DNA from: Actinomycetota bacterium
GTDB taxonomy: Bacteria; Actinomycetota; Acidimicrobiia; IMCC26256; PALSA-610
Direction of reading: 5' to 3'
NCBI GenBank assembly: GCA_005772765.1
Contig: SXIR01000099.1
Location: forward strand, 3,214-67,213
Length of the DNA stretch: 64,000 nucleotides
Within the stretch, counting starts at the first letter, position 1. Each line of letters begins with the position of its first letter. The translations under genes were made by a program, and so were the position numbers. Below, in pieces: positions 1 through 64,000 of this stretch. The notes beneath the pieces were generated by a model. It did no database searches, was not told the origin of the DNA, and saw nothing but the letters and a program-made list of their open reading frames with translations.

Positions 1-11
1 CCACGTACCGG

Positions 12-533
12 GTGGGCTGTCCCGTCCATCTCCGCGACCTCCGCCTCCTCACCGTGCAATTCTGGGGCTTCGACGGACGGGTCCGCTCGGGCCAGATCAT
101 CGTGCACCGACACGTCGCCAAGGACATCGTCGGCGTGTTCCGCAAGCTCCACGAAGCACGATTTCCAATGCGACGGATCGTGCTCGAAGACCACTACGCC
201 GGTGTTCGCAACGCCTCGACGCTCGCCAACAACACCAGCGGCTTCGAGTGCCGACCCGTCACCGGAGGTACCCGCTGGTCTCGGCACTCCTACGGACTCG
301 CCATCGACATCAATCCGCTCCAGAACCCGTACGTCTACGAAGACGGACGCATCACCGATCCCCGCGCCGCGCAATACCTCGACCGCACGCAATCAAAACC
401 CGGCATGATCCTCGACGGCGACGTCGTCGTCGAGGCCTTCGCCGCGATCGGCTGGCGATGGGGCGGCGACTTCGTCCAAACCCCTGACTACCAGCACTTC
501 GATCTCGACCCCGCTCGGCTCCCGCGACCCTGA
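12..533 (+). CDS. M15 family zinc peptidase (VanY / D-Ala-D-Ala carboxypeptidase-like), probably 5'-truncated by the window edge
   Basis: ORF 12..533. SRHSYGLAIDIN and DYQHF motifs are typical of M15B/VanY metal-binding sites. The frame stays open to position 1. Confidence 0.8.
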   Translation: MGCPVHLRDLRLLTVQFWGFDGRVRSGQIIVHRHVAKDIVGVFRKLHEARFPMRRIVLEDHYAGVRNASTLANNTSGFECRPVTGGTRWSRHSYGLAIDINPLQNPYVYEDGRITDPRAAQYLDRTQSKPGMILDGDVVVEAFAAIGWRWGGDFVQTPDYQHFDLDPARLPRP

Positions 534-704
534 GGCTCCGCCTTCCCCGCGCTCCGCTCGCGCCCGACGGACAGGACCTCGACCCCGCTCGGCTCCCGCG
601 ACCCTGAGGCTCCGCCTTCCCCGCGCTCGCCTCGCGCCCAACGGGCAGGACCTCGACCCCGCTCGGCTCCCGCGACCCTGAGGCTCCGCCTTCCCGCGCT
701 CGCC
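504..704. repeat. 74-bp tandem repeat, about 2.7 copies (copies start at 504, 578, 652)
   Basis: Direct reading. CTCGACCCCGCTCGGCTCCCGCGACCCTGAGGCTCCGCCTTCC(C)CGCGCTC recurs three times. Copy 1 is the last 10 codons plus TGA of the peptidase gene. Confidence 0.9.
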
Positions 705-706
705 GG

Positions 707-1354
707 TCAGCTCATGAAGGCGGTCGGGACGCTGATGCCGAGCGATTCGTGGCGCAAGGTCGCGATTCGGCGACCGGGTTGCACCGCGTCGCGGGCCGAG
801 CCGCACGCGTCACCCAACGTCGCGACACAGCGGTCGAGGTCCTCCACCGTGAACGCGAGCCCCCAGAACGCGGCGGGCCGGTCGCGCCGTTCGGGCCGAT
901 CCGGCGGGGTCGGTGGACCGACGACCTCGACGATCACCTCACCCGCCCGCAAGAACACCTGCCGCATCGGCATCGATTCGCTGCCCCCGACGCGCTCGCG
1001 GCGCGGCTCGCACCCCACCTCGACGAACGCGCCGATCGTGCGGTCGATGTCGGGCGTCGCCACGACGACATGGTCGAGCACTGTCGTCGAGTTCGGATGA
1101 TCGGGCGCGCGATCGATCAGAACCGTCGACGGATCGCAGACCAACTCGCCCGGGAGACCATCGATCGTGCCTCCGGCAACACCGTCGATGCGCCACGAAC
1201 GAATCCCTCGGACACCGTCCGCACCAACGAACCGGAACCGCACCGTCGAAACCTGTGCGCATCCGTTCGCGTCGACCGCAAACCCCGCCTGGCGCCATGC
1301 CTCGGGTTCGTCGCCGACCACCAACTCGACGATGCGCAACCGGGCGCCGCTCAT
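707..1354 (-). CDS. VOC / glyoxalase-family protein
   Basis: Internal ATG (residue 114 of ORF 707..1693) overlaps the upstream stop as ATGA. Sequence pattern VLDHVVVATPDIDRTIGAF...FWGLAFTVEDLD is typical of the glyoxalase/VOC fold. Confidence 0.75.
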   Translation of the reverse strand: MSGARLRIVELVVGDEPEAWRQAGFAVDANGCAQVSTVRFRFVGADGVRGIRSWRIDGVAGGTIDGLPGELVCDPSTVLIDRAPDHPNSTTVLDHVVVATPDIDRTIGAFVEVGCEPRRERVGGSESMPMRQVFLRAGEVIVEVVGPPTPPDRPERRDRPAAFWGLAFTVEDLDRCVATLGDACGSARDAVQPGRRIATLRHESLGISVPTAFMS

Positions 1355-2187
1355 GCGATCAACTGGGCATACTCGTCGAGTTGCGCAAGCACGACGTCGC
1401 GGCCGCCACCGTGGACACGCAACACGATCTCGTCGATCCCGATCGACTCGTAGTAATCGAGCTTTCCTGGGTCGGGCAGCGTCCCGAACGGCACGATCCG
1501 CATTTGCTCGAAGTCGCGGCCGACCTCGTCGCACGCGCGTTGGAGATCCGGCAACGCCTTGCGCACTCCCGCTCCACCGATCGGGAACCAGCCGTCGCAG
1601 TACTCGGCGATGTGCGCGAACATCTTCGGACCAGCCGCTCCGCCGAGCAGCACGGGCGGTCCGCCTGCGCGCGCCGGTTTCGGCCACGACCAACTCGGCG
1701 CAAGTTCGACGAACTCGCCGTGAAACTCAGCCACGTCATCGCGCCACAGTCGCTGCATCGCCAACACCCGCTCTCGCACAACTGCTCGACGCTGCGGCAT
1801 CGTGACGTGATGATGCGCGAGTTCGTCTTCGTTCCACCCGAAGCCGATGCCACAGACGAATCGACCGTCGCTGACCGCGTCGAGCGTTGCAATCGCCTTC
1901 GCGGTCACGATCGGGTCGCGTTGGGCCGGCAACAAGATGCCCGTCCCGAGTTCGATGCGTTCGGTCACCGCGGCCATGGTCGCGAGCGCAACCAGCGGGT
2001 CGAGCGTGCGCTTGTACTCTTCGGCGAGTTCGGCATCGCCCGTCGGCGGCGGCGTGCGTCGGCTGACCGGAATGTGGGTGTGTTCGGGCAGGTAGATCGA
2101 CGCCAGGCCGCGGGACTCGACGGCACGGGCGAACTCGACCGGACCCAGCGTCTGGTCGGTGGTGAACATCGTGACGCCGTAGCGCAC
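1351..2187 (-). CDS. LLM-class (luciferase-like) F420-dependent oxidoreductase
   Basis: GTG at 2187 is preceded by AAGGGAG. Typical LLM sequence (YLPEHTHIP..., GIGFGWNEDE..., DGWFPIG). Confidence 0.85.
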   Translation of the reverse strand: MRYGVTMFTTDQTLGPVEFARAVESRGLASIYLPEHTHIPVSRRTPPPTGDAELAEEYKRTLDPLVALATMAAVTERIELGTGILLPAQRDPIVTAKAIATLDAVSDGRFVCGIGFGWNEDELAHHHVTMPQRRAVVRERVLAMQRLWRDDVAEFHGEFVELAPSWSWPKPARAGGPPVLLGGAAGPKMFAHIAEYCDGWFPIGGAGVRKALPDLQRACDEVGRDFEQMRIVPFGTLPDPGKLDYYESIGIDEIVLRVHGGGRDVVLAQLDEYAQLIA

Positions 2188-2230
2188 GGTGGACTCCCTT
2201 CGGGCGATCGGCGACGAGATCGGTACCGTA

Positions 2231-2247
2231 TCTGACGCTTCGTCAGA
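2231..2247. promoter_or_regulatory. Inverted repeat TCTGACG-CTT-CGTCAGA in a divergent promoter region (candidate operator)
   Basis: Perfect 7-bp arms. Lies between the LLM start (2187, minus) and the SDR start (2281, plus). A near-identical copy is at 55919-55935. Confidence 0.45.
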
Positions 2248-2280
2248 AACGTTCGGTGGACTCCACGGGGGCACGCACGC

Positions 2281-3186
2281 ATGGGTATTTGCGACGGTCG
2301 CGTCGTCATCGTCACGGGCGCTGGTCGAGGAATCGGCCGCGAACACGCGCTCGAGTTCGCCCGCCAGGGCGCCAAGGTCGTCGTGAACGATCTCGGGGTT
2401 TCGCTGGCCGGCGAGGACACCGGCGAGTCACCGGGCGATCAGGTCGTTGCCGAGATCGCCGCGCTCGGTGGCGAAGCCGTGGCCCACGGCGCCGACGTCG
2501 CCGACTTCGCGCAAGCGGGCGAACTCGTCCAGTGCGCGCTCGACACGTTCGGCGGGCTCGACGCGGTCGTAAACAACGCCGGTTTCGTACGCGACCGCAT
2601 GTTCTTCACGACGTCGGAGGACGAATGGGACGCCGTGATCCGCGTCCACCTCAAGGGGCATTTCGCCACGACCCGTCAGGCGTGCGACTACTGGCGAGCG
2701 CAGAGCAAAGCCGGTGTCACCGTCGACGCGCGCATCATCAACACGAGCAGCGGTGCGGGCCTGATGGGTAGCGTCGGCCAGAGCGCGTACTCGGCGGCCA
2801 AGGCGGGCATTGCCGCGTTGACGCTCGTGCAAGCCGCCGAACTCGGGCGCTACGGCGTCACGGCCAACGCGATCGCGCCGAGCGCCCGAACCCGCATGAC
2901 CGAAACGGTGTTCGCCGACCGCATGACCGCGCCTGAGATGGGGTTCGACCCGAACCATCCCGAGAACATCGCTCCGCTCGTCGTGTGGCTCGCCAGCGCA
3001 CGCAGCGCGCACGTGACCGGGCGGGTGTTCGAGATCGAGGGCGGCATGGTGTCGGTTGCCGATGGCTGGCAGCACGGCACCGTGCATGACGAAGGGCGGC
3101 GCCTCGACCCGGCCACGATCGGGCCGATCATCGACCGGTTGCTCGCGACCGCACCTGCGCCTGCGCCGGTCTACGGCGCGTCGTAG
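2281..3186 (+). CDS. SDR family oxidoreductase (about 300 aa, 17beta-HSD4/Hsd4A N-domain-like)
   Basis: TGAGRGIG Rossmann motif, NNAG, YSAAK catalytic motif. Confidence 0.9.
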   Translation: MGICDGRVVIVTGAGRGIGREHALEFARQGAKVVVNDLGVSLAGEDTGESPGDQVVAEIAALGGEAVAHGADVADFAQAGELVQCALDTFGGLDAVVNNAGFVRDRMFFTTSEDEWDAVIRVHLKGHFATTRQACDYWRAQSKAGVTVDARIINTSSGAGLMGSVGQSAYSAAKAGIAALTLVQAAELGRYGVTANAIAPSARTRMTETVFADRMTAPEMGFDPNHPENIAPLVVWLASARSAHVTGRVFEIEGGMVSVADGWQHGTVHDEGRRLDPATIGPIIDRLLATAPAPAPVYGAS

Positions 3187-3262
3187 CCCAGCCGAATCGC
3201 GATCGGCGCTTGGGAACTTCCGACCAGCGAGCGGCGTCTGCATCGACGACACTGGAGTCTTG

Positions 3263-5428
3263 ATGCGTCGTCGCGGCGAAACACCCGAAGAACCACTCGT
3301 CCCAGTTGAGTTGTTCGACGACCCCGAAGCGCCTGCGATCGTGATCCGGGACTCGGCGATGAGCGGCCCGGCGAAGCGCGACCCAGCGACACGCAGTGGC
3401 GGATCGTCGCGTCGCAGTCCGCGGTGGGTGCCGGTTGCGATCCTTGCATTGATCGGCGTGATCGCAGTCTCTGTCACGCACGATCCCGAGTCCGACACGG
3501 CGACCTCCGAGTCATCGACGACCCGAGCGCGCCCGACCACCACCGTCTTCGACGACGTGCGCTTGCCGCAACTGGGTACTGCGTTCGGTGCCGACCTCGA
3601 CGTCGGCGGGATCGCCTGGGTCGGCGGTCGGCGCGGCCTGCGCCGCGTCGACCTCGGCACCGGCGCGGTCGAGGCGTTCGACGGCGCGTCCGACGACCTC
3701 GATGTCATCGCGGTTTCCGGCGCCCAGGTCGTCGCGCGGCGCGAAGAAGGTCTCATCGTCGGCCCTGACGCCGAGGGAGCTTTCGCCGAACTCGACCCCA
3801 CCGATGTCGTGACCGATCCGGATGGCGAACTCTGGTTCCGGGAAGGCAGCCGAGCCCGGTCGCAATCGGGCGAGGTCGTGACGGACCTCGACGAACTCTA
3901 CGGAGCGACGAGCACGCATCTCATCGCTCGGCGCAACGGCCGGTTGGAGGCGATTCCCACCGGCTCCGAGGCGGCGTCGGTCACGATCGACGACGGCGAC
4001 GCGACACCCATCGCAATCGGGTTCGGTCGGGTCGCGTGGCTATCCCCCGAAGCCTGCACGGCGACTTGCGGCGTCGTCGTGCACGACCTGCGCACCGGGC
4101 AGGTGGTCGACTGGATCCGTCTCGCACTTCCTGGCGTGTACCGGCCGGGATCGGTCACCGGCGCGTTCGGCCCCGCCGACGACCAACTCGCGATCGCGTC
4201 GACCGGATCGCGCGCCGTCAGCACCGTCGACTTGCTGGCCGGAACCGTCACGCGTCACCCCATCGCCGGCGCGCAACCCCGGTTTGCGTTTGACGGCCAG
4301 TCGGGCAACCTCGCATGGAGTTACGAGGGCGCGGCATTGGTCGAGGTGAACGCGAATCGCGTGCAACTCCACCCGATCACCGCGACCCCGGCCGCGAGCG
4401 GGGACGACGAACCCGAACTGACAATGACGATGACCAGCGCGACCTCGATAGCGGGCACGGTCGCAAACGTCGATAGACCGCGACCGATGGCGAAAGCTCG
4501 GCGCATCGATCGGGCACTCGCGGCCGCGGCCGGAACTGAGGTTGCGGGCCTCGATCGCACCGCGAACACGCTGCATGTCGTCGATCTCGCGACCGGCAGC
4601 GTTCGCTCGGCTCCGCTGGAGCCGCCGAGCGACGCACGACTCGACCGCGCCCTGTGGGTCGGGCCCCCGGTCCAGGTCGGACGGGACTGGTTCGTCGTCG
4701 CCCTCGGGTACGCGTTCCGCGTGACTCCTGAAGGCAAGACCACGCGCATCGCTCCGGCGACGGGCGTGGCACGAGCGGGTGACGACGCCCTGTGGTTGTT
4801 CGATTTCATCGAGAGCCCCGGCGGGGTTGCCGTTCGACGTTGGACGCCGACTGGGATCTCGGAGGCGACGACGGTGTTCGGCGCGTCGACGCAGGCGACC
4901 GACCGAGGCATGCTCGTCCGACTCCAAGACGACGCGACGGCGCCGCCGTATTGGATCGTCTACGACGTTGTCACCGCTGATCGCGTCGAGTTGCCTTCAG
5001 TGCCCGCGCGCAGCGACGTCCAGGCGGCCGGATCGACGTTGGTGTTCGTCGACTACTCCTGTGCCGCACCCGACCGCGACTGTGAGGGGCTCCTGGTCGT
5101 CGATGCCGAATCGGGCGAGACCCGCTTCAGCCGACGCACCGGCGGCGTGGCGCGGCTTTCTCCGTCGGGCGAATGGTTGGTGTTCGGCGACAACGGGACG
5201 GTCACCACCGTCTCGCTCGACACCGGTGTCGAAGCCGACTCGTATCGGGTCGTCGACGGCGACTTCGTCATCAGCGACACCGGGATCGTCGTCGTCAACC
5301 CGTGGGAAGAAATCACGGGTTCGTCACGACCGTCACGACTCAGCGTGCTCGTCCCCGGGTTCGAAGGCACGGCGTACCTCGACCTCGGCGTCGGACTTCA
5401 GTCGATCGCGATCGGTCGAGCCGCTTGA
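3263..5428 (+). CDS. Hypothetical membrane-anchored protein with a large extracytoplasmic, beta-propeller-like domain
   Basis: ATG at 3263 in the frame of ORF 3056..5428 (the upstream part overlaps the SDR). Single N-terminal TM segment WVPVAILALIGVIAVSV. No recognisable catalytic motif. Confidence 0.6.
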   Translation: MRRRGETPEEPLVPVELFDDPEAPAIVIRDSAMSGPAKRDPATRSGGSSRRSPRWVPVAILALIGVIAVSVTHDPESDTATSESSTTRARPTTTVFDDVRLPQLGTAFGADLDVGGIAWVGGRRGLRRVDLGTGAVEAFDGASDDLDVIAVSGAQVVARREEGLIVGPDAEGAFAELDPTDVVTDPDGELWFREGSRARSQSGEVVTDLDELYGATSTHLIARRNGRLEAIPTGSEAASVTIDDGDATPIAIGFGRVAWLSPEACTATCGVVVHDLRTGQVVDWIRLALPGVYRPGSVTGAFGPADDQLAIASTGSRAVSTVDLLAGTVTRHPIAGAQPRFAFDGQSGNLAWSYEGAALVEVNANRVQLHPITATPAASGDDEPELTMTMTSATSIAGTVANVDRPRPMAKARRIDRALAAAAGTEVAGLDRTANTLHVVDLATGSVRSAPLEPPSDARLDRALWVGPPVQVGRDWFVVALGYAFRVTPEGKTTRIAPATGVARAGDDALWLFDFIESPGGVAVRRWTPTGISEATTVFGASTQATDRGMLVRLQDDATAPPYWIVYDVVTADRVELPSVPARSDVQAAGSTLVFVDYSCAAPDRDCEGLLVVDAESGETRFSRRTGGVARLSPSGEWLVFGDNGTVTTVSLDTGVEADSYRVVDGDFVISDTGIVVVNPWEEITGSSRPSRLSVLVPGFEGTAYLDLGVGLQSIAIGRAA

Positions 5429-5434
5429 CCGCGT

Positions 5435-6571
5435 TCAGAGGCAGCGGTACACGGCACGCGCAAGTGCTTCGGCGCGACCGTCAGCCGGATCGAAACGCAT
5501 CTTGTTCATCGCGTAGGCGAAGCTGATACCCGCGTCGGGGTCGGCAAAACCCGCCGATCCGCCAGCGCCGCCGTGACCGAACGAACGAAGTCCCGCCGGA
5601 CTCGGCAAGGACGGTGGCAACATGAACCCGACACCGAACGCCGTGTCGACCAGGATGACCGCATCGGGGCCGCGCGTCCGCACCGCGGTCGCGCCGGCCA
5701 CCGTGGCATCATCGAGCAAACGCACACCATCGACCCCGTCGCCGACGCAATGCGCATACAACCGTGCAACGGCGCGCGCGTTCCCCACGCCGTTGCTACT
5801 CGGTAGTTCGACGGACCGCAGCTCGCGGGTGTTCCACATCTCGTCGTAGTTGAAGTGGCCCGACGGTCCGGAGATGACTTGGGTGAGCAGCCAGTCCTCG
5901 GGGAGCGTTGCGATCCCTTCGTGATACGACGGCGACGGTGTCACCAGCGGGGCGATGCGCTCCTCGTGCCGTTCGTCGAGCCCGATGTGAAAGTCGATGC
6001 CGAGCGGTTCAGCGATCTCGGTGCGCACGAACGTGCCAACGGTCGTCCCGGCAACCCGCCGGATCAACTCACCGGCGATCCAGCCATAGCTGCGCATGTG
6101 ATAGCCGTGCTGCGTACCCGGCTCCCAGATCGGCCGCTGGGCGGCGATCGCCTCGACCACCGGATCCCAAGCCAGCACCTCGGCCCGGCTGAGCGGCCGA
6201 TCGATGCGGGCCAACCCGGCTTGGTGCGACAACGCAGTGCCGACGGTGATGGCGGCCTTGCCCTCGGCCGCGAACTCCGGCCAGTACTGCGCGACCGGCG
6301 CATCGGCATCGAGCAGCCCGCGTTGGATCGCGAGATTGATCGCGACCGCCGTCACGCCTTTGGTCATCGAGAACACGGTGACGAGCGTGTCGGCCGACCA
6401 TGGCCGGTTCGTCGTCACGTCGGCGGTCCCGCCCCACAAATCGACGACTGGTTCGCCGTGTCGGTACACACAGACCGACGCGCCGACGTCGTGTCGTTCG
6501 GCGAAGTTTTTCTCGAACGCTGCACGTACCGGTTCGAAGCCGGGTTGGACCTGTCCTTCGATCGCGACCAT
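5435..6571 (-). CDS. Serine hydrolase, beta-lactamase/esterase (class C / EstB-like) family
   Basis: Internal ATG (residue 41 of ORF 5435..6691). SxxK motif FSMTKG. Confidence 0.85.
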   Translation of the reverse strand: MVAIEGQVQPGFEPVRAAFEKNFAERHDVGASVCVYRHGEPVVDLWGGTADVTTNRPWSADTLVTVFSMTKGVTAVAINLAIQRGLLDADAPVAQYWPEFAAEGKAAITVGTALSHQAGLARIDRPLSRAEVLAWDPVVEAIAAQRPIWEPGTQHGYHMRSYGWIAGELIRRVAGTTVGTFVRTEIAEPLGIDFHIGLDERHEERIAPLVTPSPSYHEGIATLPEDWLLTQVISGPSGHFNYDEMWNTRELRSVELPSSNGVGNARAVARLYAHCVGDGVDGVRLLDDATVAGATAVRTRGPDAVILVDTAFGVGFMLPPSLPSPAGLRSFGHGGAGGSAGFADPDAGISFAYAMNKMRFDPADGRAEALARAVYRCL

Positions 6572-6582
6572 CGAACGCGACG

Positions 6583-7455
6583 CTACCGATGGTCGCGTTG
6601 CACGCGCTCGGGCACGCCCTTGAGGTCCCGCACGACCCCGACCCACGACAGCGCCTTCAAGATGTAGAAGGTCGTGTCGATCTGCCACCAACGAAAACCC
6701 TGTCGGGCGCTGGCCTGGAAATGGTGGTGGTTGTTATGCCAACCCTCGCCGCCGGTGAGGATCGCAACGAACCAGTTGTTCCGGCTGGTGTCGGTCGTTT
6801 CGTAACGTCGACGTCCGACGAGGTGCGCGACCGAGTTGACCATGAACGTGCAATGCCACAACAACACCGTCGACGCGAAGAAACCCCACACCAGACCGCT
6901 CCAACCCCCGAGGAGGAAGCTGGCAACGCCGAGCGACCACGGGCCGACCCAGTCGTGCCGGTTGAGCCAACGAAGCTCGGGGAACTTGGCGAAATCCTTG
7001 ATGCCATCAAGGTCGGTCGGACCGAACTCGGTCGAGATGACCCAACCGACGTGGCTCCAGAACACCCCATGTTTCGGCGAGTGCACGTCGCCGTCGGTGT
7101 CGCTCTCACGGTGGTGGCGGCGATGGTGCGACGCCCACCACAGGGGACCTTTCTGCGTGGCTGTCACCCCACCGAATGCCAGCAAGAACTGGAACACTCG
7201 ACCGGTCTTGAACGCGCGGTGCGCAAAGTAACGGTGGTACCCAGCGGTGATGCAGAACATTCTCGCGAAATACGACACGCCGAAGATCACCCAAGCGGTC
7301 GTGCTGATCCCGGTCACGAACGCCAGCAGCGGCACGAAGTGCAGGGCCAGAAACGGGATCGACGATCGCCAGGCGATCGGATACGGCGGTCCCGATCGTT
7401 GCTGCGCGGTGCGGGGATCGTCGTCGGTCGCGAGGGATGCGGCGGTCGCAGTCAC
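6583..7455 (-). CDS. Membrane acyl-CoA (stearoyl-CoA delta-9 type) fatty acid desaturase
   Basis: C-terminal 290 codons of the 952-aa ORF 6583..9441. Three His boxes: HRYFAH, HHRRHH, HNNHHH. GTG start at 7455. Confidence 0.85.
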   Translation of the reverse strand: MTATAASLATDDDPRTAQQRSGPPYPIAWRSSIPFLALHFVPLLAFVTGISTTAWVIFGVSYFARMFCITAGYHRYFAHRAFKTGRVFQFLLAFGGVTATQKGPLWWASHHRRHHRESDTDGDVHSPKHGVFWSHVGWVISTEFGPTDLDGIKDFAKFPELRWLNRHDWVGPWSLGVASFLLGGWSGLVWGFFASTVLLWHCTFMVNSVAHLVGRRRYETTDTSRNNWFVAILTGGEGWHNNHHHFQASARQGFRWWQIDTTFYILKALSWVGVVRDLKGVPERVQRDHR

Positions 7456-7464
7456 AGGTTCCAG

Positions 7465-7480
7465 CCTACCGATCGGTAGG
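7465..7480. promoter_or_regulatory. Perfect 16-bp palindrome CCTACCGATCGGTAGG, 10 nt upstream of the desaturase start
   Basis: Direct reading. The sequence is self-complementary over all 16 positions. Confidence 0.5.
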
Positions 7481-7529
7481 CGCCGAACCGGACCAGGCAG
7501 CGTTTGGCCGGTGGCCGAAGGGTCACGCC

Positions 7530-8339
7530 CTACGCCGGCATCGCCAAACCACCGTCGATGACCAGGGTCTGACCGGTGCAGAACCGTGCCTCGTCGCTGG
7601 CAAAGAACACACATGCCCCGGCGAGGTCTTCGGGTTCGAGCGTCGATTTCATTGCCGTCCCGGCGGTCATCTCGGCAATGAAGAAGTCGGGAACGATCTT
7701 CTTCGTCGCTTCCGTCATCGTGATCCCCGGGGCGATGCAGTTGACCGTGATCCCCCACCGTCCGAGTTGGGCCGCCATGAACTTCGTCAGCCCAACGACG
7801 CCCCACTTGGTGATCGAGTAGCTGAAGTTGCCGAGGCCGGTGAACTCGTCGCCGAACGCCGGAAACGAATACGCGTAGGCCGCGCCGCTGCTCTGGTTGA
7901 TGATGCGGCCATGGTGTTGGGCAGCCATCGGGTGCGCGGCCGCCTTGGCCATCAGCCAGGCACCGTGCTGGTTGACTGCGGTCACCTTCTGCAAGTACTC
8001 GTAGCTCGGATCGAAGTTGTCGATGTCGTAATACAGCGCCGCGTTGTTCACGAGGATGTGCACGGCCCCGAAGCGTTCGATGCAGGTGTCGACACACGCT
8101 TGGGCGGAAGCCTCGTCGCTGATGTCGGTACGAACGAACATCGCATCGGCATCGGGGCCATGACGTTGTGCGATCGCGGCCATCGCGGCCGCACCCCGAT
8201 CTTGGTTCACGTCCGCGACGACCACCTTCGCACCTTCGGCGAGGAAGCGCTGCGCGTACGCCAACCCGATACCCTGCCCAGCACCGGTGATGATCGCGAC
8301 CTTGTCCTCGAGGCGCCCACCGAACGCGTTGTCGACCAT
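7530..8339 (-). CDS. SDR family oxidoreductase
   Basis: ATG at 8339 preceded by GGGAGGA. TGAGQGIG, NNAA, YSITK motifs. Confidence 0.85.
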   Translation of the reverse strand: MVDNAFGGRLEDKVAIITGAGQGIGLAYAQRFLAEGAKVVVADVNQDRGAAAMAAIAQRHGPDADAMFVRTDISDEASAQACVDTCIERFGAVHILVNNAALYYDIDNFDPSYEYLQKVTAVNQHGAWLMAKAAAHPMAAQHHGRIINQSSGAAYAYSFPAFGDEFTGLGNFSYSITKWGVVGLTKFMAAQLGRWGITVNCIAPGITMTEATKKIVPDFFIAEMTAGTAMKSTLEPEDLAGACVFFASDEARFCTGQTLVIDGGLAMPA

Positions 8340-8418
8340 GATCCTCCCGTCGTCGTACCGCGCGTTCCGAGCCGTGGCAAGACCCGTGGCTTGACGGCCC
8401 ATCTCGCGGTCTGGTTAC

Positions 8419-8436
8419 CCTGACACCAACGTCAGG
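8419..8436. promoter_or_regulatory. Inverted repeat CCTGAC-ACCAAC-GTCAGG, 27 nt upstream of the SDR ATG (candidate operator or 5' hairpin)
   Basis: Direct reading. Same arms and spacing as 17838-17855. Confidence 0.4.
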
Positions 8437-8463
8437 TTCGGTGCAACCGGAGCGGAGGTAGCA

Positions 8464-9405
8464 ATGGGGATGCTCGACGGCAAGGTCGCGATCGTGACCG
8501 GCGCAGGAAACGGCGTGGGCCGGGGCGAGGCGGTCATGCTCGCCGATCATGGCGCGAAGGTGGTCGTGAACGACCTCGGGGGCAGTGTCACCGGCGGTGA
8601 CGGCCCGGCCGACCAGCGCGCCGCCGACGCGGTCGTCGACGTGATCAAGGCCCGCGGCGGCGAGGCCGTCGCGAATTACGACAGCGTGGCCGACTTCGAC
8701 GGTGCCGCGAGCATCGTCGCGACGGCCATCGATGCGTTCGGCCGCCTCTACGTGCTGGTCAACACCGCCGGCGTGTTGCGCGACAAAATGATGTTCTCGA
8801 TGTCGCCCGAGGACTTCGACACGGTCGTTCGGGTCCACATGTACGGCACGTTCAACACGATGCGGCACGCGTCGGAGTACTGGCGCAACGAGAGCAAGGA
8901 AGGTCGCCAGCCGCGGGCGTCGATCATCAACACCGTGTCGAGCGCCGGGTTGCAAGGCCAGGCCAGCCAGATCAACTACGGCGCCGCCAAGGCGGGGGTC
9001 GCGGCAATGACCATCATCGCGAGCCTCGAACTCGCACGGTACGGCGTGCGAGCCAACTGCGTCGGTCCGGGCGGGTTCACCCGCATGGTTGCGCAGGCGA
9101 TGAAGGACATCGAAGTCAAACACCCCGAGGAGTACACCGAGTTCAACAACATGAACCCCGGCAACTCGGCGCCGGCTGTCGTGTACCTGGCGTCGGACGA
9201 CAGCCTTCACGTCACCGGCCAGGTGCTTCGACTCGTCGGTAACAACCTCGCGGTCTACCAGCCGTGGGAGATGGGCGAACAGTTCTTCGCCAAGGACAAG
9301 GAAGGCAATCCGACGCAGTGGAATCCGGCCGACATCGGCCGCACTCTCAACCGCTATCACTTCCGCTCGCAGAACCCGGGCATCGACGCTCAGCGACGCG
9401 CGTAG
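8464..9405 (+). CDS. SDR family oxidoreductase (paralog of 2281..3186)
   Basis: RBS GGAGG. TGAGNGVG, YGAAK motifs. N-terminal sequence is similar to the 2281 gene. Confidence 0.9.
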   Translation: MGMLDGKVAIVTGAGNGVGRGEAVMLADHGAKVVVNDLGGSVTGGDGPADQRAADAVVDVIKARGGEAVANYDSVADFDGAASIVATAIDAFGRLYVLVNTAGVLRDKMMFSMSPEDFDTVVRVHMYGTFNTMRHASEYWRNESKEGRQPRASIINTVSSAGLQGQASQINYGAAKAGVAAMTIIASLELARYGVRANCVGPGGFTRMVAQAMKDIEVKHPEEYTEFNNMNPGNSAPAVVYLASDDSLHVTGQVLRLVGNNLAVYQPWEMGEQFFAKDKEGNPTQWNPADIGRTLNRYHFRSQNPGIDAQRRA

Positions 9406-9413
9406 CCACCACT

Positions 9414-10556
9414 GTGCACGCAGCGATCGTCGGCGCCGCACTGTCGGACATTGGCCGGGTCGACACCAAGTCCGCCTGGGAACTCCATCACCAAGCCGCG
9501 GCGCGAGCTGTCGCCGATGCCGGACTCACACCGTCCGACATCGACGGGATCGGCGGCGGCGCAATCGGCAACCTCGCACCCGTCGAACTGGCCGAATACC
9601 TCGGAATCAAGCCTCGTTGGGCCGATGGCACGGTCGTCGGCGGATCGATGTGGATTTTCCAACTCCAACACGCGATCGAAGCGATCCGGGCCGGACACGC
9701 CCGCGCCGTGTTGCTCGTGTACGCGTCGACCGCCCGAGCCGATCTGAAGTCAGGTCGACGCGCCACCTCGAACCTGAACTTCGGCAATCGCGGTCCAGTG
9801 CAGTTCGACGCGCCGTTCGGACACACCCTGATCTCCAAATACGCCATGGCCGCGGTTCGCCACATGCACGAGTTCGGCACAACCATCGACCAACTCGCAG
9901 AGATCGCGGTCAGCACTCGCTACAACGCGTCACACAACCCCGACGCGTACTACCAAGACCGGATCACGCGCGATGACGTGCACAACAGCCGCATGATGGC
10001 GACACCGCTCACCAAGCTGCACTGTTGCCTGCGCAGCGACGGCGGCGGAGCGATCGTGGTCACGGGCGCCGATGTCGCGCGCGACTGTGCGCAGGAGCCG
10101 ATCTGGGTGCTCGGCACCGGCCAAGCAACGAGCCACACCACGATGACCGACTGGGACGACTTCACCGAGTCACCCGCGGTCGTGTCGGGCGCGCAGGCCT
10201 TCGGTGAAGCCGGCGTTCGACCTGACGAAATCGACTGCTGCCAGATCTACGACGCGTTCACGCCGATGGTGTTGCTGTCGCTCGAAGCGCTCGGGTTCTG
10301 CGGCAAGGGAGAAGGCGGACCGTTCGTCGAAGACGGCCGGCTGCGTCTCGGCGGGGCGCTCCCGACCAACACCGACGGCGGCGGGCTCTCCCACTGCCAT
10401 CCAGGAATGCGCGCGATGTTTCTGCTGGTCGAGGCCGTCCGCCAACTCCGTGGCGTCGCGGATGGTCGTCAGGTTCCTGACGCCCGCCTCGCGTGTGTCA
10501 ACGGGACGGGAGGTTGGTGGAGTTCGGCTGCGACTGCGATCCTGGCGCGGCAGTGA
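9414..10556 (+). CDS. Thiolase-like protein, SCP-x / lipid-transfer (Ltp) type
   Basis: GTG at 9414, just after the SDR stop. C-terminal NTDGGGLSHCHPGMRAMF motif is typical of non-classical thiolases. Confidence 0.85.
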   Translation: MHAAIVGAALSDIGRVDTKSAWELHHQAAARAVADAGLTPSDIDGIGGGAIGNLAPVELAEYLGIKPRWADGTVVGGSMWIFQLQHAIEAIRAGHARAVLLVYASTARADLKSGRRATSNLNFGNRGPVQFDAPFGHTLISKYAMAAVRHMHEFGTTIDQLAEIAVSTRYNASHNPDAYYQDRITRDDVHNSRMMATPLTKLHCCLRSDGGGAIVVTGADVARDCAQEPIWVLGTGQATSHTTMTDWDDFTESPAVVSGAQAFGEAGVRPDEIDCCQIYDAFTPMVLLSLEALGFCGKGEGGPFVEDGRLRLGGALPTNTDGGGLSHCHPGMRAMFLLVEAVRQLRGVADGRQVPDARLACVNGTGGWWSSAATAILARQ

Positions 10557-11709
10557 GCCGACGCGCCCACCCGATCGCGGGGCGTTCGATCGCGAAGTAC
10601 GACACCGTCGACACTGCGATCGTGATCACGAAGCCCTGCGTCGCCATCCACCACGCTGCGCCGGGTCCGCTCACCCCTTCCCAGTCGAACTGGTACAGCA
10701 CGAGCAAGTGCCAGAGATAGAACGAGTAGCTGATCCGCCCGAGGGCCGCCACTGGCTGGAGGCCGGCGACTCGACTCACCGGACCAGGAGTCGAGAGCAC
10801 GACGGCACCGACCACCACCACCGCGACGACCGCCTGCCAGATCGCTTGCGTGACCTGCTCGCCAGGCGGCGGCAGACTTCCGAACACGACATAGGCACTT
10901 TTCGAGACAAACCGCGACATCGCGACGAACGCAACGCCGGCCGCGACCCAGGCGATCGCTGCGGTGCGCGGTCCAACATCGCGCGGCATCGCAGGCGCAG
11001 CCACCAGCGCCGCGAGCGCCATCCCGGGACCCAAGGTCATCAGCGCGGCCGGCACGAAGCGCCCAAAGTCGACGAACATCACGTGGTACCACTCGGCGAA
11101 CAGCCCGACCGCCGTTACTCCTGCGCACACGAGCAGCGCGTTACGAAGCTTCGGCCGAACGACACGGAACGCGACGGTCGTCAGCAGCGGGAGGAACACG
11201 TAGAAGGATGCTTCGACGCTGAGTGTCCACGACGAATGCGCCGGGTCGTAGAACCACGTGTGGAGGAGCGTCGCCCACTGCACGAACCGCAATGCGTCGT
11301 CGGGCTGATAGTCGGTTCCTTCGAGAAACCAGAACTGATCACCCCACGCGACCGCAATGACCAAGAACGCAATCCACGCCGGGTAGATACGCAACGACCG
11401 TCGAATCGCGAACGCTCGCAGCGACGGACCCGGCTCGCCGGCGAACCACGCGGCGAAGAACGGCCGCGCCAACAAGAACCCCGACAACACGAAGAAGATC
11501 TCGACGCCGATGTCGAGGTTGCGTCCGTAGTACTCGAACTCGATCGGACCGTCGAAATCGGCAACCATCGGTGCCAGCACGAGCAGGTGGTAGAGGAACA
11601 CAGACACCGCCGCGATGGCACGCAGCCCGTCGAGCGCGTCGTTGCGCGCACGCGCGGCCACGTCGGTCGACGGCGACACCACGACTCGATTCGAACGTTG
11701 CCTCGACAC
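10498..11709 (-). CDS. Integral membrane acyltransferase (acyltransferase-3 / OafA-like family)
   Basis: ALDGLRAIAAVSVFLYH N-terminal motif and about 10 predicted TM segments. The 3' end overlaps the thiolase gene by 59 bp. Confidence 0.8.
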   Translation of the reverse strand: MSRQRSNRVVVSPSTDVAARARNDALDGLRAIAAVSVFLYHLLVLAPMVADFDGPIEFEYYGRNLDIGVEIFFVLSGFLLARPFFAAWFAGEPGPSLRAFAIRRSLRIYPAWIAFLVIAVAWGDQFWFLEGTDYQPDDALRFVQWATLLHTWFYDPAHSSWTLSVEASFYVFLPLLTTVAFRVVRPKLRNALLVCAGVTAVGLFAEWYHVMFVDFGRFVPAALMTLGPGMALAALVAAPAMPRDVGPRTAAIAWVAAGVAFVAMSRFVSKSAYVVFGSLPPPGEQVTQAIWQAVVAVVVVGAVVLSTPGPVSRVAGLQPVAALGRISYSFYLWHLLVLYQFDWEGVSGPGAAWWMATQGFVITIAVSTVSYFAIERPAIGWARRLTAAPGSQSQPNSTNLPSR

Positions 11710-11753
11710 TCCCGAATCCTACGAACGTTGCCGAACCGCGGTGGGCTTTGCGC

Positions 11754-12380
11754 TCACGGCGTGAACGCGCCCGCTCCGAAGTACCCGTTCTGAACGATCC
11801 GTGCCACGGTCCGGGCGTCGCCGGGCCGGGTCGGGTCGCGGCCGGCGTAATACGCGCTGCGCTCGAGCAACGCCATCAACGACCCCACGGTTGCGGCATC
11901 GTGCGGACGACCCTCCGCTCGCAGCCGACCGGCGAATGCGGCCGCGATGTGACGAAACGCGACGACACCGAGACGGTTGATCTCACGGTCGGCTACGGCG
12001 TTCTCCATCCAGGCGCGGATCACCGGTCCGTAGCGCGCGTAGATGGCAAAGAACTGCTCGACGCATTCGTCGATCGGCGCCACGGACTCGGCATCGGCGA
12101 TCGTCGCCGCCAACGCTTCGTACGCCTGGGCGCACTCGATTGCCAACGCCCCGAGCAGGTCTTCCTTGTTCGTGAAGTACAGGTAGAAGGTGCCGTGCGA
12201 CGCACGCGCTCGGCGCACGATGTCGTCCACTCTCGCCGCGTGATACCCACGATCGGCAAAGACCGCGAGGCCCGCGTTCGCCAACCGGGCACGCGTGCGC
12301 CGACCCTGTGCCCGCAGCGCCCGCTGCTGGGCTGGCTTGTACGCTTCGACCACCCGCGCTCCCGACCCCGAGGCCACCAT
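11754..12380 (-). CDS. TetR/AcrR family transcriptional regulator
   Basis: HTH region RVDDIVRRARASHGTFYLYFTNKEDLL. Alternative GTG start at 12395. Confidence 0.85.
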   Translation of the reverse strand: MVASGSGARVVEAYKPAQQRALRAQGRRTRARLANAGLAVFADRGYHAARVDDIVRRARASHGTFYLYFTNKEDLLGALAIECAQAYEALAATIADAESVAPIDECVEQFFAIYARYGPVIRAWMENAVADREINRLGVVAFRHIAAAFAGRLRAEGRPHDAATVGSLMALLERSAYYAGRDPTRPGDARTVARIVQNGYFGAGAFTP

Positions 12381-13869
12381 GGTGTTGCCTGCCACCGTTC
12401 GCGAAGCGGCACGACGCTTCGGCGATCGTAACGCCTATGTCGCCGAGGCGGGATGGCCGCTCTCGTATCGCGACCTCGATCGGCTGTCGGACGAAACCGC
12501 AGCCGGCCTGCTCACGACGGGCGTTGGTCCCGGCCGGGTCGTCGGCGTGATGTTGCCACCCGGACCCGAGTTCTTGGTCACGTACCTCGCGGTCGCCAAG
12601 CTGGGTGCGGTGACGGCAGGTGTCAACGATCGGCTGTCAGCACACGAACGCCGAGCGGTTCTCGAACGGGCCGAACCGGATCTCGTGGTGAGCACCGATG
12701 ACCTCGCCATCGACGGCTTTGCGACCGCGTCGATCGCCACGGCGACGGCTCCCGACCGGATCTTGGTCGGGATCCGTCGCGACGACCGACCGCCAACGCT
12801 GCCGGACGATCCGAGTCGCGATGTCGCAATCATCTTCACATCGGGAACGACGGGAATACCGAAGGGCGCTCGGTACGGCAATCGACAGTTGGCGTTCATC
12901 ACCCGCACCGATGTGGGCGACCAATGGGACATCGGTGGTCGCGGGTTCACGGGCACGTCGTTCGCGCACCTCGGTTTCATCACAAAACTGGCCGGCAACC
13001 TGCGGCGCGGTGGCGTCAACTTCATGATGACGCGCTGGCGGGCCGACGCCACGCTCGCGCTGCTCGAACGAGAGCGACTCACCACGGTGGCGGGTGTCCC
13101 AACCCAGCTCGCGTTGATGTTGCGCCACCCCGACTTCGATCGGTACGACCTGTCGAGCGTGCAGTTCATCATTGCCGGCGGCGGCCCGATCACCCCCGGG
13201 CTCGCGGCCGAGGCTCGCGAGCGGTTCGGTGCGCGTCTCGCGACTCGATATTCGTGCACCGAGGCTGGGATCGGACTCGGCACGGCATTCGACGCACCCG
13301 ACGACGATGCCGTGGTCTCGGTGGGGCGACCACTCCCTGGCGTCGAGTTGGCCCTGCGCGATGCGGCCGATCTCGAATCGGTGCGCGACGTCGATCTCGG
13401 CGCCATCGGCGAAGTGTGTCTGCGTTCTCCTGCATGCATGAACGGCTACTGGCGCGATCCCGACGCCACCGCAGCTGCGTTCACCCCCGACGGTTTCGTC
13501 CGGACGGGTGACCTCGGCGCGCTCGACGATGCCGGGCGATTGCGTCTCGTCGGTCGGGCCAAGGAGATGTACGTCCGCGGCGGCTACAACGTCTATCCCG
13601 TCGAGGTCGAGGCCGTGTTGTCGACGCATCCTGCCGTCGCCGCGATCGCCGTGGTCCCCCGTCCGGACGACGTCATGGGTGAGGTCGGGGTTGCATGCGT
13701 TGTGGTTCGCCCCGACCAGGCGCTCACGCTGGCGTCGCTGCGAGCCCACGCCGACGGGCATCTTGCGCGGCACAAACTTCCCGAAGCGCTGGTCACGCTC
13801 GACGCGCTTCCGCTCACGGCCGGCGAGAAGATCGACCGACGCGCGTTGCGGTCGTTGCTCGCGCCGTAG
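12379..13869 (+). CDS. AMP-dependent acyl-CoA synthetase/ligase (FadD-like)
   Basis: ATG at 12379 (residue 29 of the ORF). IFTSGTTGIPKGA motif and C-terminal GEKIDRRAL. Confidence 0.9.
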   Translation: MVLPATVREAARRFGDRNAYVAEAGWPLSYRDLDRLSDETAAGLLTTGVGPGRVVGVMLPPGPEFLVTYLAVAKLGAVTAGVNDRLSAHERRAVLERAEPDLVVSTDDLAIDGFATASIATATAPDRILVGIRRDDRPPTLPDDPSRDVAIIFTSGTTGIPKGARYGNRQLAFITRTDVGDQWDIGGRGFTGTSFAHLGFITKLAGNLRRGGVNFMMTRWRADATLALLERERLTTVAGVPTQLALMLRHPDFDRYDLSSVQFIIAGGGPITPGLAAEARERFGARLATRYSCTEAGIGLGTAFDAPDDDAVVSVGRPLPGVELALRDAADLESVRDVDLGAIGEVCLRSPACMNGYWRDPDATAAAFTPDGFVRTGDLGALDDAGRLRLVGRAKEMYVRGGYNVYPVEVEAVLSTHPAVAAIAVVPRPDDVMGEVGVACVVVRPDQALTLASLRAHADGHLARHKLPEALVTLDALPLTAGEKIDRRALRSLLAP

Positions 13870-13933
13870 CCCTCGGACGTTCGCCGCATCCCGCTCGACA
13901 GGGTTTGCGACGACTTCGTTAGAGTCGGCGATC

Positions 13934-15010
13934 GTGGAACTGGAGTTCACCGACGATCAAGACGCGCTCCGAGACTCGATACGCGCCGTCCTCACGCACG
14001 AGGCACCCATTGCGCTCGCTCGCGAAGTCGCCGAACACGGCCGCGGCGCAGACCGGCTTGCGCGCGTCGTCGCCGAACTCGGCTGGGGCGCACTCACCGT
14101 GCCGGAGCAGTTCGGTGGCATCGGATTGGGTCCGGTCGAAGCTGGCATCCTCGCCGAAGAACTCGGACGCGTCGTCGCTCCCGGCCCCTTGCTCGCAACG
14201 GTGTGCGGCTTCGTTCCCTTCGTCGACGCGCTCGGCGACGACGCCCAACGAGCGCGTTGGCTGGGCGCAGTCGCGACCGAAGCCAGCACCGGTTCGATCG
14301 CGGTCGACGGCGACGTGCGCAGCGAGTTCGACGGCGACACCGTCGTGCTCCGAGGCACCGCCCGGTACGTGATCGAGGCTGCGGCCGCCGACGCCCTGTG
14401 CATCGTGACCAACTCCGGGACAAGCGCGGTCGTCGTCGCTCGATCCGAGATCGAACCGGTCGCGATCAACTCGGTCGATCCGACCCGTGCGCTCGCCCAC
14501 CTTCGGTTGAACGACCTACGGGTCAGCGCCGATCGTGTCCTCGGCGGCGGTCGAGACGTGCACGCCGAGATCGAATCGGCCACGCTCGCCATGGTGGGCG
14601 GGCTGGCACTCGAGACGGTCGGGGCCTGCCAGGCCGTCTTCGACACCGCGCTCGACTACGCCAAACAGCGTTCTCAGTTCGGCGTCCCGATCGGTTCGTT
14701 CCAAGCGATCAAACACAAGTTTGCCGACATGATCGTGCTGCTCGAACGCGCCCGCGCGACGGGGTACCTCGCGGCGCTCTGCCGGGCTGAACACGACGAA
14801 CGAGCCGCGATCAACACGGCTGTGGCCAAGGCTGCCGCCGGCGATTGCCAACGCAAGTTTGCCAAGGAAGGCATTCAGATTCTCGGTGGCATCGGCTACA
14901 CCTGGGAAGCCGACATGCACCTCTACGTGAAGCGCATCAAGGCCAACGAGGCGCTGTTCGGCACGAGCGGCTACCACCGCAGCCGCATCGCCGACCTGCT
15001 CGGCGTGTGA
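13934..15010 (+). CDS. Acyl-CoA dehydrogenase family protein
   Basis: GTG at 13934 (residue 143 of ORF 13508..15010). QFGxPIGSFQAIKH and GGIGYTWEADMHLYVKR motifs. Confidence 0.85.
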   Translation: MELEFTDDQDALRDSIRAVLTHEAPIALAREVAEHGRGADRLARVVAELGWGALTVPEQFGGIGLGPVEAGILAEELGRVVAPGPLLATVCGFVPFVDALGDDAQRARWLGAVATEASTGSIAVDGDVRSEFDGDTVVLRGTARYVIEAAAADALCIVTNSGTSAVVVARSEIEPVAINSVDPTRALAHLRLNDLRVSADRVLGGGRDVHAEIESATLAMVGGLALETVGACQAVFDTALDYAKQRSQFGVPIGSFQAIKHKFADMIVLLERARATGYLAALCRAEHDERAAINTAVAKAAAGDCQRKFAKEGIQILGGIGYTWEADMHLYVKRIKANEALFGTSGYHRSRIADLLGV

Positions 15011-15036
15011 GGAGCAAGTCCCCAGCATTCGACGAC

Positions 15037-15104
15037 ACGGTGCCGAAAACTAGACGGTGCCGAAAACTAGACGGTGCCGACTACTAGACAGTGCCGACGA
15101 CGAA
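15037..15104. repeat. 17-bp tandem repeat x4 overlapping the stop codon of the minus-strand gene
   Basis: ACGGTGCCGAAAACTAG occurs twice identically (15037, 15054), then ACGGTGCCGACTACTAG (15071), then ACAGTGCCGACGACGAA (15088). Confidence 0.9.
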
Positions 15105-15839
15105 CTCGAAGAAGAGCCAGATCACTCCGAGCAACGCGAGACCGGTGTAGATCGCGTTGGTGTGCGTGTCGTAGATGATGTTGGTACCACCGGGGTCGCG
15201 TCCACCGATCGCACCGAGCGCATTGGCTTCCATCAGCACGGCGACCCCGAGGATGATCAACCAGAACAGCAGCCGAACGCCGCCACCCGGAAGTTCGAAG
15301 CCGCTGCTGAAGAACAGACCGCCGGTGCCGCCGCCGACCATCGCCGGAATCACGAACAGCGAAAAGATCGTGTTCTGGCGGCTCGCCATGGCGGCCTTGC
15401 GCGCCGCGACGGGAGCGTCGGGGTTCGCTTCGCCGCCAGCTTGGACGTTACGAGCGTTGGCGATCACGGTCTGCTGGTTCGGCCAGATGACCATCCAGAC
15501 GTTGTAGGCCATGATGAACGCGAAGAGGATCGCGGCGGCAAGCACCATGCCGCCGGGCTTCTGGAAGTAGTCGCCGTCGTACAGCATCCCGTCGGCGCCG
15601 TCGATCCCGATGACGAGCAGGCCCGTGCCGAGGGTTGCGAGTGCGGCGTGGCGGAACCAGAACAGACCCCGCCACGTCAGCTTGTCGAAGGCGTTGTTCC
15701 GGGCAGCCGGGTCCATCTCGGCGTAGGCCGGGGTCTGGATGAGGTTGAAGAACCACAAGAGGCCCATCCACATCACCGCTGCGATCACGTGCGCAATCCG
15801 CAGCGCGCCGTTCAATCCTTCTTCGGAAAACAATCGCAT
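15084..15839 (-). CDS. Integral membrane protein, urate-hydroxylase PuuD N-terminal-domain-like
   Basis: ATG at 15839 preceded by GGGAG. Multi-TM. The HVIAAVMWMGLLWFFN motif resembles PuuD-type membrane domains; the functional call is tentative. Confidence 0.6.
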   Translation of the reverse strand: MRLFSEEGLNGALRIAHVIAAVMWMGLLWFFNLIQTPAYAEMDPAARNNAFDKLTWRGLFWFRHAALATLGTGLLVIGIDGADGMLYDGDYFQKPGGMVLAAAILFAFIMAYNVWMVIWPNQQTVIANARNVQAGGEANPDAPVAARKAAMASRQNTIFSLFVIPAMVGGGTGGLFFSSGFELPGGGVRLLFWLIILGVAVLMEANALGAIGGRDPGGTNIIYDTHTNAIYTGLALLGVIWLFFEFVVGTV

Positions 15840-15896
15840 GAGAACTCCCGTGTACCCGATCGAATGGCGGGAACGTACCAAACCACGACCGTTCGG

Positions 15897-16874
15897 TCAG
15901 GGACGGTCGTCGCGCCGCCACCCGTCGGACTCGGCCCCGGGCGCATCGGTCGACCACCATCGGTACAGCGCAACCAGGTCTCGGTCGTCGGCGACGGCGC
16001 GGGCGAACAGGCCGAGGCGTTCGTCGATCCACACGATCTCGGCACGATGCGCGACGACACGGCACGCATAGTGGCCGACCACCTCGCCGGGACGGTCGGG
16101 GCTCGACCACGCCCGGACCTCCGCCGACCCGAGGGCACACTGCGATTCCCTCACGCGGCCCGATGACGCCGACGTCGCCGCGCCCGACGCCGTGGCGAAG
16201 CGAAGGTGGAGGGCGTCGTGATCGGCACGGTCGACCACGACCAGCTCGAGCCGGGCCGGTCCGACGAGCGGCGCGCACACCCATGCCGTGCCCGACTCCG
16301 GGTCGAGGCCCGGAGCCTGGCGACAACGCGCCCGGAGCGTCTCGTCGAGCCACCCCGGCACCGCCGCCCGATCGGGTCGGGATCCTTCCGACGTCGGCAT
16401 CGCTGCGGTGACCTCACGTCCGCGCGATCCGGTCGCGCCGGACGGAGTTTCGGCCACCCCGGCCGACCCCGATCGGGTCGGGCCGGGCCCGATCGAGCGC
16501 AGCACGCCGACCGTACCCAACCCCACGACCAGCGCGATCAGCGCTCCGGCGACGAAGCGACGCATCGTGCGCTGTGGCAGGGAGACCGGCCGCGATCGTC
16601 GGGCGATCGGTCGCGGGCGGCGGGTCGCCGATCGCCGAGAGGTCGGGCGCGCCGATGCCGTGCGCTGATCGTCGAGCGCAACATCGGCCCAGAACGATCG
16701 CGGTTCGGCCCGGCCGAAGGCCACCTCGAGGAGGTGCGCCGCGGGGCTCGCGCACGCATCCACCCCACGGTCGTCCGCCGGTGCTCCTCTTTGGGCCGCT
16801 GCCGATATCTCGCCACGCAACACCTCGCCACGGGTTGCATCATCGTTCGGTCCAGCAGCATCATCGATCGCCAT
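15897..16874 (-). CDS. Hypothetical single-pass membrane protein
   Basis: ATG at 16874 (residue 144 of ORF 15897..17303). TM segment FVAGALIALVVGLGTVGVL. Cys-containing C-terminal ectodomain with no known motif. Confidence 0.55.
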   Translation of the reverse strand: MAIDDAAGPNDDATRGEVLRGEISAAAQRGAPADDRGVDACASPAAHLLEVAFGRAEPRSFWADVALDDQRTASARPTSRRSATRRPRPIARRSRPVSLPQRTMRRFVAGALIALVVGLGTVGVLRSIGPGPTRSGSAGVAETPSGATGSRGREVTAAMPTSEGSRPDRAAVPGWLDETLRARCRQAPGLDPESGTAWVCAPLVGPARLELVVVDRADHDALHLRFATASGAATSASSGRVRESQCALGSAEVRAWSSPDRPGEVVGHYACRVVAHRAEIVWIDERLGLFARAVADDRDLVALYRWWSTDAPGAESDGWRRDDRP

Positions 16875-16893
16875 CGGTGCATGATGACACAAC

Positions 16894-16922
16894 TTGACAT
16901 GATCTGTCGATGTCTCTAGCGT
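16894..16922 (+). promoter_or_regulatory. Putative sigma-70-type promoter: -35 TTGACA (16894-16899), 17-nt spacer, -10 TAGCGT (16917-16922)
   Basis: Direct reading in a locally AT-richer stretch. It would place the TSS about 16929-16931, at the in-frame ATG 16931. Confidence 0.35.
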
Positions 16923-17842
16923 CTCGGGACATGATGCGATCGAAGACGCTGTCGAGTCCCCCGACCCGCCCCCCAACCCGCCCCCCAACCCTCCCACTGG
17001 ACTTCGCGACGACATCGAGGCAACGCACCGCCCTCCGTGCGGGCTTCGCCGCGCAGACCCTCCTGGTGCTTGGCACCGGGACGCTGATGCATCGCCGAGG
17101 CTGGCTCGACGTCGAGCCGCTGATCCGTGGGGTCGCCCGCGAGCGTGCCCACGGGCCCGAGGAGGTGCTGCGCGCCGTCGTCGCCTTCGGCGGCATGACC
17201 GGACTCCTCCTCGGTGTCGCCACCACGCTCGCCACCGCCGCCGCAATGGCTCACAACCCGCGGGCCGCCCGGGCGCTCCGCCCGTTCTTGCTTCCCTTTG
17301 CACGCCGCCTCAGCGCGGGAGCGGTCGTTGTCGCCCTCGCGGGGAACGCCGCGGCCGCCCCGGCACTCGGGGCAACCCGCGCCGCTTGGGCGAGCGCTGC
17401 GGCGCTCGACCCGAACGAACCCGTGGTGCGCACACCGTTCACCACTCCTCGCGCGGCCGACGACCCCGTCGTGCGAGTCCCGGGCACCGCCACCACCGCG
17501 CCGACATCGCCCCGCTCGGATGCTCCCAGCTCGACCGAACCCACGTCGCCACCGCCCGAGCGGCCCGCCGGCGGTCCCGACAGCCCGGCGCCCGCCACGC
17601 AGCTCCACCACGAGGTCCGACCGGGCGAACACCTCTGGGGCATCGCGTCGGCGTACCTGCACTTCTGGTCCGGCACTCCGCCGCAACGCGAGGCCGTCGC
17701 GTCGTACTGGGCACGCGTGGTCGCTGCGAACCGCGACGGCGTCCGCAGCGGCGACCCGAACCTCATCTACGCGGGCGAGATCGTCACGATCCCCTGGCCC
17801 GACACGCTCGTTTCGCCACTTGGTAGGTTCGTCGGCTCCTGA
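16910..17842 (+). CDS. LysM domain-containing membrane protein
   Basis: C-terminal LysM (HEVRPGEHLWGIASAYL...NLIYAGEIVTIP) and three hydrophobic segments. An alternative, possibly leaderless, start is at 16931. Confidence 0.75.
   Translation: MSLASRDMMRSKTLSSPPTRPPTRPPTLPLDFATTSRQRTALRAGFAAQTLLVLGTGTLMHRRGWLDVEPLIRGVARERAHGPEEVLRAVVAFGGMTGLLLGVATTLATAAAMAHNPRAARALRPFLLPFARRLSAGAVVVALAGNAAAAPALGATRAAWASAAALDPNEPVVRTPFTTPRAADDPVVRVPGTATTAPTSPRSDAPSSTEPTSPPPERPAGGPDSPAPATQLHHEVRPGEHLWGIASAYLHFWSGTPPQREAVASYWARVVAANRDGVRSGDPNLIYAGEIVTIPWPDTLVSPLGRFVGS
16958..16993 (+). repeat. In-frame 12-bp x3 tandem repeat encoding PPTR-PPTR-PPTL
   Basis: CCCCCGACCCGC / CCCCCAACCCGC / CCCCCAACCCTC, inside the LysM gene. 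Confidence 0.8.
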
Positions 17843-17855
17843 CGCCAGCGTCAGG
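17838..17855. promoter_or_regulatory. Inverted repeat CCTGACGC-CA-GCGTCAGG (8-bp arms), 28 nt upstream of the MaoC-like ATG
   Basis: Direct reading. It contains the LysM TGA stop. A TAGGTT -10-like hexamer lies at 17824-17829, just upstream. Confidence 0.45.
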
Positions 17856-17883
17856 CACCACAGCCGACTCCTCGGAGGCCGAC

Positions 17884-18387
17884 ATGGCGCTGTTCGAACT
17901 CAAGGGCCGAGACATGGGCTCGCAGACGGTCGTGATCGAACGCGGCCCGGTCAAGGTGTTCGGCGAAGCAATCGGTGACACCACGGGTACCTACGCCCAA
18001 GCCGTCGCACCGGTGCCGCCGACCTTTCCGTTCGTCATGCCGTACTGGGGATCGATGGGCCAAGGCGGCGCAGCCGGACTCCCGATCGAGAACCTGCGCG
18101 GCAAAGGTCGGGCGATCCTGCACGGCGAACAAGAGTTCATCTTCTTCGATGGCCGCTGGCCCCACGTCGGCGACGTGCTCGTCGGCCGAGGTGTCGTCTC
18201 CGACGTCTACGAGAAACCCAAGAGCGATGGCGGCAAGCTCGAGTTCTACGTGACCGAGACGACGTGGTCGCACGAAGCGACCGGCGAACCGGTGTGCGCG
18301 ACCAAGTTCACGCTGGCCATCAACTGCAAGCCAGGTGCCGACGAAGCCACACCGCTCGCGCAAGACTCCTCGTCTGACTCGCCGTGA
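17884..18387 (+). CDS. MaoC-like dehydratase, N-terminal-type hot-dog subunit (HadA/ChsH1-like)
   Basis: RBS GGAGG. PPTFPFV... and ILHGEQEF motifs are typical of the MaoC_dehydrat_N / FAS1-like dehydratase family. Confidence 0.8.
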   Translation: MALFELKGRDMGSQTVVIERGPVKVFGEAIGDTTGTYAQAVAPVPPTFPFVMPYWGSMGQGGAAGLPIENLRGKGRAILHGEQEFIFFDGRWPHVGDVLVGRGVVSDVYEKPKSDGGKLEFYVTETTWSHEATGEPVCATKFTLAINCKPGADEATPLAQDSSSDSP

Positions 18388-18854
18388 CCGCGCCGCGCCG
18401 CTGGGACACCGACAACCGTGGCCGCGGCGTCGCAAGCGCTCGCGCCTTCGCCGCGCCGATCCTCGACCTCATCCTCGCAGCCGGTGAGCCCGACTGGGTC
18501 GCCGAAGAACCCGACACCCATCTGCTCCCGCACGTCCGTCGAGAGTGCGAAGACGACCACTCGCCCGTCCATTTCACCGACGCCAGGTTCGTCGATGGCC
18601 TCTACGTCATCGAACTCGAATGGCTGTCCTCGTCAGTGCACGCCCGAGAGATTCGGGCCGTTGCGTACCGCCTCATCGGATCGATTGCCGAGTCGTCCAC
18701 GAACGTCGTCGAACGCGTCGACGGCTGGACCGTGCTGTACGACATCGTCACCGGCATGGTCGCCGGTCAGACCCGCTGGGCACCGCACGGTCACGCGATC
18801 CAGCTTCGCATCGGCGGCGACGCCGTGCGCACGATGCTCGAACAACGACCGTGA
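18384..18854 (+). CDS. Hypothetical protein
   Basis: GTGA overlap with the upstream gene. High-GC3 codon pattern. No recognisable motif. Confidence 0.55.
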   Translation: MTAPRRWDTDNRGRGVASARAFAAPILDLILAAGEPDWVAEEPDTHLLPHVRRECEDDHSPVHFTDARFVDGLYVIELEWLSSSVHAREIRAVAYRLIGSIAESSTNVVERVDGWTVLYDIVTGMVAGQTRWAPHGHAIQLRIGGDAVRTMLEQRP

Positions 18855-18867
18855 CCGGGAGCACCGA

Positions 18868-19344
18868 ATGACGAATCGCCTCGAAGACCGCGCCGCCATC
18901 ATCGATCTGATGCACGCCTACGCCTGGGCGATCGACGAACTCGACCTCGACGCGCTCGACGACGTGTTCACTGCCGACGCCTACCTCGACTACTCGTCGA
19001 ACCCCGGAGGGTACGAAGGCCACCTCCCTGACGCGAAGGCGTGGCTGCTCGCCAACCTCTCGTGTTTCGTAGTCCGCCAGCACTCGATGGCCAACACCAT
19101 GATCACCTTCGTCGACGACAACCACGCACGCGCTCGCACGATGGTGAACAATCCGATGGGCGCACGCACGCGGAGTCGTCGACCCCACATGTTCACCGTC
19201 GGAGCCCGCTACGACGACGAACTGGTGCGGACCGGCGCCGGCTGGCGTATCGCTCGACGCGTCGAAACGTTCTTGTTTCTCGACGGTGACCTTCCGCCTG
19301 AGTTGATCGGCCCGCCCGAGGCCGGGAGCGACTCCCCCGCGTGA
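18868..19344 (+). CDS. NTF2/SnoaL-like fold protein
   Basis: ATG at 18868 (residue 151 of ORF 18418..19344). The DRAAIIDLMHAYAWAIDELDLDALDDVFTADA signature is typical of SnoaL_4/NTF2-like proteins. Confidence 0.75.
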   Translation: MTNRLEDRAAIIDLMHAYAWAIDELDLDALDDVFTADAYLDYSSNPGGYEGHLPDAKAWLLANLSCFVVRQHSMANTMITFVDDNHARARTMVNNPMGARTRSRRPHMFTVGARYDDELVRTGAGWRIARRVETFLFLDGDLPPELIGPPEAGSDSPA

Positions 19345-20165
19345 CCGAACCGCGCCTTCGTCACGGTGCCGACTTCGACCCCCCGCTCGCCGACCGGGTC
19401 GACGTCTATCGGCGTCGTATCGTCGTCACCGCCATCGACGCCACCACCGTGCGCAGCGTGCTCGAAGACGACTTTCACCACTTCGAGGTGACCTTGCGTC
19501 ACGATGGTCGTCGGATCGTCGACGTGCGCAACGATTCCCATCGCTACCCGTGGACGACGTGTCCGGCCGCGGCGGTCAACCTCGCGCAGTTGGTCGGTGC
19601 CGATCTCTCACCTCGGTTCACCCACGCCGCTCGAGTCGCGAGCGCGCAGCACAACTGCACACACCAGTTCGACGCCGCGGCCCACGCCATCACCGCGGCA
19701 TCGACCGGACGGCACTACCGCCAGTACGACTGCGAGATCGCGTCGCTGCTGACCGCTCCACCCGGTGAATATCGCAACCGCGTCTGGGTCGACGGTGTCC
19801 TCGCCCACGATTGGGGCGTCACCGCCGGACGGGGCGCGACCGCGCTGCCGGCCCCGTTCGACCGCGCGCCATGGAAGGGCGGCTTCATGCGCTGGGCCGA
19901 TGAGCATCTCGATCCCGATCGCGCCGAGATTGCGATCGTCCTGCGACGCGCCTGCGATATCGGCATGGGACGCGGCATGCCCCTCGATGCAATCCCGATC
20001 GCGAGCGACCTGCTCGCGACGATGCAGGGGGTGTGCCATTCGATGCAGCCAGATGTCGCTCCGGCCGGCGTCCGCAACGTCGGCAGCATTCGCGATTTTG
20101 CCGAGCGAGCCGATGCGCTCGCAACGGATCCGAAGCGCGAGCGCACCACGGTGTTCAGGCACTGA
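19341..20165 (+). CDS. DUF2889-like protein
   Basis: GTGA overlap with the upstream gene. The LEDDFHHFEVTL motif resembles DUF2889; this is recognition from memory only. Confidence 0.6.
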   Translation: MTEPRLRHGADFDPPLADRVDVYRRRIVVTAIDATTVRSVLEDDFHHFEVTLRHDGRRIVDVRNDSHRYPWTTCPAAAVNLAQLVGADLSPRFTHAARVASAQHNCTHQFDAAAHAITAASTGRHYRQYDCEIASLLTAPPGEYRNRVWVDGVLAHDWGVTAGRGATALPAPFDRAPWKGGFMRWADEHLDPDRAEIAIVLRRACDIGMGRGMPLDAIPIASDLLATMQGVCHSMQPDVAPAGVRNVGSIRDFAERADALATDPKRERTTVFRH

Positions 20166-21009
20166 CGAGATCGGCGAGCCTGCGCAATCCCGACGCGGCC
20201 TCGCGACCACGCGACCACGGGCTCACGATCACTCGGGTCACGCCGACGTCTCGCCACCGGTCGAGGTCGTCACGCGTCGTGATCGCGCCCCCGACCGTCA
20301 CATCGAAGCCCTCGAGATTGCGTCCGTCGCGCGCCCGTGCCGCACGTAAGGCGTCGACGTGGCGCGCCGCCGACTCGAACGAATGCCCCATGCCGACCCA
20401 GCCGTCACCCAGGCGCGCTGCCCGCCGGATCGCCGCGGGCGACTCGCCCCCGACCAAGACCGGCGGGTGCGGTTGCTGCACCGGCTTGGGTTCGAACACG
20501 ACGCCATCGAAGGTGAAGTGCTCGCCGTGGTGGGTCACGACGGGCTCGGTCCACAGGCGTTTGCACACCTCGATGCACTCGTCGACCCGACCAGCCCGCG
20601 TCGCGAAGTCGAGTTCGGCCGCGTTCCACTCTTGTTCGAGCCAACTCGCTCCGACGCCGAAGATCGCACGCCCGCCGCTCACGATGTCGAGTGTCTGCAC
20701 GGCGCGGGCGGCAACGAACGGGTGTCGCAGCCCGATGTTGTAGACGTGGGTGGCGAGCCGAATCCGCTGGGTACGGCCCGCCAAGAACGCGAGGTACGCG
20801 AACGCGTCGAAAACTGGCGTCTCGGGTGGCACGGGCGGGTGCGCCTGGCCGGCGTAGGGCGACCGCTGCATCGTGGTCGTGAAGACGAGGTGCTCGGGCA
20901 GCCAGACGCTCTCGAAACCGAGTTCGTCGCCCAGGGTGGCGAGCTCCGCGTGGAAGTAGGGGTTCACGGCGCCGAACGCAACGCCGATGGCGACGGGCAA
21001 CTCGTGCAT
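20155..21009 (-). CDS. LLM-class F420-dependent oxidoreductase
   Basis: ATG at 21009 (residue 46 of the ORF). ESVWLPEHLVF, GVGASWLEQEW, DGWVG motifs. Confidence 0.85.
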   Translation of the reverse strand: MHELPVAIGVAFGAVNPYFHAELATLGDELGFESVWLPEHLVFTTTMQRSPYAGQAHPPVPPETPVFDAFAYLAFLAGRTQRIRLATHVYNIGLRHPFVAARAVQTLDIVSGGRAIFGVGASWLEQEWNAAELDFATRAGRVDECIEVCKRLWTEPVVTHHGEHFTFDGVVFEPKPVQQPHPPVLVGGESPAAIRRAARLGDGWVGMGHSFESAARHVDALRAARARDGRNLEGFDVTVGGAITTRDDLDRWRDVGVTRVIVSPWSRGREAASGLRRLADLVSA

Positions 21010-21020
21010 TCCAGCCTCGC

Positions 21021-21962
21021 TCAGAACGTCGTGAATGCGCCGTCGGCCTGACGGATCCAGCCCGCGGCCGCGGCGTTGCCGCCGTCGACGTGCACCGTGG
21101 ATCCAGTGACGAACCGAGACGCATCCGACGCGAGGTAGACGCACGCAGCCGCGACGTCGTCGGCATGGCCGTCGATCGGCAGCGGCGTGTGGCGGCCGAA
21201 GTCGGCGTTGCCCAGGCCGGGGGTCGGGATGACGTCCATCGCCACGCAGTTCACCCGGATCAGCCGGCCGCCCAGTTCGAGCGCAAGCGAACGAGACAAC
21301 GACACGACGGCAGTTTTCATTGCGGCGTAGATCGCGAATCCGGGCGCGGCGCGGTGCGCTTCGATCGAGGTCATGTTCACGATCGAACCGCCAGTCGACG
21401 GAACGTGCGGCACGACCGCACGGACATAGTTCGTGACCGACGTGAAGTTCTCGCGCACCAGCGCGTCCTGGCCCTTGGCGCTGATATCGACGAAGTTCGA
21501 GGCAAACCCGCCCCCGGCATTGTTGACGAGTACGTCGATCCGTCCGAAGTCAGCCACCACCGCGTCGACGTGCGCGTCAACGGCGGACGTGTCGCGAACA
21601 TCGAGCACCGTCGCGTGGGCGCGGCGGCCACGATCGACGATCGCCGTGTGCACCTCCGCCAGACCGTCGGCGTTGCGGTCACAGATCGCGAGGTCGGCGC
21701 CGAAGTTGGCCAAGGCGATCGCGCACGCGCGGCCGATTCCCGCAGCCGCACCGGTGACCAATGCCACACGGCCGTCCAGTCCGAAATGCTCCGGCCTGAA
21801 TCCCCGAACGTCTCTGGGGCTCCCGTCGGCGACCACGTTCCGACTGTAACCGCGAGGCCCGGCCGACCGGTTGGTCACCCCGTCGGTGTAATCGGCGACG
21901 GCCGACCTTCGTTGTGCCAGCAACCCCCACCGCCGGGGGCATCCGACTACGAAAGAGGTCAT
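21021..21962 (-). CDS. SDR family oxidoreductase (start uncertain)
   Basis: VTGAAAGIG, NNAGG, YAAMK motifs. ATG 21962 gives a 50-aa N-terminal extension. An in-frame GTG at 21836 is an alternative start. Confidence 0.8.
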   Translation of the reverse strand: MTSFVVGCPRRWGLLAQRRSAVADYTDGVTNRSAGPRGYSRNVVADGSPRDVRGFRPEHFGLDGRVALVTGAAAGIGRACAIALANFGADLAICDRNADGLAEVHTAIVDRGRRAHATVLDVRDTSAVDAHVDAVVADFGRIDVLVNNAGGGFASNFVDISAKGQDALVRENFTSVTNYVRAVVPHVPSTGGSIVNMTSIEAHRAAPGFAIYAAMKTAVVSLSRSLALELGGRLIRVNCVAMDVIPTPGLGNADFGRHTPLPIDGHADDVAAACVYLASDASRFVTGSTVHVDGGNAAAAGWIRQADGAFTTF

Positions 21963-21965
21963 CGC

Positions 21966-22370
21966 ATGCGTCGATTGTTGGCTGGGCTGTTGCTCGGCAC
22001 CGCTGCGCTCGTGTCCGTCGCACCGGTCGCATCGGCCGAAGGTTCGACCGACCCTGCACCCCCCGAAAAGATCGAGTTGCGCTGCCGAAAGGCGGTCATC
22101 GTCGTCGAGCGCGACGGCGAACAGAGCCGCAAGCTCGTGATCGGCTGTCGTTGGTCAGGTTCGGAGCACCCGGACTTCGCTCGGTACCGACTCGTCCGCA
22201 AGGTCGACGAGCAGCCGCGCATGATCGTGTTCCGCAGCGACAACCAAGACCGGCACCGGTTCATCGACCGTCGCGTTCGCAAGGGACACGAGTACACGTA
22301 CCGCCTCGTCGTTGTCGACGACGAAGGCACCGTGATCGGCTTGTCCAACAAAGCCATGGTGACCACCTGA
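21966..22370 (+). CDS. Small secreted protein with an FN3-like domain
   Basis: ATG at 21966. Signal peptide MRRLLAGLLLGTAALVSVAPVASA. The RWSGSEHPDFARYRLVR...YTYRLVVVDDEG pattern is present. Confidence 0.65.
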   Translation: MRRLLAGLLLGTAALVSVAPVASAEGSTDPAPPEKIELRCRKAVIVVERDGEQSRKLVIGCRWSGSEHPDFARYRLVRKVDEQPRMIVFRSDNQDRHRFIDRRVRKGHEYTYRLVVVDDEGTVIGLSNKAMVTT

Positions 22371-22424
22371 ACGAGTGTCACATTTCGCCTGCGGGTCGGC
22401 GGCGACCGTGAATCCAGGACCACA

Positions 22425-23042
22425 ATGGTGGTTGTGGATCCGGGTGCCGCCGACGACGCAGTCGCTTCGCGATCGTCGGGCGGAACGCCGCCCCCGCCCG
22501 GCGATCGTGACCTCGTCGCGCGAGCACGTACCGATGCTGATGCGTTCGCTGAGCTGTACCGCCGTCATGTGCACGACGTGCACGCCTACATCACGCGCCG
22601 TTGCGGCTCGCCGACGCTCGCCGATGACATCACTGCGGCGGCGTTCGAGCGGGCATTGCGCAACCTCGATGGGTTCGAGTGGCGTGACGCCGGATTCCGG
22701 GGCTGGTTGTTTCGCATCGCGGGCAACGAACTGGTCGATCACCACCGCCGCATCGGCGCCGAACGACGGCGCGACGTCCGACTGGGGGCTCGTCGAACCG
22801 AATCGGCCGACGATCCCGCCGACCTCGTCACCCAAGCCGGCGACGACGCGACGGCGGCGCGACTGCGGACGGCGCTCGCTCGCATCGCACCGCGTTACCA
22901 AGAAGCAGTCGCGCTGCGGCACTTGTCGGGGCTCGACCCAGGTGAGGCCGCACGGGTGATGAACGTGAGCAAACCCACCTACGCCGTGCTGCTCCATCGG
23001 GCGATGAAGGCACTCGAACGCGAACTGGAGGCGGGATCATGA
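22425..23042 (+). CDS. ECF-type RNA polymerase sigma-70 family factor
   Basis: Region 2 (FRGWLFRIAGNELVDHHRR) and region 4 HTH (LSGLDPGEAARVMNVSKPTYAVLLHRA). Confidence 0.9.
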   Translation: MVVVDPGAADDAVASRSSGGTPPPPGDRDLVARARTDADAFAELYRRHVHDVHAYITRRCGSPTLADDITAAAFERALRNLDGFEWRDAGFRGWLFRIAGNELVDHHRRIGAERRRDVRLGARRTESADDPADLVTQAGDDATAARLRTALARIAPRYQEAVALRHLSGLDPGEAARVMNVSKPTYAVLLHRAMKALERELEAGS

Positions 23043-24178
23043 GCCGACCCAATCGCGACGAAATCCGACGCGCACTCGACGCCTTGGGCACGAGCGACGT
23101 CGCGGCTCCCGACCTGACTGCTCTCGACGCCACCGAGGCGCGTCTGCGGTCGGTGCACGCGCACATGGCCGCCTCGCCGTCCGCGCCGACCACGACCGGA
23201 GCGCGATTCGCGGCTCGGCGTGCGATCGTCGGGTCGGCACTCGCAAGCGCGCTCGCGCTCGGCGCCCTGTTGGCGTTCGCGATGACGCGCAACGACACAA
23301 CAACGACGCTCGCGCTCGAGGTCACCGCCGCCGAGCACGCCTACATCATCCTTCCCGATGGCAGTCGGATCCCGGCCACCGCCGGGGTCGCGGTGCCCAA
23401 CGGTGCCCGCCTCGTCGTCGACGAGGACGGTTCGGTGACGATCGATGGGGTCGTGATCGGCCCGGGAGAAACCGGCACGGTCATCGACGGGAAGGTGTCG
23501 ATCGACGACGATGCGAGCGATCCCGACGGGCCGAACCGAACGTCCGACGAGACGCCGACCAACCCCTCCGCCGTTCCCACGGCTCCCTCGGGCAGCGATC
23601 CGGGTCGCGACCCCGACGACACCCAGGACAGCACGCCGCGCACCACCGCATCCAGCCCCACCACGACGACTGCCGGGAACCCGACGACCACCACTGCTCC
23701 GCCAACGACGACCACGCCGCCGACAACGGTCGCGCCGGCGCCCACCGAGATCACCCGGCTGGGCGGAGGGACCCGCGTCGTCGACGGTCAGGTACGCGTG
23801 CGTTGGGATCCGTACCTCGGCGACGACTTCGCCGGCTACGCCGTGCTCGCTCGCTACGACGGCGGGCGCCCCCGGCCCGCAAACCCACAAACGGTGATAC
23901 TCGCTCGGATCCGTGGTCGCGACGTCGCGCAGTTCCGCACGCCATTCGTGGCCGGGATGACGATCCGAGTCATTGCGGTCGACTCCGACCGCACGGTCGT
24001 CGCGTCGACGCGTGTCTTCGCTCCGACCCTCGAGCCCCGCACCGATCCGACCACGACAACCACCGCAACCACCACAACCACCCCGGCGGCAACGACGACG
24101 TCAGCAACGATGCCGGTCTTGGCGCAGTCGACGGTCGCGGCTCCACCGACGAGTCGACCGCCGAACCGAAACCCGTAG
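23039..24178 (+). CDS. Putative anti-sigma factor: single TM, Thr/Pro-rich linkers, FN3-like ectodomain
   Basis: ATGA overlap with the sigma gene. TM segment IVGSALASALALGALLAFAM. The ectodomain motif RWDPYLGDDFAGYAVLARY...IRVIAVDSD is similar to the 21966 protein. Confidence 0.65.
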   Translation: MSRPNRDEIRRALDALGTSDVAAPDLTALDATEARLRSVHAHMAASPSAPTTTGARFAARRAIVGSALASALALGALLAFAMTRNDTTTTLALEVTAAEHAYIILPDGSRIPATAGVAVPNGARLVVDEDGSVTIDGVVIGPGETGTVIDGKVSIDDDASDPDGPNRTSDETPTNPSAVPTAPSGSDPGRDPDDTQDSTPRTTASSPTTTTAGNPTTTTAPPTTTTPPTTVAPAPTEITRLGGGTRVVDGQVRVRWDPYLGDDFAGYAVLARYDGGRPRPANPQTVILARIRGRDVAQFRTPFVAGMTIRVIAVDSDRTVVASTRVFAPTLEPRTDPTTTTTATTTTTPAATTTSATMPVLAQSTVAAPPTSRPPNRNP

Positions 24179-24179
24179 C

Positions 24180-24944
24180 TCAGTCGAACAGATCGGGTTG
24201 TTCGCGGGTGATCCAGTCGTACAACGGCTGGAACGAGAAGTAACACGCGATCGGCGTGCCGACCTGGGCGTGGGTGAGTCGCGCGACGTCGTCGGCAATC
24301 TTGATCGGGGTACCCGCGGCTTCCGCGAGCAACTGGGCCTGGCAGGTCCGTTCCATCGTGATGAACGACCAGCACGCTTCGTCGACCGAGTACCCGGTCG
24401 TGAGCAGACCGTGGTTCTGCAAGATGGCGGCCTTCTTCGCGCCCAACTTCTCGGCGATGCGTTTGCCTTCGGAGAGGTCGTTCACGACCCCCGTGAAGTC
24501 GTCGAACAACACGTGATCGTCGAAGAACGCACACGAATCCTGGGTCAGCGCGTCGAGCGGTCGCCCGAGCGATGACCACGCTTTACCGTAGATCGAGTGG
24601 CTGTGCGCGGCCGCGACGACGTCGGGACGCGCTTGGTGCACCTGGGAGTGGATCGCGAACGCAGCTCGGTTGACCAAGGCGTTGCCCTCGACGACATCGC
24701 CCGTGTGATCGACGCAGATGAGATCGCTCACCTTGATGAACTTGAAGTTCATCCCGAAGGGGTTGAGCCAGAAGCGATCTGCGTGCTCGGGGTCGCGCAC
24801 CGTGATGTGGCCTGCGACCCCTTCGTCGAATCCGAACTTGCCGAACAACCGAAACGCGGCCGCCAAACGTTGCTTGCGGTGCAGCCGTTCGGCGTCGACG
24901 TTCGGAAATGTCGGCAGGTACGAAAGGTCGATGGTCGCGGTCAT
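24180..24944 (-). CDS. Class II aldolase/adducin family protein
   Basis: GHITVRDP, AAHSHS and ILQNHGLLT motifs. Confidence 0.9.
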   Translation of the reverse strand: MTATIDLSYLPTFPNVDAERLHRKQRLAAAFRLFGKFGFDEGVAGHITVRDPEHADRFWLNPFGMNFKFIKVSDLICVDHTGDVVEGNALVNRAAFAIHSQVHQARPDVVAAAHSHSIYGKAWSSLGRPLDALTQDSCAFFDDHVLFDDFTGVVNDLSEGKRIAEKLGAKKAAILQNHGLLTTGYSVDEACWSFITMERTCQAQLLAEAAGTPIKIADDVARLTHAQVGTPIACYFSFQPLYDWITREQPDLFD

Positions 24945-24954
24945 GGCGACGAGA

Positions 24955-26415
24955 TTAGGTCGCGGGATACCCGATCGTCTTGGTCTCGAGATACTCCTCG
25001 AAACCAGCGACGCCGTGCTCGCGGCCCGTGCCGCTCTCCTTGTAGCCGCCGAAGGGCGAGTCGGGACCGAACCACTGGCCGCCGTTCACACTCATCGTGC
25101 CGGAGCGGATGCGGCGCGCGACGTTCATCGCCCGGTCGAGCGACGCCGACACCACCGAGCCGGAAAGCCCGTAGCGAGAGTCGTTGGCGATGCGGACGGC
25201 GTCGTCGTCGTCATCGTAGGGAATCACGGCGAGCACCGGCCCGAAAATCTCCTCTTGCGCGATCGTGGAGTCGGGCTTGACGTCCACGAACAAGGTCGGC
25301 TGCACGAAGTACCCGCGCTCGAACTGTTCGGCAGCCGCTCCGCCAACGAGACAGCGCGCGCCTTCGGCTTTCCCGCGCTCGATGTAACCCAGCACGCGTT
25401 CACGTTGCTTCGCGTTGATCAGCGGTCCGGCGAGATTGCCGAGGTCGTTGGGGTCGCCGTACGCAAAGTTCTCGAACGAGGCCTTGACGATCTCGACCCC
25501 TTCGTCGTAACGGGATCTCGGCAACAACATGCGCGTCGTGATTGCGCACCCCTGGCCGCTGTGCATGCAGACCATGCCCGCACTCGCAAGCGCAGCGTCG
25601 AAGTTGGCATCGTCCAAGATGATGTTCGCGCTCTTCCCGCCGAGTTCGAGGAACACGCGTTTGAGATTCGCGGCCGATCGCTCGGTGATGCGCTTGCCGA
25701 TGGCCGATGATCCGGTGAACGAGATCATGTCGACATCGTCGGAGCCGGTGAGCACCTCAGCAACTTCGGCGGGGTCGCTCGCGGTCACCACGTTCAGCAC
25801 TCCGGCCGGAATGTCGGTGTGTTCGGCCGCCATCCGTCCGATCCACGTCGCAGAGAACGGCGTGTCCGGCGCCGGCTTCAACACGACCGTGCAGCCCGCG
25901 GCGAGCGCCGGGGTGATCTTGGAGAGGTTGAGCATGAACGGAAAGTTCCAGGGCGTGATCGCGCCAACCACACCAATGGGTTCCCGGACCACGACGCGGT
26001 TGCTGCGGATTCCGAAGAACTCGTGCGGGCCGAGTTCACGCTCCCACTCGTAACGGTCGAGCAGATCGATGTCCCAGAGCATGTCGTCGATGCAGCTGTC
26101 CTGCTGGATCGCGTAGGTGAGCGCGATCGGAGCGCCGACTTCACCAACGATCTGTTCGCGCAACGCCTCGCGGTGTTCGCCGAGCGCTTCGCGCAGCTGG
26201 AGCAAGCAGCGCTTGCGCAACACCTTGTCGTTGGCCCAGTCGCTCTCGTCGAACGCCCGGCGCGCGGCACGAATCGCTCGTTCCATGTCCGCGGCGCTCG
26301 CGTCGGCGACCGAACCGATCGATTGCTCGGTCGCCGGGTTGATGTTCTCGTAGGTTCGTCCACCTTCTGCCTCGACCAACGCGCCGTCGATCAGCATGCG
26401 GGGTTCGAAGTCCAT
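24955..26415 (-). CDS. NAD(P)-dependent aldehyde dehydrogenase
   Basis: ATG at 26415 preceded by AGGAGG. FLELGGKSA and GQGCAITTR catalytic motifs. Confidence 0.9.
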   Translation of the reverse strand: MDFEPRMLIDGALVEAEGGRTYENINPATEQSIGSVADASAADMERAIRAARRAFDESDWANDKVLRKRCLLQLREALGEHREALREQIVGEVGAPIALTYAIQQDSCIDDMLWDIDLLDRYEWERELGPHEFFGIRSNRVVVREPIGVVGAITPWNFPFMLNLSKITPALAAGCTVVLKPAPDTPFSATWIGRMAAEHTDIPAGVLNVVTASDPAEVAEVLTGSDDVDMISFTGSSAIGKRITERSAANLKRVFLELGGKSANIILDDANFDAALASAGMVCMHSGQGCAITTRMLLPRSRYDEGVEIVKASFENFAYGDPNDLGNLAGPLINAKQRERVLGYIERGKAEGARCLVGGAAAEQFERGYFVQPTLFVDVKPDSTIAQEEIFGPVLAVIPYDDDDDAVRIANDSRYGLSGSVVSASLDRAMNVARRIRSGTMSVNGGQWFGPDSPFGGYKESGTGREHGVAGFEEYLETKTIGYPAT

Positions 26416-26434
26416 GGTGGTCCTCCTGGTCTGT

Positions 26435-26464
26435 GTCGTCGAGCGTCGTCGAGCGTCGTCGAGC
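26435..26464. repeat. 10-bp tandem repeat GTCGTCGAGC x3 in a divergent promoter region
   Basis: Direct reading. Lies between the ALDH start (26415, minus) and the Ppx start (26511, plus). Confidence 0.85.
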
Positions 26465-26510
26465 CGATTGTTCCGCCTCGTGGCGACGGCGACCCTATCG
26501 TCGCGCGTCA

Positions 26511-28046
26511 ATGCGTGTCGCTGCGTTGGACCTCGGATCCAACTCATTCCATCTGCTCGTCGCCGACGTCCATCCCGATCGGTCGTTCACGACGGTGACC
26601 CGCGAGAAGGAGATGCTCCGCCTGGGCGATGAGGTCGCCAAACACGGCCGGATCCGACCCGCCGCCGCCGACCGGGCGGTCGCCTGCGCCCGACGCCTTC
26701 GTGAGCTCGCGCTGGCCAACGGCGCCATCGACGTCGAGGCCGTCGCGACCGCGGCGATTCGCGCCGCGGAGAACGGCAGCGAGTTGGTCGACCGGCTCGC
26801 GGCCGAAGCGGGCTTGCACGTTCGCGTCATCGATGGGGTCGAAGAAGCCCGGCTCGTCTACGAAGCGGTGCGAGCCAGCATCGAGATCGACCCCGGCCCC
26901 GCGGTCGGTCTCGACCTCGGGGGCGGCAGCCTCGAGGTGTGGGTCGGTCACCGAGATCAGCTCCTCGACGCCACCAGCCTGCACCTCGGGGTCGGCGTCC
27001 TGCGCACGTTGGCGGGCGACGAGGATCCGATTCGGACCGCAGCCATCAAAGTGATCGCCAACCGCGTCGATGACGATCTTGGTCCGATCGCCGAACAGTT
27101 CGACGAACACGAACCGACGACCCTGATCGGCACGAGCGGGACCTTCGGCGATCTCGTCGCGATGACCTGCGACTACGTGGGACGACCCGTCTCGGGGCGA
27201 CGCAACCACCTCGCCATCACTCGTGCGGAGTTCGACGACTTCTACGCAGACCTCGTGCGGATGACCGCAAGCGAGCGTCGGCTGCTCCCCGGGCTCGAAG
27301 AAAAGCGTGTCGATCTCATCGTTCCCGGAGCAGTCGTGCTGCACCGTGTGTTTCGCCGTTTCGAGATCGACACGTTCACGTATTCCGACTGGGCACTCCG
27401 GGAAGGGATCTTGCTCGACGCGGTCGGTCGGGCGTCACCCGACGCTTTCGCCGACGACAACCAATCCGTGCAGCGTGCGTCGGTCGGTGCCCTCGCGCGC
27501 CGCTGCCGGTCCAACCTCGAGCACTGTGCGAACGTCTTGCACGTCGCACACAGGCTGTTCGACCAACTCGAACCCTTGCACGAACTCGACAAAGACGACC
27601 GGCTCGCGCTCGAACACGCCGTGCGCCTCCACGACATCGGCCAACACGTTTCGCACGAACGTCATCACGAGCACGCCGCGTATCTCGTCGAACACGGAGC
27701 GCTCCGCGGGTTCGATCACGAGCAGATCGCGTTCCTGGCAGCAATGGTGCGCCACCACCGGCGCGGCGAGCCCAAGCCGTCGGAACCCCGATTCGCGGCG
27801 CTGAGCCCGCGCGAACGCGCCCGCATGCGCAAGATTGTCGCCATCTTGCGAGTCGCTGACGGTCTCGATCGGGGACGACGCCAGCGCGTGCACGACATCG
27901 ATGTCGCCGACGACGGCGAGGTCGTGCACCTGACCTTGCACGCCGAGAGCGACCCCGAGCTCGAGATCTGGGGCGCGCGCCGCCGCGCTGCGCTCTTCGA
28001 AACAGTCTTTCGTCGGCGTCTGGCGATCACGGTCGACCCGCACTGA
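26511..28046 (+). CDS. Ppx/GppA family phosphatase with a C-terminal HD domain
   Basis: ATG at 26511. LDLGSNSFHLLV motif and the later HDIG motif. Confidence 0.9.
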   Translation: MRVAALDLGSNSFHLLVADVHPDRSFTTVTREKEMLRLGDEVAKHGRIRPAAADRAVACARRLRELALANGAIDVEAVATAAIRAAENGSELVDRLAAEAGLHVRVIDGVEEARLVYEAVRASIEIDPGPAVGLDLGGGSLEVWVGHRDQLLDATSLHLGVGVLRTLAGDEDPIRTAAIKVIANRVDDDLGPIAEQFDEHEPTTLIGTSGTFGDLVAMTCDYVGRPVSGRRNHLAITRAEFDDFYADLVRMTASERRLLPGLEEKRVDLIVPGAVVLHRVFRRFEIDTFTYSDWALREGILLDAVGRASPDAFADDNQSVQRASVGALARRCRSNLEHCANVLHVAHRLFDQLEPLHELDKDDRLALEHAVRLHDIGQHVSHERHHEHAAYLVEHGALRGFDHEQIAFLAAMVRHHRRGEPKPSEPRFAALSPRERARMRKIVAILRVADGLDRGRRQRVHDIDVADDGEVVHLTLHAESDPELEIWGARRRAALFETVFRRRLAITVDPH

Positions 28047-28075
28047 TGCCGCGCGGACCAATCCGACGAGACCGC

Positions 28076-28735
28076 TCAGCCAACGCCGTCGATCGTTTGA
28101 TGAACGATGTGCGCGCACGTCGTCACGACATCGTCACGCCCCACTCCCATCGACTCGAGCTCGACGTGAAACGCGGCCATTCGCTCGAGTAACGACATGA
28201 GCGCGGCTGCGGTTGCGATCGGCGACAGTGCGGAGTCGACGCGGCCATTCCGCTGCGAGGCGCGGACATGTTCGGCCAGACCGTCGACAAACGGTCGGTT
28301 CGCGCTCCGTCGGAGATCACGAAACCGGGGCTCACCTTCTTGGGCGGCGAGGTTACGGACTCGCAGCACGGCGGTGTGCTGGTCCCAGACCGCGATGAAC
28401 GCGTCGACGAAGCTGCGTGCCGCTTCGAGTTCGGCCCAATCGCCCCGCAGAAGATCGGCGAGCGGCGCCATCGCTTCGCCGCATTCGGCCGCGAGTACCA
28501 AGACGGCCTCTTCGACATCGCGAAAGTACTGATAGAAGGTCGCCGGCGACGCGCCGACTTCGCGTGCAATGTCGACGACTCGCAGGTCGCGCAGAGGCTG
28601 ACTCACGAGGAGCGTCGCGGTCGCGTCGAGCATGCGGCGCCGCGTCGCAGTGCCACGTCGACCGACGGTGCGGCCGTCGCTCGCGATGACGACGTCATTG
28701 CGTTCAGCCCCGTCCGGCGCCGGTTCCTCGCTCAT
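28076..28735 (-). CDS. TetR/AcrR family transcriptional regulator
   Basis: HTH VVDIAREVGASPATFYQYFRDVEEAV. ATGA overlap with the upstream DUF35 gene. Confidence 0.9.
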   Translation of the reverse strand: MSEEPAPDGAERNDVVIASDGRTVGRRGTATRRRMLDATATLLVSQPLRDLRVVDIAREVGASPATFYQYFRDVEEAVLVLAAECGEAMAPLADLLRGDWAELEAARSFVDAFIAVWDQHTAVLRVRNLAAQEGEPRFRDLRRSANRPFVDGLAEHVRASQRNGRVDSALSPIATAAALMSLLERMAAFHVELESMGVGRDDVVTTCAHIVHQTIDGVG

Positions 28736-29202
28736 GGCATCGGCTCGAAGTCGATCAACCCGAGGCCGTCACCCGCCGGTCGGAACACCGCCCGGACCGG
28801 CATGCCGATCGCCGCGCGCTCGGGCTCGCAGTTCGGCATTGCGGCCAACAGCCGCGCCCCGGCTTCGTCGAGGTCGACGGTCGCGACGACAAAAGGGATC
28901 CGATCCCGAAACGGCGGTACCCCGTTCTGACGAATCACCGTGAAGGAGTAGATCGTGCCGAGCCCGGATGCGGTGATGAACGCGACCGACTCGGAACCGC
29001 AGTGCGAACACAGCGCTCGCGGGTAGTGCTGATGCAGTCCGCACGACCCGCAACGTTGCACTCGCAGTTCCCCGCGCCCGGCGCCCTCCCAGAACTCACG
29101 ATCGTCCTCGGTGGGGGTCGGGGTCACCCACGGCGGGTTGATGTTCCAGTCGCCGCGTGCGCGTTCGCGATCGTCGTCGGCGGTGGTCCGCGACGTGTTC
29201 AT
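28732..29202 (-). CDS. Zn-ribbon / OB-fold DUF35 protein (thiolase partner)
   Basis: ATG at 29202 overlaps the thiolase stop (ATGA). CGSCG...CSHCGS zinc ribbon. Confidence 0.85.
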   Translation of the reverse strand: MNTSRTTADDDRERARGDWNINPPWVTPTPTEDDREFWEGAGRGELRVQRCGSCGLHQHYPRALCSHCGSESVAFITASGLGTIYSFTVIRQNGVPPFRDRIPFVVATVDLDEAGARLLAAMPNCEPERAAIGMPVRAVFRPAGDGLGLIDFEPMP

Positions 29203-30374
29203 CGGGGTGCGACCCCCAAGACGACAGTGGCCTGGGTCGACAGCCACCCACCGCTGCCGTTGCACACCGCCACGGCCGCGTCGGCCACCTGGCTCTCACC
29301 GGCATCGTGACGCAGTTGGCGGGCGGCCTCGGCAAGCAGGAAGAGTCCCCGCATTCCCGGGTGGGTACAACTCAATCCGCCACCGTCGGGATTGGTCGGC
29401 AACGCACCGCCGAGCCGCAGGTTGCCGTCGGCGACGAAGGGACCGCCTTCGCCCTTTGGCACGAACCCGAGGTCTTCGAGCATCACGAGCACCGTGTAGG
29501 TGAAGCTGTCGTAGCTGCAGAACACGTCGACATCGTTCGGCGTGACGCCCGCGGCCGCGAACGCGCGCCGTCCGGCCTCGGCCGCAGCGGTTGCGGTCAT
29601 GTCGGCCATGCCCTGGATCGAATGGTGTGTCGTGCCCCCCGACGCTCCGCGCACATAGACCGGCCTCGCTCCCCACCGCAGATCCCGAGCGATGTCGTCG
29701 GCCGCCAAGATGACGCACGCCCCACCGTCGGAGATCACGCAACAATCCAGCTTGTGCAACGGGTCGGCGACAAGCCGGCTCGCCAACACATCGTCGATCG
29801 TGATCGGATCGCGATACATCGCGGTCGGGTTCCGTCCGGCGTGTTCGCGCATCTGGACCGCGATCGACGCGAGCTGTTCGGATGTCGTGCCGAACTCGTG
29901 CATGTGGCGCCGCGCCGCCATCGCGTAGGCGCCAACGAGCGTGAGACCGGTCGGGAACTCGTAGCGCATCGGCCCGGGCGGAATCGCTCCGCCGCGGCTA
30001 CCGCCGCCGCCGGTTCCGAGTGTGCGACCGTTCGCCGTGAGTTGATTGGAGCCGTAACAGATCGCGACGACGTCGACATCGCCCGCCTCGATCGCGCGGT
30101 ATGCGTGGAGCGCGTGGAACTCGAAACTCGATCCGCCACAGCTCGTCGAGTCGAGCCACGCGGGTCGCAAGCCGAGGTACTCGGCGACCGCGACCTCGTG
30201 CATGCCGCCGTAGCCTGCCGACGCCAGCCCGTCGACCTGATCCTTGTGCAGTCCTGCGTCGGCCAGGGCCCGCACGAAACCTTGGGCGATCAGCTGGTTG
30301 TTGCCGAGTCCGGTCGCGTTCGGACCGTCGGCATGCCCGACTCCCACCACACACACGTTGCGTTTCACTGCCAC
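29199..30374 (-). CDS. Thiolase-like protein, SCP-x / lipid-transfer (Ltp) type
   Basis: VCVVGVGHAD N-terminus and NPDGGGLSCTHPGMRGLF C-terminal motif. Paralog of 9414..10556. Confidence 0.9.
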   Translation of the reverse strand: MAVKRNVCVVGVGHADGPNATGLGNNQLIAQGFVRALADAGLHKDQVDGLASAGYGGMHEVAVAEYLGLRPAWLDSTSCGGSSFEFHALHAYRAIEAGDVDVVAICYGSNQLTANGRTLGTGGGGSRGGAIPPGPMRYEFPTGLTLVGAYAMAARRHMHEFGTTSEQLASIAVQMREHAGRNPTAMYRDPITIDDVLASRLVADPLHKLDCCVISDGGACVILAADDIARDLRWGARPVYVRGASGGTTHHSIQGMADMTATAAAEAGRRAFAAAGVTPNDVDVFCSYDSFTYTVLVMLEDLGFVPKGEGGPFVADGNLRLGGALPTNPDGGGLSCTHPGMRGLFLLAEAARQLRHDAGESQVADAAVAVCNGSGGWLSTQATVVLGVAPR

Positions 30375-30482
30375 CCTTTCCGGGCACCCCGACCGGCCGA
30401 CGAGCGCGGCGGATCAGCGCCGGTTCGGGTGGCGAACCTACAAGCGTTCGACGCGACGTGTCAGGTCCGTAGGCTCGCACCG

Positions 30483-31664
30483 ATGCGTACTGCCGAGGCG
30501 TTGATCGTGGCGTATCTCCGGGCGCGCGGCGCCTCGCGGGTGTGGGGCGATCCCCTTGGCGATCTCCCGGTCGAGGCCTGCGCCGATCCCGACACCGTTG
30601 GCCGTTTGTGTGCTGCCGATGGTCGGCTCCATCGGGTCGGCGTCGGCTGGGACGCACCCGCGAATCGGCTGACGATCGCGTCTCGGCCCGGGCCCGCGCC
30701 GGTGCAGTCGTGCGACGATCCGGGCCACATCGCGCGGGTGATCGACACCGCGACCCGCCGGGTCGCGAGCGGCCACGAGGCCTTCGTCATCGACATTGGC
30801 TTCGAACTCGACGCCGAGGTGCCTGCTCGCGCTCGACCGCGCGTCCCGCAGGGATATACGCCGTTCGCGGGCAGGCTGCTCACCGGCGACCACCGCGTCG
30901 CAATGCTCGCCGGACCAGGAGTCGCGCGCGCCGGCGCGGTCGAAGCGCTGCACCGTTTCGCCGCCGCCGCGAACGTCGGCGTCGCGAACACCTGGGGGGC
31001 CAAGGGCCTGTTCCGCTGGGACAGCCCCCATCACATGGGCACCGTCGGGCTCCAACAACGCGACTTCGCGTTGGTGTTCGACGCCGTCGATCTGGTGCTG
31101 ACGACCGGGCTCGATCGCGATGAAACGCAACTCGCGTTCCCAGACCACGTCAGCGTCGTGCCCATCGATGCTCGCCAACTCGATCACCTCGTGGCGCTCG
31201 TGCACCCGAGCGCTCGGATCGAGCCCAACGCGTTCTATTCGGCGGTCGGCGCCGTTGCCCAACCCGGCTACGTCGACGAACGACGCCCGTACCACCCGGC
31301 GCGTGTCGTCGCGATGCTGCGCGCCGAGTTGCCCGCCGGGGGCGTCATCGCGGCACCCGCCGATCGAGTCGGGCGATGGATCGCCCGCACGTTCAGCACC
31401 ACAGACCTGGGCAGCGTCGTCGTGCCGGCGCGAGCGAGCGCCCTGGACGCCGCCGCGATCGTCACCGTGGCTGGGTTCGACGGACGCAGGGCCCTCCTCG
31501 CATTGCAGGCCGACGACGATGGCGACGACATCACCGCGCTCCTCGATCGGGTCGGGGATCGTGGCCCGGCCCCCAGCCGAGCAACCTGGGACAGCGACAC
31601 GTTGCCCATCGACTGGAGCTGCGACGACCTCCTCCGCGACGCCGTCGGCGAGTTCGTGTTCTGA
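30483..31664 (+). CDS. Thiamine-diphosphate-enzyme-fold protein (acetolactate-synthase-like middle domain), apparently degenerate
   Basis: ATG at 30483 (the N-terminal 442 codons of ORF 29157..31664 are antisense to the thiolase). The middle domain is recognisable (VAMLAGPGVARAG...ANVGVANTWGAKGLF). I could not find GDG...NN or the N-terminal catalytic Glu motif. Confidence 0.6.
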   Translation: MRTAEALIVAYLRARGASRVWGDPLGDLPVEACADPDTVGRLCAADGRLHRVGVGWDAPANRLTIASRPGPAPVQSCDDPGHIARVIDTATRRVASGHEAFVIDIGFELDAEVPARARPRVPQGYTPFAGRLLTGDHRVAMLAGPGVARAGAVEALHRFAAAANVGVANTWGAKGLFRWDSPHHMGTVGLQQRDFALVFDAVDLVLTTGLDRDETQLAFPDHVSVVPIDARQLDHLVALVHPSARIEPNAFYSAVGAVAQPGYVDERRPYHPARVVAMLRAELPAGGVIAAPADRVGRWIARTFSTTDLGSVVVPARASALDAAAIVTVAGFDGRRALLALQADDDGDDITALLDRVGDRGPAPSRATWDSDTLPIDWSCDDLLRDAVGEFVF

Positions 31665-31682
31665 GATCCGGGCGCGAACGGA

Positions 31683-31707
31683 CCCCCGGTCGAAATCGAC
31701 TCGGGGG
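31683..31707. terminator. GC-rich hairpin between convergent genes (candidate bidirectional terminator)
   Basis: CCCCCGGTCGA-AA-TCGACTCGGGGG with one bulge. No U-tract. Confidence 0.5.
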
Positions 31708-31733
31708 CCCGCTGCCTTCCAGCCGAAGACTTG

Positions 31734-32825
31734 TCAGCGCAGTGCGGCGTGACGGCGACTCAGCGCCAAGAGGCCAACGCCGACCAGCGCGACGACGAAG
31801 CCAAGCACTCCGAGCGGGGTCGAACCCGAACCGGTGACGGGCAACTCGTCGGTCGTCGGGCTCACGCTCGACGCGCTCGTGCCTTGGGTCGGCTCGGGCG
31901 AGGTCGTCGGCGGCACCGTCGTGGCTTGCGGCTGCACGATGTTGATCGACACCGTGGTCGTGTCGCACGGCAACGGCGAACCGGCGGGCCGACCGCGTCC
32001 GAACGCAGCTTCGACCAACTCGAACTCGGTGCAGATGCGGTAGTCGAACGAGTCCGACGTCGCGGTCGTGTCGGCATCGGCGGTGTAGGTGACCGTGCCG
32101 TCGGCTTCGATCTCGACGGTGCCCTCGCTGGGCGAGTCCATGATCTCGGGCGGCGTGACCTCACCGAGCGACACGCGCGACCGCGGCTCGTCGAAGTCGG
32201 CTGCTTCATCGTTGTTGAGCACCGCGATCGTGACCGACTCGCCCGGCTTGACCTCGGCCGTGTCGGGGTTCGCGTTCGGCGCGCCCGGAGGCGGCGGCAG
32301 CACGACGTCGACCGTGTGGAGGTCGTCCGATCCGGTGGGCGTGCACGTCACGGTCGTGAGCTTGTTGCCGCCGGTCAGCGCCACGTCGAACACGACGTTC
32401 TCCACGCTGACGGTCACCTCGCCGGGGCCTGAGCCACCGAACGCGAGGTCGAACGGACCGAAGACGGTCGTGTCGCCGATCGGGACCGCGACCTTTCCGA
32501 AGGTGCGCTGCACGAGATCGGGAACGACCCCAGGGGCAGTGAAGGTCACGGTGCCGGGGCCGATGTCAAGGTCGAACGCCTGATTGTTCGTGAACGGCAC
32601 CTCGATGTCGCTGATCGAGAAACCGGCGCCCGATTCGACCTCGTTGGGCGCGTCGAACGAGATCGCGAACGACGCGGCAATGTCGCCGGTGATGTTCGGG
32701 CTCTGCTTGCACAGCATGGCGATGGTCGTGCTCGCGGCGGCGGCTCGTTCGGTGGCCAGGGCAGCTGCGCCCGCACCGAACAGCCCCGCGACGACGAGCG
32801 TCGCGCCAATCTTGCGAATCCTCAT
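31734..32825 (-). CDS. LPXTG-anchored cell-surface protein with a cadherin-like/Ig-like domain
   Basis: RBS AAGGGGAGGA. Signal peptide. C-terminal LPVTG, then a hydrophobic stretch, then SRRHAALR. The PDTAEVKPGESVTIAVLNND...GTVTYTADAD pattern is present. Confidence 0.8.
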   Translation of the reverse strand: MRIRKIGATLVVAGLFGAGAAALATERAAAASTTIAMLCKQSPNITGDIAASFAISFDAPNEVESGAGFSISDIEVPFTNNQAFDLDIGPGTVTFTAPGVVPDLVQRTFGKVAVPIGDTTVFGPFDLAFGGSGPGEVTVSVENVVFDVALTGGNKLTTVTCTPTGSDDLHTVDVVLPPPPGAPNANPDTAEVKPGESVTIAVLNNDEAADFDEPRSRVSLGEVTPPEIMDSPSEGTVEIEADGTVTYTADADTTATSDSFDYRICTEFELVEAAFGRGRPAGSPLPCDTTTVSINIVQPQATTVPPTTSPEPTQGTSASSVSPTTDELPVTGSGSTPLGVLGFVVALVGVGLLALSRRHAALR

Positions 32826-33122
32826 GGGTCCTCCCCTTGCCTGCGACCCGGTGTGCCGAGCCGATCGGAGGCTAGAGGTGCTGGGCGGGCCCTGTCCAGG
32901 GCGTCCCTTTTCTCACCCGGAGCGGTCTCGGTCCGCAACGACGCGGGCATGCGGCCGTCGGCCAACGCGCCGAGCTGCATGATCGGAAGCGCCCGGGCGA
33001 CCTTCGTGCGATGACGCGGCCCCGTCCGCGGGCCGTGATCATCGGCACCGATCGCAGCATCATCGGGTGGAAGCCGAACACCGACCGGGCGCCAGGTGCG
33101 TATCGGGCGCACGACGGGCGAG

Positions 33123-34037
33123 CTAGGTCAGATCGAACGACTCGGTGAGGGTCCCGAAGCCAATGGCGCCGTTTTCGGTTCCCGCGGCGACCAGCACGTA
33201 CACGCGGGTGCCTGCCAGGATGATGCGCGCCTTGCCGCGCACGACACCTTCCTTGATCGACGCGTCGACGGCTTGGTAACGCTCGACCGTCAAGAAGTCG
33301 AGTTCCGATACCGATCCGTCGCCGCGCTCGGCCCATTCTTCGGCGTATTGCTGCAACAACGCGTTGGTGTCGTTGGTGGCGAGCATGTCGGACGGCAAGT
33401 CGATCCACAACACGCCAACCCCCGACTGCGCCTTGCCGTCCGGGGCGCTCATCAGCGCGACAACTTCGAAGCGTCGACCGCCGACGATGACGCTCTGGCC
33501 CATCTCGACGGGTTCGGTAGGAAATTTGACCGAGAACCGACCGGCGACCGATTGGTAGTCGACGCCTTCGCCCGCTTCGACGTACGCACGCCACTCCGCG
33601 GGAAGGTTCCGCGCCGTTGCCTGGTGCCAGGCGAACCATCCGGCGACCACGATCGCGATGGTCGTGAGCACGCCGAGGATCGGCAACTTCGTCGGCTTGG
33701 GTGCTTGGTGGATCGACGCCCACGACTCACCGACCGTCGGCACCCGTTCGTACCCGCCGCGCACGTCGTTGGGCGCAGAGGGTGCGAACGCGGGGGGTGT
33801 CGTGACACGGACTGGCGGCGCAACCGGCGACGCCGGCGGGGCAACGCCGGAACCGGCGAAGCGGGCTGCCCCGAAGGTCGCAGGCGCGCTGGGGTTGGTC
33901 GCCTTCGCCCCGGCGCCGACGAGCGAACGCGTCCGCGCGCACGCCAAGTCGGCGTCGCAACGCTTGCAGCGCTCCCATGCCGGCGGCACAAGGTATTGAC
34001 ACCCCGGACATTGCCGCACAAACAGATACTTCGGCAC
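33123..34037 (-). CDS. Hypothetical membrane protein with an N-terminal zinc ribbon
   Basis: CPGC...CKRC motif, a Pro/Ala-rich linker, the TM segment LPILGVLTTIAIVVAGWFAW, and an extracytoplasmic domain. Confidence 0.65.
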   Translation of the reverse strand: MPKYLFVRQCPGCQYLVPPAWERCKRCDADLACARTRSLVGAGAKATNPSAPATFGAARFAGSGVAPPASPVAPPVRVTTPPAFAPSAPNDVRGGYERVPTVGESWASIHQAPKPTKLPILGVLTTIAIVVAGWFAWHQATARNLPAEWRAYVEAGEGVDYQSVAGRFSVKFPTEPVEMGQSVIVGGRRFEVVALMSAPDGKAQSGVGVLWIDLPSDMLATNDTNALLQQYAEEWAERGDGSVSELDFLTVERYQAVDASIKEGVVRGKARIILAGTRVYVLVAAGTENGAIGFGTLTESFDLT

Positions 34038-34105
34038 CTATCGGACATACCTAAACAACTTGTACGTCGCGTGACCCAGGAGGCACAGATCGTCCAGGCG
34101 CGACG

Positions 34106-35665
34106 TCAGCGCCGCTCGAACTCGACGCCCGCAGCCTCACGGTCCCAGGTTGTCGGCGTCACGCCTTCGTCGCGGAGTTGATACTTCAAGACCCGACCCA
34201 CGGGATTGCGCGGCAGATCGTCACGGAACTCGATGTAGCGCGGGATCGCGAAGTAGGGCACGCGTTCGGCGACGAAACGGCACAGATCCTCTTCGCTCAC
34301 ATCGGCGTCGGCTTGGAGCACTGCGGTGACCTTGACATCGTCTTCGCCGATCGGGCTCGGCACCGCATGGACCGCGCAGTCCTTGATGGCCGGGTGGGCG
34401 AACAACGACTTCTCCATCTCGAAGCTCGAGATGTTCTCGCCGCGTCGACGCATCGAGTCCTTCTTGCGGTCGACGAAGTACAAATACCCAGCGTCGTCGA
34501 CACGACCGAGATCGCCGGTGTGGAACCACAGGTTGCGCCACGCGGCGACGGTGTCGGCAGGTCGGTTCCAGTAGCCGGCAAACATCCCGTCGGCCTGGCG
34601 AGGTCGACAACAGATCTCGCCGCGTTCCCCGGCGGCGACAGGCTGATCTTCGTCGTCGAGCAACACCACCTCGAACTCGACCTGGTTCAGCATTCCAGCC
34701 GCGCCGGGCCGGTTCTCGACCCCCGGCGGCAACGCGGCGATCAACGACGCCTCGGTGAGACCGAACCCGCCGCTGAAGGTCGCGCACCCGAATCGCTCGC
34801 GCCAGATGCGGTCGATGTCAGGTGGAATCGGTGCCGCCGCGCACACCCGCAGACGATGTCCGGACATGTCCGGATGATCAGCGGCGTTGGCGATCAGCGT
34901 GGCGAGGCTGCCGAGCATCGATGCCATCGTCGCACCCGTGCGTTGGATCTCGGGCCAGAACCCGCTGACCGAGAACTTGCGGGCGATGCTGGCGCGCCCA
35001 CCGATCACGAGCGTGCCGACGACACAGATCGAGATCGCATTGAGGTGGAACAACGGCAGCGGAGTCCACACGACGTCGTCGGAGGTGCGTTGCCACGCCC
35101 GGGCGATCTGCACGCTCATGCTGACGACGTAGTTGTGCGACAGCATGCAGCCCTTGCTCGGGCCCGTCGTTCCTGCGGTGTAGATGAAACACGCAAGGTC
35201 GCCGGGGCCGACGTCGGCATCGTCGACGTGCGGCCCGTCGAGGTCGGACAACTGCCCGACGCTGAGAACGTGGCGCAACTCGGGCGTCTCGGTTTCCGAC
35301 ACCGTGTCGTCGGCACGTTCGGCCAGATCATCGGCGATGACGAACACCACCGCGCCGCTGTCGGCGAGTTGGTGACGGAGGAACTCGCCCTTGTAGGCCG
35401 TGTTGATCGGTACCGCGATCGCACCGAGTCGCACCGTCGCGAAGAACAACACAACTTGTTCGGGTGCGTTCTCGACCAGGCTCGCGACGCGATCCCCGCG
35501 CTGCACACCGAGTGCGGCGAGCCCCCGAGCAACGCGGCGACTCTCGTCGTCGACGCGCCGAGCCGTCCACTGGTCGCCGTGAAAGTCGAGATAGTCACCG
35601 TCGGGGTCCGCGGCGAGACGCCGCGCCAACGCCGCGAGAATCGTCGTGCGCACCGCCTCAGTCAT
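34106..35665 (-). CDS. AMP-dependent acyl-CoA synthetase/ligase
   Basis: ATG at 35665 (residue 30 of the ORF). YTAGTTGPSKGC motif. Confidence 0.9.
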   Translation of the reverse strand: MTEAVRTTILAALARRLAADPDGDYLDFHGDQWTARRVDDESRRVARGLAALGVQRGDRVASLVENAPEQVVLFFATVRLGAIAVPINTAYKGEFLRHQLADSGAVVFVIADDLAERADDTVSETETPELRHVLSVGQLSDLDGPHVDDADVGPGDLACFIYTAGTTGPSKGCMLSHNYVVSMSVQIARAWQRTSDDVVWTPLPLFHLNAISICVVGTLVIGGRASIARKFSVSGFWPEIQRTGATMASMLGSLATLIANAADHPDMSGHRLRVCAAAPIPPDIDRIWRERFGCATFSGGFGLTEASLIAALPPGVENRPGAAGMLNQVEFEVVLLDDEDQPVAAGERGEICCRPRQADGMFAGYWNRPADTVAAWRNLWFHTGDLGRVDDAGYLYFVDRKKDSMRRRGENISSFEMEKSLFAHPAIKDCAVHAVPSPIGEDDVKVTAVLQADADVSEEDLCRFVAERVPYFAIPRYIEFRDDLPRNPVGRVLKYQLRDEGVTPTTWDREAAGVEFERR

Positions 35666-35754
35666 GGGCGGACGCTCGCGAACACGATGTGGACGGGTTG
35701 GCGATCTGCATTCGATGTTTGTAGCCGAGACTGGTTGCTCACGTGCGACCACGA

Positions 35755-35796
35755 GTCCGTCGAGAATTGTCCGTCGAGAATTGTCCGTCGAGAACC
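35755..35796. repeat. 14-bp tandem repeat x3 (GTCCGTCGAGAATT x2, GTCCGTCGAGAACC)
   Basis: Direct reading. Lies 90-130 nt upstream of the acyl-CoA synthetase start, downstream of the ACAD stop. Confidence 0.85.
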
Positions 35797-35888
35797 ATCA
35801 TCGTTTCGTCACGCGCCGGGCCGGGTCAAACCTACGCCCGGTGCTCGCCCAGGATGTGAGCGCTTCCGGGGTGGAGCCGCGGGGCGAA

Positions 35889-36797
35889 TCAGGCCAGGGT
35901 GGCCGCGACTTGGTCGAAGTGCTGTTCGTGGGACCCGAAGTGGGTGTCGAGCACCCACGCCCGCTTGAGCCAGAGGTGAACGTCGACCTCCCACGTGTAC
36001 CCCATGCCGCCGTGCACTTGGGTCGCGTCTTTGCCGTTGCGGATCGCCGCTTCGCCGGCCAGCGCCTTGGCGACGCTGATCGATCGCCGCAACCCGGGCA
36101 CATCCGTCGCGTCGAGATGCGCGCCGGCCTGGTACACCGCGGCGCGAGCGACTTCGGTCCGCACGGCCATGTCGGCAAGAAGATGTTTGATCGCTTGGAA
36201 TCCACCAATCGGGCGATCGAACTGTTGGCGTTCGAGCGCGTACGCGACCGACGTCGTCGTGAGGCGCTGCGCGATCCCCAGACACAACGCCGCGGTCAAC
36301 ACCGCGCCCCGATCGCGCCACGACTGCGCGTCGACGTTCGCGAGCGGCGAACCCGTCGGCATCGCCGAGAGACGCCAGACCGGCGAAAGCGGATCGAGCG
36401 GCCAGTCGAGTTCGACCGCGCCTGCAAGCAACGAAGACGCAGGGTCGGCCGTCACGGAGTCGAGACCGAGCACAAGAACTCGGTCGAGCCGATCCAGGTG
36501 CTCGACGATCGGCGCCGCGTCGTGGTCGATGGCCGCGGCCACCGAGCCGTCGCCGAGGAGGAACGACGCGACGATCGGGCCTGGCACGCAGAACTCGCCC
36601 AATTGTTCGAACACGACGGTCGCGTCCGCCCACGAGAACCCGTCGGCGATCAGGCTGAACACGCCCGCGTCGGCGAGTTCGGTGAACATTGCTCGATCGA
36701 AACCCTCGCGGATCCGTTCGGGACCAAACCGTCCGTCGAGCAGCGCACGGATCCCATCGCGCAGCGCGATCTGGTCGTCGTCAAGGTCGAGATTCAT
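35889..36797 (-). CDS. Acyl-CoA dehydrogenase family protein (short, beta-subunit-like)
   Basis: QFDRPIGGFQAIKH and GGMGYTWEVDVHLWLKR motifs. 302 aa. Confidence 0.85.
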   Translation of the reverse strand: MNLDLDDDQIALRDGIRALLDGRFGPERIREGFDRAMFTELADAGVFSLIADGFSWADATVVFEQLGEFCVPGPIVASFLLGDGSVAAAIDHDAAPIVEHLDRLDRVLVLGLDSVTADPASSLLAGAVELDWPLDPLSPVWRLSAMPTGSPLANVDAQSWRDRGAVLTAALCLGIAQRLTTTSVAYALERQQFDRPIGGFQAIKHLLADMAVRTEVARAAVYQAGAHLDATDVPGLRRSISVAKALAGEAAIRNGKDATQVHGGMGYTWEVDVHLWLKRAWVLDTHFGSHEQHFDQVAATLA

Positions 36798-36834
36798 GGC
36801 AGGTCGACAGTCATGGGCGATCGAGGTTCATGGC

Positions 36835-38010
36835 TCAGCGAGGCTCTCGGGGCAGTCCGAGCACTCGCTCGGAGATGATGTTGCGTTGGATCTGGCTCGC
36901 GCCCGCTGCGATCGTGAGCGACTGGGTCCGTAAACGCTCCTCCACGAGCTCGTTGCCCGCGATCGATAGCGCCTCGCGTTCGAGCACGCGGAGGCACAAC
37001 TCACCGAATCGCTGCCGCGCCTCGCTGTACGCGAGCTTGATCATCATGGCGCCGGGTCCGGGGACTCCGCGCTCCGACTGGCTCACGTTGCGCTTCGTCA
37101 ACGACCACAGCGCGTCGAAGTCGGCGAGGCTACGGCCGAGCTCGCGTCGCGCAACCGGGTCGTGCACCAACGCAGCGAGATCGCCGCAGAGCCGCAATGA
37201 GTCGATGAGTTCGCTCACGAATGCGGTGCCGCGCTCGTACTTGAGCGTGACGTTCGTGACGCGCCAGCCATCGTTCTCGGCCCCGACCCGGTTTGTGACC
37301 GGAACCCGCACGTCGGTGAGAAACACTTCGCAGAACTCCGAGCTACCCAGCGTGGTCTTGATGGGACGAATCTCGATCCCGGGAAGGTCCATCGGCAGAA
37401 TCAGCCACGAGATGCCGCGGTGCTTCGAGGCCTCGGGATCGGTTCGCACCAAGAACTCGCCGACGTCGGCAATGTGCCCGAAGCTGCACCAGATCTTCTG
37501 CCCGTTCAAGACATAGTCGTCGCCGTCGCGCTCGGCGCGCGTCCGTAACGCCGCGAGGTCGCTGCCCGCATTCGGCTCACTGAACCCCTGGCACCACACC
37601 TCGTCGCCCGCGAGGATGCGGGGCAGGTGGGTGGCCTTCTGCTCCGGCGTACCTTCCTCGACGAGGGTCGGTCCGGCGTGCAAGGTCCCGACGAAGTTGA
37701 CCCCGACGTAGGGCGCCTTCGCCTTGGTCGTTTCCTCGAAGAAGATCAGTTGCTCGGTCGGCGTTCGGTCGGCTCCGCCGTACTCCTTCGGCCAGTTCAA
37801 TCCGGCGTAGCCACCATCGAAGAGCCGCTTTTGCCAGTCGGTGTCGAACCGTCGACGCGCGGGCCAATCCTCGCGGTGCGGCATCTCGGGCAACTTCGGC
37901 AGTTCGCGAACGAGCCACTCGGCGAGTTCGGACCGAAACGCTTCGTCGGCGTCGGAGGCGCGCAGCTCCACGGACGGGAGGCTAACGACCGGCCCCTGGG
38001 GCGGCCGCAT
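36835..38010 (-). CDS. Acyl-CoA dehydrogenase family protein (alpha-subunit-like)
   Basis: CQGFSEPNAGSDLA and GASQIQRNIISERVLGLP motifs. ATG 38010 overlaps the upstream gene by 29 bp. An alternative GTG start is at 37971. Confidence 0.85.
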   Translation of the reverse strand: MRPPQGPVVSLPSVELRASDADEAFRSELAEWLVRELPKLPEMPHREDWPARRRFDTDWQKRLFDGGYAGLNWPKEYGGADRTPTEQLIFFEETTKAKAPYVGVNFVGTLHAGPTLVEEGTPEQKATHLPRILAGDEVWCQGFSEPNAGSDLAALRTRAERDGDDYVLNGQKIWCSFGHIADVGEFLVRTDPEASKHRGISWLILPMDLPGIEIRPIKTTLGSSEFCEVFLTDVRVPVTNRVGAENDGWRVTNVTLKYERGTAFVSELIDSLRLCGDLAALVHDPVARRELGRSLADFDALWSLTKRNVSQSERGVPGPGAMMIKLAYSEARQRFGELCLRVLEREALSIAGNELVEERLRTQSLTIAAGASQIQRNIISERVLGLPREPR

Positions 38011-39700
38011 CGTTCGCCACGGCGCCCAGGGCGTGCAACGAACCGCCGACGTCGGGGAGCTCGATGTCGATCGCGGTGAACTCGATCGACCCTCCGAGTC
38101 GCGGCGTCGTGTACAGCGGCGTCGACGCGACGAGCTGGAGCACGAGCGATCCACCGTCGTCGGGCGCGTGCCACGCCACCGCCTCGAGGTCGACCGCCAG
38201 CTCATGATCGTCGCCATCGAGCACGACCGCGATCGGCGTGATCTGTCCTCCGACCACCGCGCCCGACACCGGATCGACGAGTTGCGCGAACACCCGAGTC
38301 GGCCGAGCGCCGGCCTCGGGGGTATCCGCTCGTCCGCGATAGCGCAGGCGAAGCCGCGGTCGACCGACGATGAGCGCGTCGGGAGCAACCTCGACGTCGG
38401 CTTCGAGGGTGTGTGGGCTCGCAACGAGCGCGGGCGTGATCAAGCGCATGACGTTCGCCATCCCGGCCGCGGTCGAATCGTCGGCGGCGGGTGGACCGGC
38501 ACGGCTCGCGGCGACGAGCGCCAGCGTTCCGGCGCCGCTCCCCCGCGCCGAGGCGCGCACCGGCAGCGGCCACGTATCGCTCGACCAATGAGCCCCGGTT
38601 TGATCCACGGTGGTGAACAGTTCGCCGGGTCGTGCGTCGATGCGCCGCACGTGGCGGTCGAGCCAGGCGACCACACGCTCGGCAACCCACGCGTCGTCAC
38701 GGCCCGTCGGACACACCCCATGTCCTCCGCAGTACCAGACCATGGCGGCGGGCCCGCCGCCCGCGCGCACCCGCTCGAAGACGCGGATCGCATCGTCGAG
38801 CGTGAACAGCGTGTCGACAGTTCCTTGCACGACCAACGTCGGCGCCTCGATCGCGTCGACGAGTGCACCCGGACCCAGCGAGTCCAGGTACGTGAGCTCG
38901 CCTGCACCCAGCACACCATCGTCGTTGGCGATCTCCGCGATCGTCAGCAGTTCCGGGGCCAGTGTCGCGTCGGTCGACGACACGAGCAGGTTGATCCACC
39001 CGACCTTCGTCGTGTCGTCTTTGGCGAGGCTGTTGCGCCACGTCGAGGTGACCATGTTCGGCGCGATCGCATCGACCCGACAATCGATCGCCGCGGCGAC
39101 AAGCTGGATTCCCGCTCCGTACGAACCGCCGAACATACCGAGCCGTGGATCACGGGCGCCGTCGAGGACCACCTCGGGACGCGTCGCAATCCAGTCGACG
39201 ATCGCGATGACGTCGCCGCCTTCGATCGCCGGATCGCCGAGCGCAACGACCCCGTCGGATGCGCCGAACCCGCGACGATCCCACGTGACGACGTTGTACC
39301 CGCGCCGCGTAAGTGCGTCGATCGCCAACGAGCCCGCGAACGCTTCGCTCGGTGTGTCGAGGGTTGCGCCGAGGCTGGCCCACCCCGGACTGACGAGCAA
39401 CGTCGGCGCGGGCACCCGCACCGCGGGAACGAAGTTCACGCGCAGTCGGACGTCGTCGTGGGACATGAGATCGTACGAATCACGATCGACCGCCGTGACG
39501 TTGGCGCCGGGAGCGCCACCGCGTGCGGGCGGCGGCGGACACGAACGCGCCTCGGGGAGCTCCGCGATGGTGGTCGATGGTGCGCCGGTGACCTCGTCGT
39601 CGTCGGTGGTCGATCCAGCACCGCGTGGCTCCGACGAACACGCGCCGAGCCCCAGCAGTCCGGCGACGACCCCCGCGACGACGGAGCGTGGGGTCAACAC
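37982..39700 (-). CDS. CocE/NonD (S15 X-Pro dipeptidyl-peptidase-like) family hydrolase, lipoprotein
   Basis: GTG at 39700 overlaps the upstream stop (GTGTTGA). Lipobox LLGLGACSS. GGSYGA nucleophile elbow. Confidence 0.8.
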   Translation of the reverse strand: MLTPRSVVAGVVAGLLGLGACSSEPRGAGSTTDDDEVTGAPSTTIAELPEARSCPPPPARGGAPGANVTAVDRDSYDLMSHDDVRLRVNFVPAVRVPAPTLLVSPGWASLGATLDTPSEAFAGSLAIDALTRRGYNVVTWDRRGFGASDGVVALGDPAIEGGDVIAIVDWIATRPEVVLDGARDPRLGMFGGSYGAGIQLVAAAIDCRVDAIAPNMVTSTWRNSLAKDDTTKVGWINLLVSSTDATLAPELLTIAEIANDDGVLGAGELTYLDSLGPGALVDAIEAPTLVVQGTVDTLFTLDDAIRVFERVRAGGGPAAMVWYCGGHGVCPTGRDDAWVAERVVAWLDRHVRRIDARPGELFTTVDQTGAHWSSDTWPLPVRASARGSGAGTLALVAASRAGPPAADDSTAAGMANVMRLITPALVASPHTLEADVEVAPDALIVGRPRLRLRYRGRADTPEAGARPTRVFAQLVDPVSGAVVGGQITPIAVVLDGDDHELAVDLEAVAWHAPDDGGSLVLQLVASTPLYTTPRLGGSIEFTAIDIELPDVGGSLHALGAVANDAAAPGAGR

Positions 39701-41310
39701 TCCGTTTCGGCGCGCTCGGGATCGACCAGGAACTCGACGATCAACGCATCGACACACGAATCACCGGCACCGAACGCCGTGTGCTGGTTGCTCTCGGCCA
39801 CGAGGAGCGGCGCGGCGAGCTGTTCGGCCAAACCTTCGGCCCACTCGATCGGCGTCGCCGGGTCACCGTCGGTGGCGGTGACGAGAATCGGCGTCCCAGC
39901 GGCAACCTCGATACGACGGGGCGCCGCGGCCGGGTCGGGTTCGACCGGCCAGTACACGCACGGCAAACCGAGCCAGGCGTTCGCTGCGCCCAGGAAGGGC
40001 GCATCTGCCGTGAGGTCGTCGCCGAGGTCCCGAACCGAATCCAGCGTCGGGCGCAGCGAGTCGACGCAGCCAATTGCGTAGAAGGCCGCCATCGACCCGT
40101 CGTAGTCGTTGTCGTCGATCCGGCCGGTGTACAGATCGGCAAACTCGAGCAACTGCGACCCGTCGCCCTGCGCGGCTTCGGCCAACGCCTTCGCCAAGAA
40201 TTCATAGGCCGCATCGCCTGAGTAGAGCGCAACGGCGACGCCGAGGTCGGCCTCCCCCGGACCCAGTCCGCGTTCCGACCCGCCTGCGTCGGCGTACAAC
40301 CGTTCGGCGTCGATCTGGGCCATCAGGCGACGGAAGCCATCACGCGGATCGGCGGGCGAGAACTCGCACTCGTCCTCCTCGCACCATGCGAAGAAGGCTT
40401 CGCGCGCGCGCTCGAAGCCAATGCTCTGCTGTGTCGTCGTCGCCGCCGGTTCGAGGCTCGGATCAACCGGACCGTCGAGCACCAACGCTCGCACTCGTTC
40501 GGGGTGAGCCTCCGCGTAGCGGACCCCGAGGTAGGTGCCGTAGCTGAACCCGAGATAGGTCAACCCGTCGTCGCCGAGCGCGGCCCGGATGGCGTCCATG
40601 TCCTCGACGGTCTGGGTGGTGGACAGGAACGGCAACAGATCGCCGTGCTTCGCCGCGCAATCAGCCGCGAAACGCTCGGCGGCTTCGACGTTGTCGGCTT
40701 CTTCGGCTGCGGTGTCGGGCGACTTGTCGGTTGCGAAGAAACCATCGAGGTCCTCACCGCAATCGACGGCAGTGCTCGCTCCGGTGCCCCGCGGATCCCA
40801 TCCGACGAGGTCGAACCGATCGAGGACCTCGTCGGGAAACTGCGACTCGAGCGCCTCGGGAAGGTCGCGACCGGCCGCGCCGGGCCCGCCCGGATTCAGG
40901 AGGATCGCGCCGACGCGTTCGTCGGGCTTCTCGGCTGGACGCATCGCCAACGCCAGCGTGATCGTGTCGTTGGGCTCGTCGCCGAAATGGTCGCGCGGAA
41001 CTTCGAGCTCCCCGCACTGCAAACCGCCGCAGTCGTCCCACTCGATCGCGCTCGACGCGGAGCCCTGGTCGGTCGTGCTCGGCGAGCCGTCGTCCGGCGA
41101 CGTCGTCGGGGCGTCGGGATCATTTCCGGTGTCACGTCGACTGCTCGTGCCATCACGACCGTCGATCGTGTCGCCGGACGAACACGCACTGACCAGCACG
41201 AGCGCCGCGGCCATCGCGGCGAGACGCCGAACCCGGGTGTCGCCCCAAGTTCGCGCGCGGGCGTTGGGCGTAGTGGAGCGTTCGGGCACCGCCGAGGTCG
41301 AGGAATGCAT
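39694..41310 (-). CDS. Alpha/beta hydrolase, tripeptidyl-aminopeptidase (S33 TAP)-like, lipoprotein
   Basis: Lipobox LVLVSACSS. LNPGGPGAAG and GFSYGT motifs. Confidence 0.8.
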   Translation of the reverse strand: MHSSTSAVPERSTTPNARARTWGDTRVRRLAAMAAALVLVSACSSGDTIDGRDGTSSRRDTGNDPDAPTTSPDDGSPSTTDQGSASSAIEWDDCGGLQCGELEVPRDHFGDEPNDTITLALAMRPAEKPDERVGAILLNPGGPGAAGRDLPEALESQFPDEVLDRFDLVGWDPRGTGASTAVDCGEDLDGFFATDKSPDTAAEEADNVEAAERFAADCAAKHGDLLPFLSTTQTVEDMDAIRAALGDDGLTYLGFSYGTYLGVRYAEAHPERVRALVLDGPVDPSLEPAATTTQQSIGFERAREAFFAWCEEDECEFSPADPRDGFRRLMAQIDAERLYADAGGSERGLGPGEADLGVAVALYSGDAAYEFLAKALAEAAQGDGSQLLEFADLYTGRIDDNDYDGSMAAFYAIGCVDSLRPTLDSVRDLGDDLTADAPFLGAANAWLGLPCVYWPVEPDPAAAPRRIEVAAGTPILVTATDGDPATPIEWAEGLAEQLAAPLLVAESNQHTAFGAGDSCVDALIVEFLVDPERAETEC

Positions 41311-41363
41311 CCGGTGAGCCTAGGTACGACGCCGGGCCGGGTTGCGTCGTACGCTCCGCGGTC

Positions 41364-41852
41364 GTGTTTCGCCTGACCAGCCGGGTCGAACCGGACTTCC
41401 TGTGGGCCATGCTCTACGAGGCAGTGTTCTGGCGCGACCTCGGCGAAGAGGAACGTCCGCCGCTCGCCGAGTTGCGCGAGCAGCGATGGTTTGCGCGCTA
41501 CGTCGACGGATGGGGCCGTGCGGGCGACACCGCACTCGTGGCGCTCGACCGCAACAACGAAGGCGTCGGTGCGGCGTGGTACCGCACGTTCGCTCCCGAC
41601 GATGCCGGGTTCGGCTTCATCGATGCCGACATCCCCGAGATCTCGATCGGCGTGTACGGAGAGTTCCGCGGTCGGGGTGTCGGCTCGTTGTTACTCGGAT
41701 CGCTCATCGTGCGTGCCCGCGCGCACGATCTTCCTGCGCTGTCATTGTCGGTTGCGGCCGAGAACCCCGCCCGACGCTTGTACGAACGACTCGGGTTCGT
41801 TGACGTCGCCGACGGCGACGGCTCGATCACCATGCGATTGGACCTCCAGTGA
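41364..41852 (+). CDS. GNAT family N-acetyltransferase
   Basis: Acetyl-CoA-binding motif FRGRGVGSLLL and ARRLYERLGF. Confidence 0.85.
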   Translation: MFRLTSRVEPDFLWAMLYEAVFWRDLGEEERPPLAELREQRWFARYVDGWGRAGDTALVALDRNNEGVGAAWYRTFAPDDAGFGFIDADIPEISIGVYGEFRGRGVGSLLLGSLIVRARAHDLPALSLSVAAENPARRLYERLGFVDVADGDGSITMRLDLQ

Positions 41853-42436
41853 CAGACCTCGACCTCGAGCAGCCGAACTCGACCGGTCGCACCGCAACGC
41901 GCGGCAATCGAGTCGCACTGGCCGTCATCGGCGTCGGGTTTCTCGCGGTGTTCGCCGCGCTCATCGGCGGGTTCGCGATCGGACGGTCGGCCGAACCCAT
42001 CGGCGACGCCGGACCCGCCGTCCAAGACGCGTGCGTGCGCGCCCACGGGGACCTCAAGGCCTTCGGACCGATTCCTGACGACGCCGACGAGATCGCGCTC
42101 GCCGATCGAGTCGACCGCGAAACCACACGGTTGCGCGAGATGCTCGACGAGATCCGGGTTGCCGACGCTGGCAACGCCGCAGGGCAGGCCGCGCTGAACG
42201 GCTGGATCGCCGATTGGGATCGTTTGCTCGACGCGCGCGACGCCGCGTCGGCGAAGGTCCGCGGCGGCGAAATTCCCGACACATGGCTCCCGCCTGCCGT
42301 CGACGGCAAGGTCGAGGGGATCGACGGACGAATGGACGAATACGCGCGCCGTGAGATCCTGACGGCGTGCACGACCGACGTACTCGAGGCCGACAACCTC
42401 GACGGAATCCGCACCTACCGAAGCATCGAGGAGTAG
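41849..42436 (+). CDS. Hypothetical membrane-anchored protein
   Basis: GTGA overlap with the GNAT stop. TM segment VALAVIGVGFLAVFAALIGGFAI. Confidence 0.6.
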   Translation: MTDLDLEQPNSTGRTATRGNRVALAVIGVGFLAVFAALIGGFAIGRSAEPIGDAGPAVQDACVRAHGDLKAFGPIPDDADEIALADRVDRETTRLREMLDEIRVADAGNAAGQAALNGWIADWDRLLDARDAASAKVRGGEIPDTWLPPAVDGKVEGIDGRMDEYARREILTACTTDVLEADNLDGIRTYRSIEE

Positions 42437-42443
42437 CACGAAC

Positions 42444-43211
42444 ATGGCACGTCTCGACGAGAAGGTCGCAGTCATCACGGGCGGCGCAAGCGGGATGGGC
42501 AAGGTCGCCTCCGAGCGGTTCGTGGCCGAAGGCGCTCGCGTTGTCGTCGTCGACTTCGACGAAGCCGGAGGACGGGCGGTCGCCGACGCACTCGGCGATC
42601 GGGCGACCTTCGTGCGCGCCGACGTCTCGAACGAGGCCGACTGCCAGGCGATGGTCGCCCACGCGATGTCGACCTTCGGCGCGTTGCACGTGCTCTACAA
42701 CAACGCGGGCGTGTTTCCCAACGACGACGGTGGTGTGCTCGAGACGCCGGAGTCGACCTGGGATCGAGTGATGGAGATCAACCTCAAAGGCGTCTGGCTG
42801 GGGTGTCGCGCGGGTATCCCAGCGATGGTCGAATCCGGTGGCGGCTCGATCGTCAACGTCGCGTCGTTCGTCGCGCTCATGGGTGCCGCAACCGCGCAGA
42901 TTGCGTACACGTCGTCAAAGGGCGGCGTCCTCGCAATGACTCGCGAGATCGCGGTCGAGTGGGGCCGGCGTGGCATTCGGGCGAACTCTTTGTGTCCCGG
43001 CCCGGTCGACACTCCCCTGCTCGCCGAACTCATGAGCGATCCCGCTCGCAAGGCCCGCCGGCTCGTGCACATCCCGATGGGGCGGCTCGCTCAGGCCCAC
43101 GAGATCGTGAACGCTGCGTTGTTCCTGGCGTCCGACGAAGCGAGCTACATCACCGGCAGCCAGCTCGTCGTCGACGGTGGCATCACCGCGGCCTACGTCA
43201 CGCCTGAATAG
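42444..43211 (+). CDS. SDR family oxidoreductase
   Basis: TGGASGMG, NNAG, YTSSK motifs. Confidence 0.9.
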   Translation: MARLDEKVAVITGGASGMGKVASERFVAEGARVVVVDFDEAGGRAVADALGDRATFVRADVSNEADCQAMVAHAMSTFGALHVLYNNAGVFPNDDGGVLETPESTWDRVMEINLKGVWLGCRAGIPAMVESGGGSIVNVASFVALMGAATAQIAYTSSKGGVLAMTREIAVEWGRRGIRANSLCPGPVDTPLLAELMSDPARKARRLVHIPMGRLAQAHEIVNAALFLASDEASYITGSQLVVDGGITAAYVTPE

Positions 43212-43427
43212 CGCATCTCGCGTCCCTCCGGGACCCTCGGCCGTCGCCGGACGACGACTACCGCGCGGTAACTCTGCTGATCGACCGAGCTTTCTTCGCG
43301 TTCGGTCGGCCACCCAACGCGACACGTCGTCCAAAAAGGCCGGGGATGCGTGACAGGCCGCCGGGCGCCGTGTCACAGTGCCCGTGCAGCACCACCTTCA
43401 ATCGGCATACGAGCACGGGGGTTCTCG

Positions 43428-45104
43428 ATGACCGCTTCTCACGACGCTGACCGCCAGCGCCTCCACGAACTGGGTTATGCCCAAGAGTTGAACCGCAGGA
43501 TGGGTTGGTTCTCCAACTTCGCCATCAGCTTCTCGATCATCAGCATCCTTGCGGGCGGAACGACGACGTACTACCTCGCGGGCTTTGCCGGCGGGCCCCG
43601 CATGATCACGCTGGGATGGATCATCGTCGGCTTCTTCGCGCTGCTCGTCGGCATGGCAATGGCTGAGATCGTGTCGGTGTATCCCACCGCGGGCGGCCTC
43701 TACTACTGGTCGAGCAAACTCGCACGGAAAAACGGTGCGATGTGGAGTTGGTTCACCGGGTGGTTCAACCTGATCGGTCAGATCGGTGTCATCGCCTCGG
43801 TCGACTATGCGCTCGCACTGTTCACGCTCTACCTCTACAAGTTGTTCGAGAACGACTTCGTGATCACGAAGTACTGGGCCTTCCTCGTCTTTGCCGTCAT
43901 GCTCGGACTGCACGGCCTGATCAACTCTGCCGGCGTCAACGTTGTCAAGAAACTCGGCGACATCAGTGTTTGGTGGCATGTCGTCGGCGTCTTGGTGATC
44001 TTCGTGCTGCTCCTGGTCGCTCCGGACAACCGCGAGGGATTCGGATTCATCTTCGACTACAACAACGGAACCGGCTGGACGAACAACGGCGGATCGAGCT
44101 TTCTGCCGGGGCTCTACGCCTGCATGATCGGGTTACTCCTTGCGCAGTACACCATCACCGGATTCGACGCGTCGGCGCACGTCAGTGAGGAGACCCACGA
44201 TGCTGGGCGCAGCGCGTCGATTGCCATTGTGCGTTCGATCTACGTCTCGGCAATCGCGGCGCTGATCCTCAACATCGCAATGCTGCAGGCGACACCGAAG
44301 GGGCAGTTCAGCAACCTCATCCTCGGCGTCGACGGCTTCTACGCAACCGGAGGCGCGAATGCGCTCGCCGTCCCGCTCGGTGGCATCGGAGCGAAGTTGC
44401 TCATCGCGATCTGTGTCGTCGGTCAGTTCTTCTGTGGCATGGCGTCGGTGACCGCCAACTCCCGCATGATCTACGCATTCTCCCGGGACGGCGCAATGCC
44501 CGGACACAAGTTGTGGCACCGCATCAACCCGCGCACCCGCACGCCAACGAACTCGATCTGGCTCGGGTGCGGACTTTCGCTCGCCGTCGGGGCGCTGTCG
44601 CTTTACCAGGCGAACGACTACTCCGTGGCGTTCTTCGCGATGACGGGGATGTGCGTCGTCGGGCTGTACATCGCGTACGTCATCCCGATCTACCTTCGGC
44701 TCACAAACCCTGACTTCAAACAAGGCGAGTGGAACCTCGGCAACTACAGCAAGCTCGTGGGTTGGACCTCGGTTGCTTGGGTCGGCTTCATCACGATCTT
44801 GTTCTTCGCACCCCCGTTCTGGCCCTTCTGGCCGATCGGCGGGAGCACCGACTTCGACGGCGTTCCCTTCTACCACCTGTCCAACGTGAACTTCACCGGT
44901 CCGATCATCATCGGACTGTTCGCCGTCGTCGGCGTGTGGTGGTTGGTCTCGGCGAAGAAGTGGTTCAAGGGGCCGCAGGTGCAGGGAACTCCTGACGAGC
45001 TTCGCCTGATCGAGGACGCGCTCGAACGCGGTGACGTTTCGACGTTCCGGAAACTCGAAGACGCCGAGGACGCACGAGTCACCGAGCGGCAGCACGGCCA
45101 CTGA
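43428..45104 (+). CDS. APC-superfamily amino acid/amine permease
   Basis: ATG at 43428 (residue 27 of the ORF). About 12 TM segments. FSNFAISFSIISILAG and AEIVSVYPTAGGLYYW motifs. Confidence 0.9.
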   Translation: MTASHDADRQRLHELGYAQELNRRMGWFSNFAISFSIISILAGGTTTYYLAGFAGGPRMITLGWIIVGFFALLVGMAMAEIVSVYPTAGGLYYWSSKLARKNGAMWSWFTGWFNLIGQIGVIASVDYALALFTLYLYKLFENDFVITKYWAFLVFAVMLGLHGLINSAGVNVVKKLGDISVWWHVVGVLVIFVLLLVAPDNREGFGFIFDYNNGTGWTNNGGSSFLPGLYACMIGLLLAQYTITGFDASAHVSEETHDAGRSASIAIVRSIYVSAIAALILNIAMLQATPKGQFSNLILGVDGFYATGGANALAVPLGGIGAKLLIAICVVGQFFCGMASVTANSRMIYAFSRDGAMPGHKLWHRINPRTRTPTNSIWLGCGLSLAVGALSLYQANDYSVAFFAMTGMCVVGLYIAYVIPIYLRLTNPDFKQGEWNLGNYSKLVGWTSVAWVGFITILFFAPPFWPFWPIGGSTDFDGVPFYHLSNVNFTGPIIIGLFAVVGVWWLVSAKKWFKGPQVQGTPDELRLIEDALERGDVSTFRKLEDAEDARVTERQHGH

Positions 45105-45111
45105 CGCGTCG

Positions 45112-46035
45112 TTGAGCACTTCCGAGTTTGCATCACTTCTCGCACGTGTGCCCGGCTGGAACGGCCGGGCACACGTCGTGCGTGCACTCGACGGAGGAAT
45201 CACGAACCGAAATCTGTTGATCGCAGTCGGCGAACAACATCACGTGTTCCGGGTCGCGGGCAACGACACGAACCTGCTCGAGATCCGTCGCGACGTCGAG
45301 CACCAAGCCGCCACCCGGGCCGCAAGGCTCGGCATCGCGCCGCCCGTGACCGCATTCCTCGAACCCGAGGGTTATCTCGTCACCGAGTTCGTGACGGCGC
45401 AGGCCCTTTCCTCCGACGAGATGCGCCAGACCGATCGAATCCGTCAGATCGCGGCGCTCCTGCGCACCTTCCACGCCACTGCGCCGCTCGCCGGCGACTT
45501 CGATGCGTTCGCCGTGCCCCACCTGCACGCGGCCGCAGCCCAGTCCCGAGGCGTCGAGGTTCCCGAACCCGATTTCGTCAAGGCGACGGAAGCGGCAGAA
45601 CGGATCCGGCACGCGTTCGCCGCGTCGCCCGAAGGCCACCGTCCATGTCACAACGACCTACTCAATGCGAACTTCCTCGTCGACGGGGCGCGCATCTGGT
45701 TGCTCGACTGGGAGTACGCCGGGAACAACGATCGCTACTTCGATCTCGGCAATCTCTGCGTGAACAACAGTTTCGACGAGGCGGAGCGAGACGAACTCCT
45801 CACCGCGTACTTCGGCTCGGCATCGGTCCGGCGTCGTGCCAGACTCCGGCTGATGATGATCATGAGCGACTTTCGCGAGGCGATGTGGGCGGTGGTCCAG
45901 CAAGGCATCAGCACCCTCGACTTCGACTACCGGGCCTATGCGGCCCGGCACTTCGACCGCCTGCACGGCGCGGTCGCCGACGCCGAGTTCGAGTCGTGGC
46001 TGGTCGCGGCGACGGCGGGTGAACCCGATGCGTGA
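45112..46035 (+). CDS. Choline/ethanolamine-kinase-family phosphotransferase
   Basis: TTG at 45112, 7 nt after the permease stop. Brenner motif HNDLLNANFL and LDWEYAGNND. Confidence 0.8.
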   Translation: MSTSEFASLLARVPGWNGRAHVVRALDGGITNRNLLIAVGEQHHVFRVAGNDTNLLEIRRDVEHQAATRAARLGIAPPVTAFLEPEGYLVTEFVTAQALSSDEMRQTDRIRQIAALLRTFHATAPLAGDFDAFAVPHLHAAAAQSRGVEVPEPDFVKATEAAERIRHAFAASPEGHRPCHNDLLNANFLVDGARIWLLDWEYAGNNDRYFDLGNLCVNNSFDEAERDELLTAYFGSASVRRRARLRLMMIMSDFREAMWAVVQQGISTLDFDYRAYAARHFDRLHGAVADAEFESWLVAATAGEPDA

Positions 46036-48472
46036 TCGGGCGCGGGTCGTCGTGGTCGGCGCCGGGATCGGTGGCGCGTCGATTGCCTGGCATCTCGCGC
46101 AACGCGGCGAGACGGATGTGGTCGTGGTCGAACGCTCCGAGCCCACGAGCGGTTCGACGTTCCACAGCGCCGGCCTGGTCGGCCAGCTCCGCGGATCGCT
46201 CCCGCTGACGACCATGATGATGCACAGCGTCGATGTCTACCGGCGGCTCGAGGCGGACGCCGAGCGCACCGGTCGATCGACGGGTTGGCGCGAGGTCGGG
46301 TCGTTGCGCATCGCCTCGACGACGCCTCGCATGGAGGAGCTGCGCCGCCAGTACGGCTGGGCGCAGACCTTCGGGCTCCCGATGGAACTGCTGTCGGCCC
46401 GCGAGTGTGTCGACAAGTTTCCGTTGATGAGCCCGGACGGAGTGCTGGGCGGTGTCTGGCTGCCCACGGACGGGTTCCTCGACCCGAGCGGCGTGACCCA
46501 CGCGTTCGTCGGCGGCGCCAAAGATCTCGGCATCGAGTTCGCGACGGGCGTTCGCGTCATCGGGTTCACGATCGACCACGGCCGAGTGCGCGCCGTCGTC
46601 ACGGACCACGGCACCATCGAATGTGACGTCTGCGTGCTCGCATGCGGCATGTACACACCCGACGTCGCCGCACTCGCGGGTGTGAACGTTCCGATCGTGC
46701 CGATGGCGCACCAGTACCTGATCACCAAACGGGTCGACGGAGTCACCGACGATCTCCCCCAACTGCGTGACCCGGACAACCTCGTCTACTTCCGACGCGA
46801 AGGCGACGGTTTGGTGCTCGGCGGTTACGAACGTGACCCCGCGCCGTGGTCACTGCACGGAGTTCCGGACGACTTCAACAACAAGCTGCTGTCCGAGGAC
46901 TGGGATCGGTTCGCCCCGATCATGGCGAACGCGTGTCATCGCGTGCCCGCCGCCGAGTCGGCCGACATCGTGAGTCTCGTCAACGGCCCCGAAGGCTTCA
47001 CACCCGACAACGAGTTCGTGCTGGGCGAAAGCCACGTGCACGGCTTGTTCGTCGCGGCCGGGTTCTGCGCGCACGGCATTGCGGGCGCGGGCGGAGTCGG
47101 TCGAGCGATCAGCGAGTGGATCCTCGACGGCCAACCCAGTTTCGACTGTTGGAAGATGGACATTCGCCGCTTCGGCGCGCAGTACCGATCTCGCGAGTTC
47201 GCGCTGGCCCGCTCGGTCGAGGTGTACAGCACGTATTACGACATCCACTACCCCAACGAAGAGAAGCATGCGGGTCGGCCCCTGCGGCGATCGCCTGCGT
47301 ATTCGCGGCTGGTCGAACTCGGGTGCGTCTTCGGCGAGAAATCGAGTTGGGAGCGACCGAACTGGTTCGCGCCCAACGAACGAGCCGAGCACGACAACCA
47401 GCGACCGGCCGGGTGGGCAGGTGAGCACTGGTCGAGCGCGCTCGTGACCGAAGCTCGAGCGGCCCGCGACACCGCAGTGCTCTTCGACGAGACGAGTTTT
47501 TCGAAACTCGAACTCGAGGGTCCAGGGGCCCTGGCGTTCTTGCAACGCGTGTGCGCCAACCAGATCGATCGTCCGGTCGGATCGGTCGTCTACACCCAGC
47601 TGTGCAACCAGCGGGGCGGCATCGAATGCGACCTGACCGTGACCCGGGTCGGCGCACAGCGCTTCCTTGTCGTCACCGGCACTGCGTTCGGCCAACACGA
47701 CCTGGGGTGGATCCGCACCCAACTCGACCGCGAGCCGCCGGCCGAGCCGGTCCACGCGCGCGATGTCACATCGGCCTCTGCGTGTTTCGGCGTGTGGGGT
47801 CCGCGTGCGCGCGACATCCTCGCTCCGCTCACGCGCCAGCCCCTCGACAACGAGGCGTTCCCGTACCTCACCGCTCGCGAGTGCAGCATCGGCGCGGTGC
47901 CGACCATCGCGTTGCGGGTCACCTACGTCGGTGAACTCGGCTGGGAGCTGTACTGCCCCACCGAGTACGGACAGGCGTTGTGGGATCTGCTCTGGGAAGC
48001 AGGTGCCGAACACGGTCTCGTGGCGGGCGGGTATCGCGCCATCGACTCGTTGCGCATCGAGAAGGGCTACCGGGTGTGGGGCGCCGACATCTCGCCGGAC
48101 GACACCCCGTACGAGGCCGGACTCGGGTTCGCGGTCGCGCTCGACAAGGGCGTCGACTTCGTCGGGCGAGCCGCGTTGGCCGACCAGAAGGCCAACGGCG
48201 TTACGAGACGGCTCCGCGCCGTCCAACTCGACGATCCGACGGCAGTGGCCCTCGGCTCCGAACCAGTACGCATCGATGACAAGGTCGTGGGTCGAGTGAC
48301 CAGCGGCGGCGTCGGCTACCGCACGAATGCCTCGGTTGCGTACGTCTACGTGCCGGCCACGCTCAGCGAGTTCGGACGATCGGTCGACGTCGAGATCTTC
48401 GGCGATCGGGTCCGCGGCACGATCGTGCGCGACCCGATCTGGGACCCGTCGGGCGAGCGCCTCCGGGCCTAG
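46028..48472 (+). CDS. FAD-dependent oxidoreductase fused to a GcvT-like folate-binding domain (dimethylglycine/sarcosine dehydrogenase family)
   Basis: ATG at 46028 overlaps the kinase stop (ATGCGTGA). VVVGAGIGGASIAWHL dinucleotide fold. C-terminal GYRAIDSLRIEKGY. Confidence 0.9.
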   Translation: MRDRARVVVVGAGIGGASIAWHLAQRGETDVVVVERSEPTSGSTFHSAGLVGQLRGSLPLTTMMMHSVDVYRRLEADAERTGRSTGWREVGSLRIASTTPRMEELRRQYGWAQTFGLPMELLSARECVDKFPLMSPDGVLGGVWLPTDGFLDPSGVTHAFVGGAKDLGIEFATGVRVIGFTIDHGRVRAVVTDHGTIECDVCVLACGMYTPDVAALAGVNVPIVPMAHQYLITKRVDGVTDDLPQLRDPDNLVYFRREGDGLVLGGYERDPAPWSLHGVPDDFNNKLLSEDWDRFAPIMANACHRVPAAESADIVSLVNGPEGFTPDNEFVLGESHVHGLFVAAGFCAHGIAGAGGVGRAISEWILDGQPSFDCWKMDIRRFGAQYRSREFALARSVEVYSTYYDIHYPNEEKHAGRPLRRSPAYSRLVELGCVFGEKSSWERPNWFAPNERAEHDNQRPAGWAGEHWSSALVTEARAARDTAVLFDETSFSKLELEGPGALAFLQRVCANQIDRPVGSVVYTQLCNQRGGIECDLTVTRVGAQRFLVVTGTAFGQHDLGWIRTQLDREPPAEPVHARDVTSASACFGVWGPRARDILAPLTRQPLDNEAFPYLTARECSIGAVPTIALRVTYVGELGWELYCPTEYGQALWDLLWEAGAEHGLVAGGYRAIDSLRIEKGYRVWGADISPDDTPYEAGLGFAVALDKGVDFVGRAALADQKANGVTRRLRAVQLDDPTAVALGSEPVRIDDKVVGRVTSGGVGYRTNASVAYVYVPATLSEFGRSVDVEIFGDRVRGTIVRDPIWDPSGERLRA

Positions 48473-48513
48473 AACGATTCGATCGACGGCCTCGTAGGAT
48501 CCGCCCGACGTCG

Positions 48514-49920
48514 ATGGACACGAGCGACCAGGAGATCACCATGGTGCCGGGAATGTTGAGCGCGAGCGAACTCGAAGAGCGGATCCGCAACGGCAGCATC
48601 GATACGGTCCTCGTGACCTTTCCCGACCTCCAAGGTCGGTTGATGGGCAAACGGGTGACCGGCCACTTCTGGCTGAAGCAGATGCGAGGTGGCGACGGCG
48701 AGGTCCACGCCTGCAACTACCTGCTCGCGGTCGACAGCGAGATGAACGTCGTTGCGGGCTACGAGTACGCCAACTGGGACAAGGGCTACGGCGACTTCGC
48801 GCTCGTGCCGGACCTGGCGACGATCCGGATGATTCCGTGGCTCGAGAAGACGGCGCTCGTGATGTGCGACCTCGTCGAAGAACACGACGGCAGCCCGGTG
48901 GCCGTGTCTCCCCGACAGATCCTGAAAGCCCAGATCGCCAAGGCGGCCGCCCTCGGCTACCGCGTGTACGCCGGGAGCGAACTCGAGTTCTTCTTGTTCA
49001 AGGATTCCCTCGACGAGGCGGCGGCGAAGCGGTACCTCGACCTGACGCCGCATTCGAACGTCGTGCTCGACTACCACATCCTTCAAACGAGCCGCGACGA
49101 GTATCTGATTCGAGCCATTCGCAACGGCATGGACGGCGCCGGCGTGCCCGTCGAGTTCTCCAAGGGCGAGGCCGGCTATGGCCAACATGAGATCAACCTC
49201 GAGTACGCCGACGCGTTGACGATGGCCGATCGGCACACGATCTACAAGAACGGCGCGAAGGAGATCGCCCATCAACACGGACGAGCGATCACGTTCATGG
49301 CGAAGTACTCGATGGACGACGTCGGATCGTCGTGTCACATCCACTCGTCGGTATGGGACGGCGACGGCACGACGTCGCTGATGTACGACGAGCACGCCGA
49401 ACACCACTTCTCGACCGTCGGCCGCGGGTGGCTCGGCGGCCTCATTGCCACTGGTCGCGAGTTCGCGTGGATGTACGCGCCGACGGTCAATTCCTACAAG
49501 CGCTATCAGCCCGAATCGTGGGCGCCGACCGCGCTCGCGTGGGGCCACGACAATCGCACGTGCGGCTATCGCATGGTCGGCCACGGCCAGTCGTATCGAG
49601 TCGAGTCACGCATTCCCGGCGCCGACGCGAACGCCTACCTGGCGTTCGCGGCGACGATCGCCGCTGGACTTCACGGGATCGAACACGGCATCGATCCGCC
49701 TACGCGCTTCGATGGCAACGCGTACGTCGCGCCCGACGTCGCTCGCGTGCCGTGGAACATCGTCGAAGCCATCGAGGAGTTCGAACACTCCAAGGTTGCC
49801 CGCGCCGCATTCGGCGACGCGGTGCACTTCCATCTGCTCAACACCGCAAAGCAGGAGTGGGCCGCGTTCAACCGAGCTGTGACCGACTGGGAACTCAAAC
49901 GAAACTTCGACCAGTGGTGA
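48514..49920 (+). CDS. Glutamine synthetase family protein (gamma-glutamyl-amine synthetase-like, PuuA/GlnA3/GlnA4 type)
   Basis: GSELEFFLF, GYGQHEIN, SSCHIHSS and NAYLAFAA motifs. Confidence 0.9.
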   Translation: MDTSDQEITMVPGMLSASELEERIRNGSIDTVLVTFPDLQGRLMGKRVTGHFWLKQMRGGDGEVHACNYLLAVDSEMNVVAGYEYANWDKGYGDFALVPDLATIRMIPWLEKTALVMCDLVEEHDGSPVAVSPRQILKAQIAKAAALGYRVYAGSELEFFLFKDSLDEAAAKRYLDLTPHSNVVLDYHILQTSRDEYLIRAIRNGMDGAGVPVEFSKGEAGYGQHEINLEYADALTMADRHTIYKNGAKEIAHQHGRAITFMAKYSMDDVGSSCHIHSSVWDGDGTTSLMYDEHAEHHFSTVGRGWLGGLIATGREFAWMYAPTVNSYKRYQPESWAPTALAWGHDNRTCGYRMVGHGQSYRVESRIPGADANAYLAFAATIAAGLHGIEHGIDPPTRFDGNAYVAPDVARVPWNIVEAIEEFEHSKVARAAFGDAVHFHLLNTAKQEWAAFNRAVTDWELKRNFDQW

Positions 49921-50654
49921 GCCACGGACCGGCCGCGCGGCCGTTGATCGCGCTCACTGCGCGCCGGCTCGGCGACGGTCGGGTCCGGGGCTGGCACTCG
50001 GGCGGGATCGGCGAGCGCGAGGGATACCTGCAGCGGGTGCGGGCCGCCGGCGGTTGGCCGGTGTTGTGCGATCCGGTGCCGATCGACGCGCCGGAGGCCG
50101 AGGCGTTCGTGACAAGGTTCGACGGCGTGTTGTTGACCGGCGGGCCCGACGTCGAACCCGAACGGTACGGCGAGGCTGCCCACCCGACCGTCTACGGCAC
50201 CGACACCTTCGTCGACCACTTCGAGATGGCGCTGTGTCGCGCCGCGCTCGCGACCAACACCCCGATGCTGGCGATCTGTCGCGGGGTGCAAGTCCTCAAC
50301 GTCGCGTTGGGCGGCTCGCTCTGGCAGGACATCGCCACCGAGCCGGGTGTCGAGCCGCACGGACGCCCCGGCGTTGCCGACGGCGAGTTCCTCCACACGG
50401 TCGACGTCGCCGCAGGATCCCAACTCGCCGCGATCATGCGGACGCGTTCCCCCGTCGTGTCCTGCCACCATCACCAGGCGCTTCGACGGCTCGGCGACGG
50501 GCTGACCGTCACCGCCATGGCTGTCGACGGCACGATCGAAGCCGTCGAGGTCGTCGACCGCCCGGTCATTGCCGTCCAGTGGCACCCCGAAGACACCGCA
50601 ACCACCGACCCGGCGAACCAGGCCCTGTTCGACTGGCTGTGCGCGCCGCGCTGA
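49917..50654 (+). CDS. Class I glutamine amidotransferase-like gamma-glutamyl hydrolase (peptidase C26, E. coli PuuD type)
   Basis: GTG at 49917 overlaps the GS stop (GTGA). AICRGVQVLNVALGG catalytic Cys and VQWHPE motifs. Confidence 0.85.
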   Translation: MSHGPAARPLIALTARRLGDGRVRGWHSGGIGEREGYLQRVRAAGGWPVLCDPVPIDAPEAEAFVTRFDGVLLTGGPDVEPERYGEAAHPTVYGTDTFVDHFEMALCRAALATNTPMLAICRGVQVLNVALGGSLWQDIATEPGVEPHGRPGVADGEFLHTVDVAAGSQLAAIMRTRSPVVSCHHHQALRRLGDGLTVTAMAVDGTIEAVEVVDRPVIAVQWHPEDTATTDPANQALFDWLCAPR

Positions 50655-50659
50655 CGGCG

Positions 50660-51571
50660 TCAGATCGCCGCGAACGCGTCGACGACGTCCCGCACGAATC
50701 GTTCGAGCGCCGTCGCGTCCTTGGCGTGGCGGCCGAGGCCGACTGCCGCTTCGGTCACCCCCAGATCGGCAAGGTGCGTGCTCGCAGACCGAGTGGCCTC
50801 GATGTCGACGTGGCCATCGTCGGTCGTGACGACCTTCGCGCTCGCACGGACCCGCAGCGTCGCGGGATCGCGACCTGCGGCCGAAAACGCGGCGCGGAGC
50901 GCGTCGATGCCGTCGCGTAGTTGTTCGACACTCGTCGTGTGGATCGGCAACCAGCCCGCGCCGAGCGCAGCGATGCGGGCAACGTGGGCGGGTGTTGCGG
51001 CCATGCCGTAGTGCAGCGGAATCCCGGTGATCGGCGAGCACTGCACGGGTTGTGGCAGGCACCAGGTCGGCCCGAACGCCACCGTCGCCGATGCGAACGA
51101 CACCGGTGCGGTTTGGGTCCACAGCGCGGCACAGGCGCGCAGACCATCGTCGAGCAGATCCCAGCGACGTGACCAATCGAGTCCACACGCGGCGTACTCC
51201 TCGCGCTGCCACCCGGGGCCGACGCCGAGATCGAGACGACCGCGGCTGATCTGGTCGAGCGTCGCGCAGACCTTGGCGAGCAGCGCCGGTGGCCGCAGGG
51301 GCGTGAGGACGATGCCTGTCCCGAGCCGGACCCGTTCGGTCACCGCGGCAATCGCGCTCAGCAGCGTCAGGGGCTCGGGCCAAGGTTCGTCGGGACCGTA
51401 CGGAAAGGTTCCGAAGGGGTAGCGATCGGTCCGTTCGCCCATGACCACGTGGTCGGCCAGTACGAGCGTCGTCGCCCCAGCGGCGTCGAGCACACGCGCC
51501 GCGTCGAGCACGCGCCCCAAGTCGTTGTCGAACAGCCGACTGAACCCTGACACCGTCACGCTGACCTGCAC
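50660..51571 (-). CDS. LLM-class F420-dependent oxidoreductase
   Basis: GTG at 51571 preceded by GAGGAGGA. LGTGIVLTPLR and LDLGVGPGWQREEY motifs. Confidence 0.85.
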   Translation of the reverse strand: MQVSVTVSGFSRLFDNDLGRVLDAARVLDAAGATTLVLADHVVMGERTDRYPFGTFPYGPDEPWPEPLTLLSAIAAVTERVRLGTGIVLTPLRPPALLAKVCATLDQISRGRLDLGVGPGWQREEYAACGLDWSRRWDLLDDGLRACAALWTQTAPVSFASATVAFGPTWCLPQPVQCSPITGIPLHYGMAATPAHVARIAALGAGWLPIHTTSVEQLRDGIDALRAAFSAAGRDPATLRVRASAKVVTTDDGHVDIEATRSASTHLADLGVTEAAVGLGRHAKDATALERFVRDVVDAFAAI

Positions 51572-51586
51572 CTTGGATTCCTCCTC

Positions 51587-51650
51587 GTCGTCGATCTATT
51601 GGGTCGTCGATCTATTGGGTCGTCGATTCATTGGGTCATCGATTCATTGG
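51587..51650. repeat. 16-bp tandem repeat x4 spanning the Zn-ADH stop codon to the next gene's RBS
   Basis: GTCGTCGATCTATTGG x2 (51587, 51603), GTCGTCGATTCATTGG (51619), GTCATCGATTCATTGG (51635). Confidence 0.9.
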
Positions 51651-52733
51651 GACCACGACGGCGTGGAGCGGCGGGGTACCGCGTTCGCCGGCCATCGTTT
51701 CGAGCAAGTCCGTGACCCGGTCGGCCGCCAGGGGTTCGACGCGACGATCGATATCGGTCCACGGGAACTGCCGGTCGGTCAACAGCGAGAACGCCGATTG
51801 GTACGCCGCGGTGTCGACACCCAGGGCGCCGATGACCCGCAGTTCCTTGAACACGACATGATCGACGAGAAACTCGGGAACCGCACTCCCGCGCGTCCCG
51901 GCGATTACGACCGTCCCGCCGGGACGGGCGAGCGCAATCGCTTGCGCGACCGCCTGGGGCGCCTTGGCCGTGACGTCGACGACGACGTCGGCGAGCCGCC
52001 CACCCGTCGAGTCACGCAACGCCACAACGGGATCGTCGCGCGTCACGTCGACCGTGAGGTCGGCTCCGAATCGGCGGGCCATGGCCAGGCGGGGCGCGTC
52101 GCGTTCGCCCGCGCCCGTCACCATGACGGTTGCTGCGCCAGCGGTGATGGCGGCGGCGCACGCGGCGATACCGCGGATTCCGGGGCCGAGGACGGCGACG
52201 ACGTCGCCGGGTCGCGTGCCTGGCACCGTCACGCCCCACCGAACTCCGGCGCCAACCGGATTGAACAGCGTTGCCGTCACGGGATCGAGGTCGTCGGGGA
52301 CTCGCAGCAGCAGCGAGTCGGGCGCCAGGTACTGGTGCTCGGCGTAGCCGCCCCACAAACTCGGCGTGCGGTCGATATCGACGAAGCCGTACATGTCGCG
52401 CAATCCGTGTGCACGACAGCGGTTGTAGGAGCCTGCGATGCAGTCACCGCAGCGGCCGCACCGCTGAAACACCTCGACCGCGACACGATCGCCTGCCCCG
52501 ACCGACCACCGGGCCGCGGCCGATGCGCCGATCTCGTCGATCACCCCGACGGTCTCGTGTCCGGGGACGAAGGCGAATCCGCCGTTGAGTTGGCCGGTGA
52601 ACTGCTCGTGATCGGTTCCGCAGAGACCGCATGCCTCGACCTGCAGCCATCCGTCGTCGGGGTTGACGGGGCGCCGCTCGAACGACCGCTCGGCCAGCGA
52701 ACGTACGGACTCGAGTACGAGCGCGCAGGTCAT
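51636..52733 (-). CDS. Zinc-dependent alcohol dehydrogenase (MDR family)
   Basis: CGLCGTDH, GHETVG and CGRCGDC structural-zinc motifs. Confidence 0.9.
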   Translation of the reverse strand: MTCALVLESVRSLAERSFERRPVNPDDGWLQVEACGLCGTDHEQFTGQLNGGFAFVPGHETVGVIDEIGASAAARWSVGAGDRVAVEVFQRCGRCGDCIAGSYNRCRAHGLRDMYGFVDIDRTPSLWGGYAEHQYLAPDSLLLRVPDDLDPVTATLFNPVGAGVRWGVTVPGTRPGDVVAVLGPGIRGIAACAAAITAGAATVMVTGAGERDAPRLAMARRFGADLTVDVTRDDPVVALRDSTGGRLADVVVDVTAKAPQAVAQAIALARPGGTVVIAGTRGSAVPEFLVDHVVFKELRVIGALGVDTAAYQSAFSLLTDRQFPWTDIDRRVEPLAADRVTDLLETMAGERGTPPLHAVVVPMNR

Positions 52734-52740
52734 GGCTCGC

Positions 52741-53499
52741 TCAAGGGAACCGATTCGGTGCGAGGAGCGCGTCGATTCCGCCGTCGGCGAACAGCGTCGA
52801 CCCGTGGACGTACCGGGCGCCGTCGAAGAGCAGCCACGCGACGACGTCGGCGATGTCGGCGGGGTCGCCCATCCGCCCGAGCGGAATCGGCAACGCTTTG
52901 ATCAGGTCGCTGGTTGCCGGGTCGTCGAGCCCTTCTTGGAGCAGCGGCGTGAGAAACGGACCGGGCGCGACGGCGTTGATCCGCACGCCTCGCTCCCCCA
53001 ACTCCTGCACTCGCGAACGCATCCATTTCCCGATCGCGACCTTCGACGCGGCGTACGCGACTGCGGGATTCGTGTCGGCCGCGATCGCCAGTGCTGCGGT
53101 CTCGTCGCGATCGAGGCAGGCGCGCGCGAGGTCGCCGTCTGCGCCCGGGGTGAGCGTCGTCGAGTTCGAGCAGATCAGCGCGACGGCACCACCCGGCGCG
53201 ATCGACCGTTCGAGCCCTTCGACGAACGCCACCGCACCAAAGAAGTTCACGGCGATGATGCGCTCCGATGGGTGTTGCGGACCGAGTCCCGCGCACGGAA
53301 CGACGCCGGCCAGCGACGACGCTCGCTCGAGGACGCCCGCGACCGCCGCGGCGCGCCCACCCGGCGACGACAAGTCGGCCGCGATCTCGACCGAATGCAG
53401 ATCGACGGTGACGACGGTCGATCCGTCGGCCCGCAGACGCTCCGTGAGCGCTCGTCCCAGACCGCTCGCCGCGCCGCTCACCGCCAACGTGGATTGCAC
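52741..53499 (-). CDS. SDR family oxidoreductase (atypical glycine motif)
   Basis: SGAASGLG and YAASK motifs. The GTG start lies 1 nt after the upstream stop. Confidence 0.8.
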   Translation of the reverse strand: MQSTLAVSGAASGLGRALTERLRADGSTVVTVDLHSVEIAADLSSPGGRAAAVAGVLERASSLAGVVPCAGLGPQHPSERIIAVNFFGAVAFVEGLERSIAPGGAVALICSNSTTLTPGADGDLARACLDRDETAALAIAADTNPAVAYAASKVAIGKWMRSRVQELGERGVRINAVAPGPFLTPLLQEGLDDPATSDLIKALPIPLGRMGDPADIADVVAWLLFDGARYVHGSTLFADGGIDALLAPNRFP

Positions 53500-53500
53500 C

Positions 53501-55066
53501 TCACTCCCCGATCAGTTGTTTGCGCAGTTCGTGTTTCGGAACCTTGCCGCTGGGGTTGCGTGGCATCGTTTCGACGATCATCAACCGCTCGGGCGCCTTC
53601 TGGGCCATGAGTCCGGCGACGCGGCAATGGTCGAACACGTCGGCGACCGTGGGCACGTTCGCGGCGTCTTTCAACTGGATCGCCGCGACCACCATCTCGC
53701 CACGATCGACATCGGGGATGCCGAAGACGGCAACGTCAGCAACGGTGGGGTGGGTGTAGAGGCAATCCTCGACTTCCTTCGCTGACACGTTTTCGCCCTT
53801 GCGGATGATGATGTCCTTGATGCGACCGGTGATGACGAGCGTGCCATCCGCCAGGAATCGTCCGACATCTCCCGTGCGGAAGAAGCCGTCGGCAGTGAAC
53901 GCCGCGGCGTCGAGCGACGGATCGGTGTAGCCGCGCATGACCTGGTGACCCGTTGCGACGATTTCGCCCTCTTCGCCGATGGCGACCTCGTGGCCCTCGC
54001 GGTCGAGCAGTTTGATCGCGACCGACTCGGTTGGCGTGCCCTCGCCCTTGATCTTGCTCTCGTCGGCCGCGTCCATGTCGGTCTGGGTCAAGATCGGCGC
54101 TTCGGTGAGTCCGTAGCCACTGGTGATGCCGCCGACGGCACTCGGCACCACCTCGCGGATCTCGTCGTGCTGCAACGGCGGTTTCGGCGAACCGCCGCCA
54201 GGGAACGCGCGAACCGTGCGGTAGGCATCGGGATTGTCGCGGGCCTCAGCGATCAACAACTGGTGGATGGCCGGCGCGCCGTTGCCGAGCGTGACGCGGT
54301 GCCGACCGATGAGTTCGGTCGAGCGAGCGGGCGTGAATGCTTCCATCAGCACGGCAGTCGAACCCGTGAGCAACGGCGTGAACACGCCGATGATCGCTCC
54401 GCCGACGTGCGTGAACGGAAAGGCCACGATGGCGATGTCGTCTTCGACGATGTGGGTCTTCTTGCAGTAACCGATTGCGCCCTGCATCACGCTGCGGTCG
54501 GTGTGTTGCGCGCCCTTCGGGTCGCTCGTCGTGCCCGAGGTATAGAAGATCCAGCGCACCGGATCGTCGCCACGAGCGGCGAACGTCTCGGGCGCGGCCG
54601 GCAGCGCGCTCGGATCGCCTTCGGGATTGTGACGGTCGGCAACGACCGCCCGTAGTCCTGCGAACCCTGCGCCCGCGTTCTCCGAGGCGACCTGCTCCGC
54701 GAGCCCGTGGTAGTCGAAGCCGTTCCATTCGCTCGGTGTGATGAGAAACTCGGTCCCGAGCTGACGGGTGATGAAGCTGATCTCGCGTTGGCGGTAGATC
54801 GGCAACATCGGGTTCTGGATCGCGCCGAGACGACAGAGCGCTCCGACGAGGACTGCGGACTCGACCCAGGTCGGAAGCTGCCAACTCACTTGCACGCCCG
54901 CTCGGATTCCCGCTGCATACCAACCGGCCGCTGCGCGCTCGACGAGATCGCGGTACTCGGCGAACGACACCGCGCGATTGTCGGCATGCAACATGATGCG
55001 ATCGGGCGTGAGCTCCGCCCGGCGTTCGATCAACTCCCAGACTGACTTGGCATCGTCGAGCATCAC
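53501..55066 (-). CDS. AMP-dependent acyl-CoA synthetase/ligase
   Basis: FYTSGTTSDPKGA motif and C-terminal SGKVPKHELR. Confidence 0.9.
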   Translation of the reverse strand: MMLDDAKSVWELIERRAELTPDRIMLHADNRAVSFAEYRDLVERAAAGWYAAGIRAGVQVSWQLPTWVESAVLVGALCRLGAIQNPMLPIYRQREISFITRQLGTEFLITPSEWNGFDYHGLAEQVASENAGAGFAGLRAVVADRHNPEGDPSALPAAPETFAARGDDPVRWIFYTSGTTSDPKGAQHTDRSVMQGAIGYCKKTHIVEDDIAIVAFPFTHVGGAIIGVFTPLLTGSTAVLMEAFTPARSTELIGRHRVTLGNGAPAIHQLLIAEARDNPDAYRTVRAFPGGGSPKPPLQHDEIREVVPSAVGGITSGYGLTEAPILTQTDMDAADESKIKGEGTPTESVAIKLLDREGHEVAIGEEGEIVATGHQVMRGYTDPSLDAAAFTADGFFRTGDVGRFLADGTLVITGRIKDIIIRKGENVSAKEVEDCLYTHPTVADVAVFGIPDVDRGEMVVAAIQLKDAANVPTVADVFDHCRVAGLMAQKAPERLMIVETMPRNPSGKVPKHELRKQLIGE

Positions 55067-55131
55067 ATTGTCCTCTTCATCGGTCGTACTCCGAGGGGCC
55101 GACCCCCCGAGTCGGTCTGCCCACCGCGGAT

Positions 55132-55908
55132 CTACAGGGTCAAGCCCCCGTCGATGGAAACGATCGAGCCGGTCATGTACCGCGCTTCGTCAGACGCAAC
55201 GAAGCTGATGACCGAGGCAACTTCTTCGGGCTGGCTCGTGCCCATCGGGGTCATCGACTTTCGCATGTCCTTCCAGCTCGCACCTTCGGGGAACGAGTTG
55301 GCGAACGAACCCTGCAGCGGCGTGTCCATGCCACCGGGCGCAACACAGTTCACGGTGATGTTGCGCTTCATGTACTCGTCAGCCAGCGCCCGAGTGAGGT
55401 TGATGACACCGCCCTTCGACGCGCAGTAGGCGGCGCTGTAGGGCTGGCCCATCAGACCTGCGTTCGATGCAACGGTCACGATGCGGCCGCCATCACCGGC
55501 CAGGAAGTGTCGCAGTGCGGCTTGTGCGACGAGAAACGTGCCGGTCAAGTTGACGCCGAGGATTCGGGCCCATTCGTCGAACGGCTGATCGTGGCTGTTG
55601 GCGAGCTTGCCGATTCCCGCGCACGTCACTGCGAGGTCGAGCCCACCGAACGTCTGGGCGACAGCGTCGACTGCGGCCGCGACCGAAACCGGGTCGCCGA
55701 CGTCGCAGGCCTGGGCGATTGCGCTTGCCCCGATCGCCGTCGCCGTCTCGCTCGCCGCACCTTCGGCAATGTCGAGGCACGCAACCCGGGCGCCTTCGGC
55801 TGCGAGCCGTTGTGCGGTTGCCCGCCCGAGCCCGGAGCCGGCTCCGGTCACGATTGCGCGCCGACCATCGTGTCGACCCGGGACCACCAGTACCGTGGGT
55901 TCAGCCAT
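55132..55908 (-). CDS. SDR family oxidoreductase
   Basis: ATG at 55908 (part of ORF 55132..56499). TGAGSGLG and YCASK motifs. Confidence 0.9.
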   Translation of the reverse strand: MAEPTVLVVPGRHDGRRAIVTGAGSGLGRATAQRLAAEGARVACLDIAEGAASETATAIGASAIAQACDVGDPVSVAAAVDAVAQTFGGLDLAVTCAGIGKLANSHDQPFDEWARILGVNLTGTFLVAQAALRHFLAGDGGRIVTVASNAGLMGQPYSAAYCASKGGVINLTRALADEYMKRNITVNCVAPGGMDTPLQGSFANSFPEGASWKDMRKSMTPMGTSQPEEVASVISFVASDEARYMTGSIVSIDGGLTL

Positions 55909-57940
55909 GGCGAGCGAATCTAACGCACCGTCAGATTTCGACGCGCGGCGGCACGCGGCCGAGATCTTCGGCGCGTTCGGAATTGCGATCACCCAGCCGT
56001 TGCTCGACCTCGTGGGCCGCAACGCCGAGCTCCTCATCGCCCGGCGGACGACCCTGATGCAGGCGTTCTTGCTCGCGCTGGGCGCCGCGGCCGTGGTTCC
56101 TGCGATCGCCGTCGCCGTCGAAGTCGCCGTCGCCCGGATCGCGCCCCGCGCCGCACGCGGTTTGCACCGGATCGTGTTGGCGTTCGCGTTCGGGCTCGTT
56201 GGGCTCCAGATCGCCAACGGCATCACCACCTCCCCCGTCGCCGCGTTCGCGGCGGCGATCGCGGCGACGATCGCGGGTTTCGGGTTGATCACCCTGGCAG
56301 CCACCACGACGTTGCTTCGCTTCCTGGCGGCCGCCCCACCCGTGTTCATCGCGCTGTTCTTGTTCTTCTCGCCGGTAACCGACGTGGTGATCGGCGACCA
56401 AACCGCTGCTCGCTCGGCCGCGGCCGAGAGCGACCAACGGGTCGTCCTGATCGTCTTCGATGAACTGCCGCTCCGGTCGCTGCTCGACGGCCGCGGCAAC
56501 GTCGACGCCGAGCTCTACCCGAACTTCGCTCGTCTCGAGGCGCAGTCCACTTGGTATCGGAACACGACGACGGCGGCCGCGTTCACCCAGCAGGCTCTCC
56601 CGGCAATCTTGACTGGCTACGAACCCACCGGCGCCGACACGCTGCCGGTTGCCCGAGCTCACCCCGACAGCCTCTTCACGCGCCTGAACGGGGTCGTCGA
56701 GATGAACGTGCACGAGACCGCGACCCAGATCTGCCCTGAGTCGATCTGTGCCGGGTCGTCGAGCGGCGGGTTCTTCGAGCTGGCCGGGGCGGTCGCTCGG
56801 CTGTACGGCGAGTCGCTCGAACCCGGGTCGGACCGAACCCAGTTCGACGAAAACGCCGCGGCACGGATTCGACTGCCGACGGCTCGCCGATTCATCGCGT
56901 CGCTCGGGCCGGCGAGCAACGGACGGCTCGACATGGTGCACCTCGAGCTACCGCACTGGCCGTGGCAGTACACCGCGACCCTGCAGGACACCGGTGCCGA
57001 CAACGAACTCCCGGGCGAGACCTATTTGCAATGGCCGACGGCGATCGGCGCCGAACTCGGGCGACAACGCCACCTCCTGCAGCTACAGGCGAGCGACACG
57101 CTGCTCGGCGCGATGCTCGATCGCCTCGACGCAGCCGGCATCACCGATGATTCGCTCGTCATCGTCACGGCCGATCACGGCGTGTCCTTCAAAGCCGGTG
57201 AGCCGTTGCGAAACCCCTCCGAACAGAACCTCGCCGACGTCGCCTGGGTACCGCTGTTCGTCAAGTACCCCGGACAGGCGGTTGGGACCATCGACGAACG
57301 ACGGGCGACGACGCTCGACATCGTCCCGACCGTGCTGCGCGCGACCGGCGTCGACGAGGGCCCAGAGGGATTCGACCTGGATGGGTTTGCGTTGCAGGAC
57401 CCCGCGCGCCGCGACCGCGAGCGTCGGATGGCAACGTTCGTCGTGTTTCCGACGCCACGCGACCTCGTGGCGGACGACGACGGACGCGTCGCAATCGACG
57501 AGTCCTTGTATGCGGGCGTGCAACAAGAACGCGCTGCGCCGATCGGCGGCGATCCCGCGTTGCGGATCTTTCGCCACAGCGCGTACGGCGACCTCATCGG
57601 CCGCACGGTCGCACCTGCCTGGATCGGCGACGACGACACCACGACGATCGCGTTCGAATCACCGGAACGTCTGCGCGACGTCGATCGCGACGCGACGATC
57701 GCTCCGTGGTTCGTGAACATCGCCAGCATCAACGGACTCGACCGGCCCGTCCCCGTCGCGATCGTGCTCAACGGTCGCATCGCGGCAGTGAGCGAAACAC
57801 TCCCCCCGGACGACGGCACGTCGACGTTGGTGTTCAACCTTCCACCGGCGCTCATCGTCGACGGCGACAACACCGTCGAGGTGTATCGCATCGACGGCCT
57901 GGGACCGGCGATGCAACTCCACCGCTTCCCAAGCGTCTGA
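55907..57940 (+). CDS. Membrane protein with a sulfatase / alkaline-phosphatase-superfamily ectodomain (LtaS/phosphotransferase-like)
   Basis: ATG at 55907 (residue 104 of ORF 55598..57940). About 5 N-terminal TM segments. LIVFDELP...FTQQALPAILTG...VTADHG motifs. Confidence 0.75.
   Translation: MASESNAPSDFDARRHAAEIFGAFGIAITQPLLDLVGRNAELLIARRTTLMQAFLLALGAAAVVPAIAVAVEVAVARIAPRAARGLHRIVLAFAFGLVGLQIANGITTSPVAAFAAAIAATIAGFGLITLAATTTLLRFLAAAPPVFIALFLFFSPVTDVVIGDQTAARSAAAESDQRVVLIVFDELPLRSLLDGRGNVDAELYPNFARLEAQSTWYRNTTTAAAFTQQALPAILTGYEPTGADTLPVARAHPDSLFTRLNGVVEMNVHETATQICPESICAGSSSGGFFELAGAVARLYGESLEPGSDRTQFDENAAARIRLPTARRFIASLGPASNGRLDMVHLELPHWPWQYTATLQDTGADNELPGETYLQWPTAIGAELGRQRHLLQLQASDTLLGAMLDRLDAAGITDDSLVIVTADHGVSFKAGEPLRNPSEQNLADVAWVPLFVKYPGQAVGTIDERRATTLDIVPTVLRATGVDEGPEGFDLDGFALQDPARRDRERRMATFVVFPTPRDLVADDDGRVAIDESLYAGVQQERAAPIGGDPALRIFRHSAYGDLIGRTVAPAWIGDDDTTTIAFESPERLRDVDRDATIAPWFVNIASINGLDRPVPVAIVLNGRIAAVSETLPPDDGTSTLVFNLPPALIVDGDNTVEVYRIDGLGPAMQLHRFPSV
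55919..55935. promoter_or_regulatory. Inverted repeat TCTAACG-CAC-CGTCAGA, near-identical to 2231-2247, 11 nt upstream of the SDR ATG
   Basis: Direct reading. On the minus strand it reads TCTGACGGTGCGTTAGA, followed and overlapped by the -10-like TAGATT 8 nt before the ATG. Confidence 0.45.
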
Positions 57941-57969
57941 CGCGTCGTCTGCGCCACGAAAACGAAAGT

Positions 57970-58001
57970 GGCCCGCCGGGGCGGCTGGCACCCGGCGGGC
58001 C
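57970..58001 (+). terminator. Strong GC hairpin (11-bp stem GGCCCGCCGGG / CCCGGCGGGCC, 10-nt loop), candidate intrinsic terminator
   Basis: Direct reading, 30 nt after the stop at 57940. No U-tract, as is common in high-GC actinobacteria. Confidence 0.6.
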
Positions 58002-58091
58002 GCGCATTGGGACCCTTGGGGGGTCGGGCCCATTGCGTCTGTGCTGCATTGATCGGCGGATTCCCGCCGCTGGTTAGGGTTCTGCGCCCAG

Positions 58092-59585
58092 ATGAACGAG
58101 CCGCTCCTGCCACAGACCGTGATCGACGTGCTCATCTCGGCCGCCGCTGCCCACCCCGAGCGTGCGGCCTATGTCCACGACGACCGGCGGGTCACCTATG
58201 CCGAACTCGAGCAGGCGAGCGCCGGGATCGCCTCGGCCTTGGGCGACCTCGGCGTGGTTCCCGGCGACGTCGTGTGCCTCCTCGTACCGAGTTCGATCGA
58301 GTTCGCCTGCGCCTACCTCGGCGCGATGCGAGCCGGGGCGATCACGAGCGCGGTCAACCAGCGACTGGCCGGGCCGGAGCGGGCGAGCATCATCGCTCGC
58401 ACCCGACCTCGAGTGACCGTTGCGCCGGACGATGCCGAAATCCCCGACGGCGCCGGCGCAATCCTGCGGGTCGCCGACCTCGCTGCCGTGTCTGCCGCAC
58501 CCCGCAGCGTCGACGCGCAACGCTCCCCCGACGATCCCGTCGCAATCGTGTGGACGAGCGGCACCACTGGTGCGCCGAAAGGCGCGGTGTACGACCATGT
58601 GTCACTGCGCGTCATCCACGAAGGCATGGGCGACCTCACCGCGCCCGGCGATCGACGGCTCGTCAGCTTGCCGTTCGCGCACATGGGCTACATGACGCGC
58701 ATCTGGGACGAGCTCGCGGCCGGCACCACACTCGTGCTCGTCGGCGAGCCGTGGAGCGCTGCGCGCCAAATCGAGTTGATCCAACGGGAACGCATCACGA
58801 TGGTCACCGGCGTCCCGACACAATGGGAACTCGTCTTGGCGCACCCGGCGCTCGACCGCTGTGATCGATCGAGCTTGCGGCTCGCCGGCGTCGGCGGCGC
58901 AAGCGTCGCACCCGACCTCGTGCGCCGCATGCGCGAACAACTCGGCTGTGCGGTCATCACGCGCTACACGAGCACCGAGGCGGGCCTGATCAGCGGTACC
59001 CGGGTGGGCGATGACGACGAGGTCATTGCGACGACCGTCGGCGTCGCCAGCCCCGTCGTCGACATCGACATCGTCGATCACGAAACCAATGCCGTCGTCG
59101 GTCCGAACATCGTTGGCGAGATTCGTACGTCGACCCGAGCACGATTTCGTCACTACTGGGACGATCCCGAGCAGACGGCAGCCGCGTTCGACGCGGCCGG
59201 GCGGCTCCGGACCGGTGACCTCGGCCTGATCGGCGACGACGGCAACCTCCGCATCGTCGGTCGCCTCAAGGAGATGTACATCCGCGGCGGCTACAACGTC
59301 TACCCCGCTGAGGTCGAAGGGACGCTCGCCGATCACCCGGCGATCGCGCAGGCGGCCGTGGTCGGAGCGCCCGCTCCGGTGCTCGGCGAGATCGGCATCG
59401 CGTTCGTCGTCGTCGACCCAGCCCATTCCCAACCGACCCTCGACGAAGTCCGCGCTTGGTGCCGCGCTCGGCTCGCCGACTACAAAGCACCGGATCGGCT
59501 CGTCATCGTCGACACGCTCCCCGTGACGGCCGGACAGAAGATCGACAAGGTGGCGCTGAGCGCCGCAGCCAAGGAGACCGACTGA
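58092..59585 (+). CDS. AMP-dependent acyl-CoA synthetase/ligase (paralog of 12379..13869)
   Basis: VWTSGTTGAPKGA motif and C-terminal AGQKIDKVAL. Confidence 0.9.
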   Translation: MNEPLLPQTVIDVLISAAAAHPERAAYVHDDRRVTYAELEQASAGIASALGDLGVVPGDVVCLLVPSSIEFACAYLGAMRAGAITSAVNQRLAGPERASIIARTRPRVTVAPDDAEIPDGAGAILRVADLAAVSAAPRSVDAQRSPDDPVAIVWTSGTTGAPKGAVYDHVSLRVIHEGMGDLTAPGDRRLVSLPFAHMGYMTRIWDELAAGTTLVLVGEPWSAARQIELIQRERITMVTGVPTQWELVLAHPALDRCDRSSLRLAGVGGASVAPDLVRRMREQLGCAVITRYTSTEAGLISGTRVGDDDEVIATTVGVASPVVDIDIVDHETNAVVGPNIVGEIRTSTRARFRHYWDDPEQTAAAFDAAGRLRTGDLGLIGDDGNLRIVGRLKEMYIRGGYNVYPAEVEGTLADHPAIAQAAVVGAPAPVLGEIGIAFVVVDPAHSQPTLDEVRAWCRARLADYKAPDRLVIVDTLPVTAGQKIDKVALSAAAKETD

Positions 59586-60379
59586 TGGCGATCCAAGAAA
59601 CCGGTACCGGCGATACCCGCCAGCGCCCGATCCGACTTGGCGGGGCGTTGATCACCGTGGTCGAGCCGCGCCGGGGGCACGAGGTCGAGTACAACCGCTG
59701 GTACGAACGCGATCACTTCTACGCCGGCTGCATGATCGGCCAGTGGAACCTCTCGGGCGCTCGCTACGTGGCGACCCGAGACCTGAAGGCGCTGCGCTAC
59801 CCGGCCGATTCGGTGATCTGTCCCGACCCGACGAGCGGCAGCTATGTCGCGATCTATTGGATTCTCGCCGGCAAGTTCGGCGAGTGGATGCAGTGGGGAA
59901 CGAACCAGGTCAACTGGTTGCACGAAAACGAGCGGATGTTCGCCGAGCGCGACCACATCCACACCGTGATGTACAAGTTCCGTACGCAGTTCGAGGCTCC
60001 CGACGGCGTGCCGGTCGAACTCGCGCTGGAGCACCACTCGCCCTATGCCGTGCTCGTCATCGGTCAACCTGCTGACGGTGTCGACCTCGAGGCCATCGAT
60101 GCCTGGTTCGCCGCCCGCGACCTTCCCGGCGTCGTCGGTGCCGAGTTCACACCGGTCCCGCTGCAAGGCGACGCCCCGAAGGACATCCCGCGCATGGACC
60201 CGGCGAATCGCTTCACGCAGTTGTGGTTCGTCGACGACGACCTCGTCGCGAACTGGGACCAGACCTTCGCGTCGCTCGGTAGCGAGTTCACTGGGGCCGG
60301 AATGGGCGAGCTGTTGTGGGTCGCGCCCTTCCGCCGCACCATCGCCGGCACCGACACCTACACGGACCAGATCTGGTGA
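59585..60379 (+). CDS. Conserved hypothetical protein
   Basis: ATG at 59585 overlaps the upstream stop (TGATG). EYNRWYERDHFYAG motif. No function recognised. Confidence 0.65.
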   Translation: MAIQETGTGDTRQRPIRLGGALITVVEPRRGHEVEYNRWYERDHFYAGCMIGQWNLSGARYVATRDLKALRYPADSVICPDPTSGSYVAIYWILAGKFGEWMQWGTNQVNWLHENERMFAERDHIHTVMYKFRTQFEAPDGVPVELALEHHSPYAVLVIGQPADGVDLEAIDAWFAARDLPGVVGAEFTPVPLQGDAPKDIPRMDPANRFTQLWFVDDDLVANWDQTFASLGSEFTGAGMGELLWVAPFRRTIAGTDTYTDQIW

Positions 60380-60420
60380 CCGACTGACGAGTCAGCGACG
60401 CCCGGCTACCGTTCCGCACT

Positions 60421-61641
60421 ATGCGGATCTTGGTAGTCGGCGCCGGCGGCGTGGGCGGAGCGATGACCGTTGCTGCATCTCGTCGGGATTTCTTCGATCA
60501 TCTCGTCGTTGCGGACGTCGACGAATCACGGGCTCGGGCGGTCGCCGAACGCGTTGGCGACGCGCGCTTCACCGCGGCGAGGGTCGATGCCTCGTCCGCA
60601 GCCGACGTCGCAGCACTTGCGGCGGCCCACGCATGCGACACGATCGTGAACGCGTGCGACCCGCGGTTCAACCCCGGCATCTTCCAGGGCGCGTTCGACG
60701 CGGGCTGTACCTATCTCGACATGGCGATGACGCTGTCGGAACCGCACCCCGAACGCCCCTACGAAGAATGCGGCAAGAAACTCGGCGACGACCAGTTCGC
60801 CGTCGCGCAACAGTGGGAGCAGCGCGGTCAACTCGCCTTGTGCGGACTCGGCATCGAGCCCGGCTTCGCCGATGTGTGCGCGCGCTACGCCGCCGACCAC
60901 CTGTTCGATCGCATCGACGAAGTCGGCGTTCGCGACGGCGCGAACCTCACCATCGACGGTTACGACTTCGCGCCCACGTTCTCGATCTGGACGGTCATCG
61001 AGGAGTGTCTGAATCCTCCGGTCGTGTGGGAGCGCGATCGCGGGTGGTTCTGCCTCCCGCCGTTCAGCGAGCCCGAGGTGTTCCACTTCCCCGACGGCAT
61101 CGGCGACGTCGAGTGCGTCCACGTCGAGCACGAAGAGGTGCTGCTCGTGCCCCGCTGGGTCGACTGCGAGCGCGTCACGTTCAAGTACGGGCTCGGCGAC
61201 GAGTTCATCGAGGTACTGTCGACGCTGCACAAACTCGGACTCGATCGCACCGCCAAGGTCAACGTTCGCGGCGTCGAGGTCTCGCCGCGCGATGTCGTGG
61301 CGGCCTGCCTCCCTGACCCAGCCACACTCGGCGACAAGATGCACGGCCGAACGTGTGCTGGGACCTACGTCACGGGCACCGGCAAAGACGGAAACCCGAG
61401 GGCGGCCTACCTGTACCACGTTTCCGACAACGAGGAAACGATGGCGAAGCACGGCTGCCAGGCGGTGGTGTGGCAGACCGCGATCAACCCGGTGTTCGCG
61501 ATGGAGTTGCTCGCGAACGGCATGTGGAGCGGCTCAGGGGTCGTCGGCCCCGAGGCATTCGACGCCGTGCCGTATCTCGACCTCATGAACGACTTCGGCG
61601 AGCCCTGGCACCTCGACGAGCGCACACCCGCGTCGACGTAG
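60421..61641 (+). CDS. Saccharopine dehydrogenase family NAD(P)-binding protein
   Basis: MRILVVGAGGVGG Rossmann N-terminus. The overall pattern matches the saccharopine / carboxynorspermidine dehydrogenase family. Confidence 0.8.
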   Translation: MRILVVGAGGVGGAMTVAASRRDFFDHLVVADVDESRARAVAERVGDARFTAARVDASSAADVAALAAAHACDTIVNACDPRFNPGIFQGAFDAGCTYLDMAMTLSEPHPERPYEECGKKLGDDQFAVAQQWEQRGQLALCGLGIEPGFADVCARYAADHLFDRIDEVGVRDGANLTIDGYDFAPTFSIWTVIEECLNPPVVWERDRGWFCLPPFSEPEVFHFPDGIGDVECVHVEHEEVLLVPRWVDCERVTFKYGLGDEFIEVLSTLHKLGLDRTAKVNVRGVEVSPRDVVAACLPDPATLGDKMHGRTCAGTYVTGTGKDGNPRAAYLYHVSDNEETMAKHGCQAVVWQTAINPVFAMELLANGMWSGSGVVGPEAFDAVPYLDLMNDFGEPWHLDERTPAST

Positions 61642-61689
61642 ACCGCTCGTCGCGCAGTTTCGACAACAGACGCAACACCTCCAGGTCGA

Positions 61690-62310
61690 CTACAACAGCG
61701 GGAAGCTGACCTCGTACTCGCAACGAGCGACGGTTTCGCCGCCACAACCGTCGAACCCGGCGCGCCCATCGATCGAATCCACGCCGCCGGCGCCGTAGAG
61801 CAGGTTGTCGAAGCGGTTGCCGACAATCCGGTCGTCGAACGGGGATCCGTACACCGACTCGACCCGCAGCACCGTGTCGGTGCCCTCGGCGCTGACGACG
61901 CGGTTCAGCATGAGGCTCGCGCTGATCGGAGCCGGGTCGACGCCGTAGCCGATGAGGTCGTGACCGGACTGGCCGTCGATGTAGTCACGACCGGCTTCGC
62001 CGGCGATGAGGTCGTCGCCGCTCCCGGCGCAGATCGTGTCGCGGCCGCCGTGACCCCAGATCTGGTCCCAACCTGCGAGCGCCACGATGACATCGTCGCC
62101 ATTCGTGCCGACCAGGATGTCGTCGTCCGGAGTCCCGACGATCGTCGCAACGAGGCCATTGCACATGTAGGGACTCGGAAGCAGCGGTGGCAGCACGATC
62201 GGTGTGGGATCGATCGGCGGCAACCAGGCGTTGGCGGGGTCGGTGGCGACCGCACCGAACACGGGAGCTGCGATCAGGGTGAGGGCGGTGAGGGCACGAA
62301 CGATGCGCAT
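61690..62310 (-). CDS. Secreted protein with hemolysin-type (RTX-like) calcium-binding repeats
   Basis: RBS AGGAGA. Signal peptide. Reiterated GxxGxD units (GTNGDDVIV, GHGGRDTI, GSGDDLI, GEAGRDYI, GQSGHDLI). Confidence 0.7.
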   Translation of the reverse strand: MRIVRALTALTLIAAPVFGAVATDPANAWLPPIDPTPIVLPPLLPSPYMCNGLVATIVGTPDDDILVGTNGDDVIVALAGWDQIWGHGGRDTICAGSGDDLIAGEAGRDYIDGQSGHDLIGYGVDPAPISASLMLNRVVSAEGTDTVLRVESVYGSPFDDRIVGNRFDNLLYGAGGVDSIDGRAGFDGCGGETVARCEYEVSFPLL

Positions 62311-62479
62311 GAGTTCTCCTGCGTCGGGGCGACCCGGATGGTCGGTGTCGATGGGGTGAGTGCGGGACCCATCGCCACCTCACAAGAATGCGGGCGCAAA
62401 TCGTCGAGGGGATTTGTCGCGCCCACGAGCGGGATCGAACGGTGACCGGCGTCACCGAACACCGGTAGGTTCCACATCC

Positions 62480-64000
62480 ATGGCGCTGCCCGAGACCTCG
62501 CACCCCCGCCACGTCGTCGTGGTGTTGCTCGACTCGCTGAACCGCCACCTGCTCGGCAGTTACGGATCGAGCGAGTTCGACACCCCGAACCTCGACCGGT
62601 TCGCGACAAACGCGGTGCGGTTCGAGCAGCACTACACCGGGTCGCTGCCGTGCATGCCCGCCCGCCACGACCTGCTCGTCGGCGCGCTCGACTTCCTGTG
62701 GCGGCCGTGGGGCTCGATCGAGATCTGGGAGGAGCCGATCACGGCGGCGCTGCGTCAAGTCGGGGTCACGACCAAACTCGTCACCGACCACCCGCATCTG
62801 TTCGAGACGGGCGGCGAGAACTACCACTGCGACTTCGCCGCGTGGGATTACCAGCGTGGTCACGAATCCGACCCGTGGCGCACGCGACCCGACCCGTCGT
62901 GGATCGGCGCACCGAAGTTCGGCCGCAACCTCCCCTACGACACGAACCGCGGTTGGTGGGGTGCCGAGGCCGAGTTTCCGGGACCACGTGTGATGAGCGA
63001 GGCGGCGCGCTGGATTCGCGACGAGGCACCCGCGCACGATCGGTTCTTGCTCTTCATCGACGAGTTCGATCCGCACGAACCCTTCGACACGCCCGAGCCG
63101 TACGCATCGATGTACGACCCCGACTGGGAGGGGCCCCACCTCTATTGGCCTCCGTACGCAGTCGACGCGCAAGCCAACGGCGTGCTCGACGCACGAGAAG
63201 CCCGCCAGATCCGCGCACAGTACGGCGGCAAGTTGACGATGATCGACACGTGGTTCGGCCACCTGCTCGACGCGATCGATGCGTCGCCGATGGCGAACGA
63301 CACTGCGGTGATCGTGTGCACCGATCACGGTCACTACCTCGGCGAGAAGGACACCTGGGGCAAACCCCGTTCGCCGGTGTTCGATCCGCTCGGCCATACG
63401 CCACTGTTGATTCGTTGGCCCGGGGTCGACGCCGGCGTTCGGGGCGCCCTGACCACCAACGTCGACCTGTGTGCAACGCTGCTCGATGTGTTCGGCGCTT
63501 CGGTCGAACATCGGGTGCACGGCAACTCGCTCGTGCCACTCCTTGCAGGCGGCGCGTCGACCGTTCGGGAGTGGGCGTTGAGCGGCGTCTGGGGACGCGA
63601 GGTTCATCTCTTGACCCAGCCGCGCGCCGGGAGCGGCGTGGTGAAGTTCGCGTGCGCCCCCGATGGCGACAACGAACCGTTGGTCATGCTGTCGAACCGC
63701 TGGTCCACCATGCCGATCCCTGGGGTCCCCCAACTGCGGCTCCCGCGGCCCGACGACCGTGCGACGCTCGGGACCATGCCCGGCACCACGGTGCCGGTGA
63801 TCCGTCAGCCGTTCCGGTCGGGCGACCTGTTGCCGTTCTGGGGCTACGGCGACTTCGCGCACGGCAGCGTCTGTTTCGATCTCGACGACGACCCCGGCGA
63901 AGACCGCAATCGCGTCGACGATGCGCTCGGACGCCAGCACCGCTCGCTGCTCGCCGACGTGTTACGTGAGGTCGAAGCACCGCCCGAACAACTCGAACGA
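62480..64000 (+). CDS. Cys-type sulfatase (arylsulfatase family), 3'-truncated by the window edge
   Basis: Own translation from ATG 62480 (frame 2) stays open to position 64000: MALPETSHPRHVVVVLLDSLNRH...SLPCMPARHD (CxPxR)...CTDHGHYLGEK...DDDPGEDRNRV. It is absent from the ORF track, presumably because it has no in-window stop. Confidence 0.8.
   Translation, partial: MALPETSHPRHVVVVLLDSLNRHLLGSYGSSEFDTPNLDRFATNAVRFEQHYTGSLPCMPARHDLLVGALDFLWRPWGSIEIWEEPITAALRQVGVTTKLVTDHPHLFETGGENYHCDFAAWDYQRGHESDPWRTRPDPSWIGAPKFGRNLPYDTNRGWWGAEAEFPGPRVMSEAARWIRDEAPAHDRFLLFIDEFDPHEPFDTPEPYASMYDPDWEGPHLYWPPYAVDAQANGVLDAREARQIRAQYGGKLTMIDTWFGHLLDAIDASPMANDTAVIVCTDHGHYLGEKDTWGKPRSPVFDPLGHTPLLIRWPGVDAGVRGALTTNVDLCATLLDVFGASVEHRVHGNSLVPLLAGGASTVREWALSGVWGREVHLLTQPRAGSGVVKFACAPDGDNEPLVMLSNRWSTMPIPGVPQLRLPRPDDRATLGTMPGTTVPVIRQPFRSGDLLPFWGYGDFAHGSVCFDLDDDPGEDRNRVDDALGRQHRSLLADVLREVEAPPEQLER

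Follow-up and report, generated by a model that had tools for sequence, protein, structure and literature searches.

What might a small-molecule kinase and a folate-linked demethylase do inside an operon that otherwise resembles a gamma-glutamylation pathway? The question is raised by a five-gene block (43428-50654) in the 64-kb stretch of DNA analysed here, referred to below as the window (Table 1). A preliminary description had read these genes as one integrated pathway modelled on the Puu system of E. coli (PuuP, PuuA, PuuB, PuuC, and PuuD), in which the demethylase, a relative of dimethylglycine dehydrogenase (DMGDH) and dimethylglycine oxidase (DMGO), would fill the PuuB slot.

Table 1. 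Genes of the locus and its flanks, with positions in the window
Feature	Position	Strand	Match or remark
GNAT acetyltransferase	41364..41852	+	Pfam Acetyltransf_1; first gene of same-strand block
Small single-pass membrane protein	41849..42436	+	No family match; start overlaps GNAT stop
Short-chain dehydrogenase (SDR)	42444..43211	+	adh_short_C2, 227 bits
APC-family permease	43428..45104	+	AA_permease_2, 192 bits
Choline-kinase/APH-fold small-molecule kinase	45112..46035	+	Pfam Choline_kinase 76.6 bits, APH 71.6 bits
FAD + tetrahydrofolate N-demethylase, DMGDH/DMGO family	46028..48472	+	DAO + FAO_M + GCV_T + GCV_T_C
Glutamine synthetase (GS)-like ligase	48514..49920	+	Gln-synt_C, 325 bits
C26 gamma-glutamyl hydrolase	49917..50654	+	Peptidase_C26, 190 bits
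F420-dependent luciferase-like oxidoreductase	50660..51571	-	TIGR03619, 204 bits (cutoff 167); convergent neighbour
Zn-dependent alcohol dehydrogenase	51636..52733	-	ADH_N + ADH_zinc_N domains

All five ORFs of the block are present on the forward strand, and Pfam and NCBIfam matches agree with the domains first assigned to them. Read on the DNA, the junctions comprise a 7-nt gap between the permease TGA (45102-45104) and the kinase TTG (45112), an 8-nt overlap of the demethylase ATG (46028) with the kinase TGA (46033-46035), a 41-nt gap between the demethylase TAG (48470-48472) and the GS-like ATG (48514), and a 4-nt overlap (GTGA, 49917-49920) of the GS-like and C26 genes. As such, the earlier coordinates and the single-operon organization are borne out by tight or overlapping junctions and by the absence of any visible terminator-like or promoter-like site inside the block. 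For the kinase, an in-frame alternative start (GTG at 45148) fits the 295-aa call of a near-identical protein (P0001); residues conserved among homologues are found upstream of this GTG.

The unit extends beyond the five genes, as a co-conserved SDR gene lies 216 nt upstream of the permease. Further upstream, GNAT homologues with 56%–67% identity occupy the same position in L001, L005, and L011 (tblastn), and because this conservation is confined to the closest relatives, operon membership of the GNAT gene is uncertain. The adjacent membrane protein, with one hydrophobic helix (VALAVIGVGFLAVFAALIGGFAIG) and no Pfam or NCBIfam match, is kept in the same three loci. The Streptomyces ethanolamine cluster also opens with 'orf1, membrane protein' before its SDR gene, a likeness of position and description only. 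Downstream, a homologue of the luciferase-like oxidoreductase adjoins the cluster in L001, L004, L005, L013, L019, L021, L023, and L057, and a 62%-identical homologue of the Zn-dependent alcohol dehydrogenase, which may have an accessory role, directly follows the C26 gene in L004.

The SDR, APC permease, GS-like ligase, and C26 hydrolase form the core of a known operon type, that of gamma-glutamyl ethanolamine catabolism (GlnA4/Eto type). This route from ethanolamine to glycine has been published for Chromohalobacter salexigens (Csal_0678 region), Streptomyces coelicolor (GlnA4, SCO1610-1615), and Phaeobacter sp. MED193 (Eto operon) (PMC6529630, PMC10132767), and because the same gene set recurs in those clusters, the core can be regarded as an ethanolamine backbone. 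Its genes appear equivalent to those of the published pathway, the GS-like gene being matched to SCO1613 by context: a GS-like gamma-glutamylase, an SDR, a gamma-glutamyl amidohydrolase, and a dedicated transporter are clustered, an aldehyde dehydrogenase is added in relatives of the window, and the end-products are glycine and glutamate. Unlike the published clusters, which carry neither kinase nor DMGDH-like genes, the window lacks a linked aldehyde dehydrogenase and a linked regulator, and it encodes an APC permease where a published ethanolamine cluster has a TRAP system.

The individual proteins are consistent with this assignment. The SDR is 88%–91% identical in the closest relatives (L001 and L005), immediately precedes the permease in 29 of 48 related loci, and is predicted to be a gamma-glutamylethanolamide dehydrogenase with the same role as Streptomyces orf2/SCO1611 and the Phaeobacter dehydrogenase. 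The permease, for which TIGR00907 (amino-acid/choline transporter subfamily) is the best NCBIfam match (334 bits, under the cutoff), is a predicted importer of ethanolamine and N-methylethanolamines. The GS-like ligase scores 447 bits against PDB 11zs, 400 bits against 5dm3, which we take to be Csal_0679, and 170 bits against GmaS (9qur), with 209 bits against the NCBIfam PuuA model (cutoff 650). By these scores it is nearest to the 5dm3 type, not to PuuA or GmaS, and is predicted from its sequence and gene context to be an ethanolamine gamma-glutamylase of the GlnA4/Csal_0679 type. The C26 hydrolase retains its Cys (AICRG) and His-x-Glu (WHPE) motifs, reaches 95 bits against the PuuD model (cutoff 266), and is a predicted gamma-glutamylglycine amidohydrolase.

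A divergent aldehyde dehydrogenase joins the SDR, permease, GS-like, and C26 genes in L003, L004, L013, L014, L029, and Solirubrobacterales loci. The operon had been said to lack such a gene, with the nearest 17 kb away; indeed, no cluster-type aldehyde dehydrogenase was found within the 64-kb window, but the distant enzyme (24955-26547, TIGR04284) belongs to a different family than the cluster-linked one. It is possible that the F420-dependent luciferase-like oxidoreductase might stand in for the missing aldehyde-oxidizing step. The logic of E. coli Puu, gamma-glutamyl protection, oxidation of the other end to an acid, and hydrolysis, is shared, as are the GS-like and C26 families. However, the window has no PuuB-type oxidase, its proteins fall far under the PuuA and PuuD equivalog cutoffs, and an NAD(P)-type SDR would act on an alcohol where a flavin oxidase acts on an amine in Puu. 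Since the SDR, permease, GS-like, and C26 genes, with the aldehyde dehydrogenase of relatives, correspond to the published ethanolamine pathway, the demethylase does not occupy the PuuB slot; oxidation after glutamylation belongs to the overlooked SDR, together with the aldehyde dehydrogenase in relatives. The combination had also been called undescribed, which does not hold for this published part. What is unusual is the inserted, uncharacterized kinase and demethylase pair, for which no describing paper was found in the literature.

The demethylase aligns over its full length with rat DMGDH and Arthrobacter DMGO at 35% identity, and it has the identical four-domain architecture and catalytic residues of DMGDH, DMGO, and 4-methylaminobutanoate oxidase. 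Conservation of the flavinylation His46, the His228/Tyr254 dyad, and the folate-site Asp points to oxidative N-demethylation with capture of the one-carbon unit by tetrahydrofolate. When compared with two characterized DMGDH-family outgroups only, it falls in a distinct kinase-linked clade that carries invariant extra Arg55 and Arg380; all of 48 sequences share the signature HSAGLVGQLR, W375, and R380 without variation, and DMGDH and DMGO lack it. The known DMGDH-type enzymes use amines that bear a carboxylate and are not known to have a kinase partner, whereas this subfamily is always paired with a kinase. In demethylase subtype A, Arg305 and Glu322 co-vary with Val/Ile and are therefore probably a structural pair. 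Homologues carry the JGI name 4-methylaminobutanoate oxidase, and O-phospho-N-methylethanolamine would match 4-methylaminobutanoate in chain length.

Clear kinase motifs had been noted in the preliminary description, and the Brenner-type HNDLLNANF and the DWEYAG motif are invariant in 15 homologues. Its best curated NCBIfam family is the guanitoxin kinase GntI (268 bits, cutoff 357), and it scores 114 bits against PDB 3dxq and 67 bits against LicA. Fold and catalytic motifs are shared with GntI and the choline kinases (LicA and ChoK), and the GntI substrate bears an N,N-dimethylamino group; however, GntI serves biosynthesis, with an N-hydroxyguanidine as its substrate, and choline kinases feed lipid or teichoic-acid synthesis, while the window kinase sits in a catabolic operon. 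Homologues are fused to or adjoin HAD phosphatase, EutH, permease, and DAO genes, including a permease-kinase fusion (P0389) and a HAD-phosphatase-kinase fusion (P0266). L089 links the kinase to EutH by fusion or adjacency, and there a HAD gene separates the kinase from a DAO oxidoreductase; this locus is visibly fragmented, and some fusions may be frameshift or gene-calling artefacts. We predict an O-kinase for N-methyl-amino alcohols such as N-methyl- and dimethyl-ethanolamine.

Co-conservation of the gene set, which the preliminary description had named as a check, is found across 48 related loci with a kinase of 45% identity or more, 42 of which extend far enough downstream to read the order of the pair. 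In 31 of these 42 the demethylase is the next gene after the kinase, and GS-like (28), SDR (29), permease (28), and C26 (20) genes lie within 10 kb of the kinase among the 48, an arrangement far beyond chance. The two reading frames overlap by 8 nt in the window and in L001, 4 nt in L003, and 1 nt in L004. Adjacent and often overlapping, the pair spans Actinomycetota, Chloroflexota, and marine Proteobacteria (Ktedonobacteraceae, Granulosicoccus, Actibacterium, Ruegeria, and Nonomuraea among its carriers), and the kinases fall into two subtypes whose divergence is mirrored by two subtypes of demethylase. The GS-like and hydrolase genes are of the standard ethanolamine type, as the preliminary description had allowed, but in many genomes the kinase and oxidoreductase are set between the permease and GS-like genes with overlapping junctions and are not merely adjacent.

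In Proteobacteria, Chloroflexota, and many Actinomycetota loci, the pair also stands by itself, with neither a GS nor a C26 gene inside 10 kb. In Proteobacteria it keeps company with a TmoX-like binding protein (273 bits against TmoX, 4XZ6), a DeoR regulator (five loci), and a histidinol-phosphatase-like gene. The ligands of TmoX are TMAO and choline. The operon of Ruegeria sp. AD91A encodes DeoR, the binding protein, an ATPase, a permease, the kinase, the demethylase, and an IMPase-family protein whose best model is HisN (247 bits, cutoff 275); Actibacterium carries the same HisN-like phosphatase. HisN is an amino-alcohol-phosphate phosphatase, and DeoR regulators typically sense phosphorylated intermediates. 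No phosphatase gene was found in the 64-kb window or in most Actinomycetota loci. Operons of relatives embed glycerol-kinase-like and G3P-oxidase-like genes (under the GlpK and GlpO cutoffs), which fit catabolism of phospholipid head groups and backbones.

Our preferred reading, held tentatively and at a little short of an even chance, is that a two-gene module placed between the permease and the GS-like ligase would demethylate phospho-esters of N-methyl- and dimethyl-ethanolamine and feed the gamma-glutamyl ethanolamine route. The permease would take in ethanolamine together with N-methyl- and N,N-dimethylethanolamine, and the kinase would O-phosphorylate the methylated amino alcohol, providing an anionic handle. 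The flavoprotein would then oxidize the N-methyl C-N bond of the phospho-ester, its GcvT domain handing the one-carbon unit to tetrahydrofolate, to yield phosphoethanolamine. A phosphatase would free ethanolamine; its gene is part of the operon in Rhodobacterales and joined to that of the kinase elsewhere, and the window has none. The GS-like enzyme would form gamma-glutamylethanolamide, the SDR and an aldehyde dehydrogenase (linked in relatives, elsewhere or replaced here) would convert it to gamma-glutamylglycine, and the C26 hydrolase would release glycine and glutamate. The substrate is suggested by gene context, and both action on the phospho-ester and the order of steps are conditional on it.

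A phosphorylated intermediate is supported by the HisN-like phosphatase, the HAD phosphatase fusions and adjacency, and the DeoR regulators, while the EutH link, the TmoX-like binding protein, and GntI as the best kinase family support an ethanolamine-like methylated amine. The catalytically complete demethylase and its separate clade with two extra Arg residues also count in favour of the model. Precedent comes from PbfC/PbfD, FAD-dependent oxidoreductases of the DAO family that oxidize N-methyl-2-aminoethylphosphonate, a phosphonate isostere that, as an N-methylated two-carbon amine, comes chemically nearest to the proposed phospho-N-methylethanolamine (PMC10590968). Unlike the demethylase, they have no GcvT domain, they cut the ethyl C-N bond to give phosphonoacetaldehyde and methylamine where the proposed enzyme would remove the methyl group, and their substrate is a natural phosphonate rather than a kinase product (PMC10590968). 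The lack of a phosphatase gene in the window and in most Actinomycetota loci, and of a cluster-type aldehyde dehydrogenase in the window, speaks against the model, as does a second kinase/demethylase pair in one locus, superfluous if one phosphorylation serves both demethylations.

Other explanations must be weighed against the same evidence. It is conceivable, although rather unlikely, that the module of kinase, folate-linked demethylase, and phosphatase serves a different hydroxylated or N-oxygenated methylamine and shares a regulon, not a linear pathway, with the ethanolamine genes. Candidates would be N-methyl-aminopropanol, a glycerol-related amino-diol with an N-methyl group, or a TMAO-related hydroxylamine or N-oxide, with co-location reflecting a common 'methylated amine / phospholipid head group' regulon. 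The TmoX homology of the proteobacterial binding protein and the N-hydroxy group phosphorylated by GntI are in keeping with this, as are SAR11-type loci in which a genuine TMAO demethylase gene immediately follows that of a 30%-identical kinase, the glycerol-kinase-like and G3P-oxidase-like genes, which could act on an amino-diol, and the many loci without any ethanolamine genes. However, the pair lies inside or beside the ethanolamine set in 28/48 Actinomycetota loci, the kinase is linked to EutH, TmoX also binds choline, itself an amino alcohol, and the HisN-like phosphatase suggests a C-O-P amino-alcohol phosphate. An N-oxide would also be unfit, as flavin amine dehydrogenases require a tertiary or secondary amine.

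Coincidental adjacency of a normal dimethylglycine/sarcosine dehydrogenase, working from choline or betaine to glycine, and an independent choline/ethanolamine salvage kinase is improbable. The full-length similarity and intact catalytic residues of the demethylase, the Pfam Choline_kinase match, and glycine as an end-product common to the gamma-glutamyl route would all be accommodated, but cross-phylum, translationally coupled adjacency with co-diverging subtypes would not, nor would the subfamily's own signature or the phosphatases and DeoR regulators of its operons. In addition, no betA, betB, or betaine-demethylating genes were seen nearby, and to our knowledge bacteria rarely salvage choline via a kinase inside a permease-bearing catabolic operon. 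Very improbable is the integrated pathway first proposed, in which one molecule would be gamma-glutamylated and then demethylated by a PuuB replacement, with phosphorylation somewhere in the chain. In its favour, the five genes form an unbroken run in which the demethylase gene immediately precedes the GS-like one. Yet the occurrence of the pair in genomes with no nearby GS-like or C26 gene implies that its substrate cannot need gamma-glutamylation, the steps of PuuB and PuuC are already covered by the SDR and, in relatives, the aldehyde dehydrogenase, and flavin amine oxidation works poorly on an amide nitrogen. What is retained from the earlier proposal is an N-methylated amino alcohol with phosphorylation, folate-dependent demethylation, and gamma-glutamylation, but probably not all on one molecule.

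Under the preferred reading of phospho-ester demethylation, the kinase and demethylase pair probably extends the range of usable substrates to N-methylated ethanolamines.

The preliminary description had placed five genes on the forward strand, encoding a permease, a choline-kinase/APH-fold small-molecule kinase, a DMGDH-like FAD/folate (GcvT) N-demethylase, a GS-like enzyme, and a C26 hydrolase, and these genes and their domains were borne out by open reading frames, domain searches, and junctions read on the DNA. The same-strand block exceeds these five genes, with three further genes at 41364-43211 encoding a GNAT protein, a small membrane protein, and an SDR dehydrogenase. A promoter and terminator scan found no promoter-like or terminator-like site inside the block, and an Rfam scan of 40.5-52 kb returned no riboswitch and no other RNA. 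The 216-nt spacer between the SDR and permease genes carries an operator-like inverted repeat, GTGACAGGCCGCCGGGCGCCGTGTCAC (GTGACA-N15-TGTCAC, 43351-43377), but its reading as an operator was rejected because the repeat is not kept in 11 related spacers. The G+C content of the window is ~67%, and its kinase and demethylase are 99-100% identical to entries from uncultured Actinomycetota assemblies (P0001 and P0121, respectively). At species level, the nearest genome is an Actinomycetota-labelled MAG, and the majority of relatives belong to the Acidimicrobiia.

Features of the gene block and of the glycerol-type insert found in related loci
Feature	Position	Strand	Detail
GNAT gene	41364-41852	+	same-strand block
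Small single-pass membrane protein	41849-42436	+	same-strand block
SDR dehydrogenase	42444-43211	+	stop 216 nt ahead of permease
Permease	43428-45104	+	
Kinase	45112-46035	+	
Demethylase	46028-48472	+	
GS-like enzyme	48514-49920	+	
C26 hydrolase	49917-50654	+	
Permease/kinase junction	TGA 45102-04, then TTG 45112	+	DNA reading
Kinase/demethylase junction	ATG 46028 overlaps kinase TGA 46033-35	+	DNA reading
Demethylase/GS-like junction	TAG 48470-72, then ATG 48514	+	DNA reading
GS-like/C26 junction	GTGA 49917-20	+	DNA reading
F420-dependent LLM-class (luciferase-like) oxidoreductase	50660-51571	-	TIGR03619, above cutoff
Glycerol-type insert, L001	13376-17124		
Glycerol-type insert, L003	13403-17540		
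Glycerol-type insert, L004	13892-18023		
Glycerol-type insert, L011			
Glycerol-type insert, L024 and L025			divergent

Kinase homologues number in the thousands, and an exhaustive search yielded 306 clusters (50% identity, E ≤1e-30). Gene contexts were mapped by tblastn with the window proteins for three homologues and 80 species-representative genome loci, and linkage was counted over 48 loci with a kinase identity of ≥45%. Co-conservation of the gene set, which the preliminary description had named as a check, holds up: in 31 of the 42 loci that extend far enough, a co-directional DMGDH-like gene directly follows the kinase, and a GS-like gene is found within 10 kb in 28 of 48. The SDR occurs in 29 of these 48 loci, the permease in 28, the C26 hydrolase in 20, and an ALDH in 19. 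Six loci (L005, L010, L015, L016, L021, and L023) repeat the order SDR, permease, kinase, demethylase, GS-like, and C26, and in Solirubrobacterales the kinase-demethylase pair runs divergently from the ethanolamine-type genes and a GntR regulator. In a Ktedonobacteraceae MAG contig of 9120 bp (L051), the pair is present twice as a head-to-head inverted duplication with equal scores in both arms, which may reflect misassembly or an inverted repeat of recent origin. A divergent kinase/DMGDH-like pair (34% and 55% identity) occurs in Nonomuraea gerenzanensis (L087, NZ_LT559118.1, 11.85 Mb), where the whole chromosome is filed as 'plasmid I' and is almost unannotated. Plasmid matches in Rhizobium johnstonii 3841 pRL12 (L085) and Acidisoma (L088) were rejected as instances of the pair, as the demethylase is absent and the system is a different one; these plasmids share another conserved cluster, ordered DeoR, oligopeptide-type ABC transporter, Zn-dependent hydrolase, second phosphotransferase, and choline/ethanolamine-kinase-family protein, the kinase being 30-33% identical.

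The outer genes of the block (SDR, permease, GS-like, and C26) appear to constitute a known kind of pathway. In Streptomyces, the glnA4 ethanolamine cluster comprises an SDR, an ALDH, a GS-like ligase, an amino-acid-type permease, and a glutamine-amidotransferase-type hydrolase, and the predicted route leads from ethanolamine through gamma-glutamylethanolamide, an aldehyde, and gamma-glutamylglycine to glycine and glutamate (PMC6529630, PMC9397018). Phosphoethanolamine induces the same gamma-glutamyl ethanolamine pathway in Phaeobacter sp. MED193. The alcohol dehydrogenase, amidohydrolase, and transporter of GlnA4/Eto clusters are matched in the window by the SDR, C26, and permease, whereas their linked ALDH is absent from the window's cluster and present only in relatives (the 19 of 48 loci). 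The GS-like protein aligns with PDB entry 11zs at 447 bits and at 400 bits with 5dm3, which we take to be Csal_0679, the C. salexigens enzyme. The preliminary description had seen the demethylase in the PuuB slot and no ALDH in the operon; the PuuB/PuuC-type steps would instead be covered by the overlooked SDR in the window and the linked ALDH in relatives. An ALDH ~17 kb away in the window (24955-26547) does not qualify as the absent pathway enzyme, being only 36% identical to the cluster-linked type and a member of the TIGR04284 family.

Judged from sequence, the locus is not a Puu system like that of E. coli, because the GS-like protein reaches only 208.8 bits against the PuuA (GGputSyn) model (cutoff 650) and the hydrolase 95 bits against the PuuD model (cutoff 266), both below equivalog level; moreover, a PuuB-type oxidase and an ALDH are both absent from the window operon. 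It is likewise not the N-methylglutamate pathway (GmaS, MgsABC, MgdABCD): the GmaS structure 9qur scores only 170 bits against the GS-like protein, and a search within the window for mgs and mgd genes found none. Functionally, the locus would resemble the GlnA4/Eto ethanolamine pathway, extended by a front end. This corrects the mixed pathway drawn in the preliminary description, as the SDR, ALDH, GS-like, and C26 genes would make up the ethanolamine route and the kinase-demethylase pair is the addition.

Downstream, the F420-dependent oxidoreductase and a Zn-ADH come next, convergent with the cluster. At least eight related loci have the former as a neighbour, divergent from the SDR or convergent after C26, and it might replace an oxidation step in genomes without a linked ALDH. 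Further out, the flanks (55598-57940, 61690-62379, 62360-64000, and 29199-38424) encode two members of the sulfatase family, a protein with RTX repeats, and a reverse-strand fatty-acid-type set with a thiolase-like gene, acyl-CoA dehydrogenases, and three AMP-binding ligases. An upstream acyl-CoA dehydrogenase/alpha-beta hydrolase block is syntenic with two related loci, L001 and L004.

The kinase keeps every catalytic motif of the choline-kinase/APH fold. It matches Choline_kinase (PF01633) with 76.6 bits (cutoff 29), and neither H180, D182, and N187 of the Brenner motif (HxDxxxxN) nor the D199-W-E-Y stretch varies across 15 sequences. Among curated families, it scores best against GntI (NF041256), at 268.4 bits and thus under the equivalog cutoff of 357, and kinases of the proteobacterial pairs score 124-154 bits against this model. 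GntI, the pre-guanitoxin N-oxide kinase, phosphorylates a hydroxyl on a molecule with an N,N-dimethylamino group (PMC12371840). Homologues include fusions to a HAD phosphatase (P0266, 522 aa), which looks genuine, to an APC permease (P0389, 776 aa), and to the start of a DAO domain (P0296, 400 aa). A frameshift-fragmented locus (L089, 1-3300) encodes EutH, the kinase, a HAD protein, and a GcvT-less DAO-family oxidoreductase; some of these configurations may be gene-calling artefacts.

The demethylase is predicted to be a complete DMGDH/DMGO-type enzyme, with DAO, FAO_M, GCV_T, and GCV_T_C domains all above cutoff and 35% identity to both rat DMGDH and Arthrobacter DMGO. In the alignment, the flavinylation residue His46, the His228/Tyr254 dyad, and the folate-site Asp (equivalent to AgDMGO Asp552) are kept. 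It falls in a separate clade, marked by HSAGLVGQLR after the flavinylated His, and by W375 and R380, all invariant in 48 of 48 members from four phyla; none is found in DMGDH or DMGO, the two characterised family members that were the only outgroups. The clade-specific Arg residues are only suggestive as phosphate contacts, and Arg305/Glu322 were demoted as substrate-site candidates because they co-vary. Homologues carry the JGI label '4-methylaminobutanoate oxidase', which is assigned automatically.

The pair also occurs in loci that lack GS-like and C26 genes. The operon of Ruegeria sp. AD91A encodes, in order, a DeoR regulator, a TmoX-like binding protein, an ATPase, a permease, the kinase, the demethylase, and a protein of the IMPase family. 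Against 4XZ6 (TmoX, a TMAO-binding protein that accepts choline too), the binding protein reaches 273 bits, and the IMPase-family protein is nearest to HisN, a histidinol-phosphatase acting on an amino-alcohol phosphate (247 bits, cutoff 275); the same phosphatase is present in Actibacterium. The DeoR regulator occurs in five proteobacterial loci and the binding protein in six. Some loci contain two pairs, although our model does not obviously require a second one. The divergence of the kinase into subtypes A and B is mirrored by matching A and B subtypes of the demethylase. In SAR11/alphaproteobacterial single-cell genomes (L070, 8062-11340; also L080 and L081), a 30%-identical kinase immediately precedes a genuine TMAO demethylase (NF053776, 1108.7 bits, cutoff 1100), with GmaS-like and TmoX-like genes close by. 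These loci are a second pairing of the kinase family with a GcvT-domain demethylase, and SAR11 TmoX also binds choline.

In the proteobacterial operons, the kinase and phosphatase flank a single other enzyme, the demethylase. A kinase and a phosphatase alone would form a futile cycle, and therefore the enzyme between them very probably needs the phosphate on its substrate, which points to an O-phospho ester. To our knowledge, characterised DMGDH-family enzymes all use amines bearing an anionic carboxylate. A phosphate on an amino alcohol would be an equivalent anionic handle, and by analogy O-phospho-N-methylethanolamine may be an isostere of 4-methylaminobutanoate, which is of equal chain length and is the substrate of the oxidase after which JGI labels these proteins. 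There is precedent for substrates bearing phosphate or phosphonate in DAO-family enzymes that act on N-methyl-aminoethylphosphonate (PMC10590968).

N-methyl- and N,N-dimethylethanolamine are the most economical predicted substrates because the pair is embedded in ethanolamine operons of Actinomycetota, the kinase is linked to EutH, and choline/TMAO-type transporters accompany the pair. The same gene context supports the central idea of the preliminary description, namely that the substrate is an N-methylated amino alcohol. Quaternary choline itself is, as far as we know, beyond the reach of a flavin amine dehydrogenase. Alternatively, the pair could act on a different methylamine, hydroxylated or N-oxygenated, as suggested by the homology of the binding protein to TmoX, the resemblance of the kinase to GntI, and the kinase directly 5' of tdm in the SAR11-type loci.

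With methylated ethanolamines as substrates, we tentatively propose, as a possible rather than a probable reading, that the pair carries out phosphorylation-enabled N-demethylation of (di)methylethanolamine, with methyl groups passed to tetrahydrofolate and the phosphate then removed, and that this is an undescribed catabolic strategy encoded by a widespread module. The handle would open a DMGDH-type enzyme, normally limited to carboxylate-bearing amines, to methylated amino alcohols. A phosphatase gene is absent from most actinobacterial loci, and in this organism the demethylated product would need a phosphatase encoded outside the window before it could feed into the gamma-glutamyl route.

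In several relatives, the demethylase and GS-like genes are separated by an insert, absent from the window and L005, that encodes a glycerol-kinase-like FGGY protein and a flavoprotein resembling G3P oxidase. The FGGY gene scores 403 bits against GlpK (cutoff 590), and the flavoprotein (DAO and BFD [2Fe-2S] domains), accompanied by and at times fused to a second FAD protein, scores 200-228 bits against type 2 GlpO (cutoff 460). The insert fits an operon for phospholipid breakdown products, i.e., glycerol and amino-alcohol head groups. Because both genes score under the curated cutoffs, they might act on something besides glycerol.

In soil and sea, choline and ethanolamine head groups rank among the main labile supplies of nitrogen and carbon, and the gamma-glutamyl ethanolamine route has been recognized only recently. 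Partly methylated ethanolamines are intermediates of phosphatidylcholine synthesis, methanogen substrates, and industrial amines. A full-text literature search for a kinase-demethylase(-phosphatase) module found no description, and searches on the gene combination, aerobic (di)methylethanolamine catabolism, and phospho-amine demethylases returned nothing relevant. The ethanolamine backbone is of a known type and, within these searches, the kinase-demethylase front end appears to be new. The pair is present in the cultured strains Ruegeria sp. AD91A, Actibacterium pelagium JN33, and Nonomuraea gerenzanensis, and the idea is therefore directly testable. If the pair acts as its context suggests, it would close a gap in the aerobic use of partly methylated ethanolamines, give a function to hundreds of 'thiamine-kinase-like' and '4-methylaminobutanoate-oxidase-like' genes, and represent a new way to widen the substrate range of DMGDH-type enzymes. 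If true, the module would be broadly distributed across Chloroflexota, marine Proteobacteria, and uncultured Actinomycetota of soil and freshwater, and would tie phospholipid head-group turnover to C1 metabolism.

Follow-up and report, generated by a model that had tools for sequence, protein, structure and literature searches.

The window is a 64-kb stretch of DNA (67% G+C) from an Acidimicrobiia metagenome-assembled genome, and its relatives are uncultured Acidimicrobiia/Acidimicrobiales that are likewise represented by metagenome-assembled genomes. It contains a minus-strand operon with the gene order AMP-binding enzyme, SDR, Zn-dependent alcohol dehydrogenase (ADH), and luciferase-like oxidoreductase (LLM). 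The features of the operon and of its last spacer are as follows.

53501-55066, minus strand: AMP-binding acyl-CoA synthetase-like gene, upstream in the operon
52741-53499, minus strand: SDR gene, upstream in the operon
51636-52733, minus strand: ADH, 365 aa (Pfam ADH_N + ADH_zinc_N)
51587-51650, minus strand: tandem array of 16 bp x 4 (sequence and TRF), identical or nearly so in contigs L001, L002, and L095
51650-51635, minus strand: unit 1, CCAATGAATCGATGAC
51634-51619, minus strand: unit 2, CCAATGAATCGACGAC
51618-51603 and 51602-51587, minus strand: units 3 and 4, both CCAATAGATCGACGAC
51572-51586, minus strand: Shine-Dalgarno (SD) region, GAGGAGGAATCCAAG, homologous to GAGAGGAA in sister species
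50660-51571, minus strand: LLM, 303 aa, GTG start, last gene of the operon (Bac_luciferase)

The other spacers in the operon are 1 nt and 7 nt, and the 64 nt between ADH and LLM is the sole long one. Both gene boundaries are supported by orthologues: the LLM start at 51571 lines up with their GTG or ATG starts, and ADH proteins share a conserved ..H(A/G)V(V/I/L/F)xP, with most of the orthologues stopping there or a few residues later. In the window, the ADH tail reads ..HAVVVP-MNR, and this tail and the TGA (51638-51636) fall in unit 1, which is CCA ATG AAT CGA TGA C, or the final four ADH codons plus the stop. Read on the minus strand from 51650 to 51587, the array consists of four head-to-tail units of 16 bp. 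Unit 4 is followed by GAGGAGGAATCCAAG and then by the GTG of the LLM gene. The SD itself (GAGGAGGA, 51586-51579) adjoins the last unit, and its GGAGG core ends 8 nt before the GTG. The spacer from stop to start is therefore made up of 49 nt of array and 15 nt of SD region.

A preliminary description of this DNA, made from the letters alone, had reported four tandem copies of a 16-bp unit that run from a stop codon to the SD of the next gene in an operon and that, with the SD, account for the whole 64-nt spacer. Every detail of this was accurate. TRF calls the array at 51587-51651 with a period of 16, 4.1 copies, 93% matches, and a score of 95. Among 60 simulated 64-kb windows (generated by a second-order Markov model with the second-order composition of the window), the top TRF score at periods of at least 7 was 85 and the maxima averaged 57, so the array is beyond chance.

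To compare strains, we needed close relatives. A scan of GTDB genomes gave a nearest relative of at most 66% identity, and exact look-ups of the window ADH and of a 313-aa protein (8464-9405) gave no match, nor did a look-up of the cluster member P0125; close relatives were found through a protein collection. Five further contigs of the same species-level population were recovered. Three of these have BLAST identities to the window of 99.3-99.8%: L001 (ENA ERZ27257035) at 99.84%, L002 (GCA_005798355.1) at 99.80%, and L083 (GCA_005800135.1) at 99.27%. L001 has four units, with one substitution in the last unit, and L002 also has four units and is read through, as is the four-unit array in L095 (ENA ERZ27257034; no identity figure). 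L083 has a minimum of five units, because its contig stops exactly where unit 5 does. Its extra unit (CCAATGAATTGATGAC) follows unit 1 and has a private C>T substitution. A loop in the assembly graph of a four-unit template could not have produced it. The remaining contig, L096, breaks inside the array. It is a Logan contig; units 3 and 4 are the same over 32 nt, and an assembly with a short k would be expected to break there.

Overall, four assemblies (the window, L001, L002, and L095) have four units and L083 has at least five; these are five informative alleles, and the five-unit allele is the one at a contig end. The comparison of copy number that the preliminary description had proposed thus gave four versus at least five units at 99.3% identity. 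The array is genuine and polymorphic, but it is not hypervariable. We rejected the explanation that it is an assembly artefact, whose probability is negligible. Two short-read contigs (L083 and L096) do end in or at the array, which is what misassembly might look like, but the window and three further contigs read through the same four units, and substitutions between the units fix their order.

The origin of the array can be read from its sister species. Those with an ADH that is 77-80% identical keep the order SDR-ADH-LLM, but their junctions differ. In L084, the ADH ends in ..APN and is followed by a 19-nt spacer (GGATGAGAGGAACTTCAGC) and GTG; in L086, the ADH reads through and overlaps the LLM gene by 16 nt; in L087, there is a 59-nt spacer that contains a perfect hairpin with a 16-bp stem; and in L091, the spacer is 25 nt. 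L088-L090 encode an ADH protein identical to that of L091 but have a 154-bp tandem duplication of the ADH 3' end and the SD. The 16-bp array is absent from all of the sister-species junctions that we examined (L084, L086, L087, and L088-L091). When the array in the window is collapsed to one unit, it is homologous to these single-copy junctions and aligns collinearly with them (..A(T/C)GAA..CGATGA-GAG(G/A)GGAA..GTG), so the unit is not an inserted element but arose by duplication, in place, of part of the ancestral junction. The units have either TGA or CGA and either ATGAAT or ATAGAT; units 3 and 4 are the same, and the extra unit in L083 is of the TGA type. This pattern of substitutions requires several successive events.

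We therefore favor the view, at odds of roughly three to one (a probability of about 0.75), that this is a small VNTR that was made in place by slippage or unequal exchange from local sequence and that is near-neutral. The final four ADH codons, the stop, and one base, which together made up 16 bp of the ancestral ADH-LLM junction, were tandemly duplicated, and the pattern of the units points to replication slippage or unequal exchange followed by stepwise re-amplification. The first copy retains the full ADH frame and its stop, and an intact SD and GTG remain after the last copy. As neither protein is altered, selection would not remove the array, and its copy number would drift (four, or at least five). 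The same process of duplication is visible elsewhere, in the loss of a unit from another array of the window (at 15037, below) in contig L093 and in the polymorphic 154-bp duplication in another species.

The latter duplication (L088 5978-6270, compared with L091 1260-1340) spans the ADH 3' end, the stop codon, and the SD. It is found in a species with a 77% identical ADH, and three contigs have it while a fourth, with an identical ADH protein, does not. In the gene tables of the L088-type contigs, the copied ADH tail is listed as an ORF of 43 aa.

Bacterial intergenic VNTRs are mini- or microsatellites that arise from slipped-strand mispairing and are used in MLVA typing. The array has the same features: short head-to-tail units in a number beyond chance, whole units gained or lost step by step among closely related strains, divergence of the units by point substitutions, and derivation from local single-copy sequence. 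It does not differ from them in kind, although it occurs in an uncultured Acidimicrobiia lineage and begins with a unit that overlaps a stop codon. The preliminary description had suggested an undescribed class of VNTR in this lineage; the array is instead an ordinary, locally made repeat, and stop-containing arrays are not significantly enriched (see below). Contingency loci, as in Haemophilus and Neisseria, usually have units of 1-8 bp, arranged in long tracts that mutate readily and turn genes on and off. As in those loci, the number of repeats alters the spacing of expression signals, but this array has four or five units of 16 bp, leaves the SD and the start codon untouched, and is not expected to cause switching.

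The array had also been likened to mycobacterial MIRUs. MIRUs have units of 46-101 bp and, in Mycobacterium tuberculosis, form one shared sequence family over 41 loci (PMC3914561), and the ORF within a MIRU is coupled to the downstream start by a -4 overlap (PMC12548453). If the array belonged to a MIRU-like family of mobile or dispersed intergenic repeats, which insert at gene boundaries and keep coupling through an internal ORF, this would account for its place in an operon spacer, its overlap with a stop codon, and its variability. The M. tuberculosis MIRU-VNTR loci do share these traits, being polymorphic in copy number and lying in intra-operon spacers where they touch the flanking codons. 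The unit is, however, only 16 bp. Searching the 64-kb window for the unit with up to three mismatches gave only the array itself and one chance-level match, and scanning JGI metagenome contigs for two adjacent units gave only L092, an unrelated low-GC contig. The other arrays in the window have unrelated units, and the three arrays that include a stop codon are each derived from local gene-end sequence. When all three frames of the array are translated, the sole small ORF (MNRRPNRSTTQ and a stop) ends 24 nt before the GTG and has no -4 stop-start overlap with the downstream start. Finally, the organism is an Acidimicrobiia and not a Mycobacterium, so the mycobacterial framing does not hold. 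We rejected a MIRU-like or dispersed element as very improbable (16-bp unit, undispersed within the 64 kb, no coupled ORF). In the label "MIRU-like VNTR" that the array had been given, "VNTR" is correct, as copy number varies, and "MIRU-like" is not, given the short unit, its confinement to one locus of the window, its local origin, and the lack of a coupled ORF.

We also considered signals in the RNA or the DNA of the spacer. The RNA of the spacer shows no excess of structure over shuffled sequence (folding z = +0.99) and has no match in Rfam, so a structured RNA, riboswitch, or attenuator was rejected. An internal promoter or terminator was likewise rejected, as no promoter-like or terminator-like site was found in the spacer.

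The window has six other arrays that are not inside genes:

504-704, plus strand: 74-bp x 2.7 array with the TGA of the M15 peptidase gene 12-533 (plus strand) in its units; TRF, 96% matches
12269: weak 19-bp x 1.9 array, not stop-anchored
15037-15104, minus strand: 17-bp array with the TAG of gene 15084-15881 (minus strand) in its units; TRF, polymorphic
26435-26464, no strand assigned: perfect 10-bp x 3 array lying between divergently oriented genes; TRF
35755-35794, minus strand: perfect 14-bp x 2.9 array (AATTCTCGACGGAC), wholly in a spacer, upstream of the GTG at 35752; TRF
36784-36834, minus strand: 17-bp x 3 array whose units contain a start codon and not a stop codon; TRF, 73% matches

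Two of these arrays (15037-15104 and 504-704) include stop codons, as the preliminary description had stated. The array at 15037 lies between an acyl-CoA dehydrogenase gene and the convergent gene 15084-15881, and CGACGAC is present on both of its flanks. L093, which is 99.73% identical to the window, has one unit fewer (at 7171-7200), and this 17-bp unit is the sole indel in a 20.5-kb alignment of the two. The units also differ in sequence between the window and L093 (AAAAC versus ACTAC). Across the contigs compared that are more than 99% identical to the window, the only indels are in the 16-bp and the 17-bp arrays, and these two arrays could serve as strain markers for this uncultured Acidimicrobiia population. 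The 504-704 array fills the gap between the convergent genes 12-533 (plus strand) and 707-1693 (minus strand), and the repeated piece begins 30 nt ahead of the M15 peptidase stop codon (TGA).

The array at 36784-36834 fills the spacer from the TGA of gene 36835-37971 to the ATG of the next gene at 36797. Each unit copies the start codon and the first codons (ATGAA(T/C)CTCGA..), and the two upstream copies form mini-ORFs (MNLDRP and MTVDLP, each followed by a stop) whose TGA overlaps the next ATG as ATGA. This chain of -4 overlaps is closer to the MIRU arrangement than is the array at 51587-51650. The array at 35755-35794 occupies the expected SD position of a 548-aa ORF (GTG at 35752) and is probably recent, being 100% identical. 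Short direct repeats in intergenic regions are also known from Beggiatoaceae, where one heptamer, TAACTGA, recurs at 169 loci of the genome (PMC4679880); in the window, the arrays each have a different unit that derives from local sequence.

Five of the seven non-coding arrays of the window (504, 26435, 35755, 36784, and 51587) have TCGAC or its complement in their units, as compared to 1.27 expected (post hoc P = 0.0015). Such a shared motif might suggest that the array at 51587 is a set of protein-binding direct repeats, operator or iteron-like, through which a regulator would control LLM or an internal promoter. A row of four direct repeats, evenly spaced and upstream of a gene, would suit this role, as would the short palindromes TCGA and ATCGAT inside the units. 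But the enrichment of TCGAC was not reproduced among 47 non-coding arrays of related genomes (P = 0.29), and we dropped the motif as a sign of a common mechanism or binding protein. Furthermore, sister species that share the operon lack the array, which is thus not a conserved regulatory site. No promoter-like site lies nearby, and a spacing of 16 bp would put successive sites on opposite faces of the helix. Binding by a regulator is therefore quite improbable.

The preliminary description had argued that three stop-anchored arrays out of three were hard to attribute to chance. This reflects a selection effect, as at least four other non-coding arrays in the window (12269, 26435, 35755, and 36784) are not stop-anchored. 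In the window alone, three of the seven non-coding arrays contain a stop codon, versus about one expected. We classified all TRF arrays in the window and in the related loci that had been fetched by then, excluding near-duplicates of the same locus. This census covers 1.37 Mb, mostly from other species, with rough gene calls from a codon-usage log-likelihood model. For the null model, a unit of the observed period is duplicated anywhere, and the duplication survives if it is intergenic or spans a gene end. Among the 54 non-coding arrays with scores of at least 50, 12 contain a stop codon, 7 contain only a start codon, and 35 contain neither. The 12 stop-containing arrays compare with 8.3 expected (P = 0.11), or 9 versus 7.3 without the window (P = 0.29). 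At scores of at least 70, there were 7 versus 4.1 expected (P = 0.08), or 4 versus 3.4 without the window. Overall, the enrichment of stop codons was not significant at any of three score thresholds, with or without the window. An enrichment that is specific to this lineage is still conceivable.

Stop-anchoring is expected from survivorship, because a duplication that spans a stop codon keeps the upstream protein (in copy one) and the downstream signals (after the last copy). The same selective filter is seen at work inside genes, where the period is a multiple of three for 115 arrays and is not for 23. When genomes are scanned, a stop codon in the first repeat unit thus needs no special biology, and in compact genomes, a sizeable share of the surviving arrays will look "stop-anchored" through the survival of both reading frames.

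Within the fetched loci, stop-spanning repeats are more frequent at ADH orthologues (4 of 83) than at other genes (8 of 1162; Fisher P = 0.006, or 0.02 without the window). This excess at ADH 3' ends could hint at selection or at a local hotspot. The expansions at ADH 3' ends include the 16-bp array with four or five units, the 154-bp duplication (two copies, polymorphic), the hairpin insertion in L087, and, in the ADH orthologue of L034 (4287-4331), a 23-bp x 2 duplication that spans the TAG.

If the array has a physiological effect, the only likely one is a by-product of its length: the distance from stop to start would have grown from ~16-19 nt to 64 nt (80 nt in the five-unit allele). Translational coupling is most efficient at small intergenic distances (review, PMC12548453), and termination-reinitiation needs overlaps or very short spacers (work cited in the same review). 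The longer spacer should weaken this coupling and leave the translation of LLM dependent on its own SD. LLM keeps a strong SD, with a GGAGG core close to the GTG, so it could initiate independently.

This raises the question of whether the array is an adaptive tuning knob, with selection on a copy number that sets the spacing of the ADH stop and the LLM start and so tunes or uncouples LLM translation relative to the upstream genes. The array lies exactly between the stop and the SD, its copy number is variable, and coupling is sensitive to distance. The same junction was expanded independently in other species (by the polymorphic 154-bp duplication and, in L087, by a hairpin insertion of 36 nt). 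The excess of stop-spanning arrays at ADH 3' ends fits as well, and so may the stop-spanning duplication at the ADH orthologue in L034. On the other hand, copy number is the same in four of the five alleles, a 19-nt spacer or an overlap is enough for sister species, and, with the SD intact and the RNA unstructured, any effect is probably small. We consider selected tuning unlikely. A broader version, in which the ADH-LLM junction or the ADH 3' end is a recurrent target of spacer-expanding duplications in several Acidimicrobiia that were selected to loosen or tune LLM translation, seems slightly less likely again. Nothing that we found requires copy number to tune the expression of LLM, and the array is an ordinary VNTR and probably near-neutral. 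The repeats at ADH 3' ends and the excess of TCGAC in the window leave a small probability for a hotspot or a selected tuning function. If copy number does tune LLM expression, then the array would illustrate, on a small scale and in nature, how spacer length can control translational coupling.

Three other ADH loci have features of their own. In L025 (11075-11125), the ADH orthologue has an in-frame 15-bp x 2.7 repeat, so that the protein ends in ..TPTPFTPTPFTPTRE, with TPTPF-TPTPF at the C-terminus. The perfect hairpin in L087 (2250-2285; TGAGTCGTTTGCGTGA-ATAA-TCACGCAAACGACTCA) begins with the ADH stop codon. It has no match in any other fetched locus and could be a small palindromic insertion or a signal for processing or stability. 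Lastly, the LLM downstream of ADH is split into ORFs of 133 aa and 147 aa in L085 (GCA_005772745.1; 11112-12023), while L084, a near-identical contig from ENA, has a single intact 303-aa LLM gene (11112-12023). Either this is a frameshift or there is an assembly error in one of the two contigs.
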